From Utricularia gibba (taxonomy: Eukaryota; Plantae; Magnoliophyta): 64,000 nucleotides of DNA. Both the position numbers and the translations under genes were made by a program. Positions 1 through 64,000 of the stretch are shown piece by piece (positions within the stretch are counted from its first letter, which is position 1; each line of letters opens with the position of its first letter). The stretch is from assembly GCA_002189035.1 (NCBI GenBank), contig NEEC01000019.1, positions 1,736,001 to 1,800,000 of the forward strand, in the 5' to 3' direction. The notes under the pieces were generated by a model, which was not told the DNA's origin, made no database searches, and worked only from the letters and a program-made list of their open reading frames with translations.

Positions 1-609
1 TGTACCCATTAAATGCGCATACAGCATCAATGTGATATCACTTGTACTATTTTATGAACGGTTAAAACTACTGATTGACTGCAAGTTTTGATCCATTTTC
101 TAATGAGTTTGGGGAGACATGTTTCACTTGGGAAGCAGTGTGGCAGGCGGGGTTTCTGCTGCGCATATGAGGGAGTTTCTCTTCTATGAAGATCTGCTCA
201 GGAAGATCCAGATCCATACTCCTGATCTGTTTAGCTGGTACCGAAAAATATGAAGATATTCATTAAATAATGATTCTTTTTTTCTCAGTATTTCCAAAAT
301 GGGTGTGGCCCAAATCATGTAAATGGGATTCGAAAGCCCTGAAATTATCCCAATTAAAGCAGCCCATGATAAGGCCCAAATGTTAACTAAAAATTACATA
401 TTTCATTTAGTGTTTTATAATCATGAATTCAATCTAAACATATGCCTATAATGTTTAATTTATTTAAAAAATAATTTGTTTCTTTAAATTTAAAACATAA
501 TTGAAAATTGCTATTCCGACAACTCATTATAAAAAAATATTCAGTTGAAATCTATAATTAAATTAAAAAATTAATTCAATCTATTTTTGAAACACCTTCT
601 CTGTTATCT

Positions 610-617
610 GTGGTCCC
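610..617 (+). promoter_or_regulatory. Class II TCP binding-site match (GTGGTCCC) upstream of MIR319
   Basis: Exact GTGGTCCC at 610-617, about 700 bp upstream of the TATA-like box at 1314; function is inferred only. Confidence 0.3.
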
Positions 618-1313
618 AAGAAGCCGAATGATTTAAATATATCATTGTTTACTAATAATAATAATAAAAGGGATACAATTTCTAAAAAGAAATTGCATTA
701 TGATGAATGGTGGAGATTTGAGATGACAAAGCGAAGTGACTACTCAAAGGACAAGTTTGGAATTGTGAAGAGACAGAGATAGAGGGCGAGGGCCCCTTTT
801 AAAACAAGTTTCTCTCCAAATCGATGAAAATCAATTTTTTACGTTAAAAAAAGTTAAAAAAAAATCATTATTTTCCCTTTTTTATATAAATTTTACCTAG
901 AAAAAAATGTAAGAAAAAGAAAGTATTTTATGATTAAAAATAACACGATTAGATTTTTTTTTTCCTGGGGAAGGACAAGCAGCATGTGAATAAAGGGTTC
1001 TTGTTGATTTCGTGCAGACTTGTCTTCATGGTACGCTTTCTTTTCAATGTCCCTTCGCACTGTAGAAATAGGTTAGGTTTTCATGACATGTCTTCTTTCT
1101 CGTGTTTCATTTGTAATCCTTTTTTGGGCTCTCTTCCAATTGTACAATTACCAGACTTTGTACATAAACTCATTTAGGAAAAAGATACATGAACTTGTTT
1201 ACATTTTCATTTGAATTTTCGAGCATCCCTACTTGTTTTTTCATGTATTTTGCTGTGTTTGCAATTTCTAACCCATCAAACTTTGAAATTACAGCCGCCT
1301 GCTGGCTCCCCTG

Positions 1314-1321
1314 TATATATA
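1314..1321 (+). promoter_or_regulatory. TATA-like box of the MIR319 primary transcript
   Basis: TATATATA about 85 bp upstream of the hairpin 5' arm. Confidence 0.45.
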
Positions 1322-1399
1322 CAGCCCTTCTGGTTCAATGTTCCCATGCTCCAGAAGTTGGGACTGGCTGCTTTCTTGTGATGTTTGGTGTCAATAAGG

Positions 1400-1585
1400 A
1401 AGGGAGGGAGCTTCCTCCAGTCCAGTCCATGGCAGCTCGAGGCTGAATACCCAGCTGCCGACTCGTCGGTTCGTGAGCTCGTTTGCAGTAACCAGCTCGA
1501 TGCAAATGGGGTTTCGATCCAATGATGCGGGAGCTGCGTTGAGTTTCCTCTGTCGCGTCTTGGACTGAAGGGAGCTCCCTCAGCT
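1400..1585 (+). ncRNA. MIR319: MIR319 precursor hairpin
   Basis: Mature TTGGACTGAAGGGAGCTCCCT at 1560-1580. Complementary star arm GGGAGCTTCCTCCAGTCCA at ~1406-1424. Loop-proximal blocks AGCTGCCGACTC (~1452) and AATGATGCGGGAG (~1521) are typical of MIR159/319 long hairpins. Confidence 0.95.
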
Positions 1586-1948
1586 TCTACTTCATCTGTT
1601 TCCCCTTTGCATTGCTAGTTTTGTTTCTCAATCAAGCAAATATACTCATGCAGCTCCATCCAACTTGATCTGCACGTGCCAAGATGGTGACATGCTTGAA
1701 AATGGTAGGGTTATGGTTCCTTGCGGCTCAATTTGGCTGATCTATTCTTCGTACAATGCACAAACACACACTAGAAAACAGGCTTCGCATTCCCCCACGT
1801 GATGGGAATGTAAAGACAATTTTTTACATCCTTAAAATAAAGTTTTAAAGAAAAGAAAGCGAGCAAAACCCTGCCCTAATACTAACTGTTATTTTCGAAC
1901 CTTCTGTATAAACAATGCGATCATGGGGTGATTCAAGAGATGATGGTT

Positions 1949-2925
1949 TCAAGTTTCGAAGCTTGGAATGACTCCCCGGATGCCATGAATCGACAGCCAC
2001 TCGTTGACATACATGTCGGGGAATGCAACTTCAACTCCATTGATCAGCAGAGCATCGCGATTGTCGTCTCTCGATACCTCCAAATCCAGTCCATTGAGGT
2101 TCTTTGAGATTACTGCGCCATTGTTCATCAGTTCGAGATCGCTCCATCTTGTCCTACACGGCGTCAAATGCCTCATGAACAGTGAACGATCCCTAGAAAA
2201 TCGCCTGAGAACTTCACTAATTCTTCATCAACTGGGGCGAAAACCGTCAGCCGTATCACGTCGTCTGTCAAACTTGCCGGATCAAGGAACCCCATCACTT
2301 GCAGATCAAGAAACGAGGCCATGATCGCGTACCCTCTTGACTTTAGAACCCGAGAAGCCTCTTCGAACTGGGAGACTCTCTGAACGACTTCGCCGCAGGG
2401 GAAGCTCGGGGCAGGGGTGGAGGAGTTTCTTTTATTTATCACCAGGGTGAAATTCACATCGAAGAAATCATGGATTCCGTAGACGATGACAAACCCGTCG
2501 TCGAAGATCGGGGATTCCGATACCCTAACGTTGTCGATCGAAACCGTATCGAGTCCGTTGGATGTCACGATGAGATGGCCGGAGTTCGAGAGAGATCGGA
2601 TGGTTGAGGAGTAAGGCAGGGAAACGAGTGACGTCTGAGATAGGAAAATCGGGGACAAATGTAGCAGGAGATGATCCTCCGACGGCTGTCCAGAAGAGGA
2701 AAACGCCGTGTCCGGCGGGGAAAAGATGGTGAGCGTTGAATTATTACCCAATGGCAGGGTATCGGAGATAAGTTGGAGGGTGAGCGACATCGCCGTGAAC
2801 CCAGAATTAGCTAGAGTTTCCACCGCCGAACGGAGAGATCCCCGTGAAGACGGGTGTGCGGCGGCGGAGAGAACGTAGAGAGTCGTCGCAATGCCGAGGC
2901 AGATCAGTCCTTGGAAAGATGGCAT
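1949..2925 (-). CDS. Fasciclin-like arabinogalactan protein (FLA19/20/21-type), single exon, one -1 frameshift near 2191-2200
   Basis: Signal peptide MPSFQGLICLGIATTLYVLSAAA; FAS motifs TIFSPPDTAF, VYGIHDFF, LTVFAPVDE and DMYVNEWLSIHGI. ORFs 2173-2964 and 1949-2176 join if one base is added at the AAAA run (2197-2200). Confidence 0.85.
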
Positions 2926-3227
2926 TGCTCTGCAACCCGCGGTCCTCTTTGGCGGGGTAAGCAACTCTTATTCAATTTAATAATTATTATTACATTTAAA
3001 ATCAGAAAAATGAGAAAAAGACAAGGCAAGCCACGCCCTAAAGTGAAGTAGATACCTAGTAGGAGGTGCATCTCTATTACAAACCTTTCTACTGAATGTG
3101 TATTAATTTTATTTCTTATAATATGTTTTTCATTTAATTTCACTTCATAATAATAAACCATAGCAGTGTGGGCCATGCCAAATCCCGGCTTCTTAAACCA
3201 TTCTTAAAAATTTAAAAATTTAAGGAG

Positions 3228-3445
3228 TATTATGGAAAATTTTTTATATCTATTTTTACTTTTTCAAAATTATTTTTAAAAAGTAAAAGTAAATTGTTTA
3301 TTAATTTTATAAAAATAAAATTTGTATTATAATTTTCAAATTATTTTTGATAGAATTAATTTTACAATTAATAATATTATTAAACAAAATTATTTTTACT
3401 TTTTGAAAAATAAAAATAAACTTTAAAAATTTCCCATAACAATGA
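3228..3445. mobile_element. ~220-bp AT-rich MITE-like element (family copy 1 of 3)
   Basis: Imperfect terminal inverted repeats TTATGGAAAATTTTT / AAAAATTTCCCATAA; internal TTTTCAAAATTATTTTT and AAAAGTAAAA motifs shared with 14632-14867 and 63181-63422. Confidence 0.5.
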
Positions 3446-6400
3446 TTTATTTTATTATATCATAAATATTTCTTGGAAAATGTAGTCGGTTTTGGTTCCA
3501 ATTCCATGTGTTGTAGTCAATCTATCAAGACGAATAATAATACATAAATATTTGAAATTAAAATAATCAAATGTATGATAAATTATAAATCATAATTAAT
3601 CAAATTAGATTTAATTTCTGTAATATTATTTATATTTATTATGTAGTTAGGTTTACATATGTTTGTACTATTCATCAGGGTATTTTTAATTTCAACATAA
3701 TCTGATTAAAATCGATTGTAAAGCGAACCGTACGGTTCCTCTTGTACCAGTTTTTCTATAATTTCTTTATAAATTTAAATATTTGTTTCTTATCATTTAT
3801 TTGAGATTATGACGTAATTGAAAGAAAGCCGTCAGTGCACGTGAATAGAGATAATTAAACAAATTAGTTTTTTTCACATTAATATTATTAAATTATTGTC
3901 ATTTATTGAGACATATATGGTAGGGTGTTGGTAGGTGAGATGCGCTGTTCGGGAGATCGGTAGGAGAGGTAGTTGGAGGTCAAGAAACATAATAAATATT
4001 TTTTTAATAAAGTATAAACAAATTGCATACAATAGGATGTATATATTTAATTATAATTCAAAAATCGAAATTAATTTGATTTACGAAGTAAAAAAATTCC
4101 AAAATTTACCAAAATTATAATGGAAGTATCGATTAAGACTGAAAAAAATATTTCGATCGAATTTTAAGATTATAGATCAAATTGTATCTAAATTGAGTTT
4201 ATAATTAAAATGATTGATCAAAATTTTCTTATAATTTCGAACATTCACCTGAAATTTCATATTTTGGTCCAAATCTATAACATGGAATTTTTCAAATCTC
4301 AACCGGGATCTAGCCGTACATCTTCTTTAATCTTTTGGGGGCCAGGAGGTGTAGGATAGATGGGTGGCCGATGATTTGGGAATAACTCCTCCGGTCGGAT
4401 GTTACGACAGGTCTCCTCTTCCATCCGCCAGTCAAGGAACCCCAAAAGTGTGTATCAAGAAACGAAGGCTGTCTGGTGGAATAGCTTTGTGCTGCTGAAA
4501 TACGTGTTTGGTGGATTGTCACAACTAAATCCATATTCGCCAAGGTCTGGGGTAAGCCAAATGACCATGTTGAAATTTAAGATTCGATGAATCATACAAA
4601 TGTAGACGTGAAATTTAATTATACAATAAACATAAATTATAATAGAAAAAATTAAAATCAATCGAATAATTGTGATATGTAGTTTTTATATATTTTACTA
4701 TTCTAATTTTATTTTAGGATATGATAGTGTGTATTGTAACCTTTTGTGTTGCCTAGCATTTTCTTTAAGAAAAAGAAAAACGGATGTATTTCCATGGTGA
4801 AGCACCCACCCACCTACTCTGAGGGCTCACAGCTTCTCTATTTCTATATGATGCCCCTTTCGTCACTTAGAGAACCTCATTGGGAGGGCACCTCCTCTCC
4901 ATGCCGCCACACGATTGCTTTTTCTATCTTTTCCTTCCTTATCATCATCTTCTACCAGCCCTGGGAAAGGAAAAGGAAAGCTTCTTGTTTGCTTGATAAT
5001 CTTTTGGGAGTAGCCCCGATCGACGATCGCGATCATGGATCTGGGAATAAGGTCTGTGGTTTCTGTGCGGGGCTTGCCGAGTGAGCAGTCTGGTTTGTAG
5101 ATAAACCTTTGTTTCGTTGTCTGTTCGACCTGATTATGGAGATCTTTGCTTTTCAACGAAAACTCTCTGTTACCCTCTTCTGATCAAGTTGTCTCCCAAA
5201 AGCTATTCTCATCATCTAGGTTTTTGATCTTTTGGCCTACTGCGATTTCAAAGTTTTACAATTTTCTCCATAGTAGTGAGGTCGGCACGACAACGAATCT
5301 AAGGTAAGACAAGCCGAGGACTGCTGGCTTGCTGAGTCATGGCATGGAAACCATTACCAGGAACCGTACACTGGAAGCACATATCTTGAAGAAGCTCCTT
5401 CTTGAAACCATTCATTGGCATCAGTTTTAGATTCCACACACACACAAAAAACTTTTTAAACCATGTTTCAAAGCAATCCCACCTTCTTCTTCTTCTTCCT
5501 TTTTTTTTTTTCTTGCAGTGAAGAACATCTTGAAGAGGCTGGGAGCTCGATCATCGATCGCCGTAAAGAAACTTCTTTGGTCACAGAAGATAGAAGAAAG
5601 AAGTTTGGCCTCTTAAAAGACATTCCCAGATCGTTGTTCGATGATTAAGAGAAACTTTCAAGACCAAGGAAATGTCTGTTCGCTCATTAGGGCAAGTTTA
5701 AACGATGCTCGAAAGCTTTCCTTTACATTCAATTATACGATAATTGTGTCTTGAACCAAACTCATACTTAACAAAAAGATATCATCATTAATCTTGGAGT
5801 GACAATAACAATGAATACTGAAGCAACGGTATGAAACTCCATGAGATACTTGCCAAGTTACACAACGCGTAGATGAGTCTCTAAATCTTGAGAACAAGTT
5901 GGTCCAGGATAACCTTGATCTTGTACTCGTGTAACAAACAAGAGTCCTTTTTGCTGTCAAAACAGATAAGTTTCCTCTGCTCTCAATCGGTTTGCCTTCT
6001 GTCTGAATCAGGCCTTCCCGCTTGCTAAAAACATTCACTTCATCCCACCAATTAGTTTCAAAGTGTATCTATCCATTCTGCTCATACGAACTGGTTTAGT
6101 TTCTGCAGAACTCCATCCTCGAATTCCCGTGTCTGTGCTTAGGCACCGAAAAAGGAACAAGGGTCTGTAATTGCATTGATCCACACGACGGCATTCAAGA
6201 GCAGGACGTGTGATCTGTTGATCCACACGATGCAATTGACATGCGACAGCATGTTCAGAAACCTCGAGCGGCGAGTATTGTCCTTTTACCTATTCACGAC
6301 AAGCCTTGTCCTGTCACTACCGCAATGGTGCTAGAAAGTTTCTCAAACCTTTTCTCCAAGTGGGGTGAGTAAATACAAATGCAAATTCCCGGAGTACCCT

Positions 6401-7463
6401 TTTCTTGCGAAAGTTAGCATGGGAAAAATAAAAGAAAAAAAGTAATTCAAAGATTTATATTGATTTTAAATTACATTTAAGATTTTAAAAAATACTTTCC
6501 TTTCACTTGTCTTTTCCTAAACATGGATAACATATTTAAAATTATCGTGATTTAAAAACTAAACTATTCGTTTGAAATAAATTTATCATCAATATATATT
6601 CAAAGTTACTACATTATGTTGAAATTATCAATCAAATGTATTGGACGAATATGCGTAAAGTTTTATTATATAATAAAAGTAAATTATATTAGAAAAAATT
6701 AGATTCAATATAATTTATAATTTTTTATGTATTTAATCTTTTCATTTTAATTTTTTCGTTGTGATATTGTTTTTGTCTAATACCATTATTCAACATAACA
6801 TAGTATGGAACTTGAAAGTATAACAAGAGGATTTAACATAAATTATGTTGCATTTATTTCGTAAGTTTCAATATTAAATAAATTAGAGATTGAAAGGGTT
6901 CTATTTAATTCTATGGGAGGCTTATTTAAACCTACATCTACCATTATTTACCTAATAATATATATTTTTACATCATATTACAATTTAAAAAAACTAATTC
7001 AATTACATTTTTTAATTAAATATAATAAATCAAATCAAACACTTACTATGTAGTAAGTCGTACCAATTTGTTTAGTCTCTACTGCGTTTTATGATTGACA
7101 TAATTGGAATAAAAAATGTTTAATATTGTTAATATTTATTTCGGGAAAGCAACTTAATGTTTTAAAGATAATATTAAAAGTTAAAATATTTTTTTTAATA
7201 AAAGCTATGTAATTGCTTATTTTATTTATATTTTTTTTATGAAAATAGTTATCAAATTTATTAAAACCATATTTTTATTAGCCACATACTTCTACATATT
7301 TCGAGAAAGTCACCCTTAGATAGTATGGGCAGCGAAGGTTCCAGATTTTCGGTCGTGGCATCCTCTGTTGCACGCCGCTTTCATAATATATATGGCTGTG
7401 CTTCCCCACTTTCGACGTCAATCAATGGTAGCGTTTCTGGGAGTATTTCTCGCTGAATCTGAA

Positions 7464-8148
7464 ATGGGTATTTCAAGATTGGGGAGTGGGAGGTCGCCGA
7501 CCCATTACAGCGTTCTTGGGCTGAACTCCAGCGCCTCCGATCATGAAATACGTCGCGCTTATCGACATCTCGCTAAGGTACTACATTTGTTGATCTGGTA
7601 ACTTAATCCGGGTTACGAAGTTGTGATTCTGAGAGTTGGTGAATTATCGCGCAGCAATGGCACCCGGATAAATGGACTAGAACCCCACGCCGGCTTGTTG
7701 AAGCGAAGCACAAGTTTCAGCAGATACAAGAAGCGTATTCGGTGCTTTCAGATAAGAAAAAGCGGTTGTTGTACGATACGGGGCTATATGATCAGAATGA
7801 TGAAGAAGATGAGGTATATTGGCACATTCCTCTTGTGAAAAGTGGATTTAAAGGAGAGGTTTCTACTTTCTAGAGTGTTGAATTGATGGTGTTTTGTAGT
7901 CCACGTTTCAGGGATTTGCTGATTTTGTTGAAGAAATGGTATCTCTTGTTAAGAAGGAGAAGCGGAGTTACAGTCTGCATGAACTACAGAGCATGTTCTG
8001 TGAAATGGCCGAAAGTTTTGAAGCTTCTTCGAATTTGGAGATGCCAAACACCTTTCAAAAGCCATCTCCAGATTCCCACGAGGTGTTTAGTCCTTTGGAT
8101 GCTGCGGAAACGATGCCGCACAACGCGCAACCGGGCCTTATTCTTTGA
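7464..8148 (+). CDS. Small J-domain (DnaJ type III) protein; exons 7464-7577, 7655-7813, 7912-8148
   Basis: HYSVLGL...[11 protein letters not shown]|QWHPDKW...[14 protein letters not shown] with intact HPD; GT-AG introns keep the frame; C-terminal [12 protein letters not shown]...[11 protein letters not shown] block. Confidence 0.9.
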
Positions 8149-9236
8149 GTTCCAGGATGCATGAGCACGATCCCTTCGAATAAATCACTGTACCGCATCC
8201 CCCCTGGTAGTCACAGTACAGATAAGACTGAGAGCCTCCGGGAACCAGTCGCACACCGTGTGTTCCGAAGAGTTGGGCTGTAAGACTGGGCTGTGTGTTG
8301 GCATAACGAGGCGCACAACAGCAAAAGGGGTGGGTGGCGGGCACACTCAGACAAGCAGAAAAGGGCGCTATCTCCTTCAATGACAACATCCGGAGAGATT
8401 TGTGGACGAGAAGAAGCCTGGGCCCTGGGAACGCCGACGTTTCCGCTGATAGCGACGGGTGGAAATGCCGATTCCGCATTATTTGGGCCTACCACTTAGA
8501 AGCCCATCAACATGTGAACCGCATGGCCCATCCCACTCATTTCATTTGCACATCAGCACTCCCCCCAGTCCCCAGGCCTTTGCCTCCATTTACATATTTT
8601 TACAGAGTATTTTATGAATGGTGGATTGATTGTTCTCTAAGTACGATTGTTTCTATCTAGTTGGTATTTAAACACAAAGGGAGTTACTTCATGTTGAAAT
8701 TAAAGATAGAACAAGTATAATAAAACATATGTAACATTAGAAAACATTAAGTTTAATTGATAATTCGTAATTTGTAATTTTTTTTATATATTTCGTTATT
8801 TTATTTTTAAATTTCAATACAAATTTTTTTATTCTAATTCTTCAAAGAGTACATGATCTCTGAATCCAACTATGCCTAAACTTTGTGTGAAGGTGGAGTT
8901 ATAAATAGGAAGTGTAGTTGGTTTGCTTCTCTATGTTTGACGCGTTATTTTGGAATCCTTTTAAAAAAATATCTATTTTGTATTTCTCTATCACATATTA
9001 AATATAAAAAATTACACATAGGATGCATACTTTTATCACACAATCATTTGACAGTAATTATTTTTCAAATCACCCGTTATTTTGATTATCTTTTCCGTCC
9101 ATGTAAAATCCTGATGATACGTTAGTGGAGGAGTAGATTCTTTCTGCTACAAGATGTTGCGAACGTAGGTGTCTGAGGATTAATGGCTGTCTAATTCATG
9201 CATTAACTACTGATGGTCCAAACCCCATATGCATGC

Positions 9237-9256
9237 GAGAGAGAGAGAGAGAGAGA
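9237..9256 (+). repeat. (GA)10 microsatellite
   Basis: Directly visible. Confidence 0.9.
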
Positions 9257-11726
9257 AACTGTACACGCACGCTAGATAACACAATTAAATACAGTTGTTG
9301 GGACATGAGAGAAGAAGAAGAAGAACAAGGAACATGGGGATGGGCCAATTGCAAAGGAGCAGACAATAATAATAATACTACATCAGAATTGTTTGGCAAT
9401 CGCAACCATGTCCTTCGATGTCGCTGGACCACGATCATCAATGAATGATGATGCCATATGCTTCAAAGTCGGGTAATTTACTCAGTGATCGTGCTACCAC
9501 CAAGGAAAGGAATTACAGACGAGCAGGCGGCGGGTGTGAATCCGGATCCATTGCCACGCAAGTCACACTCCTCACCCTCGACGGGTATGTTTAGAACATA
9601 CAAAATTTATATAATCAAGTATATAAAAAATTACAAATTATTAATAATCGGTTAAACATAATTTTTTTAATGTAATTTATATTTTTTATATACTTAGGTT
9701 TTATATGTACGTTCACCAAAACCATTAGATCTTGGATTTTAACATAATATTAGAAGGTATCAAATAATAATTCAAGTACTACCTATAATTATAAAAAAAA
9801 ACATAAGTTTTAAATGAATCGAACACTAATATGACTTGAGAATAGGTGTTAGAATATACAATACCATATTGGGATATAAAACTGAAATAGTAATTATATA
9901 AAAATTATAAATCATTAATAATTAATTGAATCTATTTTTTAATGTGATTAATATTTTTTTGTACTTAAATTTTATGTGTGTACTCAACCTACGTATCTAA
10001 TCTTGAATTTGAACAAGTATACCATTTCTTATGTGGATTCTCCCCTCCTCACTTTTCTCAACACATAAGACACCTACCAATGCCTTTCATCGATGAATAG
10101 TTTCGAGATTGCCCTGTAAAAAGGCGGATTCTTGGCATTCCCGTGACACTCTGAAAACAAGAAAAGGAATCACATGAAGAAGGTTAGTGTGGTGATGTGG
10201 GGGTGGGCGAAGGGCCATGACATGCGTCCCGGCGGGTCGGCGAGGGATGAGTTAAAGTCAGCGGGTGGGGGGCCATCCCCATGTATGCATGAGCCTGTCC
10301 CCATGTGTCTCCTCCATCATACCCACATGCATTGCATCTCCCTTACCTCTCTTGTACTTTATCTGTTTTTTTTTTTTTTTTTTACTTTTTTCTATATTTA
10401 AATGATCTGAAAAATATTTTATTTAGATTGTATGCATTACCTTCACCGCTCTCTTCTTCTTTTTTTTACATTCACAGTCAGCTGACGTAAACGTATGCCC
10501 ACATCATCCTTACTGGAAATTCCAAGGTTACCCCATTTACTCTCTTACCATTTCCATTAGGGGTGACATGGACTGGTATTTTTGCTGCAGAATGGGTATA
10601 CAACACAGAGTCGACCCCCCAAATGTTTCAGAAACACAACAATTTTTGCAGCAGAGGTTCAAAAATGTCAGCAGAAAGCGCTATGTTCTTGCACTGTTTG
10701 TTATTTCTATGTGATTGTTGTACATGACTAGTCGTACAGGCAACAGAAATGCTACTGTTTTCTGTAAAAACCCGTGAAAGATAAGGATTTCTCTGTAATC
10801 TTAAAAGTGATCTTGTGGGATGGTTCTGTAAGTGCCAGTAGAATCATTGTGTCGAGCTCAAAAGGCCTGGCAGATGCATATGGCCGAGACACAGAGAGGG
10901 ACCGGATCAGACCATCTTGTCTATTGAAAATGTTTCTAGAACCAAATTAATTGCACGGGTGCGTGAGAAAGGCGGATCAGTCTCACAACCCAACATCACT
11001 ATTATTTTCATTAACCCCCTAAAACTATCTTAAAAAAGCATACAAAGTTCGTAGATCGAGATGGGATACTGCAAGAGGGTTCAGTAATGCGTTTTTACTG
11101 CTCTTTTTTACCATAGAGAACAGAGAATCTTGAGAATTGGAAGCCCTGAAAAGCTCGTTACTTGCTTCGGCAGCAAAGTAACATGTAGGTGAACAGTCAT
11201 TCTTGGTCTTGCCTTTACTTTAAACTAAATACACTAAGCGGTAAAAAAAAAAAGCACAAAGTCAAGGCAAGGGAGATAAGTCTCTCTTTTCACACACAGA
11301 AAAATAACAACAGAAGCTACATTCAAGAGCTTGTTCTATGACATATTTTACACAAGTTGTGTTGCGCAGAGGGAATCACGTGAAAAACAACAGCAACTCA
11401 TGAGAAATATATCGAAGAACAAGCTCTCAATAGGATTATCATTCGGTACATTATTTCGGAACCCCAATAACTTCGACATCTATCTCCAACATAAGTTCAA
11501 CACCAGGATCAGGGAATCGATAATCGGAGCCAGTTGAGTATACGAGGATCTGGAAAATGTATGCATGCTTTTACTCCTCGAGATGGGTCTCTGAGTTTTT
11601 TGGCAAACCTTGTTATGCTCCGCCGTGAAAAGGCGTTTAACGGGGACTCGATCTACGTCAGGCCATTCGGACAAAAAGAATCATGGTACGCCGGTCGTCA
11701 CTGTTAATTCTGGTCTGTAGTAGTTC

Positions 11727-14083
11727 TTACAGTCCCAGAAGAATGTAATACACCAGGGTGATGGGTAGAGCGATCAGCATGCCGAATATAACACTGAAAA
11801 ACAAACATCAAAACAAGTCATTACAGTATCTTAACTCAAGTGTGAAGGAAAATGTTAACTTACGCTGTACTTAGAATCGCGGGATGAACATTATACTCTT
11901 TTGCAAAAACGAAGGGGACTATCCCTTGAGGAAGGGCTGCCTGGACAATGGCCACGTGGAGTAGAGTACTGCGCAGGCCGACCGCGAAGGAAGCGACGGC
12001 CATGACCGCCGGACCAGCTAGAAACCTGACGGCCATAGCGAACAGCGCCATGGAGTTCCCACATGCGATGATCTTAGGCTGAAGGGCCATGAACAAACCT
12101 AAAGGGTTTCAATTGAAGATGCAATCAGGTCAAATTTGTAAAAAACACAAAAAAAGTAAATTGAATTCAGTCCCAATCGAAGCCCACGTTAAGTCCAGTT
12201 AAGGTCTGAAAATGGCCGCTGGGCCCATGTGTCGACCTCATGGATTCTTTCCGGTAAGAAAAATGAATATGCCACAAGAATGTGGGCGCACCTAAACTGA
12301 ACATGGCCATTCCGAGGCCGGCGTCGGAGAGAATGGAAATCGATTTCTCGACTATCCTCGGCATATGAACATTCCACCTGAAAAACCCAGAAGGAAAACG
12401 TTGAGTTTGGTATTGAATAGCAAGTGCCTGCTTCATTAATCGGGGGGTTTTAAGTTACCTAAACGCGACCAGGGACCAGATTAGGCCGATTAAGCTGGAA
12501 TAAGTGTTTGGGTTGCGGATGAGCTTCCGCCACACCATTATCAGGATGAGGCGAGTCATGACACTTGCTGGTGGCATGTGTTTTCTAGTCCCGGAATCGT
12601 CGCCGCTGGCGACTTTTGGCTCTGCTCCGGCGGTGGGAGTGGAGCCCAGTTTTGGGACTCCGCTGGGTAGTTCCCTGTCTTTATCCTCATCAACTTGTGC
12701 TCTACCGAAGCTGAAGTCCTCCGGCAGATCTTCTGCGGTATGCGTCACGGCTGAAGGGGGGAAAAAGCAGAATGTCAGAATGGCTTTGTTGGAAAACGTG
12801 TTTTGAACAGAGCATTTACCTTTACTGGCCCCGTTTTGCGGGTGGTCGCTCACCAACAACCTGATTTCTCTAGCGCTTTGATCAGATCGTCCGGTTGGCT
12901 GCTCAGCGGCGCCGTACTCAGGCACGTTGAAAACGTGAAGCCCGCCGCCGGTGATTTCGGAAACAGGGGAGGAGCTTGAACTCCAAACGAACATATGAAG
13001 CTCCTTGGCGTCATGATTGGACTTCGTAATCTGTTGAGGGTGATGGGTTTTTGTAGATTTGGTCGCGGCCGTTGAGATTTCAGGGTTCGGTGCTGGGTAG
13101 GAAGGCGGCGGCGCCGATTGGGCGGGGTAGCTCCCAAATTTGGGGGAACTCGTCAATGCCGCCGGAGCTGATTTTTCTTCGAAATTTGACGGCCGTGGAG
13201 TAGGCCCCCGTGAGGATTGAACCGAATACATATCAGCGATGTTGAAATTCGATAATCTGCCGGTGTCGGAGTTTCCGAAATTGGACAATCTCCCCGGGAA
13301 CCCCATCATCGAATAGAAATCGGCATGATTGAAATTAGACCCCCGCGGCGTCGGATTCCTCGAGGAGCTCATACTGTAAATTTCAGCGCCGGTCAAATTC
13401 GAGGGCCGCGGCGTAATGGCGTGGAAGGATCCCTGCCCACGCGACCTCGAAGCGTTCGATTTCCTCACAATGACGTGGATCTTGCCGTCGTTTCCAATTT
13501 CCGCGTCGGTCTCGAGAAAGTCCTGGCCGTCAAGTGAAACGACGTCAGATTCAACCTTAAGCGACACAATCGACGCCGCCGTCTCCGGGAACTGTTCCGT
13601 AATCAGCATCTTCGCACCACGGTACTCGAACAAGAAAAGCAGAAGCGTGTACCAGATTATACACTGAAGAACGACGATCTGAACCATAAGGCTGCCGGAA
13701 TACTCCCCGTACATCGCGATAAGCAAGGGAATCCCCATCACGAGGGTATTCGGCAGCGTGGAGAGCGAGAAAATGGTAATCGACCATTCCAAACTACCGC
13801 GCTTACTGAAACTCCCCCAAATCGCAAGAACAGCCAGCATGATCGCTTTCTGGACAGTATCTGCCGCGATGAACCGGAAATTCATCGCGTAGATGTTGTT
13901 CTGCGAGATAAAATGGAAGGACAGCAACGGCACAGCGAAGATCGCGACGAAGCGATTGATGCCGGAGCACTGATCCGGCGTGAAAATCTTCCACCATCTG
14001 ACTGAGCCGTACGCCAATATCATAGCCACGTAGAGCGGTATCACCGCCGTGAGAACGACGTAGAGATCGTGCCAGGAGATCAT
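11727..14083 (-). CDS. PIN3: PIN auxin efflux carrier, PIN3/4/7 clade; exons 14083-12820, 12750-12459, 12377-12292, 12098-11864, 11793-11727
   Basis: [35 protein letters not shown]-terminus; three TPRXS motifs (TPRPS, TPRGS, TPRPS); [10 protein letters not shown]; C-terminal [16 protein letters not shown]...[21 protein letters not shown]; all junctions GT-AG and in phase. Confidence 0.93.
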
Positions 14084-14448
14084 TTCCCCGTGGACCGGAA
14101 ATACAACAGAAACTGGAACTGCTCCTCCGTCCTCACCTCCCCTCCCACCCGGACGCCACAGGGAAGCAAAGTAGTTATGTAACTGTCAGCAATTGGTGCG
14201 TATGGATATATTTCTCTGGTTTGCCTTCAGGAGCCGTGAGAGAGCACAGAGTCGAAGGAATCATTCATGAGCAAGAAAGGTACAACTCATCCATGCCCAT
14301 ATGCCATGCCATGCTTCTACTACCATTCATATTTTTGTATTTAAAATCCATTTATCAACAAATACTCCTGCTGTCAAATTATTTATTTATTTCTTTCTTT
14401 TTATAGACTGCGTGATTCGTGAAAAATGAACCGAGGGACCGGACCGGA

Positions 14449-14496
14449 CCGACAGGTGGGCGATGGAGACCAGGCCGTGTGCCAACATTTCACGTG
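14449..14496. promoter_or_regulatory. Putative PIN promoter module: CCGACA (TGTCGG AuxRE) and G-box CACGTG
   Basis: CCGACA at 14449-14454 and CACGTG at 14491-14496, in a GC-rich island ~400 bp upstream of the PIN ATG; motif match only. Confidence 0.35.
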
Positions 14497-14631
14497 CGGC
14501 AGGTCTCTCCCCTGGATTGCCTGGTGCGCCTCACCGTACCGGTGCATAACCCCTCCCAAATCCACCGTGCTATTTTATTTTTTTCCCTCAAAATTATTTT
14601 TAATAGTAAAAATAGGTATTAAATAATATAA

Positions 14632-14867
14632 ACCGTGTTTTGAAAAATTTTTGAAGTTTATTTTTACTTTTTAAAAATAAAAATAAGTTTGTTATAGAAT
14701 ACTATCAATTACAAAAATAATTCTATCAAAAAACACTTTTGAAATTGTACTACAAAAATTATTTTTGGAAAAGTAAAGATTAGATTATTTTTAATTCTTA
14801 TTTCTACTTTTCTAAAATAATTTTAAAAAGTAATAATAGTTTACAAAAATTTTCCAAAATATTGTTT
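14632..14867. mobile_element. ~235-bp AT-rich MITE-like element (family copy 2 of 3)
   Basis: Ends GTGTTTTTGAAAAATTTTT / AAAAATTTTCCAAAATAT; internal similarity to the 63.2 kb copy. Confidence 0.5.
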
Positions 14868-16037
14868 AATGCTATTTTATTAAATAATATATATATGTAT
14901 ATATCTTGTATAGTAATATTATTTATATACTTATTTTTTAAATATTTAGATGATATATACAAATGAAGAAGATGATTAATTATATTTATATCATTTTATA
15001 TATTTAAATTTTTATTTTCGAATATCAAATATTATATATAATTGATTATATACATAATCAATAATATTATATTTAAATATACTAATATCTTATTATTAAA
15101 TAACTTAAAAAATGATACACGTATTCTTTTTCTTTTTTTTTTTTTTTTTTTTTTGAAAAGAGGGAGAGCTCCTATCAAAGTGTCGTTTGTGGGTGGTGCG
15201 ATGATTGGGAGTGGAAGACAACATGATATGTCCATGGGAAAAGATGATGCCTTCTTTTTGCGGGAATCCTCCCACAGCCGCCCACTTTCCCCGATCACCG
15301 CGAAACGCAGGGCTGGCTTTTGGATTCATTTCTCTTGAGAGCCTCATGTTTGGAACCATGGAAAGTGCGAGTTAGTGTTTCTTTTTTATTCTTCATTTCA
15401 CTCCCAGCTTCGGTTTCATGCGGAATCTGCATAGTTTTGTTCAGTGATGTTGGGCCACAGACTCCACGACACAGAATGTGAATTGTGAATGATGATTCTT
15501 CCTTTTTCATTTTTATGACATTAAAAATATCGCTTAAGTGACCATTAAGTTTTCTTTTTGTTCTTCTTGTTGTTGTGAATAAATGCAGATGGTACAGCAA
15601 AATGGACAGAATAACGAGGTTCCGTATGCCCACGACGTCGTTTCTTTGGATCATCCACTGAACTATTTTGGCGCTCGGCCCATTTAGAATGGGTCGCAAA
15701 GCCCAAGAAAGATGGGCTGATGAGCACAAATTGGTTTCAAAAAATATTGTTATAATATAAATTGCAAATACCCATCAGAAATAATTTTGATAGTCCAAAC
15801 TATTATTCCACTTAATCATAGACTTAGATTAAAATTTTTAATCCAAAAAAGTTTTAATTAAATGAGATATTAAAAAAATACAATAATAATATAGAAGAAA
15901 AAAAAGCATATTCACTAACCACAAAGAAAAAGTTGCCATAACCATCAAAGTAGAGCAACACAAGAAGAAACCTTTGATTCAGACAAACAAGAACAGAATC
16001 ATGTTTTTAGATAGACAAGACAAGGTGGAGCATGCAT

Positions 16038-16286
16038 TTAGTCCTGAAACTTGACAAGGATTATGTTCTTCTTCTTACGCACACATTTGATCCTTCTGGG
16101 GCAATCCTCGGGGAGACAATGGAACTCATATACACGTCTACGGTTGGATGGCTCCACCACCATGATCCTCAGAAAGTTGCCGTGTGCCACTTTGGCTACG
16201 AATTGAGTCACATTCGGTACCACTTCCTGCTTGAACTGATACATCCCTTCTGTGTGTTTTGCAATCTCTATTTTTCCGATACTCAT
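16038..16286 (-). CDS. Small orphan-family protein (82 aa), putative stand-alone alpha-crystallin/HSP20-like domain; solo intact copy
   Basis: Open ORF MSIGKIEI...YQFKQEV...FVAKV...FLRIMVV...VYEFHCLPEDC..IKC..K.NIILVKF. Alignable to the ORFs at 29.8-42.1 kb, with the same GTGAAAATG start context, upstream TATATAAA and downstream motifs. Fold assignment is inference. Confidence 0.7.
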   Translation of the reverse strand: MSIGKIEIAKHTEGMYQFKQEVVPNVTQFVAKVAHGNFLRIMVVEPSNRRRVYEFHCLPEDCPRRIKCVRKKKNIILVKFQD

Positions 16287-17971
16287 TTTCACCTCTTTAT
16301 TATTTGATTTTTGTGGGTTTCTGGTATGATTTATATAAGAGTTTATGTTTAATGAGTATGTTGGGTGATTACATAAAAAATTAAAAAAAATTCAAAGATT
16401 TGTTAGAAAAAAGATTAAATTATGGTAGTTTTAGGAATTTTTGTGTTTATTTTTTATATTTTCTTGAATGCTGAAAATGTTCCTTCCTATTCAAATTTAT
16501 TTAGAATTTTTTTGTAATTATTTCGGGAATATTGATTGTGAAAATTCTATTTATATGTCGTATTGTGCCATAAAACATGTAATAAGTAATCAATATACCT
16601 TTTACATCAACTTGTAGATATATATGTATCATTAAAATTATGAAAAAAATATTAGCACTTTTTCATTTATACTTAAAATATCATGATTAAAAGTAATTCA
16701 TTATATGTTTAATTCAGAATTTATAAGCTCTAATATAGCATATTTTAATGTACATTTTGAGTTGAAGCTATACTGAAAATTTAAAGTGCGATTTCCAGTT
16801 CATTGATTTTGATAATTCTATTTATGATGAATCTCATTACTATGGAAGGAAACATATCATATTATGTCACAAAACTTGTAATAAGTAATAGTATTGTCAC
16901 ATTATATAACATTTACATTAAAGCATATGTAATATATATATTTAGTACTAATATGAACAAAATATTAGCATTTATTCATTTATTTTAAAATTTTATATGT
17001 TTAATTCAAGTTTCTAATAATATTCATATTTTTGAAAAAAATAGGATTCTAGATTTGATCCGATTTGGAAATTTCTAGGTTTTTACAAAATTTAGTTCCA
17101 TTCTATTACATTTTTACTTGAGGAATTATAAATTTTTAGTGGGCCCTTTTTGGGTAAGGCAGGTGAGAGGGGCTGGTTCACTCTTACAGCCCAACACGCA
17201 GATCCAGAGCGCGGAGCATCAGTAACGGCATTTGCCCCTTTACATGGCATGGGTTCTTTCGGCACGTGGGTAATTGGACAGCAGCATCTGGAAGCCCCGG
17301 AGCCTGACCCATTTGGAGGGGAGGCGTCGGCCGACTGGGAATTCGCCGACGGGCAACCGCCCAATTATGGCCCTTGGGCCACCCAGCCGGCAGGTCGTCC
17401 CTTTTATCGGACACTGTTCTAACTTCTCTGCTTTTTTCTTTTCTTCTGAGAAGTGAAATGATACACAGTTTATTGAACTTTCTAAAATGAAAGGATGGTT
17501 TTTGATATCACGACATTGATTTAAACTTCAGTGGTTTGTTTATGAGAAACTGTTTCAAATAACTCGAAGATGAGTCCTGCGCGGAGGAGGAACACGGCAG
17601 CAATGAATGGCGCCGGCCCCAGCAAGTCCATTTCCTTGCTTGTAGCACCCGATCGCTACCCTCTTTTCGTCCCTCTTACTCCACTATGAAAAAAACAGAC
17701 AAAATGCTCAGAGTTCGAAGATCTTTAAGAAGAGTAAATGAGAGATACCATTCAATTATATGACTATGAAATCAACCAATGTCAACATCATTTGAGCTAT
17801 TGGATGGCCACACAGACTAGTAATTCAATTTCTGTCCCCATTTTCTCTAACTCTTCTTCTTCCATTTTTTTACGTATGTTTTTCAGATCCAATCCATTTC
17901 TACTCCACTCTCCCTTTCTTTTTCCCACATTTTCCTCCCAACAGCTTTCAGCGAGCGTGCAACTGCAGAAA

Positions 17972-18223
17972 ATGACTGTTTCTTTGAAGGAAAAGAGAAA
18001 ACGATGCGAACCCATTTCAAAAGTTGTTATTTTCTCACTTGGGTTCCTCTTGGTTCTCTCATTCGTGAATGCATCCAGCCCATCACGGTTGCCGCCGGCG
18101 AGAAAAGCGCGGTTCTTTTATTCCAAAGCTTTGAATAATGAAACGGGGGATCATCGGAGGTACGATAGTTTCGAAGAAGAGAAGCGATTGGTGCATACGG
18201 GGCCAAATCCTCTTCACAACTGA
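17972..18223 (+). CDS. CLE16: CLAVATA3/ESR-related peptide precursor, CLE16/17-like (83 aa)
   Basis: Hydrophobic segment VVIFSLGFLLVLSFVNA; terminal CLE dodecapeptide RLVHTGPNPLHN followed directly by stop. Confidence 0.9.
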   Translation: MTVSLKEKRKRCEPISKVVIFSLGFLLVLSFVNASSPSRLPPARKARFFYSKALNNETGDHRRYDSFEEEKRLVHTGPNPLHN

Positions 18224-20604
18224 AGCTCAAACTCTCGAGACAAAGGAAAAACTTTGCCTCTGTGAATCAACTACGTGAGTTTCTCCTCTCCCTCATCATG
18301 GTTGTTGTGAATTCTGATCCTCCATCAGAAATAATTGTAGCAAAGATGGTTACTCCAACTCAGAAAATCAAAATGGAGCTTGTCTGATGTATACAATAAA
18401 GAGTTACCTACATAATCAACTTATTACAATATTTTATAACTTGCTACAAAAACATATTTTACCAACGAAACTCCATAATCTAAGACCTGCAAAGTTACCA
18501 GCATCATTACAGTCCTAAGCGAACAAAGAGATGCAGTTTGTGGTGTCGGTCTATGCATGCTTCTGTGTGTTCTCCTTCCTGCAGTCGTGTTCTGGGTCGT
18601 TGTTTTCGTCCTCTCCCTCCCTTTGGTTTTCACTGCAGCATTCTGTTAAAACATTTACTGTTTCTGTATTTAATGCTGAAGTTACTGTTGCTCATCTACT
18701 CTTCCCGTCGCCACCCTTGGAAGCATTTGATATGATTCTTCTCCGAAGCAGGGAACCTTGGCGAGCTCCCATTCCCACAGCCTTCCAACACACTTCTTTT
18801 TCCAGAACGATTTCACTCTAACACACTTCTTTTATTCACTGCTACCCGGAAACCCTAATCCCCCTTTCCCTGAAAATTTTCACCCAGGTCTAATTTTTTA
18901 CGAAATGCGAGATATTGATAACCCTAATTTTAAATCTGAAAAATGATTCCATCTTCAACAAGCTGATTCACCTTCAGCCCATGAGATCTTGCTGCTATCA
19001 AAAGATCCAAAATTCACGAGTGCGCAAATATAATTCAAGTAAAAAGCGAATTTAAATATTTTTTACTTAAATATATATAGTTTCAAATTTTGTTTATACC
19101 CAGTCAAGTTGAGACATGAAAGGTCCAATCAACTCGAAATGAGGTTCAAAACAGTATGATGTGGAGTGATAATTATCACGATTTGCAAGATATCATATAA
19201 TATTTATATAGATTCAACGCAATAGAATCAAAACTAGAGATTTGTAAAATATCAAAACTAGAGATTCAATGTAATAGACTCAAAACTAGATTCGAACCTC
19301 ATTACAATCCAGTAGCATTGACTCCACTTTTCAATGTAATCCACCCTAATCCCAAATCTAGGTTGACATTATGTTCACCAAAATGGAAGACATGGAAAAT
19401 AAGCGAATATAATGAGAAATGAAGTAAAAAAAACTCATAAAAAATGATGGTAAAAGCGTTAAAATGATATTTATCATGAATTATAGGGTGGTTAGTGATA
19501 GATAAATGATGATCTCTCACGCAATCAGTTGAGTGGACCATTTAGAAAATTGATAACTCGTGATATACATAAATAAAATAATTATTTTCAAGATTAAGTT
19601 TTTTATTACTATGATAACAAAAAAAGGGATAGATAGTTACTTTTTTGGATGACCCAACCGTGCGCAAATCATTGAAAAAAGGAACATGGAATTCAATGTT
19701 GTAGTTGAGTTTAGTAGCACATCATTCTCAAAAAATGATGACAAAGGTCACCCCTTTTACTAAAGATATCCAATTTTATCATACAATAAAATTAATATTG
19801 CCAGATTTCTAATACATCTATTTTACTGTACAATTAGGTCGCTCCAAAATTGCAATATATACTGATAAAAATAATTCTTATATTACTGGTATTGTAAATT
19901 TGGAATATTATTATTCATTGCACCAGTAACAAAAAAAATGGAACGTGTGTCAAATCATTAAAAAAAAAAGTAAAAACACTGGTTTAAGGGTAAATGGCAA
20001 CAATGGAAATGGACCCCACATTCCCACGTGCCATACAACGCCACGTCATCATAAATACACCATGAGAAAAAGATGCTGTGCACGATCGTACAGTCACATC
20101 CCCTCACTGTTACAAATTCGTCGTCCAGTTTTGTAAAAAACATTGAGTTTTTTTTTTTTTTTTACTACGAAAGAAAAAAAATAAGGGATCAAAATCTGGT
20201 TTATTTTTCTCCATTTTGGGTTAAAATCTGGGAATGGCGAATGCAGCCCCATGCATTAATACGGGGAATACGAATGCTCATAGTCTGCTTCCTTCTTGTG
20301 TGGATAGTTGGTGATGCTTTAACTACCTTCACACTAGTGATCGCTACAAGGCTTACCGAGTTGTTCTTATCTCCATTTGTGTAGTCAGTCATGTGATAAA
20401 TTGATGATGCCATTGGAGTGGATCACTACAATGGTGAAAATGTATAGGAAACGAGAGTTGGAGTTGGGGTAATTAGTTGTTCCCAACACAGTCTAGTGAT
20501 TGCTGCTCTTATTTCAGAAACATGTTGCCTACAACATCTTCTTCCAGAGGAGTGACATCATGTGCATCAGCCTCATGGATGTGTTTTTCTATGATTCTCC
20601 TCTC

Positions 20605-21509
20605 TTAGCCTGATGTGTGGGTTAGGCTGCGGGAACCGGAGTGATCAATCCATTCCAGCTGTATCTCGACTTCCCCATGTTCTACATTTTTGAGTTTGAG
20701 AACCATGTCTTGTTTCAGCTTCCCCTTATCCCAAACCACAGAGCTTTCACACGCCAAGGAGTTGTCATTGCTTGGATGAATGGTTGCAACCACGGCTTTA
20801 TCAGAGAGAGCCACCGATCTGTTTCTGAGGCATTCTACATAAGGCTTGATGTCTATAACAGCATCTCCCATTCGATCATCGCCCGAGAATGTGTCGAGGT
20901 CATGGACACTCTAGGAAGCATGGAAATATGAGTCACTTGGGAAATGAATACAAGTGGGAGACCCTGTAGCTCCAGGATAAAGTATTGAATGGTATATCGG
21001 GACTCACCAGAATGATGGGAACATCAAGATCCGTGATGCAAATAGTTAAGGTTTCGTCCCAAACAGGATTGCAGTCGTTTTTCACCGCACGCGTCTTCAC
21101 TTTCTGAAACCAAAAGAAAGCAGCACTTATCCAGGAGAAGAAAAAACAGAGGAACTCAACATATTAGTGTAGCACTTAATGGAAGCTAATGACTTTCAAG
21201 TAATACTTCTCATCAGTGTACCAATCTGACACCATTCTTCAAACACTTCAATTAAGTTCACAATTCTCCATGATGAATACAATACACTAAAATCCTCCCT
21301 GAATCCACAACTAACATTAGCTTATAAGGCAAAGCAGCGTAAAACGAAGCACAAAAGCACCGATTTGCAGCGAAATTAAGAGGGAAAGAAGTTGAGTTGA
21401 CCTGCGGACCATTTTCGACGACAGCGTAGGGATCGCTAGACCTTGAGTCGCGGACCACCAGATTAATCCCTCGCACAACTCCAATTCGCAGAAGCCCCAA
21501 GCTATCCAT
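20605..21509 (-). CDS. CAR: C2-DOMAIN ABA-RELATED (CAR)-family protein, 3 exons (~21509-21402, ~21103-21008, ~20910-20605)
   Basis: MDSLGLLRIGVVRGINLVVRDSRSSDPY | KVKTRAVKNDCNPVWDETLT | SVHDLDTFSGDDRMGDA...QDMVLKLKNVEHGEVEIQLEWID; GT-AG junctions in frame. Confidence 0.88.
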
Positions 21510-22881
21510 CCACTCTGCAACTTGCTCACCACTCACCCACTCTGGGCCGGGAACTGAAACAACAAGCGATGAGATCTCCTGCAGTGCTTAATTACGCGTC
21601 CAAATGATACTGCTAACAAGGTCTTAATTCAATTAACTCCCATTTAATGCCGCAAGGCCCAATAGGCACCGCCCAAGACTCTATTATGGGCCTCCAGGCC
21701 CACAAGGCAACCCTAATTTCATTTTCTTCCCACGTATACATATTTTCTAACAAAATAAAATAAACACCCATGAGAAAGTAGTCCATCCACACGTGCCCCA
21801 ATACCCAGCGAGTTCTTCTTCATCTCAACTTCCCCATGCCATTTTGGGCAATCCACACGTGCCTAATTCGGTCTGAAAACGATCATCCTCTTAAGTGGGG
21901 AATGATCACAATGCCTAGTGCAGTGCATCTCCACCTAACCACACGCAATTAGGCAAACTAATCGCCATAAATCACCTTCTATTTTGGTGTTAACGTCAAT
22001 CGATGAAACCCATTTCTTGCTATTTTAAGATCGATACGTATTGCGATGAATCAGTTCCTATTGGGTACAATGATGATAAGGATGATGATTTGATAATTTT
22101 CTTGTCCTGGAAGACTTCTATGGGGTAATATTTCGGACTTTTGGGGCAATTTTATGTTGGGCGGGCACCCAGTAAAGTTACAGGTGGCAATAATTTGTGG
22201 CAGAAGTACATCCGGAAAAACAAGTAAGTGGGGTGAGCTTTTTAAAATAAAAAGGCTCAAAAGAAACAATGAATAGGTCAAAAATCCGTGCCCCGCCGTC
22301 CCAATCGCACGAAACTTTTATAATTTAAATTTATGTCAACACCATGCAATTATTGCTTCTCCATTATAACAATATTATATATATATATTTTACATTCATT
22401 CTACTTTAATTCTTGTATTTTATATCAAGATATTAACATATTTATACTTTGTTCTGTAATTTAATTTACGGTTGTGCTTTAAATTATGTGGAATAGAATC
22501 ATTTTTAAAATTATGTAAATAGATTCAGTTTTAAAATGATACAAATATGTATGTGTTGTGAGATAATATAAAATTAAGAATCAAAACCAAATAAAACAAT
22601 TTTAAGAATTTACAGAAATGGCATTGTCGATGTGGCAAACATAATGGTACTTATTTGGACAAGGGCCCCACAGTTTTTGTGGGTTGAGGCAAATGGTCCC
22701 TGGACTTGTGATTAATTACCCAGTGAACCCTCGAATGTTATGTCATTTTCAAGTGCATATCCCAAAATAGGGAGCCTCTTATTGGTGTAAAATTAAAATG
22801 ACATCCCACACAGAAATGGAAATTCCACATTTCAGCCCCACGTCGGAAAATTGCTGCAGTTCAAAAATGTACCGAGGGGCT

Positions 22882-24653
22882 TCAGATTTCCGGCGCGCGG
22901 AGGCGGTTTGGAGATATCCGGCTGTTCCGTCTCTCGGAATAGCCGCCATTCATTGTCCAGGCGGAGGTGGCGAGGAGTGCCCGAGTGTGCCAACCCAACA
23001 TCAAACAACCATGATTCTCCTCCACGGTGTAACCGTCGCCGCCGTAGAAGGCGAGGAGCGTAATTGCATCCCTGTAGACATTGGAACCGAGATGAACAGG
23101 CTCCAACCCTGCGGAATTGAAGCGGTTTCTCCATTGTGTCAACGGCTCGTGCCTCTCAATTCGATCGACGCCTTCACAGGCGACGACATTGAAAATCTGC
23201 TGCCCCAGATAAGCCTCGGTCATTATCTTATTCTTACGGGTAACCGCCGCATCGGCGCTACCGTCGCCGTCGCAGGTTTCGAGAGAATCGAAGAGGGTAG
23301 AGTAGTATTGCAAGGCTTCAGTGAACCGGCCCAAGAAAAAGTAACTGTTGTGGTTGGCTTCTTGTTCAGCAACAGTCAAAATCTCCGGCTTCACTTCTCG
23401 GATGAGGCGCAGAACCTTGTCTATCGCTCCGGGCTTCGCGAGCAATTGATGCAACTCGAAAATAGAGTTCACTGCCACGGTTTCATCGTCTCTGATATCC
23501 AACATAGCGGCTTCAAGATCAGCTAGCGATTTCGCTACAAAACCTCTGTACTCGAACTGAACATTGACTGTTTTCGCGAACTCGGCTAATCGGAATCCAA
23601 CTTCTTGCAAATAATCGGTCTCATCCAGCGACGGAGGCCCGATCCCGGTGAGGCGGAAAGTGGGGGGCCTCCCTCTCTTGAAGCTAGAGCCTGAAGAAGG
23701 GCCGGCCATTGCATCCCCTGCTTCATACTGAAGTCAATGACATGGACATGGTTTTTGCCTGCAAAAGCTTCAAGAATCGCTTGATTTGCAGTGAAATGGG
23801 AGAATTTAAGACACGGGCACGTTTCGTAGAAATGCATCTGCAGCATATCGGTGAAAGCAGAATCAGGACGATGATCATTCATATGATAGGGCCTGTAAAT
23901 TTTTCTAGCCAAAGCCTCTGCAAAGTATGTGGCCACTTTTCGCATAGCGCCAGCCTGAGAAATGGCAAGGAGGCCGATGTTCTTCACCAACGGTTTGGCT
24001 AAGTTAAAATTCTCCAGCTGCACAGCTTCCGCACAAGCCATTAAGGTATGAACAAGTCTGATTCCATTTTCCTGTGTGTCCATCAGAACAGACCGCGGCG
24101 CCTGCGGTAGCTCCGGCGGGGGTGCAGAATCTTGCACACACGGCGATGTTTTCGCTTTCTTCGCCGGCGGCTGGTGCTGATTCCGAGTCTCCGGCGAAGT
24201 ACGGTGAAACTGGGCGTTAGCAAACACAGCTTTCCCAGGTATAGCGATGAGATCCGACCCAAAATCTAGGTCAACCGCCGCTAATCCGCCGGTTGAAGTT
24301 GGAAGAAAATGATCAAGAGAAGAGTCAAATCCCGGCAACGAGTTGAGCCCAGAAAGCATAGACTCAAGCCAGGAAGAGAGATCCGAGGGATTATAATGAA
24401 GAGTGCGATCCATGGCGGGGAGCTGCGAATACCCATCAACTGCAGCGTTCCCCATGGCCACCTCAATCTGATGAATCTTGTGAGCAACCGCCGCCATGTC
24501 CGACGACTTCACCTTATACCCCAAAACCCCAAAGAGCTCATCATCAACTCCAGCCTCCTCCACCTCACACTGCCTCATTTTACCTTTATCCATAGAACAA
24601 GAGCTCGCAGAACTCAAGAAATAATCCCCGTGATCCAGATTTTCCCTCTTCAT
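22882..24653 (-). CDS. GAI: DELLA (GAI/RGA-like) GRAS protein, intronless, divergent, one -1 frameshift at G6 23662-23667
   Basis: MKRE start, [76 protein letters not shown]. Adding one base in the G run restores [14 protein letters not shown]. Confidence 0.9.
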
Positions 24654-25857
24654 CCTTCTTCCCCAGAAGCAAGAATAAACGAAAGCAGCAAGAACAGGAA
24701 TAACACCGCTTGGTTTTTCACAAAGGCTACCGCTCCTCTGTTTCTGTGATTCTTTGATTTCAGAAAGAGAGAGAGAGAGGCACAAAGTAAGGAGTCAGTG
24801 TGTGGGCATCGCAGAGAGGGGTGCCATTTGGGAGGGAGGGAGGAGGAACAATAATGCTGCCACGAATATATACGCCAACACCTAATTAATTATCCAATAA
24901 ATAATATAATTAAATAAATATCTCTCATTTTAAATTTACAATTTAAATTTCTTACATACACTCATCGGAATTTACAATTCATGCCTTTTCGAATAAGTTG
25001 TTTCACATGGGACGATGGAGGGTAAAAAAAAGGAAATAATGAAAAAGTAAAAACTTTTTAGGGGTAGAGCAACAGATGGTAAAAAACAACACTAATTTCT
25101 CCGTCTCTATCGCATAAACATGTACTATCGTCTGTGTCCCATCAACGTTGCGCCCATTCCATCAACAAATTCGAGGAACTGAAACGCGATGGACGGCCAG
25201 ATCTCACTCATTCAAATCCGACGGACTCCATGCTTACCAGCCACCAAGTCACAAACTTATTTTTCTAATAATAAATTTAAATATTTAAATTAATAATCGA
25301 AAAATGATTCAATTCTTGTTTTTGATGAGTATATTAAATTTATTACCTTAATTTTCTTTTTATTTTTTTTAAGTTTTTGAGGGATAAGGAGGCGCGTGGG
25401 GAACTGTAGGTTGGATGGGGGCGTGAAGGAGACTTGGCGAACACACGGGATCAAATGATAACGAGATTTCGAACTCAGGCCTGCCCCAGCAACAGGGAAC
25501 AAATTGACCAACGGACCCCGCCCACCGCCGTTAAAGACCCTACTAACCGCTCAGTTAACGGCGTTACAGTCCCCTGCCGTATCGTCTCAAATTCCGGTGC
25601 CGTCCAATCCAATCTCCTCTGCCTTTTAAAATCCCGAGTGTGTGTGTGATACACGCACAACCCACACCAAGTATCATTATTTTATTCAACTATGAGAGGC
25701 GCCAGGCGGGGACTATCGAGTACTGCTGCATCTCCGTATTCGCGGAGTTCATGAGTTGATTTTACTTTTCTTAGAAGCAATCATGAGTTCCCATTTGCCC
25801 CTCCTGCACTGACCAATGATATGCACTGTAAATGAGTCGACGTGGTACGCCGCAGAG

Positions 25858-26085
25858 GTGGAAGCCAAGTCTTGTGGCTCAAAATGAAGTGGAGCACACA
25901 AGTTGTTCGATGTAATGGCTGACAGGGGGCATGATGGCAATTCCGCTTCCTTTTTATGTATGTATCCTCATAATTGAATGGTGGAGCACACGAACTGCTC
26001 CAAGCAATGGGTGACAGGGGCGAAGGCAGGCAGTGCTAGTGAGTAAAATAGTGGAGCACACTGCGTGTTCGACGTAATGTTTGAG
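25858..26085. repeat. Three degenerate ~45-55 bp repeats with core GTGGAGCACAC-N3-TGYTCN (plus a possible fourth)
   Basis: GTGGAGCACAC at ~25889, ~25981 and ~26050; the first two are followed by TGACAGGGG. Confidence 0.6.
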
Positions 26086-27038
26086 AGAGTGTGTCAGATA
26101 ATTTCCCCGGAGGGGGGAATGCAGCACCAACATTGGAGTCTGGAGTAAAGCAGGACCAGGATATATCTACAGTACAGAGCCTGCCTGCAAGCAGAAAAAC
26201 AACTGATCTATCATTTATTTCTGATTGCATGGCAGGTAGGGTGAGAGAAAGAAAGATGAAATGACAATCCAATCCAGAGACGGTAGCTACCAAGTGGGTT
26301 TACTCAATTTTCTCTGCTGCATCATGTGAAGCATGTCAGTTCACACACGACCACAACCTTCTTAGCACCTCATCTGACGCTCTAGTTTCAGGAAAGAAAG
26401 TCTCACATGAACCAGCCGGAAGCCATCCCACCCGCTCCGATGAATTCAAACTTCGTTGTGTGAACATCAATTATTGGGGAAAGGATCTGTGTTAGTCGGA
26501 AGAAGAGCCCTGGGGGTCACTGAAAATCACCTTTCCGAATCGGGAAATCCAAGTCTCTTCACGTGAGTCGTGGGAAATAACTTTTGCAGGGGGAGACAAG
26601 AAAATGAACAGCAGAAAAAATTTACGGCGTTGAGCGGAACCACCACGGTTTTTGGCTGAGATACTTGGGGGTGAAGAGACTGAACCATGGGGGAGAAAAA
26701 TCTGAAGCGAAAGCTATCGGTGGATAGCTGCTGCCGTATTGAATGCGTTGGTGTACGCACTGTGTGCTGGGTCTGAAACAACAGCTATGAAATTGAACTG
26801 CAGTGGCAGGAACACACTCATTTTACCGATTAGCATTGGGAAAAGAAAATTGAATACAAGGATGTATTACCGGCCGCTTTTTAGCACTGGACTGCATGTT
26901 GGTGGGATCCAATGAAGACTCCGCCCCAATTTCTCCCAAGAAACCTGAATCATCGCACGAAGAGCGATATGAATCAAGCGAGCGAATTCCTCCGACATCC
27001 TTTGAAACCAAACGTCGAACACTTACTCTACACACCCG

Positions 27039-27333
27039 TCATTCCCCTGTTCTTCCAAAAGGAGCCTTCAATGCCCACATTTTCACAAACAACGTGTCTA
27101 CTTTTCTCATCGCCGACCGATTACACCTCATCGCGTTTGAGAAATTAAGCCATGGCCGTCTCGACTATCGGTGAATGATCTGGACTCGCAGAATGGATCA
27201 CTGGTTTTCTGAAAATGGAAGCGACTGGATGATTCATCACACCCAAGAATACCTCCATGCACCGACTGATGACGGATCTTTTCATCGCCTTACGCTTCTT
27301 CCGCTCCAACCTTCCGTCGTCGTTTTCCGACAT
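27039..27333 (-). pseudogene. Degenerate bromodomain (GTE/BET-like) gene fragment with internal deletion and frameshift
   Basis: Frame 1 gives SRCMEVFLGVMNHPVASIFRKPV...PDHSPIVETAM. The +1 frame continues WLNFSNAMRCNRSAMRKVDTLFVKMW, matching the GTE pattern C..LL..LM.H...W.F..PV...PDY..II..PM...V.LTF.NAM.YN. The ~25-aa DLGTI..KL..Y..F segment is missing. Confidence 0.55.
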
Positions 27334-27545
27334 CTTCGGCTTCTCCGCCCCCGTCTCGTCACCACAACCAATATTTGAATCGATCAGTGAGAAACAAAAC
27401 CCACTATAATATCCAGAGAAACGGGGAAATTGCCACATTTTTCAAAAGTACCTGGTTTTTATATTATTATTTTATGAAAATTAATGCTACATTCATACCT
27501 TTATTTTACAGTCAATGGCTTTCAAGAGGATTTCAAGTTACGAAC

Positions 27546-28853
27546 ATGTCGGTCGCTGGCGTCGCCGTGATTCTCCTCGCCGTGCTGTCGCTTGCCGCCG
27601 CCGAAATTCGCTTCTCAGAAGTAAGATCCGATCCCCGCCCAATAATTCCTTTTGACGAGTTCGGGTTCACTCCTCGCGGCCAGTTGGAACTGAACGTGAC
27701 CCATCTTTCCCTGTCGGGGTCTCCCGACCAGTCGGCGTTGGACAAAGTGGGATTCTTTCTCTGCACCAGGGGCTCCTGGATCCATGTGCTTCAGCAGATC
27801 GAGGACGCCGAGATCGGCTGCGTTCTCGAATCCGATGCTGTGCAAAAAGTCTTCACCTTCGATCAATTGCCCAGCCCTGAGCCTTCCGGATTCAATCACT
27901 TGAACGCCGAAACGGTTGCAGATCAATACACACTCGTTTTCGCCAACTGTCTCACGCAGTCGAAGGTCACGATGGACGTGCGATCGGCGACGTATAATTT
28001 GGAAGACGGCAAATCGAATCGCCGCGATTATCTCTCTGCCGGTAAAACCTTCGTACCCAGGTACTTCCTGCTTTCCATGGTCTATTTCGTTCTAGGTGGC
28101 ATTTGGATCGGTGTTCTGCACAAGAACAGGACCACCGTTTTTCGAATCCACTTCTTTATGTTGGCTGTTGCGCTCCTAAAAGCGGTGAATTTGCTCTGTG
28201 AGGCTGAGGATAAGTCGTACATCAAGCGAACCGGGTCTCCTCATGGCTGGGATATCCTTTTTTACATCTTCAGCTTCATGAAGGGGATAACTCTGTTCAC
28301 TGTGATCGTCTTGATCGGTACTGGGTGGTCGTTTCTGAAACCCCATCTTCAAGACAGAGAAAAGAAGGTCTTGATGGTCGTGATCCCTCTTCAAGTAGTA
28401 GCCAATGTGGCACAAGTTGCGATCGACGAGAGTGAACCCTTTGGCCAGGACTGGGCGACATGGAAGCAAGTCTTCCTGCTCGTGGATGTTGTCTGCTGTT
28501 GTGCAATCCTCTTCCCCATCGTCTGGTCCATCAAGAACTCACGGGAGGCCGCCAGAATTGATGGAAAAGCTGCAGTGAGCTTGATGAAGTTGACTCTCTT
28601 CAGGCAATACTACATCGTGGTTATCTGCTACATCTACTTCACAAGAGTTGCAGTCTATGCACTCGAAACCATCACCTCGTATCGATACCTGTGGACCGCC
28701 GTCGTCGCCGGAGAGTTTGCAACACTCGGATTTTATGTGTTCACAGGCTACAAGTTCAAACCTGAGGCCAACAATCCGTACCTCGCCGTTGACGATGAGG
28801 ACGAGGAGGCTGCCGCACAACAGTTCAAGCTTGAAGATGAATTTGAATTGTGA
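27546..28853 (+). CDS. GPR107/108-like lung seven-transmembrane receptor family (GOST) protein, intronless
   Basis: Signal peptide followed by AEIRFSEVRSD.RPIIPFDEFGF; seven hydrophobic segments with LIGTGWSFLKP.LQ.REKKVLM.VIPLQV and KLTLFRQYY motifs; acidic tail. Confidence 0.92.
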   Translation: MSVAGVAVILLAVLSLAAAEIRFSEVRSDPRPIIPFDEFGFTPRGQLELNVTHLSLSGSPDQSALDKVGFFLCTRGSWIHVLQQIEDAEIGCVLESDAVQKVFTFDQLPSPEPSGFNHLNAETVADQYTLVFANCLTQSKVTMDVRSATYNLEDGKSNRRDYLSAGKTFVPRYFLLSMVYFVLGGIWIGVLHKNRTTVFRIHFFMLAVALLKAVNLLCEAEDKSYIKRTGSPHGWDILFYIFSFMKGITLFTVIVLIGTGWSFLKPHLQDREKKVLMVVIPLQVVANVAQVAIDESEPFGQDWATWKQVFLLVDVVCCCAILFPIVWSIKNSREAARIDGKAAVSLMKLTLFRQYYIVVICYIYFTRVAVYALETITSYRYLWTAVVAGEFATLGFYVFTGYKFKPEANNPYLAVDDEDEEAAAQQFKLEDEFEL

Positions 28854-28899
28854 ATGACTCTCTTCTCATTTATATTTTGTTGATGATGGTTTATTTAAA

Positions 28900-29451
28900 G
28901 TTTATGATTATTCACGAATTTTCATTAATAAATATAATATATTTATATTTTAATATAAATATAAATAAATTAATATTTTTAATATAAAACATAAACATAA
29001 TATTTTTAAATATAAGTTAATATTTTATATATTTTAATCGAGAAAAATATAAAATCATTGATAATTTAAATATTAATATGATTTTTTTAATATTATATAT
29101 ATTAAAGAATAATTACATTATGGTTATATATTGATTAATATATATATATATATTATTATTTTATATCAATCTAAAATATATAATTTTAATATAAATATAT
29201 TGTAATTGAATAAAATTGAATATAATTGAACATTGATCTTATTTGTATTTGTTTAACAAAATAATCAAACATATATTTTATTTATGTTCTTTTTATTTAT
29301 ATTATTCAAATAAAAATAAATAATTTTAATCGAATCGAACACAATTTGAACATGAGTTGTTCGAACATGAATAAATTTTTTGTTCGATAAAATTAAACAA
29401 ACGAACACAAACATAAATGTTCATGTTCGTTCATTCGATATAACATCCTTA
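28900..29451. mobile_element. Degenerate hAT-like MITE remnant
   Basis: Clustered GTTCG/CGAAC subterminal motifs at 29330-29435 ending in ACATCCTTA (resembles hAT end CATCCCTA); left end not found. Confidence 0.3.
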
Positions 29452-29768
29452 TATATACATACAAATTTCTATTTATACTGATTTCATTTCATTGTAAAAG
29501 TAGTTGATGAGAATATAAAGAAGACATCATTCTGTAACTAAGAATTAGTATATTCCAACAATTTTCGATACTGAAATTATTAGAACAAATAATTTCACAT
29601 CAAAATTTGGAATTCAAATAAGTAAATATATTAGGATTAATATTTTCTAATATGATTCATTCATGTTTTATGATCGTCCTATCTATCATATTCTTAATTT
29701 CAATAGAAACGGCAATACAAGACAAAACCCTTGTTTCAGTACTCAAAACATGCATATCAATTAGGAAC

Positions 29769-30059
29769 CTAAGAGCATTCACGGCCGATCCCAATACTCG
29801 AAGGGGTTTTCTGAACGATCTCAATCTGGACCACGATGAAGTTATCAATCTTAAACCATGATTTGATTATTCTGGAACAATCATTGGGGAGATAACAGAA
29901 CTTGTATTCATGTATATCCCCGCGCGGATTCACCACTGTGATTCGTAGAAGCTTGTTATCCAACACATGCGCCATGAACGTCACATCACCTTCCACCTCA
30001 AGCTTGAACTCATAAATGGACTCATTGGGTTTTGAAATCTCTATATTTCCAAGGATCAT
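29769..30059 (-). CDS. Orphan ACD/HSP20-like family, array copy 1 (intact, 96 aa)
   Basis: MILGNIEISKPNESIYEFKLEV...HEYKFCYLPNDCSRIIKSWFKIDNFIVVQIE; TATA-like box at ~30123-30129; homologous to the other copies. Confidence 0.72.
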   Translation of the reverse strand: MILGNIEISKPNESIYEFKLEVEGDVTFMAHVLDNKLLRITVVNPRGDIHEYKFCYLPNDCSRIIKSWFKIDNFIVVQIEIVQKTPSSIGIGRECS

Positions 30060-30344
30060 ATTCACCCCTTTCTTATTTTTTTCCTTGAAGATTTTGTGGT
30101 TTGTTGATAGGTTCATGCAACTTATATAACCATCATATTTTGCGAAATAATAACAAAAAATTCAAAATATTTATTAATAAGATATTAAATTATATCAGGT
30201 TTACCGAATTTTTGTAATCATTTTAAAATTTTTCCTAGAATATTGAAAAAGTTCCTTATATTCTGCTAAATCAAATTTAATGTTTTTAATAAAAATTTGT
30301 AAAAAAGTACATAAAATTGTATTTTATTCTGCTAAATTTGAAAA

Positions 30345-30700
30345 TCATGGAAAGGTGAGGCCAGTGGAACCCGAATTGGGCTACCCGTTGTTGGGCTTGA
30401 CGGCCGCCTACAGCAACGAAAGTGTTATCCCAATAAGCCCACGTCAGCCGTAGATGATCGCCGGAGTTTTTGCTCGTCGGTCCATAAAACTGAACACAGG
30501 CAACGTTTCGTACACCGTCCTCGAGAAGGCTACTACCACTTCACCAGATAGAATGCTCCTCTGCCGCAGATTTCGCGGTGAGCGTGAAGGATATCTCAAT
30601 CCCCGTGATCACTTCAAGGAGTCCTTCCACCACCGCCGCCACGGAGGCGCTGGTGCCGGAAATCAGCCAGAACCGCTCGTTCCTCCACGAAAAGGGTAGA
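30345..30700 (-). pseudogene. Duplicated 3' fragment of CSLD4 (with stop codon and 3' UTR), internally deleted
   Basis: 30290-30700 aligns to 42640-43190 (e.g. AAAGTACATAAAATTGT; TCATGG(A/G)AAGGTGA; GTTTCGTACACCGTCCTCGAGAAGGCTAC). Confidence 0.9.
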
Positions 30701-31317
30701 AACGTTTTAAGGTCAGTATAGAATATTTATATTTAAATTGAAATATATATGATTGTTTGATTGATTAATATATGAATATCAATTTTATATTATTATAATA
30801 GACATTTGATAACAAGGTATTAATATGTATAAATATAATGTAATTAATTATGTAAACAATTAATTGTATATAATGTTTGATATACGAGAATATAAATTTA
30901 AATATAAACGATATACATATAACTAGGTTTTCATCTATTTATATATATTATTCATATATTCAATAAATGAAGATGTGAATAGTATAATTATATTAAATTA
31001 ATATGCATATATTAATCAATCAAACAACGATATATATGTAAATTTATATATATAACATTTATACTTTCTTATCAAACAATATCTAACATACTCATTTTTT
31101 AAGTATATCATTGATATACACAAATAAAGTAAGTACTAGTTATGTGTATAACAATCATATATTAAAACATAATATACAATTGAATATGTATAATATATAC
31201 ACATTCAATTACATCATACTTAAACATATTAATAATTTACTATCGAAATGACACCAAGGTAATTAAGAATGCAGTATATTCCAAATACACTCAAAGTAGC
31301 TCAAACGGGAAGAACAT

Positions 31318-31445
31318 TCAGCGTCGGATCCCAGCATCGGAAGACGCATTTTGAGCGATCCCCACACCCTAAGAAGCACGTTCATCGAGGTTAAACTCGA
31401 CTACGACGAAGCCGTCAATCTTTTTGGTTGATTCAATTACGGAAA
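31318..31445 (-). pseudogene. Orphan ACD-like family relic (3' third only, premature stop)
   Basis: Reads IESTKKIDGFVVVEFNLDERAS*GVGIAQNASSDAGIRR*; abuts promoter-like sequence directly. Confidence 0.75.
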
Positions 31446-32234
31446 AGTTGCATAATTTTTGTATTCATTTTTAGGACATGCAATTCTTTTTGCTACTAAT
31501 ACAAAATAGTTATGTTGTATGGAGACGTTTAAAGAGAATCTGTTGAGTTATATAAAAAAGATTAAAATCAATTGAATATATTTAGAATTTGTAATTTCTA
31601 AATGAGGCAGCGAGTATAATAAAAGACTATTGGGATTCTTTTATGGCTTTTATATTGAGTAATTTTTTCTTTATTCTTAATTTTTTTAAATAGCGAAAAA
31701 AGGTTCATTAGCTCATTCTCTATTTAGACTCTATGGCTATGTTTAGAATTTTTTTGAATAATATATATATTACCTTTTTTTCTACGAAAACATTTCTTTT
31801 AAATCATTTTTTAAAAATAGTGACTACAAAGAATAGAATAGTTGATTGATTCAAAATTTATAATTTCCATATATAAGCTTCAAATTTGAATTCCGAAATT
31901 AAACTATAATTAGAAATTTAAGAATTTGACTGATAGGAGGAACACGATATACATAAAAAAATATGGATTATATTTTAATAAACTAATTCTAATCAATTAT
32001 TAATAATTTTTAATTTATTGTATATTTAATCATATCATTTAATTTTAATTTTGTCCATGTACTATTTTTTGATGTAATAAAGAAGGCTCCACCAATGAAC
32101 TGCTATTCGGCCAAGGAGTGTATTACAAGTCTTACAATTCTTGATGAAATATATGAAAAATGGTCATTCTCAATTAAAATTTTTTATCTGAATATGTGAG
32201 AAATTGAAAATACTAAGAATTTTGTAAATGACCC

Positions 32235-32355
32235 TTCGACCCCGTTTCGTACACTATCCTCGAGAAGGCTACCACCGCGGCGATGATGCTCACCATTCCG
32301 ATCACTATGTGCCGGAAATCAGCCGGAACTGCTCGTTTCTCCACGAAAAGAGTTG
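32235..32355 (-). pseudogene. Second CSLD4 3' fragment
   Basis: CCGTTTCGTACACTATCCTCGAGAAGGCTACCACCGCGGCGATGATGCTCACCATTCCGATCAC and TGCCGGAAATCAGCCGGAACTGCTCGTTTCTCCAC match CSLD4 42925-43190. Confidence 0.85.
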
Positions 32356-32515
32356 AAACGTTTTGAGATCATCGTGAATTTCACACAAGGTAATTAAGAA
32401 TTCAGCATATTCCAATGCACTGAAACATCAAAGCAGCTCAAACAAGAAGAAACTCTCAAAGCATGCAAAACCAGCAAATGAATCAGGAACCAAATAAGCA
32501 AACAAGGAAGAACGT

Positions 32516-32893
32516 TCAGAGTCTGAGCCCAGCATCCGAAGGCGCATTTTGAGCGACACGCGCACCCGAAGAGGCATTTTGAGCGATCTGCACACCGGAA
32601 GGCGCATTTTGAACCATCCCTACAGCCGAACCGGCATTTCCAGCGAGCTCAAACTCGACCACGATGAAATTGTCAACCTTTTTGGATGATTTGATCTTTC
32701 TGGTGCAATCCTTGGGGAGGGGACAAAACTTGTATTCATGAATATCGCGGCGGCTGTTCATCACATCGATCCGCAGAGCTTCACCCATCACCCTCGATGA
32801 AAACTTGGTCACAGAGTCTTTCACTTGAAGCTTGAACTCGTACCTGGATCCTGTGTACAGTAAACTCTCAATGTCTCCGATTATCATGTTCAT
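32516..32893 (-). CDS. Orphan ACD/HSP20-like family, array copy (intact, 125 aa) with three 10-aa C-terminal repeats
   Basis: MNMIIGDIESLLYTGSRYEFKLQV...HEYKFCPLPKDCTRKIKSSKKVDNFIVVEF followed by QNAPSGVQIA-QNASSGARVA-QNAPSDAGLRL. Confidence 0.75.
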   Translation of the reverse strand: MNMIIGDIESLLYTGSRYEFKLQVKDSVTKFSSRVMGEALRIDVMNSRRDIHEYKFCPLPKDCTRKIKSSKKVDNFIVVEFELAGNAGSAVGMVQNAPSGVQIAQNASSGARVAQNAPSDAGLRL

Positions 32894-33824
32894 TTTCGTC
32901 TCCTTCTTCGATTCTCTAGGCTTCTGTGGTTTCCTGCAACGTTGCTCCGGTTTATATAAGGGTTTCGTTTTGATAATATATTGGGTAATTACCAAAGAAA
33001 AAACAGAAATAATTGGAAATATTCATTGTTGAATATATTGATTATGGAAAATTTACAAAATTTTTGTATTTATTTTTAGAAAATATGCAATTTCTTGGAG
33101 ATTTCTTTTTGTTACTAATACAAAATAGTTATCTTATATGTAGACGTTTGAATTGAATCTGTTAAATAATATTAAAAAGATTAAAATCAATTAAATATAT
33201 TCAGAATTTGGTAATTTCCAAACATGGCAGCGATATTGGGATTCTTTTGTGGCTTTTATATTGAGTAATTTGTTATTTATTCTTATTTTTTAATATAAAA
33301 AAGTTCATTATCTCTTTCTCTACTTAGATGTTTAGAATTTTTTTGATTAATATAGATTACTTTTTTTTCTATGGAAACGTTTGATATTAATTTTTTTAAT
33401 CAATTTTAAAAAATAGTGACTATAAGGAATTGAATATTTGATTGATTCAAAATTTATAGTTTCCATATACATGTTCAAATTTGAATTCCGAAATTAAACT
33501 GTAATTAAAATTTAAGAATTTGATTGATAGGATGAGAACGAGATATATAAAATATGAATTATATTTGAAAAAACTAAGTTAAATAGATTATTAATTATTT
33601 ATAATTTATTTATTATTTTTTTATCATATTTTTTAATTTTAATTTTCTCGATGTGCTATTGTTTGATGTGTAATAAAGAAGATGCCGCCAATGAACTGGT
33701 GCACTTCACCTCGGATGTATTATAAATCTAGTTATCCTTAATAAAGTATGAAAAAAATATTATCCTTAATTAAAAATTTTTAATTTAGATAAAATGAGAG
33801 GGTGGACAATTTTGTAAATGATCG

Positions 33825-34095
33825 ATCCGGCCCGGTTTTGTACACTGTCCTCGAGAAGGCTGCTACCATGGCGATATGTTCACTATGCCGATCACTATGG
33901 GGAAATATGACATCCAGTAGCCCTTACAGCACCGCCGCTAAGTGGGTTGCTGGTGCCGGAAATGAGCCAGAACTGCTCGTTTCTCCACCGTTGCTCCCGC
34001 TCTACGCCGACCAATTCACTTCCAGAATGGCTAATCCGATGAGGCAGAGAACAGAGACAGTGCGTGGAGAAACCAGCAGACGATGAGAACAGAAA
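33825..34095 (-). pseudogene. Third CSLD4 3' fragment (longest upstream reach)
   Basis: CACCGCCGCTAAGTGGG..GCTGGTGCCGGAAATGAGCCAGAACTG and GGCTAATCCGATGAGGCAGAG match CSLD4 43130-43350, with deletions. Confidence 0.88.
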
Positions 34096-34506
34096 GAGGT
34101 AGTCTGTTGAAAGATATTATTTTGGGACTCAATGTTAAAATTCAAGATCTGATCGATAGAATAAGCATGCATGTATGTGAAATTTAAATATACAAAAAAA
34201 CATAAATATATTAGAAAAGATTAAATGTCACGGATAAACATGCACATGAAATTTAATTATACAAAAAAACATAAATATATTAGAAAAAATTAAATGTAAC
34301 TAATTAATCCTGATATTTAATTTTTTTATATATTTAATTAATTCATTTTCATTTATCGATTAGTATTATATATTATAACACATAAATATATTCCAAATAC
34401 TCAAAAGTAACACAAAACAAGAAGAAACTCTTGTTTAAGTACCGATCATGCAAAACAAACGTACTAATTAGGAATTGAATAAACAAACAAGGAAGAACTT
34501 TCACAT

Positions 34507-34690
34507 TCAGGGCTTCAGCTTGACCATGATCATGTTAATAATCTTTTTGACTGATTTGATCCTTGTTGAGCAATCATCCGGGAGAGTACAGAACTTGTGT
34601 TCATGTATATTCTCGCGCGAATTCTCCACCTCGATCCGCAGACGCATCCACACGGCAAAATTGAGTTTCATAAGTGGAGGCTGGGTTGGG
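34507..34690 (-). pseudogene. Orphan ACD-like family relic, 5'-truncated
   Basis: LRIEVENSRENIHEHKFCTLPDDCSTRIKSVKKIINMIMVKLKP*; the N-terminal strands are replaced by an AT-rich insertion. Confidence 0.75.
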
Positions 34691-34697
34691 TAACTCA

Positions 34698-35475
34698 CAG
34701 CTTGTTTGAAACCACATATATTCTATTAAATTCAATTCTATTCTTGTAAAATTGATTCTATATTTCAAACATGTATTTGATTATTTTCTATGAAAATCGA
34801 TTTTTGAAAATCAATTTAATTTTCAAAGAAACATGGTTGTGCAGCTTCTAATACAAACTTGTTTTTTTAAATTGATTTTATGAAATGAATTTACTATTAT
34901 AATCATTTATTAATACATAATTACAATTAATACCATTTTTTTAAAAATAAATACGAATTTGCATTTTTTAAAAAAATTTATTCATTCTACTTATATGGAT
35001 TAGGGTTTTACAAATTTTAATTAACAATATAAGAATAATTGATTTTAACAATCAAAATAAAATTTTTCTTTTCCCTTCTCAATGCATCATTTTTCGTTGC
35101 ACTAATGCAATGATTATTTCAGTTGGTAGCAATTTTCTGTTTCGGTAGTACAAGTCTTGGGTTCTTTTGTCGGGACCATCCTATGCCTTCTTTTGTGAAT
35201 TTCTCAAGTTATTTTTCATATGATTAGTTAATAGTTTGATAAATGTTAATGTTATATATATATATATATGTTTTATTTAAATAAATTTTAAAATATGATT
35301 ATTAATGGATAAATATATACTTAATTATAAAAATCACTTTTTATTTTTTCCACTCAAAACATTAATTAATTTTATAATAATCATTCTTAAAAAACACTTA
35401 TATATATATATATATATATCAATTAATTTTTGATTTTGTTAAAATCAATTTGAATTGATATTTCCAAACGTTGAC
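34698..35475. mobile_element. Possible PIF/Harbinger-type MITE remnant interrupting the 34.5 kb copy
   Basis: Weak GTTTG / CAAAC termini flanked by TCA on both sides; internal AAATCAATT/AATTGATTT motifs; AT-rich. Confidence 0.35.
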
Positions 35476-35724
35476 TCAATATGGTATTTACTCATTCTCT
35501 AGCCACTATCTCTCTAATACCTCTCTTCCCCCACGTGAAAAACCAGCAAACCAGAAGAAGATGAGAACAGAAACAAGTCGTCTGTTTCAATGGCCTATTT
35601 GGTGCGATAACCATGTAACTTTGAACAAATACATTCCAAACACTCAAAAGTAACACAAAACAAGAAGAAACTCCTGTTTAAGCACCGATCATGCAAAACA
35701 AACGCACTAATTAGGAACCTAGAA

Positions 35725-35772
35725 GAACTTTCACATTTAGGGCTTCACTCGACCACGATCATGTTGTTGAAA
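35725..35772 (-). pseudogene. Orphan ACD-like family relic (last codons plus 3' UTR block 35630-35725)
   Basis: GGGCTTCACTCGACCACGATCATGTT matches the end of the 34507 and 36097 copies. Confidence 0.6.
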
Positions 35773-36096
35773 TTCAGGATGTAATGGGTTGGGCGAGCGC
35801 AACATGTGAAACCCAAATATACAAAAAACGTAGATTACAATACAAAAAATTAAACCTAACCGATTACTTGTGATTTATAGTTTCTTATATACTTGATTAT
35901 TTTATTTTCATTTTTCAATATGAGATTGTGTATTATGACACATGTTAATAATCTTTTTTACAGATTTGAACAAATATATTCCAAACACTCAAAAGTAACA
36001 CAAAACAAGAAGAAACCCGTGTTTGAGTGTACTGGATCATGCAAAACAAACGCATTAAATAGGAACTGAATAAACAAACATGAAGAACTTTTACAT

Positions 36097-36250
36097 TCAG
36101 GGCTTCATCTCAACCACGATCATGTTAATAATCTTTTTGACAGATTTGATCTTTGTTGAGCAATCCTTTGGGAGAGTACACAACTTGTATTCATGGAGGA
36201 TTCCTTGTCTTTACAAATCTCTATGTTTCCAACAATAATTTTCTCTTCAA
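36097..36250 (-). pseudogene. Orphan ACD-like family copy with internal deletion, frameshift and no ATG
   Basis: KIIVGNIEICKDKES joins out of frame to LHEYKLCTLPKDCSTKIKSVKKIINMIVVEMKP*. Confidence 0.78.
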
Positions 36251-37488
36251 TCCTATGAATCTTTCGTGGCTGCTTCCTGCTATGATGATCTGATTTTATA
36301 TGTGTTACATTTTGTGAATATTTTTGGTAATTACCAAAAAAATCACACAAATTCAAAATATTTAATGATAAAAATATTTAATCATGGTAGTTTTACCGAA
36401 TTTTGTTATTTATTCTTAAATATTCTTAGAATAATGAATATTTTTCTTATTTAGAATACTGAAAAGTTACTTTTGTTATGAGTAAATGTGTGGAAATAAT
36501 ATTTTGAAAATATTAAAATCAATTAAATATATTTTAAGTCAGAATTTCTAATTTTTAAACATGGAAGCTATTATAATACAAATTGCCGGGACTCTTTTAT
36601 TAATTAAATTGAGTAATGGTTAAAGTTATTTAAAAGTCATTTGATAGTAGATTATAATACGTTTAAGTATAATATAATTGGATATATATAATATACGTGA
36701 TTATATATAATATTTTATATTTAAGAATAAAAGTCGTAATATGTGAGTATTATAAATATAACTAATTCAAAAAATGAGTATATGGGTTGTATAATCACAC
36801 AAAAATTGATATAAATATATTAGTTAATCAAACAACGGTTTATATATAAATTTGAGTATAAATATTCTATAATATACTATCAAATACGTTTTTAGAATTG
36901 TTTTCTATGTTTAGAATCTTTTTGCTCATATAGATTATGTTGTTGGGATATAATTTGTATTGATGTATTTTCATTTAACTTTAGTCAATGAGATTGTTCT
37001 AATAATATTCAATGTAATACATTAAAATAATTGTTTATAAGTATAAACAGTATATATTAACAATAGTTAATACAATTACTCAGAAAATATTTAAGACTCA
37101 TAAATATTACATGAAGTTTAATATTCAATATATAAAATTTACATTGAATATAAACATTCGACTCATTTATAATTTTAAAAAATTATTTACATGAAATAGT
37201 TTTAAAAGTTTATTGAATATATAATAAAAATAACATTATTTTTCATAATAATAACAATATTTGTATCAATATATTAATAAACTCAGTTGAATATATAACC
37301 AAAAATTAAAATATGATTTTAAAAAATATACCTTATACAATATTTTTTCATAAAATATTTTTATATAAGAACTGAAATTTTAAAATTAAATTCACAAATA
37401 TTGCTTATAAATTAATATATTTCACATAAAGTATAGTACAAACAAGAATATCAGCATCCAAGCAAATAAACACATGAAGGTATAAGCT

Positions 37489-37917
37489 TCAAATGGTCCC
37501 AATCCAATCCCAAATGCTCTCTTCACCCTTCTTCACAAAATCCAAATGAGCATTTCTAATGATCTCCGTTCGGGTTCGAGCGACCCCAGGATCCGTACCG
37601 GTGGTTGGAGCGATCGCGGGTTCCGTAACGGTGTTTGAACCGACCGAGGAATCTGTATCGGTGTTTGGATCGACCTTAAACTCGACGACGACGAAATTAT
37701 CAATCCTTTGGGCGGATTCGACGGTTCTGGAGCAGTCAATCGGGAGAGGAGCCAGCTTGAATTCATGTATATCGCGGCGCCGATTCACCACCTCGATTTC
37801 CAGAAATAGTTCATCTATGATATTCACTTTGATCTTGTGGGCATTATCTCTCACTTCAAGCTTGAATTGATATGTGGATTCATTGGGCTTTGTAGTTTCT
37901 ATCTCTCCGACGATCAT
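37489..37917 (-). CDS. Orphan ACD/HSP20-like family, array copy (intact, 142 aa) with Thr/Pro-rich repeat tail
   Basis: MIVGEIETTKPNESTYQFKLEV...HEFKLAPLPIDCSRTVESAQRIDNFVVVEF then DPNTDT-DSSVGSNTVT-EPAIAPTTGT-DPGVARTRT and an end ESIWDWIGTI. Confidence 0.75.
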   Translation of the reverse strand: MIVGEIETTKPNESTYQFKLEVRDNAHKIKVNIIDELFLEIEVVNRRRDIHEFKLAPLPIDCSRTVESAQRIDNFVVVEFKVDPNTDTDSSVGSNTVTEPAIAPTTGTDPGVARTRTEIIRNAHLDFVKKGEESIWDWIGTI

Positions 37918-38767
37918 TTTCACTGATTTTTTCTTCGATCCTTGAGGTGCTTGTTCATATGCTGATGTGATTTATATAAGAGTTATATTTTATGAATATG
38001 TTGCGTAATAAAATTCAAAACATTTCTGGATAAAGATATTAAATTATGAAAAATTTACAGCATTATTGTATTTATTTTCAAAGCTTTTACTCAATTTTAT
38101 TCCGAATATATTGTAATTTCTTTGAGAATTCTATTTATTATTGTATTACATGGAGGCGTTTAAAAATAATATTTTACATTAACTAAATATACATTTAATT
38201 CAGATAGAGTTAGACCCGAATACATCCTAGACGAGTTACGGGTTGGACCCATGGTTTTAGTTAAAGTACGGATCTATTGCGGTTCGAAACCACGGGTCAA
38301 AATTAAAAACTAAACCATAAATAATTTCAATCCACGGATCCAGTTATGAGTTTAACCCTTGTGATCAAAGTATTCAAAGCATGCAAACAATCATCTTATT
38401 AGGAACCAAATAAGCAAAGTAGGGTTAGTATATATTATTACTTTATCAGAATTTCGATTTTGCTATAATCAATTTTAGAAAAGTTTTTCCACATGCAACC
38501 ATAGTGTTCTTGATGATGCAGGTACACTACTGCATTGTAATTATATATTAGATTTACTTCATCAAGAAATTGTTATAATAGTAGTTGATGAGACTATAAA
38601 ACTTTGTATCTATAAATACTACAATAACCATGTAACATATAATTAGTATATTCCAAATACTCTTTCATACTAAAACATCATAGTTGCGTGACACAAGAAG
38701 AAGCCCTATTGTTTTAGCACTCAACAGATGCAAACAAACACAAGCATATTAATTAATTAGGAATATG

Positions 38768-38815
38768 GTTCAACGCTGAAGTTTGATGAGGATGACATAA
38801 TCTCTCTTTTTGAAT
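38768..38815 (-). pseudogene. Orphan ACD-like family relic (3' end only)
   Basis: TTCAACGCTGAAGTTTGATGAGGATGAC is homologous to the C-terminal codons of the 39344 copy; full 3' UTR block at 38620-38765. Confidence 0.55.
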
Positions 38816-39343
38816 ATGTTGTATAATTTTAAAAAAATAAATTCATAATATTTATTGGTAAAGATATTAAATGATGTGTTTTGTGTAAGTTCGTATTCAT
38901 TTTTAATATTTTATAGAATACTCAATTTTAGTTTGAATATTTTGTAATTTTTTATGTATTTTGTTTTGTTATTAATTTAAATTATTATTTTTATATGAAA
39001 CGTGTGAAAGGAGTCTTTTAACTTATTTTAAAAAGATTAATATCGATTAAATATATGCTTATATTTTAGCTATCATAACAATGTTTACAGAAATTCTTTT
39101 ATTGATTAAAATAGTTTTTTTAAACGTAACCATAATGTTCTTTATGACGTAAAACATAAAAACATTATCTCTGTAAATATTAAAATAACCATGTAATTAA
39201 TAATTAGTATATTTCAAATACTATAATATTACACCACGCGACACAAGAAGAAGAAACCCTATTGTTTTAGTTCTCAATACATGCACACAAACACAAGCAT
39301 CTTAATTGATTAGTAACTAAATAAATAAAGCAATTAAAAATAT

Positions 39344-39592
39344 TCAATGCTTAAGTTTGACGATAATGAAATTCTTTTTCTTTTTCACTTATTTGATCTT
39401 TTTCGGACAATGGGAGGGGAGACGTATGAACTTGTAGTCCCATTGAAGCTTCTCCAGATCCAGCACTTGGATCGAAAGAAGATCATCCAACACCTTGGCA
39501 TCGAACGTTATCACATTATCATCCACCTCAAGCTGGTATGCATAACTACAAATTTTTAGTGAACATACCCTCTGTATATTTCCCCGGCTCAT
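39344..39592 (-). pseudogene. Orphan ACD-like family copy, full length (82 codons) with one premature TAA at 39389-39391
   Basis: MSRGNIQ...YAYQLEVDDNVITFDAKVLDDLLSIQV...WDYKFIRLPSHCPKKIK*VKKKKNFIIVKLKH*. Confidence 0.82.
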
Positions 39593-40782
39593 TTTCACCT
39601 CTTTTTTCTAAAACTTGTGTGGTTTGTTGGTAGGTGGATGAAATATATATAAAGGTTAAGTTTTGGGATAATTTGAAAAGAAGAATTCAAAATATTTATT
39701 GAATTATGTTAGTTTGTGGGATTTTGTATTTATTTTTAACATTTTTTGGAATACTCAATTTAATATTTTGGTATATTTTGGTATATTTTGTTTTGTTAGT
39801 AATATAAATTACTTTTTTATATGTGTGAAAGTAATATTTTTTAATTATTCTAAAAATATTAAAATCAATTGCAGCTATCATAATAATGTTTACTGAAATT
39901 TTTATATTTCTCAAATTGAGTAATCTGTTATTTATTCTTAAAATTTTTTGCTATCTTCTGAATTTTTATTCTTTTTTTTTTCTATGAAAAATGTTTGAAA
40001 TAATATTTTAAAAATTTTGTGAATATGTTGCGTAATACAATTCAAAATATTTCTGGATAAAGATATTAAATTGTGACAAATATACAGAATATTTGTATTT
40101 ATTTTCAAAGCCTATGCTCAATTTTGTTTGGAATATATTGTAATTTCTTTGAGAATGATATTATATGGAGACGTTTGAAAATAATATTTTAAATTAACTA
40201 AATATACATTTAATTCAGATAGAGTTGGACCCACATCCATCTAGACGTGTTACAGGTTAGATCCATGGTTTTAGTTAAAATACGGATTTATTATGGTTCA
40301 AAACCCGTGGGTCAAAATTAAAAACCGAAGCGTAAATAGTTTCAACCCATGGATCCAATTATGAGTTTAACCCTTGTGATCAAAGTATTCAAAGCATGTA
40401 AATAAACATCTTTTTAGGAATCAAATAAGCAAAGCAAGGATAGTATATATTATTAATTCATGAGAATTTTCAATTTCGCTATAATCAATTTTAGAATAGT
40501 TTTTCCACATGTAATCATATTGTTCTTGATGATGCAGGTACACTACTGCATTGTAATTATATATTAGATTTACTTCATCAAGAAATTGTTATAATAGTAG
40601 TTGATGAGACTATAAAACTTTGTATCTATAAATACTACAATAACCATGTAACATATAATTAGTATATTCCAAATACTCTTTCATACTATAACATCATAGT
40701 AGCGTGACACAAGAAGGCCTATTGTTTTAGTACTCAATAGATGCAAACAAACACAAGCATCTTAATTAATTAGAAAGATGGT

Positions 40783-40830
40783 TCAATGCTGAAGTTTGAC
40801 GAGGATGACGTTATCTCTATTTTTTAATAT
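40783..40830 (-). pseudogene. Orphan ACD-like family relic (duplicate of the 38768 relic)
   Basis: TTCAATGCTGAAGTTTGACGAGGATGACG. Confidence 0.55.
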
Positions 40831-41303
40831 GTTGTATAATTTTAACAAAAGAAATTCATAATATTTATTGGTAAAGATATTAAATCATTTGTTTTGTGGA
40901 ATTTTTGTATTTATTTTTAATATTTTATGGAATACTCAATTTTAGTTTGAATATTTTGTAATTTTTTGTGTATTGTGTTTTGTTATTAATATAAATTACT
41001 TTTTTATATAGAAATGTATGAAAGTAGTCTATTAACTCATTTTAAAAAGATTAATATTGATTAAATATATGCTTATATTTTAGCTATCATAACAATGTTT
41101 ACAGAAATTCTTTTATTGATTAAAATAGTTTTTTTAAACGTAATCATAATGTTCTTTACGACGCAAAACATAAAAAACATTATCATTGCAAATATTACAA
41201 TAACCATGTAACTAATAATTAATATATTCCAAATACTATAACATCATAGTCACGCGACACAAGAAGAATAAATCCTATTGTTTTAGTACTCAATCGAAGC
41301 ACA

Positions 41304-41804
41304 CGTGATTGCGACTCGGCCGGTTAACCGGCGAGTCAAACCGGTTAACCGGTTTTCCTTGTCTCACCGGTTAACCGATTAAACGGGTATTGGTTTTTTA
41401 GGATTTTTTTGTTAAAAGCAGCCCTGATATTGATTATCTCAACTTGCAAGGTAATGATTGTTTATTTATAATACTATCTATGGTTCTTGGATAAACATTG
41501 CACAATATCAATTCTTAATTTTTCTTTTTTCAATGCTTGTTTTGTTTTTGCAATTGTATGTAAATGACATCTCAAATCAATGTATTTTTCTGATTTTTTA
41601 TGCTCAATGTTTGAGTTAATGAAAACTTAATAATAATGTTAATGTTTAGAGTTTTATGATTGAAGTTATTATGTTTGTAATTTATTCAATAATAATAATA
41701 ATAATATAAAATAATGAAAACTCAGAGTTTGACCGGTCAAACCGGTTTTTGAAACCGGATCAGTGGAGTACCGATCCGGTTTTGAAACCCGAGTCGCAAT
41801 CATA
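41304..41804. mobile_element. 501-bp non-autonomous hAT-type element (MITE)
   Basis: 14-bp perfect inverted repeat TGATTGCGACTCGG / CCGAGTCGCAATCA; degenerate 8-bp TSD GAAGCACA / CATGCACA; ACCGGTT subterminal repeats; the paralogous site at ~39275-39290 is empty. Confidence 0.85.
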
Positions 41805-41868
41805 CATGCACACAAACACAAGCATCTTAATTGATTAGTTACTAAATAAATAAAGTAATTAAGAAGAT

Positions 41869-42091
41869 TCAACGCTTAAGTTTGACGATAATGAAGTTCT
41901 TTTTCTTTTTCTGAGGAGAGAGGCATGAACTTGCAGTCCCATAGAAGGGTCTCCGGATCCACCACTTTGATCCGTAGAAGATCATCATATACCACCTTGG
42001 CATCGAAGATCTTCACATCATGATCCACCTCAAGCTGGAATGCATACTTGCAATTTTTTAGATCTGCAATCTGTATATTTCCCTTGCTCAT
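41869..42091 (-). pseudogene. Orphan ACD-like family copy with an internal deletion and frameshift near the C-terminus
   Basis: MSKGNIQ...YAFQLEVDHDVKIFDAKVVYDDLLRIKV...WDCKFMPL; the segment equivalent to HCPKKIKSV is missing and KKKKNFIIVKLKR* is out of frame. Confidence 0.8.
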
Positions 42092-42703
42092 TTTCACCTT
42101 TTTTTTTTCTGAAACTTGTGTGTGGTTTGTTGGTAGGTGGATGAAATATATATAAAGTTTGAAATTTGGGATAATTTTAAAAAAAAAAGAATTCAAAATA
42201 TTTAATGAACTATGTTAGTTTTTGGGATTTTTGTATTTATTTTTGTGTATTTTATTTTGTTAATAATACAAATTACTTTTTTATACTTGTGAAATTAATA
42301 TTTTTTAATTATTCTAAAAATATTAAAATCAATTGCAGCTATCATAATAATGTTTACTGAAATTTTTATATTACTCAAATTGAGTAATTTTTTATTTATT
42401 CTTAAAATTTTTTGATATCTTTTGAATTTTTATTCTTTTTTTCTATGAAAAATATTTGAAATAATATTTTAAAAATTTTGATTAAAATAAATTAAACATA
42501 TGTTTTATTCAGAATTCCCAGATTCCAAACATAGAAAAAAAAAGTCGAAATTCTGAAGACCCAATTTGTATTTCTTAGTGTAAATGTTTATCTAAAATTA
42601 TTTTAATATAAAAAAACATAAGTGAATAAAAACACTTTTTCAATAAAAATTTTTAAAAAAAGTACATAAAATTGTGTTTTATTCTGCTTAACTAGAAAAA
42701 AGA

Positions 42704-45700
42704 TCATGGGAAGGTGAAGCCTGAGGATCCCGGAGTGGGCTGGCCGTTGTTGGGGTTGACGGCCACCCAGAGCAACGAGAGTGTTATCGCAATAAGCCCA
42801 GACCAGACGTAGATGATCGTCGGAGTTTTAGCCTGTCGGCCCATGAGGCCTTTCGCGAATGGGTAGAGATGAGCCAGCACCCAGAAACTGAAGAAGGCGC
42901 CGCCGATGAACTTGCTCCACGCCGGCACCGTTTCGTACACCGTCCTCGAGAAGGCTACCACCATGGCGATGATGTTCACCATTCCGATCACAATGGGGGG
43001 TATCATGAGGGACGTCCATTTCACCAGATAGAGATCTGCATAGATGTCGTCCTCATCCTCCGCCGCGGATTTGGAGGTGAGGGTGAAGGAGATCTCTATC
43101 CCTGCGATCACTTTCAGGAGTCCTTGCACCACCGCTGCTAAGTGGGCGCTGGTGCCGGAAATGAGCCAGAACTGTTCGTTTCTCCACCATTGCTCGAGCT
43201 CCACGCCCGACCATTTGACTTCCAGGATGGCTAATCCGATGAGGCAGAGTGACATGCAGAGGAGGAGGACCAGGAATGTGACATCCAGATTCTGTACTAT
43301 GAAATACCCAGAGAACAGAGACAGTGCGGGGAGAAAGCAGTAGACGATGAGGAAGAAGGAGGTGAAGGGGTAGATCCCCACGTTCAGATACGCCAAGCGT
43401 TGGAGAAGCTTCAGATTCTTGCTGGCGAGAAAGGCGTTGTTTCTGGAGAAGAATATCTCGACAGAGCCCGTTGCCCATCTCAGAACCTGATGAAGCCTGT
43501 CTGTGAGATTGATCGGAGCAGAACCACGAAAAGCATCACGCTTGGTTACACAGTACACCGAGCGCCAGCCACGGTTGTGCATCCGGTAGCCGGTGACCAC
43601 ATCCTCCGTCACCGATCCATAGATCCATCCAACGCGATCGCCCCACTCTGTTTTGTCCTCGTACCAGCATGATATCACAGATACCGACTCCGCCACCGTA
43701 GTAGCATTGAGGGGCTGCCGGGGCGCTCTGAGTATTCCGGGGGGCCTTCCATATTTCACGGCGGGATGATCCGCGATGGGCCGCCCATGGAACTCTGCAA
43801 CAGGTATAGACTCCGCTAACATGGTAGAGTTCCCGAATCTCTTGGGTAGCAAATTGACATCCAAATCGGGATCAAAATCGGTTGCCTCCAGAGCATTCGT
43901 CTCTGATTTCTTTTCCAAGCTCAGCATTTTATCAACTTTCGGTGGCTCAAAGCCGTAGAGAGCAAATCTCCGGAACATGCAGCCAGTCCCGACGTACACC
44001 GGCCCTTGGAGGCCATCGAGGGCCCTCATGTTCCCATCGAAGAAGACAGTATTGTGATTAGCATATCGATCGGAAGGGTCGATACCCTCGAACCTCTGGG
44101 GAAATTGGATGTAGCAGATGTCTTCGCCGCCTCTGTCCATCATGAAACACATCCCTTCTCGAATAGCATTCGTGTTGTATATGTAATGATCGCAGTCAAG
44201 ATTGAGGATGAAGGGGCCATTAGAGAGGACTGCAGATGCTCGCACCAGAGCATTCATTGCCCCAGCTTTCTTGTTGTGGTCGTATCCGGGGCGCTTTTCT
44301 CGGGAGACGTAAACGAACATCGGCAAGCGTATGTCGACGTCGCTGAAGTCTATGAACTCCTCGTTTGAGCTTCCCATCAATGGGTTGCTACTGGGAGGCT
44401 TCAGCATCACCTGATAAACAGGGGAAGTGACTGATCAAGTGTACTTTTCAGGCGATGAGATTGCTGTTCTGTTGTACCTGGAGAATTCCGGCGTGGTCGC
44501 CTTTGGCATGCTCCCGTGAAGAAGGAGCCCAGGTACCAGGCCAATGTGTGCCGTCTGCCATCCAAGTTGCTTTGAGAACTTTTATAGGTTCCAGATTGCT
44601 GCCCCCACTCTCCCTCAGATTCTTTATCATCTTCATTTCTTCTCTTGCATTGAAAGCCTCTGATCTTCTCCGAATCGAATCAGGGAGCCCATTGATTCTG
44701 ACCTTAAATTCATCGTATTCCCTCTTCACCTTCCGCCTATCCTTCACAAAATCGAGTCTTTTCTTGTTCTTTGTTGGGTCGCCCTTTAGACTGAAATAAG
44801 TATCTGGATTCCGAGGTTCAATATCGTGCTTCCTGCAAAAAGGCACCCATAAATCTGCAAAGCTCGCTGCCTCCGCCATTGCCTCAAAGGTAAGAAGAGC
44901 TCCACCGTCATCAGAAAGATAGCACGACAGCTTCTCCACCGGGTAGTTAACGGCTAGAATCGACAGTATCGTGTTTGCGGTCACCAATGGCGGCTCCTTC
45001 TCAGGATCAGCAGTAGAAACAAAAAAATCCAATCCTGGAAGATCAGAGCGCCCTGTTGGATTGGAAGGTGATGGCATTTCGAACTTATCACGCAGCAGAT
45101 CCAGATCAGCAGACCGATTAACCGGATGAACCTTAGGAACCTGATCCAGAATCCAAGAAAACGCAAACCATATCTCGCATGTAACTGACATAAGCCATAG
45201 CCAGATTGCCTCTGTGTTGGGATGCCTTACTCTCCATGTCAAGAAGAAACCCATTAAAATCAACCTCGTCACAATCAAAAGCCTGTATGGGCTGATGATG
45301 CTGGTGGGCACCAGTATAACCCGACTGAGAGGCCTCCAGGGCTTATCAGATGTCTCCAGCATCCCCTGATGCATTTCGCCGTCGTCGTCTTCCCCGTCCT
45401 TCGGCCAATACGCATTCCCATATCCATAGGTTCCCTGTGTCGTCTCAAACAGCCATTTGTTATGGTCGAATTCACCATTCTGGTTCCTTTTCATTATAGA
45501 CATGTTGTGACTCTCCCTCTTTGGATTATTGGGTGCTGTCAGAGACAGTGCTCCCTTTGAGTAGTTGGGTATCTCGTTATCATCATCAAATTCATCAACT
45601 TTGTAGGGCTCCTTGCACCCCGGACAGAGCCCAGTGTCTTTGAAAGCGTCCATGTAGCAGTCTCTGCAAATTTTAAACCTGCATTCGCAGGGCACAATGT

Positions 45701-46141
45701 CGTCCCCTCTCTCGTCCTTCATCACATTGCCGTCACAGGCCGTCATTGCGCAGGAGGCACCTTTGGACCCCGCCATCTGGGGATGCCGAACCTCGGAGTC
45801 AATCACCTTGTCCATGAGATGAGCTCGTGTCACGCTGTTGAATCCCCCGTGAAAAGGGAGTTCGACACGTACTGCTCCTCCGCCTTGGTGGCGACGGAGG
45901 AATCCATCGGCTGGTTGTCCGGCGTGGGCGGAATGTGAACGGTGTAGTTCATGTAATCCCCGGAGAACTCTCCGGACATGTCCAGATCTTCCTGAGACAA
46001 GCTCACGTACCTCCCGCTGGAGGTCCTGCGAGCGAATTTCACCGTTTGGGCGTTGGATCCACGGTTGCCCCCTTGGGAGCTCTCCGTGGAGGAGCCACGT
46101 AATGATTTCTTGGGAGGCGGTTGGCTTGTTGCAGTCGCCAT
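42704..46141 (-). CDS. CSLD4: Cellulose synthase-like D, CSLD4-type; one intron (44411-44477); one -1 frameshift at C5 45844-45848
   Basis: [34 protein letters not shown]-like Cys region, DDG / DCD / TED / QVLRW catalytic motifs and 8-TM layout; adding one base restores [11 protein letters not shown]. Confidence 0.93.
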
Positions 46142-47187
46142 TGAAGATCAGATGAAGCTTTTGAACCCCTCGTAGTCAATGGCGATGAACAGCATTCTCC
46201 CGGGAAATGAGAAATAAATCCATGAAACTCGTCTCCATCATCAGAAATCGCCTGCGAAACTATTCTCAACCTTCCGGCGGGACCAAAACTCTTGAACTAA
46301 ATTATTCATCAACTGAAAAATCGATTTCTTTATCGATTTTTTCGCTCTTTCGATCCTTTTGCTTGTTTTTTTTTTCTATAAATAGGAATTTTTGTTTTAC
46401 TTTATATTTTCAGAGAGAATAATTATTTACCATTATTAAAAAATAATATTTTACAAATTAATTTAATCTATTATATATTTTGATTACTCATATTCAAATC
46501 CATTAATAGTTTATAAATTATATGTTAAATAAATTATTTATGACTATATGTGGTTATTTGCAAAAAAAAAAAAAGTGATGGGTTATTTGCAAATTTCTAA
46601 TTCATCAGACAATTATTATTTACAAAAATGGTCACTATGATATTATCTCACATATTTAATAAAAAAAATACACAAAACAATTATTTTTTTCACACAATAT
46701 TTGGCATATGACCCATGAATCATACACAACAAAAACGTCCCGGTCGCAGTGATGAAGGAAGAGAAGAAATGGTAACCACACAACTTGGTGAAAACTAAGC
46801 GTGTTTCCCATGTATGACTTGGAACGGTCGATATCTACTTTTTTGTTTGAATTTCAAAATTCGAAGACTAAAATGCCTACAAACGAAATAAATTATTATT
46901 TTATAATATAGTATCTAATTACGTAAGTCGATAATAAAAATTTGGGTATTATTATTTATTATATATTTTGACTAATTGACTTTGTAATTTGTTTATATTT
47001 TTAATAAAAAATGGAAAATGTATAATCGGTGGAGCTAATCTGGACGCTAACTCATATATTTGGGTGGCCGGAACGGCGAGGGTTCGCTTTCACGTTTCAA
47101 TATTCGAATCCGCGTTCCCGGTGCTTCTCCCCGTCTCGATTGTTTGTCGGTGTCCTCTTTCGTCTCACCGTTGAACAGATTCCGGAA

Positions 47188-49016
47188 ATGGATAACCTTA
47201 ACCCCAACGCCGACAATGCCCCTGAACAAAACCCTACCGATAGCCAACCCCATGAAAACGCCGACGCCGAGGCGAATCGCGCCCAGCGGAGGACGCCTTT
47301 TACGGACCTCAGTCAAGTGGAAGCCGATCTTGTCCTTGCCCGAACTCTCCAGGAGCAGGTTCCCGGAAGTTTTGATTGTTTTGTTTTTTGCACTTTATGT
47401 TAACTGGCCATTCGCGATTTTAACTTGTGATGATTGGGCTCCTTGTTGTACCCTTGATTGTGTCAATATGCTTTCTTTTTTTTGTGTGTTTTAGGTTCGT
47501 TAACAGCTTATGGCCCCTTGTTGAAAATATGCATAATTTTTGTAGTTTGATGTTGTTCAGGTGTAGTTGTTGTTTTGTAAAGGTATCCTATTTTTGATTC
47601 GATGATTTTTACTAGCATGAGAACAATACGAAGCTCCTTACTTTTTCAATTGCAACCATAACATTGCTCTCCTCTCATGGAATATTGGGTGTTGTGTATC
47701 TCTTTCTCTTTCTCGAGCAGGAAAGGGCTTATATGATGCTTACGATGGATGCCAGGGAGAGCAGCGATTATGGGAGTTGGGATGCTGACACTCATGAGCT
47801 TGAATATGAGATTGATGGTAATGATTACGATGATGCTAGTGAAGAAAATTACGATGGCTCAGATGTGGAGTTGGATGATGGGGATGAAGATGCATTTGAT
47901 GTCAATGCTCATGCACAAGAGGTTGAAGAGGAAAACCACAGCGGTGATTTGGATCCTTCTGCTTACTCTAGTGATGAGGCCTATGCAAGAGCCTTGCAGG
48001 ATGCTGAAGATCGGGAGATGGCAGCTAGGTTGCTAGCTATGGCTGGGCTAAATGAAAATATGAGTTAGTCACTTTTGTTTCTTTTTATTTTCTTTTAATT
48101 TGATCCCACCCTGGTGTCTCAAAACCATTAGATGATTGACATTCACTTAATTTCTCTGTAGTGTTAGTTGGGGTTGATGAAGATGAGGAAGAGGAGGAAG
48201 AAGATGATGAAGATGAGCATGGTGGTGATTCTCAGGTAAGATCATGAAGCTGTTTGTTTCTGTTCCTTATTTTCCAAAAGCCATATTTTTATGCAAAAAT
48301 AATAATAATAAAAAATAAAAAATTCCCATGTGTTGTACTTATTTTCTGGTGAACATGTGTAACTTCAGGATGCCTGGGAGGATATTGATCCTGACCATCT
48401 ATCATATGAGGTAACTATCATGGAATCATAGTTGTATGTATTTTTTCGCGCCTTTTGATTTTAATTCCTGTTCCTATATTTTGTAGGAGTTGCTTGCCCT
48501 TGGTGATGTTGTTGGCACTGAAGGTAGAGGCTTATCTTCAGATGCAATTGCTTCATTGCCTTCTATCAAATATAAGTCAGAAGGCACTGATGAAGGAGGC
48601 TGCGAATCGTAAGTTTTTGGAAATAATAGTCTTTTTAATTTGTGGGGTAACACTAACAAAGCCAATTGTTGTGTGCCAGCTGTGTTATATGTAGGCTTGA
48701 ATATGAAGATGGTGACACGTTGACTGCTTTGTCTTGCAAACATTTATACCATCCGGAATGTATAAATAACTGGTTGAAGATAAACAAGGTACACAGATTG
48801 CTGACAAGCAATGTATATATAACGTGAGATTGTTCTACAACAATGCGCAATTTGAATGTAGAGATCAATATGCCATTGTCTGCATGGTGCTTCCCATTCG
48901 AATTTTCACACTGCCTTGACATTCACTTCCCAATGGTCGTGATAATGCTTCCTTGATTGTTTGTGTAGGTTTGTCCTGTGTGCAGCACTGAAGTTTCTGC
49001 CTCTGGAAGGACTTAA
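47188..49016 (+). CDS. E3 ubiquitin ligase BIG BROTHER-related (RING-H2), multi-exon
   Basis: RTPFTDLSQVEADLVLARTLQEQ|ERAYMML; DEAYARALQDAEDREMAARL; DPDHLSYE|ELLALGDVVGTEGRGL; CVICRLEYEDGDTLTALSCKHLYHPECINNWLKINK|VCPVCSTEV. Confidence 0.9.
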
Positions 49017-49774
49017 TGCGGTTACAGGTACGGTACACCTTCCTGCTCTGTTCTCCGCCGAGGACCTTATTCTTGAGCTGAAGGTTGTAATCTCTGATTC
49101 ATTGCATAGGATCTCAGGCTACTAGTTGTACGATTCTCATGAATAATTACACCAAGGCTTTTATTTACTTCTATTTGTTTGATACAATGTGAAATAATCC
49201 CCTGTTCATAATTGTAAGTGTTGGTCTGCCGGCATGGCAAATCACATGAAAACATGATTCTATTAATTCTTTTTTTGAAGAAACGATCAAAGAAGTATCT
49301 TTTACTTGTAATTCTATTTAAAAAGTAATAATTTACATGTAGTGTAAATAAAATATGTAAGAAAAATATGAGATTAGTGTCATTTGTTAATAATATAATG
49401 AAATATTTCAAGCAACTGTTATTTTTTATTTAATAATGCAACTTAGAAAATAATTTGGCTATTAACTTCGCATTTAATTATTAAAAGGATATTATTATTA
49501 TATTATAATAAACTATGTTCAAGTACTTTATACTTAAAAGAGAATAAAAAATAATGAAACAAAAATTTAAATTAAAAGTATTAAAAAAATAAATGAATTA
49601 TAAAATATGAAAAAAAGAAAACATTGTAATTACATTAATGACTATAAAAAACAGATGAATTTGGCGAAAAAAAGCAATTGATTTATTAATTTTGGAGTTA
49701 CGTCTAAAATTCTGTAGATTTATGCGGTCCTAAACTGGAAGCGTGTACTTCTCCCTCAACTGTGGTTGCCGGCG

Positions 49775-50907
49775 ATGACGAGCATCCTCGCTGGTCATAC
49801 TCCGACGCGCCTCCGCGAGCACTTCGACGTGCCCACCACCATCAAATCGCCATTTGAGAATCGAATTCTCTGTTTTGTGCATCACGAGGTTTGTTCTTCC
49901 ATCCGTTCCCCAGTGCCCCCTTTCCGAAACCGCCCCTGCCGCAGACCAGTTTTTGCCTCGAACTCAGAAAACTCAGGTGAAGGAGATGCTAATATTGAAG
50001 ACGATTTGAACCGTATAGATCCTGTAAGTTGTATTTTTCGAAATACATATGATTCTATTCATTCTAAGTCCTAGTTTTTTCGAACAGGTTAGCAGCGACA
50101 AATTGAGGGAAAATCTCGAGAAAATGGTTGGCGGTGATGACTCCAGTTTTAGCGGAATTGATCTAGCGACCCTTATCCGGAACAAGTATGGAAGATCTTA
50201 CGATGTTCAATTGATAAAGAAGGTGAATAACAATGTGAATCTGATGAAGGGACTACCCAACTCCGTTGCTGTTTACTGCTTTTTCACATCCACTTTTATG
50301 CAGGAGTTCATGGGTCGCAATCTTCTTGCTATGAATGTTATGTGGAAATACAGGGAGCAGGTTAGCTGAAACTTTACTTAAAAACAACTGCTGCATGCTC
50401 CTTATCTTTACACCCAATGAATCGTGTTAAGTGTTGGAAAAAGATATTGGCGTTACCCAACTGCTGTGAGTGCGGTTCATTTCTGCGGTGAACTGATCCT
50501 GCACTTACGCCCCATCGGGATCTTGAAATTTTATGATAAGGTGCTTATAAACCTATAAAAAAGTAGGAATGAATAGTTTACTTACATCAATGGATTGGTG
50601 TTCTCAGAGATCATTTCCACTTAGTGAAGAAGAGTATATTTTGAGACTGGACGATGTGGCTAATATGTTAAAATGCTGGGGAGCTGTGTCACATGTAAGA
50701 AACAGCCTTGAGAAGGTGAAAGAACGTCCTCGGATTGGAAAGGTAGATAGCTGATGGCACCCAGCTCTCTTGGTCCTCTTCTTGGTTTTTACTTACTGAA
50801 AATTCCTTTTAAACTGTCTATCTTTTGTGCTGGTGGTGCAGGCGGTGAGCATTTTTATTGATATGGATGAAACCGGGGGACGTGCCAATGAGTGGATATA
50901 CAAGTAG
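49775..50907 (+). CDS. DUF3067-family, probably chloroplast-targeted protein, multi-exon
   Basis: Transit-peptide-like N-terminus; LIRNKYGRSYDVQLIKK|EFMGRNLLAMNVMWKYREQ|RSFPLSEEEYILRLDDVAN...ERPRIGK|AVSIFIDMDETGGRANEWIYK*. Confidence 0.82.
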
Positions 50908-51668
50908 CCTAAGGCTGCTGTTAGAATGGAAAGTCTTTGTTGATTGTGTTGTAGATATCTCTGATCTTGGACCAGTCTGGAAATGAAGTTTATGTGTATA
51001 AGTTGCAATCAAACTGGCCGCAAGTTTTGCAATGAAGGTGAGTACCACCACCCATCATGGTTCTCTTTCCGACACCCCAATGATTCCCTTCGCCAATTTC
51101 GGTTTGATTCCACGTCTTCCTCATCTTAAAGTTCATTCTGTTAGTTCTCTGATTTAATTGCAACTTTGGATCGAATACATGTTTGAAATGAATATATGTG
51201 TGAACTCTCCCCGCCTACTGTTGAAGTTCTACGCATCCTAATTCTACAGCACGGCTAATGCAGTAAGATATTTGGATGCTGAACAGAATCTCACGTTTCG
51301 TACTGTAGCTAAGTGCCTGCTTAACTTTTACTCTTTTATTTCGAGGGAAGTGCCTGCAAGCTTTTCTAATCCCATTCACTGAACACAATCAACCGCTCTT
51401 TTTGGTTTGATTCTTTTTAATTTTGCACGTGTTGATTAAGGGGATAATGTGTCCCCCATGAATGGAAAGATGCCATTTCGCCATAGATTTGGATGCCAAT
51501 GTCCCTAAGCCAATCACGTCCGTTACAGAAGACTTGGATGCTCATTGCAACTTGGGAGACAAGCAACTGTTCATACATTCCGCGTTCCTATTCCCCTTTT
51601 TGTTTCCTGCATCATCTCCTTCTCTATATAAAGTATCAGACTGTAACACCTTCATCTCAAAGCAAAGG

Positions 51669-53198
51669 ATGAACAATACCCTCGTGGGATTGTACCCTGT
51701 TATCCTAATGATAGTTATTGATATAGCTTTTGCTGTTAGTAACATACTTGTGAAGGAAATTGTTGGTGAAGGATTCGATCACTTGGTGTTTGTAACATAC
51801 CGGCAAATTGTTGCTGTGCTGTTTCTAGCCCCGATTGCCTTCTTCCTCGAGAGGTTAGACAGTTTACCTGCTACTGCTTCATTGCACTTGCTTATCAGTA
51901 GTTTGTAACTTCAACTTGTTCTTCGTATTGCTAACTGCTTACTGCTTGTTTGTCTCTGACTTGCGCTGCTTTGCAGGAAGACTCAGCCCAGACTCACTTT
52001 CAGAATCATGTCTCAACTCTTCCTCAGTGCGTTGTTGGGGTCAGTTCACGATCCCAGTTGATGAAAAACATAGCTGGTCTCCGGAATGATAACTCTTTGA
52101 TCCTTCTCCAGGGCAACTGTACCCCAATATCTCTTCCTTCTGGGGATAGAAAACACATCTGCAACATTTGCTTGCGCTTTCCTGAACATGGTGCCCGTTT
52201 TCACGTTCATAATGGCTTCACTCCTGGGGTAAGTAACAGTTGGATTGTTTTTCTCCGGTTTCATCTTCTCCACTGCATAATATGTGCCTCACAAGAACAA
52301 ATCCTTCGGTGTGTTCAGGCAAGAAGAGGTGAAGCTGAGGGAGAAGAGCGGAATCATGAAGCTTGTGGGCGCATTAGTGTGCATCGGTGGTGTAATTCTA
52401 TTAACTTGCTTCAAGGGAACACCGCTGATTCACTTCTCAAGAGAACAACCTGTAGATTCCAATCCCAACTCAAAGAAATGGGCGTTCGGTTCAATGGCGT
52501 TGCTAGCAGGGACGCTGTGCTGGTCCTCCTGGTTCCTTCTGCAAGCAAGATTAGGGAAGACATATCCCTTCCAATACTCGAGCACGGCCTTTATGTCGCT
52601 GTTCAGCGCTCTACAGTCAGCCGTAGTCTGCTTATCCATAGACAAAGATGCCTCCATCTGGTTCTTGAAAAGAAACTCCGACATACTCATCATTCTCTTC
52701 ACTGTAAGAAGACCAGCCAACTGTTCTCTAACATGACCCAGCTTTCATTCCTTTTCTCTGTTACTGACACACGGAAGAGCCTGCCTTACAGGGAATCATA
52801 GCATCGGGATTGTGCTTCGCGGGGATGGCGTGGTGCGTCAAAACACGGGGCCCTGTTTTCACGGCGGCGTTCAGTCCACTGGTGCAAATCATGGCCGCTG
52901 CATATGAAGTCCCAGTGTTTAAAGAGCAGCTGCATCTGGGAAGGTCTGCTCTCCAACGTCGTTGCTCTCATCATTGAGCTGCATCCACTTGTTATCGAAT
53001 TCACCCGAATCTTGTTGCATGTTACACAGTGTAGTAGGATCGGGTGCCGTGGTTGCAGGACTGTACCTTCTCCTATGGGGAAAAGATGGCGACATGAAGA
53101 GGAATCAACAAATGATAAGCACAAGTGAAGAAGAGATCAAAGAAGAAGACAGAGAATCACAAATCATCAAGATCTGTTCTGAACAGAAAAACCCCTAA
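51669..53198 (+). CDS. WAT1-related / UMAMIT (EamA) transporter, multi-exon
   Basis: GFDHLVFVTYRQIVAVLFLAPIAFFLER; TSATFACAFLNMVPVFTF; KLVGALVCIGGVILLT; WFLLQARLGKTYP.QYSST; GPVFTAAFSPL; VAGLYLLLWGK. Confidence 0.9.
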
Positions 53199-54979
53199 CA
53201 ATCTCAGAATCCTCTGTAACTTGTGTGCATGTAACCTGAAGTCCTCAACAGGACGCCATTCAAACATCATTCTCATCGACATTGACCACAAAAGGCATCA
53301 ACAAAGACTCCTCCTTTGGATAACCATGATTATTCTTTTGAAAAAAAAAGCATTTTAATAATAAAAATAATTTATTTATTTTAAAAAGATCAAAAAGTTA
53401 AAAAATATTTTTTATTTTTTAGAATAGCCACATTCAAAAATTATATAAACACGAAATTAGATTAAGCATGGGATAAGAAAACAATTTTGCCCTTCCACAG
53501 AAACCCTAACCCCCAAAATATGAGCCCCGGCGGCGACGACGTGAAGAGAGAAAAGGCAAGGCAACAGTGTCGGAGAAGAGAAAATGAAGCTACCGAAGCA
53601 CAGTGAAACACCGACGCCTCCCATTGACTTCAAACCTCCGATGCCTCACAACACTGCTGCCTTCTCTCCCACTCGAGTTGTCTTTCGATGGCTGAGAGAA
53701 GAAGATACCTGAAATTCCGTTCCACGGCCACGTAGATCTGTTCGGGCATGTGCAATGTGTTCTGGTGCCACTTTGATAAGAGGCCGACACGAAGGATTTC
53801 TGTGGGTTCACTTTGTCCACTCGACGACGCTCGGAGCAAGAGGGCATTCGATGGGGAAATTTTGTAAAATACCCTTGTCAGATAAATTTTGTTACCCATA
53901 TACCCTTCCCTCGTTAATGCATTTGTTATTTACCCTTTTTATCATTTTTTATTGGCAATTTACCTTAGTTAGTGTATTTCTTTGTGTTTTACCCTTTTTT
54001 ACATTTTTATTAACAATTTACCTTCAACTTTCATTTATTTTGGCCATTTACCTTTTTATACATTTTTTTAGTAATTTACCTTAAGTATTCATTTTTATTG
54101 ATAATTTAGTTTATTAGCCATTTATTATATTCGTTCAAAAGTAATTGACATAAATAATAAATAACATATATAGTATTGTTAATCAAATAAAGATTAAATA
54201 TTATATTATATTTAATTATATATATATATATATATTAAAATAATCAAAATAATTATAGTTATTGTGTTTGAATAATTATTATCAAGTTCAAAATATAGAT
54301 TAAATAAAAATTAAAAATATTATAGTTATTTAATTATATCGATTAAAATAATCAAAATAAAATATTATGTTTGAATGGTTATTATCAAGTTCAAAAATGT
54401 AAAAATGCATAAATAAATAATTTATCAACATCATTTCTTCTTGTCGTTCCTTGATAGTCCAAAATGCTGTCCCAAACATCCCAAATGAGATTTTTGTGAT
54501 GATCTCAATAATGAATCAGATGGGATGGTCATAGAAGTAAATGTGAGCGTTGATGGTTGAGGATGCCACAAAGAATTTCTAGCATCAGTATAGCGTGAGG
54601 TATCAGGTCTACTACTTTCTCCTTAATATGATGAATGTATGGATGCTTGTGATCCAACATGAGAATCATAGGGCAATAGCATCTGTTATCTCGTCTTTGG
54701 GGTAGCATACATGATACGTGTCGTTTCCACAACAAATTTTAATACTTTTAAAACTCGTAAAACATTAAAGCGTAGTACGGGTGTCGAACACAGGAAGTTG
54801 TTTTTGAGTGAAAGGTGAGGCACCCCGAATACAACTGTCACGATTTGTAAACGGTTTTGAAGTTAAAAGGTGCGAGAAACGTTGATGATGAAGCTTGAGT
54901 AAAGGAAAGAGAGAGGTTTTGAGCAAACAACTAAAATGAACGTAAACGATGAACCTTAAATAAAGTAAATGTTCCTGGG

Positions 54980-55850
54980 TTTGGAATCTTGTCCAGCTAT
55001 GTTCGTCGAGTCTTCACTCTTCTCTGGTTCTCTCGAGTACTCAGTTATAGAAGTAAAGAATTGTCTACCCTCCCTTACACTCTCTTGCAAGAAGGCATGA
55101 GAATAGCCCGGTGTTACTCCCCTTGGACGAACGTGAGAATAAGAGGTCCTGCCAACGTACCCTCACGGCCGAATTGTGCGCGTGTACCCAAGTGTTGCCA
55201 ATGACCCAATGAGTCTAGATACGAGGTCACTACCTGTCCATTGATCCTGAGGTACGGCCACAGACAAAACGTTGTCTTCCTCCTGCCAAAAGGACTCGAG
55301 TTGGTGCTTTCCACCTTGCTCCTCTCCAAAATCCGTGGATAGTGATCAGCTAACCATGAACCTTGAATAAGGGGACTGTTACAGAAAGACTGCAACATAG
55401 TCGCGCGAAGGCATACGAAACCCGTTCGGATTCAGAGAAAATGTGAAGATAAGCTAACGATACATAAATCTGGGGGTGTTCCAACCCAGAAACGTAAGTT
55501 TCTAGCCGCGAACGGCCATACAAACTAAAGGAAACGAAACAAGGTTCTAGAGAGAAGCTAGAGGAAAATTACTCTAGAGAGAGAAACAAAAGGGAAATTA
55601 AACTGAAAGTAAATTAAACTTGTCTGAACATAACTGAACTTCATTGAGAGTCTGAGCTTTCGTGTCCCTATGATTCTGTTGAACTTGGGATGACTTGCAA
55701 GCAACGTCTGACACTGGTACGCTAATGATGCCGCCTGTCAGAGACTCTCGTGTTCCGCACGTCAAGGCTCATGATTAGGTGTCTGCAGTCTTCCGGAAAT
55801 CAAGGTAATGTCAGCTCGGGAAGATCCAATTTGTCGCCATCTGATGCCCT
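54980..55850. mobile_element. GC-richer insert inside the MULE, possibly LTR-retrotransposon-derived
   Basis: Composition shift; purine tract GAATAAGGGGAC (55365-55376) followed by TGTTACA, as at a PPT/3'-LTR junction; no second LTR or TSD found. Confidence 0.3.
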
Positions 55851-56075
55851 CTTTTTCTCACTTATGTGCCTCTAAAAAAACTCAATTAAAACTATTAAAA
55901 TTAATAGATAAAATACAAGATTTAAGATAATTAACCTAAACTAGATAAGAACCTAAATCTCATATTATAGACTCTTAATTAGACAGTCCTAATCATAATT
56001 AAGCATAAAAACAATCTAAGAATTAGTAATAAAATGACACTTAACAATACACCTTGAAGGGCAAGGTGAATCACG

Positions 56076-58405
56076 TCAATGTATCGTCTCATGATAAGAT
56101 TGATCAGGAGGTTGAGAATTGAGATCCATAGCATCTGATTCATTTGTAACACCCTTATGGCGTCTCCCTGAATTCTGAAAGTCTGCAAGTCCCTTGTGCC
56201 TTGTCGAATTACTTCGGCCACGTTTTGTTTGCTTTCTTGATGGATCAACTTGAAATAAAAATGGTGCTGGTGCCCAATAACGTTCATCTCGTACCGGCTG
56301 AACTTGAGTATTATATGTATTCACCAAATATGAAACCTTATAATACTCGCTCGTCTGATCTCTTGGGTTTATCTGAAATTGATGACAAGCCTACATTATT
56401 GTAAGAGTGAATATCATTATCAATATATAGTTAATAAATCATTGAAATAAATTGGATATCCTACCTTTTGTGCATGAGCACATGGATATCTATCAAGTTG
56501 CCAAACTCCACAATCACATGTCTGCTCTCGAACGCATACCCTATTAGTTGTTGTACCATGAGGGCCTACTAATTTAACTTCTGCAACCATATTTCTTGTA
56601 TCATATATTGTGCACGTAAGCAAAGAAAGTTTTCTGCAGGCCTCCTCATACTTCTTAATAACTTGATCACTAAAGGGAATCCCTTTATTTTGTTTATGGA
56701 GTGCATCTACCCTATGCCGTTCAAAATATTGTCGAGCCTTCTCAAATATCACATAAATAAAGATATATACATATGATTATTGCAATATATAATAAATTAT
56801 ATTGATAATGAGATTACCTTAGCAATCCATGTAGGTGGAAGACGTCGACTCTCTCGAAGTACATTATTTAAGGACTCCGCATGATTAGTAGTCATTATTG
56901 TATGTCTGATCATCAAAAGATAAATTTAATATAATATATATAAATCAAATTATTTAAAATATAATATAAATATAAAATAAAAAGAAGTATCTATAGGTTC
57001 CATCATAAAGCATCGTCCATTCCTCGTATGGGATATTATTCATGTACTCTGCTGCTTTTGAGGATCTGCATGCCAACAAGTTCATTGCATGCGTGAAATC
57101 TATCACATTCTGAGCATATGCTACTTGCATAATCAATTGTGAAATTCCTTTGGATTTTGAGCCAATATGACTCATGCAATTCTTTCTTATGTGAAATACA
57201 CACCATCTATGTATTCCATGAGGAGGATTGAATCGTGGATAAGTTTCATAAGCAGAAACGAGTCTTGAACCATGATCACTTATCACACAAACTCCCTGTC
57301 TTCCACGGACTACATGTATATCCAACATTCGTAAAAACCATGCCCAATCAGATCCAAACTCCCACGGGACTATTGCATACGCGATAGGACATACACAGTT
57401 ATTAGCATCAACAACAACAACTACCAGGAGCTTATAATTATATCGTCCATAAAGATGAGAATCATCAATACATAAGACCGGACGACAATAATGAAAGGCA
57501 TTCACTGAAAATCCATAAGCCCAAAATACACGATGTAGTAAATTGATACCATCTTCACCCATAATAGACTTAAATTTCACAATAGTTCCAGGATTTTGTT
57601 TACGCACCTCCATAAGATATCGTGGGAGATCCGGAGTTGATGTTTCCCATGAACCATATTGTAATTCATATGCCCGCATTAAACAAGCCCATGGATGCCA
57701 ATATTTCACTTCATAATGGAATTTCTCATTAATGATCATCATAACTCCCTTAGCTTTCAATTGAGGGTGTAGTAGAGGAACTAAACGAGGAGCAATATAT
57801 TTAATGGACAAGTTGACATGTGTATTATTGCCCAATTCTGATGTGATATCACATGTATGAGGATGCACAAATTTAGTAATTTTCCACTTACCCGTCCGTT
57901 TCTGAATACCCGCACGTTTCTGAATACCTGCACACAAGTAGAATGGACAAATGATTTTTTCAGAGTGAGCTTGAGCACAATGTATCCTATATTGAGCATT
58001 ATCATTCTTTTTCACCTTAAATTCACTTTGAGCCACATAAATATGATATTTCACAACCGCATCATTTAAGTTTTGTCTATCTTTGAAATGCATACCTTCT
58101 CGTAACTCCATTCTTTCTTCATTGTAGTAATCTATTTCCATTGATGTATCAAAACTATCTACATAATAGAAGTCATCTTCATCATGATGAAAAGTATTTT
58201 GGTTGTTTGACTGTAAGGTTGAATTATATTGTTGATGTAAATTACTAGGAGATTCAAAATCTTGATCCTCAATAATATCTTCAGGACTAGGAATTTGCTC
58301 ATCAGTTGAATTCTCAGACAAATGATCAAAGTCAGCATATGAATATTCAGGAAATGTATGATCCTCTTCATCATCATATAAATAAGAGATTCTTTGAGAA
58401 TTCAT
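56076..58405 (-). pseudogene. MuDRA-like transposase, probably inactive
   Basis: MuDR N-domain; CIDDSHL / VISDH / CVFH / MTTNHAESLN (DDE and CxxH); SWIM CDCGVWQLDRYPCAHA; KRGR..STR. First intron donor reads AT (56990) and second acceptor lacks AG. Confidence 0.85.
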
Positions 58406-60108
58406 ATAGTCATAAGGGCCTACATGATGAAAATATATAATAATTAGGTGCTTATGATAATATTTAATGAATCAAAATATCAGATAACTAATTTATGGAA
58501 TAGTTGAATATTGTAATTTTTAAAATTATTTAGAAATTTACATAGTTTCTGATTTTTACTTTAATAATTTACTCATTATACAAAAATCTTTTATAAAAAT
58601 ATACATTTTTAATGATAATTATAAGCATATCATTATTTGAGAATTTTATCAAAACTTATTAATTATTATAGAACAAAGAATTTAAAATATAAATATTTCT
58701 AATTACATTAAAAGTAATTATTTTAAATTTAGTGATAAAAGAATTTTTATATTTTAATATCATATTTTTACAACTCTATCATTCAATATAAAGAAAGAAT
58801 ATTTATTAATTTATACAACCAAGAAAACAAGTGATCTTTTTATTTTTCTAATGTTTTTTCAGCTTTATTTATTACTAAAAAATCAATATAGATGAAGAAT
58901 TTATTAGATTTTCAAGGCTAGTTGCAATTAAAATCATAAAAATGAAAATTTTAAATTTATTGAAGTGACGGCTAGTTTAATTACATGTTTGGGTAGTTCT
59001 AAATTTTCAAACCAGACAAATGAAAGTTCTCTAATATTTGAAATCAATAAAAATTTATTTTAACTATTCAATCCAAAAAATATTAAGAATGACCATTTAT
59101 TTGATATTGTTTTAAACACTACCAAATCTATATATCAACTTCATTGTAAGATGGAATAACATTTTCTGGTTGCTCTCTTCTTTTGGATCCACGATTCTCT
59201 AATTTCTGTTTAGCATGAAATGAAAAAGATATAATGATTATAAGTATAATTGATTTTCTAACAAAAATCAAGATGCTACAAAATAAATGTAAAAGAATCA
59301 CATGACCTTCATAAAAGGGATGAGATTGACTTCCTTCACCGCAATGCCCCTTACTAGCTATATGGAACGAAAAGCCGATATTTCGTCTTTGAACAAACCT
59401 GAAGAATAAATGTTAACTAGTGACCCCTATTTCCCCCTATTTAAAGCCTCCAAGAAACATAGGAGTTAACGTCATTCATTTAAAAATGACATAGTTATTA
59501 ACGCCATGTAAAAAAAATGAAATAATAATATTTAAGAAGGACATAGTTATTCACGTCATACAAAAAAGAAATGAAATAATAATTTTTAAAATAGAAAGTA
59601 AGGTAAAATATAAATAAAATACGAAAATGAAGGTATATTACCAATTATGTTGAAATTGTTAAGGTAAAATCTCATTACATCCTTTAGTTGAGGTATTTTA
59701 AAAATAGTTACAAAAGATCAGGTAAATTACCAATTAAATTATAAAATTAAGGTAAAATAATAATAAATTTCAAAAATAAGGTAATGCGAAAATTTAAAAA
59801 AAAAATCAGGGTAGATAACCTATTATCTCGCATTCGATGCCCTCGAGGATGTCTTTGGGCTGCCTTGGTGTTGGGACTTGGGCCCGGCCCAACATTTGGC
59901 ATTACTACATAACAGAGTCCACATCTCCGTACGATAATTCCATGATGTTGAAAATTGGCACCACGACGGATGGTACGGGTACTGTTACCTGTCCACACCA
60001 CACGCACCCACTCCTACAATAATAAATCGACACCCAAAAAAGTGCCTCTGGGGGGATTCGTCTGTCTGCTTCCAGTTTTCGCTTTTCAAGAAACCCGGTG
60101 GTCCGGGG

Positions 60109-61495
60109 ATGGCTGTGGTGAGCTTCGCCTTCTCGCCTCTGCGTCGCCTCCTCCTCCTCCTCTGGGTCTCAGGTGAGCCCCCCGCCTGCATCTCTCGCTT
60201 TTTCTTTCTTGCACTCACGTTGTCTTTGCAATGCAGCTTCCTTCTTCACGCCGGCGCTTCTCCTTGGAATCAATTACGGCCAAATTGCTGATAACCTCCC
60301 CCACCCAGACGCTGTTGTTCCCCTTGTGGATTCCATGGGCGCCACCGGCGTGAAGCTCTATGACGCTGATCCGCGTGTTCTGAAAGCCTTCGCCGGCACC
60401 GGCGTCCAGTTCATCGTCAGTGTTGCGAACGAAAATTTGCCCCTATTCCGGGATCCCAAACAGGCCTTCGCTTGGGTGAAATCCAATGTCTACTCTCACC
60501 TCCCTTCGACCAACATTACCTGCATTGCCGTCGGCAATGAGGTCCTCACTCTGAACAATTCTCTCTTATCCGCCAGTCTCCTCCCCGCCATGGAAACTGT
60601 TCATTCCGCTCTTGTGTCCCTCAACCTTGACAAGCAAGTCATGGTCACAACTGCCCACAATTTGGCCATTCTCGATGTTTCGTACCCCCATCCGCTGGCA
60701 CATTCCGCCGCGATCTGACACAGAAACTTTCCTGTTTACTGGAGTTTCACCGGAAAGTGGGTTCTCCGTTTCTCATTAATGCCTACCCTTACTTCGCATA
60801 CAAAGCTAATCCCAAGCAAGTTTCCCTTGATTTTGCCCTGTTCGAGCCTGGCCCAGGGATGATTGACCCTGTTTCTGGGCTTCACTACGACAATATGTTC
60901 CACGCCCAGATCGACGCGGCGCATTCAGCCATAGAGAAGCTCGGGTACAAGAACGTGTGTTTGCAGATCTCAGAAACAGGGTGGCCGTCCAAAGGGGATG
61001 CCGATGAAGCTGGGGCATCGCCGGAGAATGCCAGAAAGTACAACGGGAACCTGATCAAACTGATCGCGGAGAAGAAAGGGACACCTATGCGGCCTAAATC
61101 AGATTTGAATGTCTATGTTTTTGCTCTGTTCAATGAGAACCAGAAGCCAGGACCAACTTCAGAGAGAAATTTCGGACTTTTCAAGCCAGACGGAACGCCT
61201 GTGTACAATCTGGGCTTCAACATCACAAGCTTGATGGCCACCAACTCCACCTCCACGCCTTCTCCGCCTCCAGTAGTTACCGACTCTTCATCTTCTTCAA
61301 ATGGGTACCTCTCAATCACAGACGATGCTGTGAGTCCCCTCGGTTGCTTCTCTTTTCCCTTAATCTCTTTAGAAAAAAAAACCTTAGATCAAAATGGGTT
61401 TTCAGGTACGGGGTGCGGACTCCGACCGGAGGAGGATAGTCTACTCGCTGTGTTGCCTGATGATCTCCGTCGCGGTGGCTCTCCGGCGGTTCTGA
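60109..61495 (+). CDS. Glucan endo-1,3-beta-glucosidase (GH17), probably GPI-anchored; introns 60173-60236 and ~61330-61405; one -1 frameshift at C5 60685-60689
   Basis: LGINYGQIADNLP, VKLYDADP, IAVGNE, SPFLINAYPYFAY, ISETGWPSKGD, YVFALFNENQKPGPTSERNFGLF; Ser/Pro/Thr linker and hydrophobic terminal exon. Confidence 0.9.
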
Positions 61496-63180
61496 AATCA
61501 AACTTGGGGAAAAGGTGGATTCCAATGTCCCAACACTCTTTTTCCCTTTTCTTTTTCATCTCTAGGGAATCACCCAAACAAAAGTGAAGTTCAAATTCCG
61601 GAAGGAGACGCTGTTCTTTCTTTTTTCTGCTGGCAGGTGTGAAGTTGTCTTTTCGCTCGGCTGAAGCAAACCCATGTGCCTGAGGGCGGTGCCGGTTTGT
61701 ATCCTGTTAAAATCACTGCAGATCTGAATCAGTGAAAACAGAGACAGATAGACCATTCATATGTGTTATCACGAAAATGCCTAATGTTCTGTTATGTACC
61801 AAATGTTGACCTGTACACATATTCTCTCCTTAAAAAATGAAGTAGATTTGGCTAGGCAGCTACAACATGTTGGCAACACTACCTGAAACCGATGCCGATC
61901 CACCAAATAGTTAATGAGTAGCCTCAGAACCTATCAAGCAGCCACTTCAGACTGCTGATGTTCCATAGTCGTCTTCCTCCTCACTAGATAGATCATCTTG
62001 GTTGGATCTTTCAGCCACTCCTGTGAAGAAGCAATAGCCACTATTTCTTCAGAGAATGGCTTCTAAGTCCATCTGTGGTGTCATAAACTGCAGTCCCTTC
62101 GTTCCTGTGCATCTTTCAGCCGAGTATCCATAAAAAAAGTCTACGCAGTAGAGGTTTTTGTTCAGAACCTCAGACAGCTTTATGTTGAGGTCACAGCTGT
62201 GAACAGAAGAGACCCCCACCGAAAAGAGACCCCTACCATCACTGCTGCTCATAGAGCCCAAGATCAGCCATGCCAGGCGCAAAGGGAGGTGAAAGAAACC
62301 ATTTTTCGTGAATTTGTGAGTGGATGCAGTGGGGGGCAGCTTGGGATCGGAGGTGAGACTACGTATCCTTTTTTAGGACATCGAATCTAGATAACAGAAC
62401 AGGTTACACTTTTATTTTTCAGAAGATTGAATATTATAATAACAACTTCATTCAAGTGAGAAAGCTCTCCCACAAAAGAATTCTGGGAAGAATCATTCGG
62501 AACCTGATATTAATTTATTGTCCAATTTCAATCACCTCGATGGATCTGAGACAGCAGCAAGTGGAGTAAGAAGTGTACTAAAATTCAAGAATCTAAGACT
62601 CTAGCTTTAAAGAACTCTATCAACTATTTTTCCTTGGATAGAGCACATGAATGCATTTTGCATTAAAATAGTACATTATCCATCAAATCACAAGTAAATT
62701 ACAATTCAACTATGAAGAAAGGGATTAAAAGGCACCTTACATATCAGCATATCAAAGCAGTGAATGAATATTCACTAACAGTAAATGTTGGGGTAACAGT
62801 AGAAGATCAGTCAATCCCAATAATGTAACAAAAAAATTCAACTCTCTCAGAGATGCCAATATGAACAAGCTAACATTTAAACTTCTGTACAGATACAGAG
62901 TTTCAAACCCATGAACACCATTCTAATAAAATGCATGACAGCAGCATAATCACACTATAGCGCATGGAATCCAAAAAACTTCAGCAGAAAAACCTCTTCG
63001 CCGATCATGAGCAAGTATGAGTGAAGCCCTCAATCGTGCTGGCAACAAATACACTTCTATCTATACTTCCACGGATCCATGAATTTTCTATCTAACAATT
63101 AATCGATCCTAACTACAAATTAAGTAATAAAATAATAATAAAAAGAGGTCAATTTTATGGTAATGGATTTCAAAAAATAT

Positions 63181-63422
63181 TTAATGAATGTTCTGAAAAT
63201 TTTTTAAAACTTATTTCTATTTTTCAAAATTAAAAATAGTTTTGTTTTAGAACATTTTTAATTATAAAAATAATTCTATTAAAAACAATTTTAAAATTAT
63301 AATTTCAAAAATTATTTTTGAAAAAATAAGAAATTGGTTACTTTTATTTTTTACTTCTATTTTTCAAAATTATTTTTGAAAAGTAAAAACAAATTTAAAA
63401 AAATTTTCAGAACATTATTTTA
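63181..63422. mobile_element. ~240-bp MITE (family copy 3 of 3, best preserved)
   Basis: 19-bp perfect inverted repeat AATGTTCTGAAAATTTTTT (63187) / AAAAAATTTTCAGAACATT (ends 63416). Confidence 0.65.
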
Positions 63423-63781
63423 GTTTTATGTGAATACTTGAGATGAAGATAATAAAAGTGACGAAGGATGATACTATAATGTTGATTATCTTATGTTGAT
63501 GAACTATTTCTATTTATGTAATATTATTTTTATCGTAATTATTTGATTGTTGATTTGTTATAATTGATTGTATTTGCTAAATTAATTATAATTATATTTT
63601 ACTATAATTCTTTCTTTTGCTCACATTTAAATCATTCATCCAATATTTATTATTTTCAACAAATGCAATTTATTATTATAATTATAAGGTTTCTTTTTTG
63701 GTCATTTTAGTTATGAGGATCGTTTTTCAGATGCTTTTATTAAAAATGCAAAGGAGCATTCTTGGATTGCTTGGTGTGTCC

Positions 63782-64000
63782 TCAAGAACAGATTGGGCAG
63801 CGAACCAATCCGTTCTCGTTACAGTCGCTGCATCTGATGACTAGGCTACAGCGCCTCTGTTTCAGGGGCGCCGGTTTGATGATCTTGCAGCTCCCGTCAC
63901 AAGTGGAACAGGGCAAGAATCTAGCACCTCCGCATCCTCGACAGACATAGCCGCCGGTCATCTTGGGGAGCCCCTGAAGCAGCTCCGCTAGGGATCCGCG
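63782..64000 (-). CDS. 3' end of a glutaredoxin-like protein with Cys-rich C-terminus (partial, runs off the window)
   Basis: GSLAELLQGLP...CRGCGGARFLPCSTCDGSCK...RCSDCNENGLVRCPICS*; not in the ORF track because the start lies outside the window. Confidence 0.85.
   Translation of the reverse strand, partial: RGSLAELLQGLPKMTGGYVCRGCGGARFLPCSTCDGSCKIIKPAPLKQRRCSLVIRCSDCNENGLVRCPICS

What the first reader, a model, noticed from the sequence alone, without database searches (positions are those of the whole stretch)
29769..42091. Tandem array of an unannotated micro-protein family resembling stand-alone alpha-crystallin (HSP20-like) domains
Seen: about 11 head-to-tail, minus-strand, intronless copies or relics in 12.3 kb (3 intact here plus one at 16 kb), sharing I(E/Q)I...Y.F.LEV...F.A.V....L.I.V.....H(E/D)YKF..LP.DC...IKS..K..NFIVV. 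Knowledge: the alpha-crystallin domain has beta2-3-4-5-(6)-7-8-9 strands with LP.N(A/C) before beta8; RTM2/SLI1-type phloem ACD proteins have a short beta5-beta7 loop and P..C there. Inference: these ~80-aa cores fit an ACD (or CS/p23-like) sandwich with no N-terminal arm, no beta6 and no IXI tail, i.e. minimal domain-only proteins under birth-and-death evolution. They could be decoys, dominant-negative sHSP modulators or defence/recognition factors.
Basis: partly seen in the sequence, partly recalled or inferred. Interest (0 to 1): 0.85.

Follow-up and report, generated by a model that had tools for sequence, protein, structure and literature searches.

The report
Orphan mini alpha-crystallin gene array
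A plant genome holds a local cluster of tiny intronless genes and decayed copies that no sequence database recognises, yet they are confidently predicted to fold into the bare core domain of small heat-shock proteins. It is not yet known whether any copy is expressed.

Summary
On the minus strand there are four intact copies (16038-16286, 29769-30059, 32516-32893, 37489-37917) and five clear relics (about 31.3, 34.5, 36.1, 39.4 and 41.9 kb). That gives eight units inside 29.7-42.1 kb, not eleven. Two or three further traces are too faint to count.

The fold inference also holds. AlphaFold2 gives pLDDT about 96 over residues 1-80, forming seven strands. Foldseek, VIA-align (Z 10.8 to wheat HSP16.9, 10.3 to the pea HSP18.1 core), an unbiased PDB scan, AFDB and the ESM Atlas all return small heat-shock or alpha-crystallin domains first. 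CS/p23 domains come second, at Z about 8.5.

No sequence method links the family to HSP20: Pfam, a PDB profile search and hhalign against IbpA/B all failed. An exhaustive HMMER scan of 1.84 billion representative proteins found only the window's own protein.

Each unit carries a conserved TATA box 51-71 nt upstream of its ATG. The array grew by unequal crossing-over, which dragged along pieces of the neighbouring CSLD 3' exon.

Purifying selection is weak (dN/dS 0.33-0.84). No transcript was seen in three small RNA runs.

Verdict: a lineage-restricted, fast-evolving family of minimal stand-alone ACD-fold genes. It is a new variant of a known kind, and its function and expression are unproven.

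The parts
16038..16286 (-). Intact outlying copy, 82 aa. It is the bare domain with no tail.
   Evidence: TATA box at 16330-16337.
29769..30059 (-). Intact copy, 96 aa from the conserved Met. Its tail contains I-G-I.
   Evidence: AF2 model m769f5446d2c1 has pLDDT 96 over residues 1-80. The TATA box at 30122-30128 lies upstream of, and too close to, the 30116 ATG, so 30059 is the likely start.
30283..30688 (.). Pseudogene fragment of the CSLD 3' exon, co-duplicated with the c29769 unit.
   Evidence: 83% identical to 42637-43187.
31324..31506 (-). Relic: last strands plus a QNA-rich tail, with stop codons.
32242..32344 (.). Second CSLD 3' exon fragment.
32516..32893 (-). Intact copy, 125 aa. Core followed by a low-complexity tail of AQNA(P/S)S repeats.
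   Evidence: TATA box at 32951-32958.
33827..34100 (.). Third CSLD 3' exon fragment.
34510..34698 (-). Relic: C-terminal half only (strands 5-9).
36103..36242 (-). Relic: N-terminal stub joined out of frame to the C-terminal third.
37489..37917 (-). Intact copy, 142 aa (= P0001). Core, then a disordered linker, then a predicted C-terminal helix.
   Evidence: AF2 model m77b43e66951d. TATA box at 37971-37978.
39350..39592 (-). Relic with one in-frame stop codon (39389-39391).
41879..42091 (-). Relic next to CSLD. The N-terminal two thirds are intact; a 26-nt deletion removes the LP.DC region.
42704..46141 (-). Neighbouring CSLD-type cellulose synthase gene. Its 3' exon is the source of the three fragments.

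Best explanation
**What it is.** This is a lineage-restricted family of intronless plant genes. Each encodes little more than one HSP20-like (alpha-crystallin-type) beta-sandwich of about 80 residues, with or without a variable disordered tail.

**Shown:**
- The family, its four intact and five broken copies, and its confidently predicted seven-strand ACD-type fold.
- A conserved TATA-containing upstream region for each unit.
- Growth of the array by unequal crossing-over beside the CSLD gene.
- Invariance of the hydrophobic core while other positions change fast.
- Absence of any sequence relative in very large protein libraries.

**Inferred:**
- The intact copies are, or recently were, expressed as soluble cytosolic or nuclear proteins. 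They have no signal peptide and no membrane segment.
- They work as small protein-binding modules. One possibility is that they hold exposed hydrophobic segments. Another is that they dock I/V-x-I/V-type peptides in the groove between strands 4 and 8, as isolated ACDs do, and so modulate sHSPs or other partners.
- They do not build the large oligomers that need an N-terminal arm and a beta6 loop.
- The fast turnover and variable surfaces fit a partner that itself changes, whether biotic or reproductive. This last step is speculation.
For: **Family and copies:**

**Fold:**
- AF2 pLDDT 96 over residues 1-80 of c29769 and 93-97 over the core of c37489.
- VIA-align: Z 10.8 (1gme), 10.3 (5ds2, rmsd 2.3 A over 77 residues).
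- The top 14 of an unbiased scan of 48,161 PDB chains are all sHSPs.
- AFDB Swiss-Prot and AFDB clusters return only sHSP/SHSP-domain proteins, including an RTM2-like entry at TM 0.73.
- ESM Atlas: TM 0.72-0.74 to clusters that are 100% PF00011.
- 53 of the 100 nearest named language-model clusters carry PF00011.

**Evidence that these are genes:**
- The coding frame has 0 stops, against 3-11 in the other two frames. GC3 is 0.52-0.62 in DNA of 26-29% GC.
- Simulated neutral drift at 20% divergence keeps the frame open only about 10% of the time per lineage.
- dN/dS is 0.33 (Fisher p 3e-4) and 0.52 (p 0.027) for two intact pairs.
- The invariant residues are mostly buried hydrophobics spaced alternately along the strands.
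- A TATA box lies 51-71 nt upstream of every ATG, in the context GTGAAAATGA. A second conserved block lies 150-190 nt upstream and is shared even by the 16-kb copy.

**Duplication mechanism:** three CSLD 3' exon fragments with shared deletion breakpoints sit upstream of array units.

**Orphan status:**
Against: - No contig of three RNA runs of this species lay on 32400-38100.
- The single database record of a family protein comes from a contig that includes the promoter and flanks, so it is genomic DNA.
- Purifying selection is weak. dN/dS is 0.63-0.84 and not significant for four of the six intact pairs, and differences by codon position are nearly flat at 0.38/0.31/0.39.
- Five of nine copies are dead.
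- No profile method links the family to HSP20 or CS, so convergence on a common sandwich cannot be formally excluded.
- No canonical heat-shock element lies in the promoters.
- Binding and chaperone-like action are pure inference.
Confidence: 0.6

Rival explanations
1. A dying or dead array. The copies descend from one real ACD gene, but none is expressed today. The four open frames are survivors by chance and by youth.
For: - Five of nine copies are broken.
- dN/dS is near 1 for many pairs, and the codon-position profile is flat.
- No RNA contigs were laid.
- No gene model exists in public protein sets apart from one call on a DNA contig.
Against: - Four frames stay open at 35-40% pairwise nucleotide divergence. 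Each has about a 10% chance of this under neutral substitution alone, before counting indels.
- There is a significant deficit of non-synonymous change in two pairs.
- The TATA box and start context are conserved even in the distant 16-kb copy.
- The fold signal remains intact.
Confidence: 0.22
2. The domain is functionally a CS/p23-type module rather than an ACD. It would be a free-standing HSP90-binding co-chaperone-like domain that could compete with SGT1 or p23.
For: - It has seven strands and no beta6 loop, as CS domains do.
- CS domains match at Z 8.4-8.7 for Sgt1, 8.2 for NudC-like and 7.3 for p23.
- Some language-model neighbour clusters mix PF00011 with PF04969.
Against: - ACDs score 1.5-2 Z units higher and fill the first 14 ranks.
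- All four rows returned by the Atlas fold search carry PF00011 (92-100% of members) and none carries PF04969.
- By eye, the spacing of the LP..(S)...N-hydrophobic motif resembles the sHSP beta7-beta9 signature more than the CS one. This rests on my own knowledge and was not tested statistically.
- There is no Pfam CS hit.
Confidence: 0.12
3. The units are exons of one long multi-ACD gene, like the plant class XI ACD proteins that have several domains (PMC4814718). Alternatively, they are gene fragments carried by a transposon such as a Pack-MULE or Helitron.
For: - The units are head to tail on one strand.
- Fragments of another gene (CSLD) lie between them.
- A MULE transposase lies in the window at 56954-58405.
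Against: - Each unit has its own TATA box, ATG in a conserved context and stop codon, and the tails differ.
- The CSLD fragments come from the gene that directly borders the array and keep its orientation, as unequal crossing-over predicts.
- I did not look for terminal inverted repeats at the unit borders (asked for direct repeats only). No transposon protein matches the family.
Confidence: 0.05

Closest known systems
Small heat-shock proteins / HSP20 family (Pfam PF00011), e.g. wheat HSP16.9 (1gme) and pea HSP18.1 core (5ds2)
   Same: - Same beta-sandwich. Z 10.3-10.8, with rmsd 2.3-3.3 A over 77-81 of about 80 core residues.
- By eye, a similar late motif: L-P-x-D ... I-K-S ... N-hydrophobic. 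This is my own knowledge.
- Three copies have an I/V-G-x motif where the sHSP I-x-I anchor sits.
   Different: - No N-terminal region at all.
- The beta5-beta7 turn is 4-6 residues, not the beta6 loop used for plant sHSP dimers.
- 82-142 aa.
- Not recognised by the Pfam HSP20 model or by profile searches.
- No heat-shock elements.
Plant 'uncharacterized ACD proteins' (UAP classes I-XI; Bondino et al. 2012, as summarised in PMC4814718), including tomato SlAcd11.3-CIX (109 aa, intronless)
   Same: - ACD proteins outside the classical sHSP classes.
- Some are small and intronless, and some are lineage-restricted.
- A tested UAP (SlAcd15.7-CI) lacked holdase activity (PMC4814718).
   Different: - UAPs were collected with ACD HMMs, which do not see this family.
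- At 82-96 aa, two members here are shorter than the shortest tomato entry.
- No relative was found in any other proteome.
RTM2 and SLI1, phloem HSP20-like resistance proteins of Arabidopsis (PMC7077274)
   Same: - ACD-type domain at the N-terminus with no classical N-terminal arm.
- An RTM2-like AFDB cluster is among the best structural matches, at TM 0.73.
- Precedent for ACD proteins acting in biotic defence.
   Different: - RTM2 and SLI1 carry a transmembrane domain and long extensions (PMC7077274).
- The proteins here have no hydrophobic segment.
- Sequence relationship could not be tested.
CS domains of p23, SGT1 and NudC (Pfam PF04969)
   Same: Seven-strand sandwich of the same superfamily without a beta6 loop. 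Z 7.3-8.7.
   Different: - Lower scores than ACDs.
- No Pfam CS hit.
- HSP90 binding is unknown.
C. elegans HSP12 family, the smallest classical sHSPs at about 110 aa (my own knowledge, not checked here)
   Same: Near-minimal ACD proteins with very short arms. They are reported to form small oligomers and to have little chaperone activity in vitro.
   Different: - They are still recognisable HSP20 members and keep a short N-terminal arm.
- They are animal genes.
- They do not form an orphan tandem array.

Membership tests
HSP20 / alpha-crystallin domain (PF00011) | Beta-sandwich of the ACD type (strands 2-9) | tested here: met
   AF2 pLDDT 93-97 over the core. sHSPs fill the top ranks in Foldseek PDB, AFDB, VIA-align (Z up to 10.8), the wide PDB scan and the Atlas.
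HSP20 / alpha-crystallin domain (PF00011) | Match to the family's sequence profile | tested here: not met
   - No PF00011 hit at E <= 10 for four intact copies.
- No sHSP in a PDB profile search at E <= 10.
- hhalign against IbpA/IbpB gave probability 0.35%.
- Only language-model features point to HSP20, at scores 0.78-0.86, which is a lead only.
HSP20 / alpha-crystallin domain (PF00011) | Variable N-terminal region used for client binding and oligomer assembly | tested here: not met
   The first strand starts at residue 7 and residue 2 already forms a beta bridge.
HSP20 / alpha-crystallin domain (PF00011) | Beta6-bearing loop (plant and bacterial strand-swapped dimer) or long beta6+7 strand (animal dimer) | tested here: not met
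   Only 4-6 residues lie between the strands ending at 43 and starting at 50. The mode of dimerisation could not be modelled.
HSP20 / alpha-crystallin domain (PF00011) | C-terminal I/V-x-I/V anchoring motif | tested here: inconclusive
   At one aligned position 7-9 residues after the last strand there is I-G-I in c29769, V-G-M in c32516 and V-G-S in c37489. The 16-kb copy has no tail. The tail has low pLDDT.
HSP20 / alpha-crystallin domain (PF00011) | Heat-shock elements in the promoter (typical of classical sHSP genes, though not a requirement for the domain family) | tested here: not met
   The three-unit HSE pattern with up to 1 mismatch gave 26 matches against 32.5 expected in the window. 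None lies within 230 nt upstream of an intact copy.
HSP20 / alpha-crystallin domain (PF00011) | ATP-independent holdase activity and oligomer formation | not testable with these tools
   Needs recombinant protein.
CS domain (PF04969) | Seven-strand CS sandwich and match to the CS profile | tested here: inconclusive
   The fold matches at Z 7.3-8.7, below ACDs. There is no Pfam CS hit.
CS domain (PF04969) | Binding to HSP90 | not testable with these tools
   No multimer modelling or assay was available.
RTM2/SLI1-type HSP20-like proteins | ACD followed by a long extension with a transmembrane domain (PMC7077274) | tested here: not met
   The tails are absent, low-complexity polar, or a predicted amphipathic helix. 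None has a hydrophobic stretch.

The most novel reading that the evidence does not exclude
A plant lineage has evolved a new class of free-standing 80-residue alpha-crystallin domains that have diverged beyond sequence recognition. The class is kept as a rapidly turning-over tandem array. Its members would act as diffusible 'groove-only' modules: they would cap or compete for I-x-I-type motifs of sHSPs or other partners, or bind pathogen or herbivore proteins, with the variable surfaces and tails setting specificity. They would be the smallest natural ACD proteins known, and a natural counterpart of the engineered ACD-only constructs used in chaperone research.
Probability: 0.3. Interest if true: 0.65.

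Novelty: new variant of a known kind. Interest (0 to 1): 0.45.

Why it matters
- If expressed, these would be the shortest natural proteins with an alpha-crystallin-type fold. They would lack both arms and the dimer loop that define how sHSPs assemble. That makes them a natural test of what the bare domain can do in a cell.
- They show how a very old domain can drift out of reach of every sequence profile while remaining obvious to structure prediction. This matters for annotating plant 'orphan' genes.
- The array gives a clean local record of birth and death by unequal crossing-over, because fragments of the neighbouring CSLD gene mark the duplicated units.
- If they are not expressed, the finding is an ordinary decaying gene cluster.

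Tried and rejected
- **Pfam** on four intact copies at E <= 10 gave only chance hits (SH2_2, SEN1_barrel, DBD_Tnp_Mut at E about 0.1).
- **Word-indexed search** of 5.8 billion proteins found only the window's own protein.
- **Exhaustive HMMER** on 1.84 billion representatives gave 14 further hits. The three I inspected (P0002, P0004, P0008) are long repeat proteins; the other eleven are 777-3313 aa, and ten of them match only in short stretches. I judge them spurious, matching only a short motif like 'Y-Q-F-Q-L-E-V-T-D'.
- **Metagenome scan** found no relative.
- **PDB profile search** gave one chance hit, to ribosomal protein L35.
- **hhalign against IbpA/IbpB** failed, at probability 0.35% and in the wrong register.
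- **Attempt to deepen the sHSP profile.** I searched with IbpA/B, but it returned only near-identical enterobacterial proteins, so I did not build a wider profile. That search was poor value.
- **First language-model search** with c29769 against all clusters was uninformative, with a best score of 0.54.
- **Expression.** Both run searches and the one read-laying run gave no RNA support.
- **Gene conversion** as the cause of the over-diverged coding region in the 39.4/41.9-kb pair: I saw no clear tracts. The 39.4-kb copy simply carries more private changes.
- **Transposon capture and a single multi-exon gene:** both rejected, for the reasons given under the rival explanations.
- **Heat-shock elements:** none found.

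Full report
**Setting.** The window is plant nuclear DNA and is gene-dense, with AT-rich spacers of 26-29% GC. Genes confirmed by Pfam are:
- a PIN-type carrier (12455-14083, minus strand);
- a GRAS/DELLA gene (22882-24785, minus);
- a CAND6/7-GOST seven-helix protein (27375-28853, plus);
- a CSLD-type cellulose synthase (42704-46141, minus);
- a MULE transposase (56954-58405, minus).

A MIR159 precursor lies at 1396-1591. Earlier notes of this scan call the genome a Lamiales plant; I did not check that.

**Observation.** tblastn with three intact copies and a six-frame profile search find the family only on the minus strand.

The four intact copies are at 16038-16286 (82 aa), 29769-30059 (96 aa), 32516-32893 (125 aa) and 37489-37917 (142 aa). 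The five clear relics are at 31324-31506, 34510-34698, 36103-36242, 39350-39592 (one stop) and 41879-42091 (26-nt deletion).

That gives eight units in the 12.3 kb, not eleven. Two or three more traces are not significant. The intact copies are 44-51% identical to c29769. They share 18 invariant residues, mostly alternating hydrophobics plus G4, E7, K19, P58, D60, C61, R63 and N73.

**Fold.** AlphaFold2 was run on a nine-row alignment of the window's own copies.
- For c29769 it gave mean pLDDT 89.8 and pTM 0.77, with 96-97 over residues 1-80 and seven strands.
- For c37489 it gave the same core (93-97), then a disordered linker and a moderately confident C-terminal helix at residues 116-139.

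The structure searches all agree.
- Foldseek against the PDB: 49 of the first 50 hits are sHSP/ACD chains, and the exception is the CS domain of Sgt1 at rank 26.
- AFDB Swiss-Prot: plant, bacterial and animal sHSPs at TM 0.53-0.70.
- AFDB clusters: SHSP-domain proteins, including an RTM2-like entry at TM 0.73.
- VIA-align: Z 10.8 to wheat HSP16.9, and 10.3 to the pea HSP18.1 core at rmsd 2.3 A over 77 residues.
- A scan of 48,161 PDB representatives that does not depend on Foldseek: sHSPs in the first 14 places (Z 10.2-8.6), then CS domains (Sgt1 8.5, p23 7.3).
- ESM Atlas by shape: all four rows returned carry PF00011 (in 92-100% of members), at TM 0.66-0.74.
- Language-model features of the core sequence alone: 53 of the 100 nearest named clusters carry PF00011, at scores that count only as leads.

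The fold is therefore HSP20-like, closer to ACD than to CS. It has no N-terminal arm and no beta6 loop.

**Sequence orphan.** No sequence method reaches a known family.
- Pfam gives nothing.
- The PDB profile search gives nothing.
- hhalign against E. coli IbpA/IbpB fails.
- A word-indexed search of 5.8 billion proteins finds only P0001, which is the window's own 142-aa copy.
- An exhaustive HMMER scan of 1.84 billion representatives adds only long proteins; the three I inspected are repeat proteins that match a short hairpin motif.
- A metagenome scan finds none.

P0001 was called on one 1048-nt Logan contig that is 100% collinear with 37052-38099. That stretch includes the promoter and flanks, so the contig is genomic DNA.

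**Are they genes?**

Evidence for:
- The frame is open in four copies, while the other two frames hold 3-11 stops. GC3 is 0.52-0.62 in AT-rich surroundings.
- Simulated neutral substitution at 20% per lineage keeps the frame open about one time in ten.
- dN/dS is 0.33 (p 3e-4) and 0.52 (p 0.027) for two intact pairs.
- Every unit has a TATA box 51-71 nt upstream of an ATG in the context GTGAAAATGA. A second conserved block lies 150-190 nt upstream and is shared even by the 16-kb copy.
- In c29769 the TATA box sits only 6 nt upstream of the longer ORF's ATG (30116), so the conserved Met at 30059 is the likely start.

Evidence against:
- dN/dS is 0.63-0.84 and not significant for the other four intact pairs, and differences by codon position are nearly flat.
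- Five of nine copies are dead.
- No contig from three small RNA runs lay on 32400-38100.

Expression is therefore open.

**How the array grew.** Three fragments of the CSLD 3' exon lie upstream of array units, at 30283-30688, 32242-32344 and 33827-34100. They keep the orientation of the parent gene and share deletion breakpoints. They are 83% identical to the parent and 75-82% identical to each other. The unit next to CSLD was therefore copied together with the end of CSLD, and the copies were copied again. This is unequal crossing-over, not transposition. Flanking repeats confirm units of 1.6-3.2 kb. A DNA run labelled as the same species holds the array with 1.5-3% differences.

**An unexplained detail.** The youngest pair is the two relics at 39.4 and 41.9 kb. 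Their coding part differs at 19.6% of sites and their flanks at 8.8% (Fisher p 6e-5). Both synonymous and non-synonymous sites are raised (pS 0.29, pN 0.25), so this is not a clean signature of positive selection. I saw no conversion tracts, and the 39.4-kb copy carries more private changes (19 against 9). The coding part is much richer in G+C than the flanks (43% against 18-26%), so faster decay of G+C-rich DNA is a simple candidate. It is untested.

**Mechanism.** The shown and inferred steps are listed under the best explanation. I think the intact copies most likely encode soluble, bare ACD modules that bind partners through the sandwich edges and the strand 4/8 groove. They would not form sHSP-type large oligomers, because the arm and the beta6 loop are missing. 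Three tails carry an I/V-G-x motif where sHSPs have their I-x-I anchor. This hints at self-association or association with sHSPs. No heat-shock elements were found, so heat induction of the classical kind is unlikely.

**Comparison with known families.** The closest are:
- classical sHSPs: same fold, different architecture;
- the heterogeneous plant 'uncharacterized ACD proteins', whose shortest tomato member has 109 aa (PMC4814718);
- RTM2 and SLI1, which add a membrane domain (PMC7077274);
- CS domains.

The family meets the fold criterion for HSP20 and fails the sequence-profile, arm and loop criteria. I therefore file it as a new, minimal, sequence-orphan variant of the HSP20-like superfamily, not as a member of PF00011.

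**Verdict.** The array is real and the fold call is right. The finding is moderately interesting. Its value depends on showing expression.

Noticed in passing
window 38943-40021 versus 40957-42480: In the youngest unit pair, the coding part differs at 19.6% of sites and the flanks at 8.8% (p 6e-5). Both synonymous and non-synonymous sites are raised, and no conversion tracts were seen. The cause is unexplained; faster decay of the G+C-richer coding DNA is a candidate.
   Followed up: partly
window 41307-41757: The unit next to CSLD has about 450 extra bases that its sister unit at 39.3 kb lacks. This may be a small inserted element. It holds a 67-aa ORF (41669-41872) with no Pfam match.
   Followed up: no
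window 22882-24785: The GRAS/DELLA gene is split into two overlapping ORFs in different frames (22882-23709 and 23586-24785). The break falls inside the GRAS domain, near '...[11 protein letters not shown]'. It is either a frameshifted pseudogene or an assembly error. The DELLA motif region also looks altered.
   Followed up: no
window 1396-1591: A MIR159 precursor on the plus strand, full-length match to Rfam RF00638 (91.8 bits, E 1.7e-18).
   Followed up: no
window 56954-58405: An intact-looking MULE transposase ORF of 483 aa with MULE and MuDR DNA-binding domains. It lies 15 kb from the array and I found no link to it.
   Followed up: no
window 32400-38100 (run X4): A DNA run labelled as the same species carries the array. 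The long contig pieces differ by 1.5-3%, and most of the laid contigs are only 90-95% alike. There are also several short-sided joints between paralogous units. This may reflect copy-number differences between accessions, or cross-mapping.
   Followed up: no
window 32516-32640 and 31324-31365: The tail of c32516 is made of three AQNA(P/S)S(G/D)-like repeats, and the relic at 31.3 kb carries the same kind of tail. The two units therefore share a recent ancestor, and tails are gained by local repeat growth.
   Followed up: no
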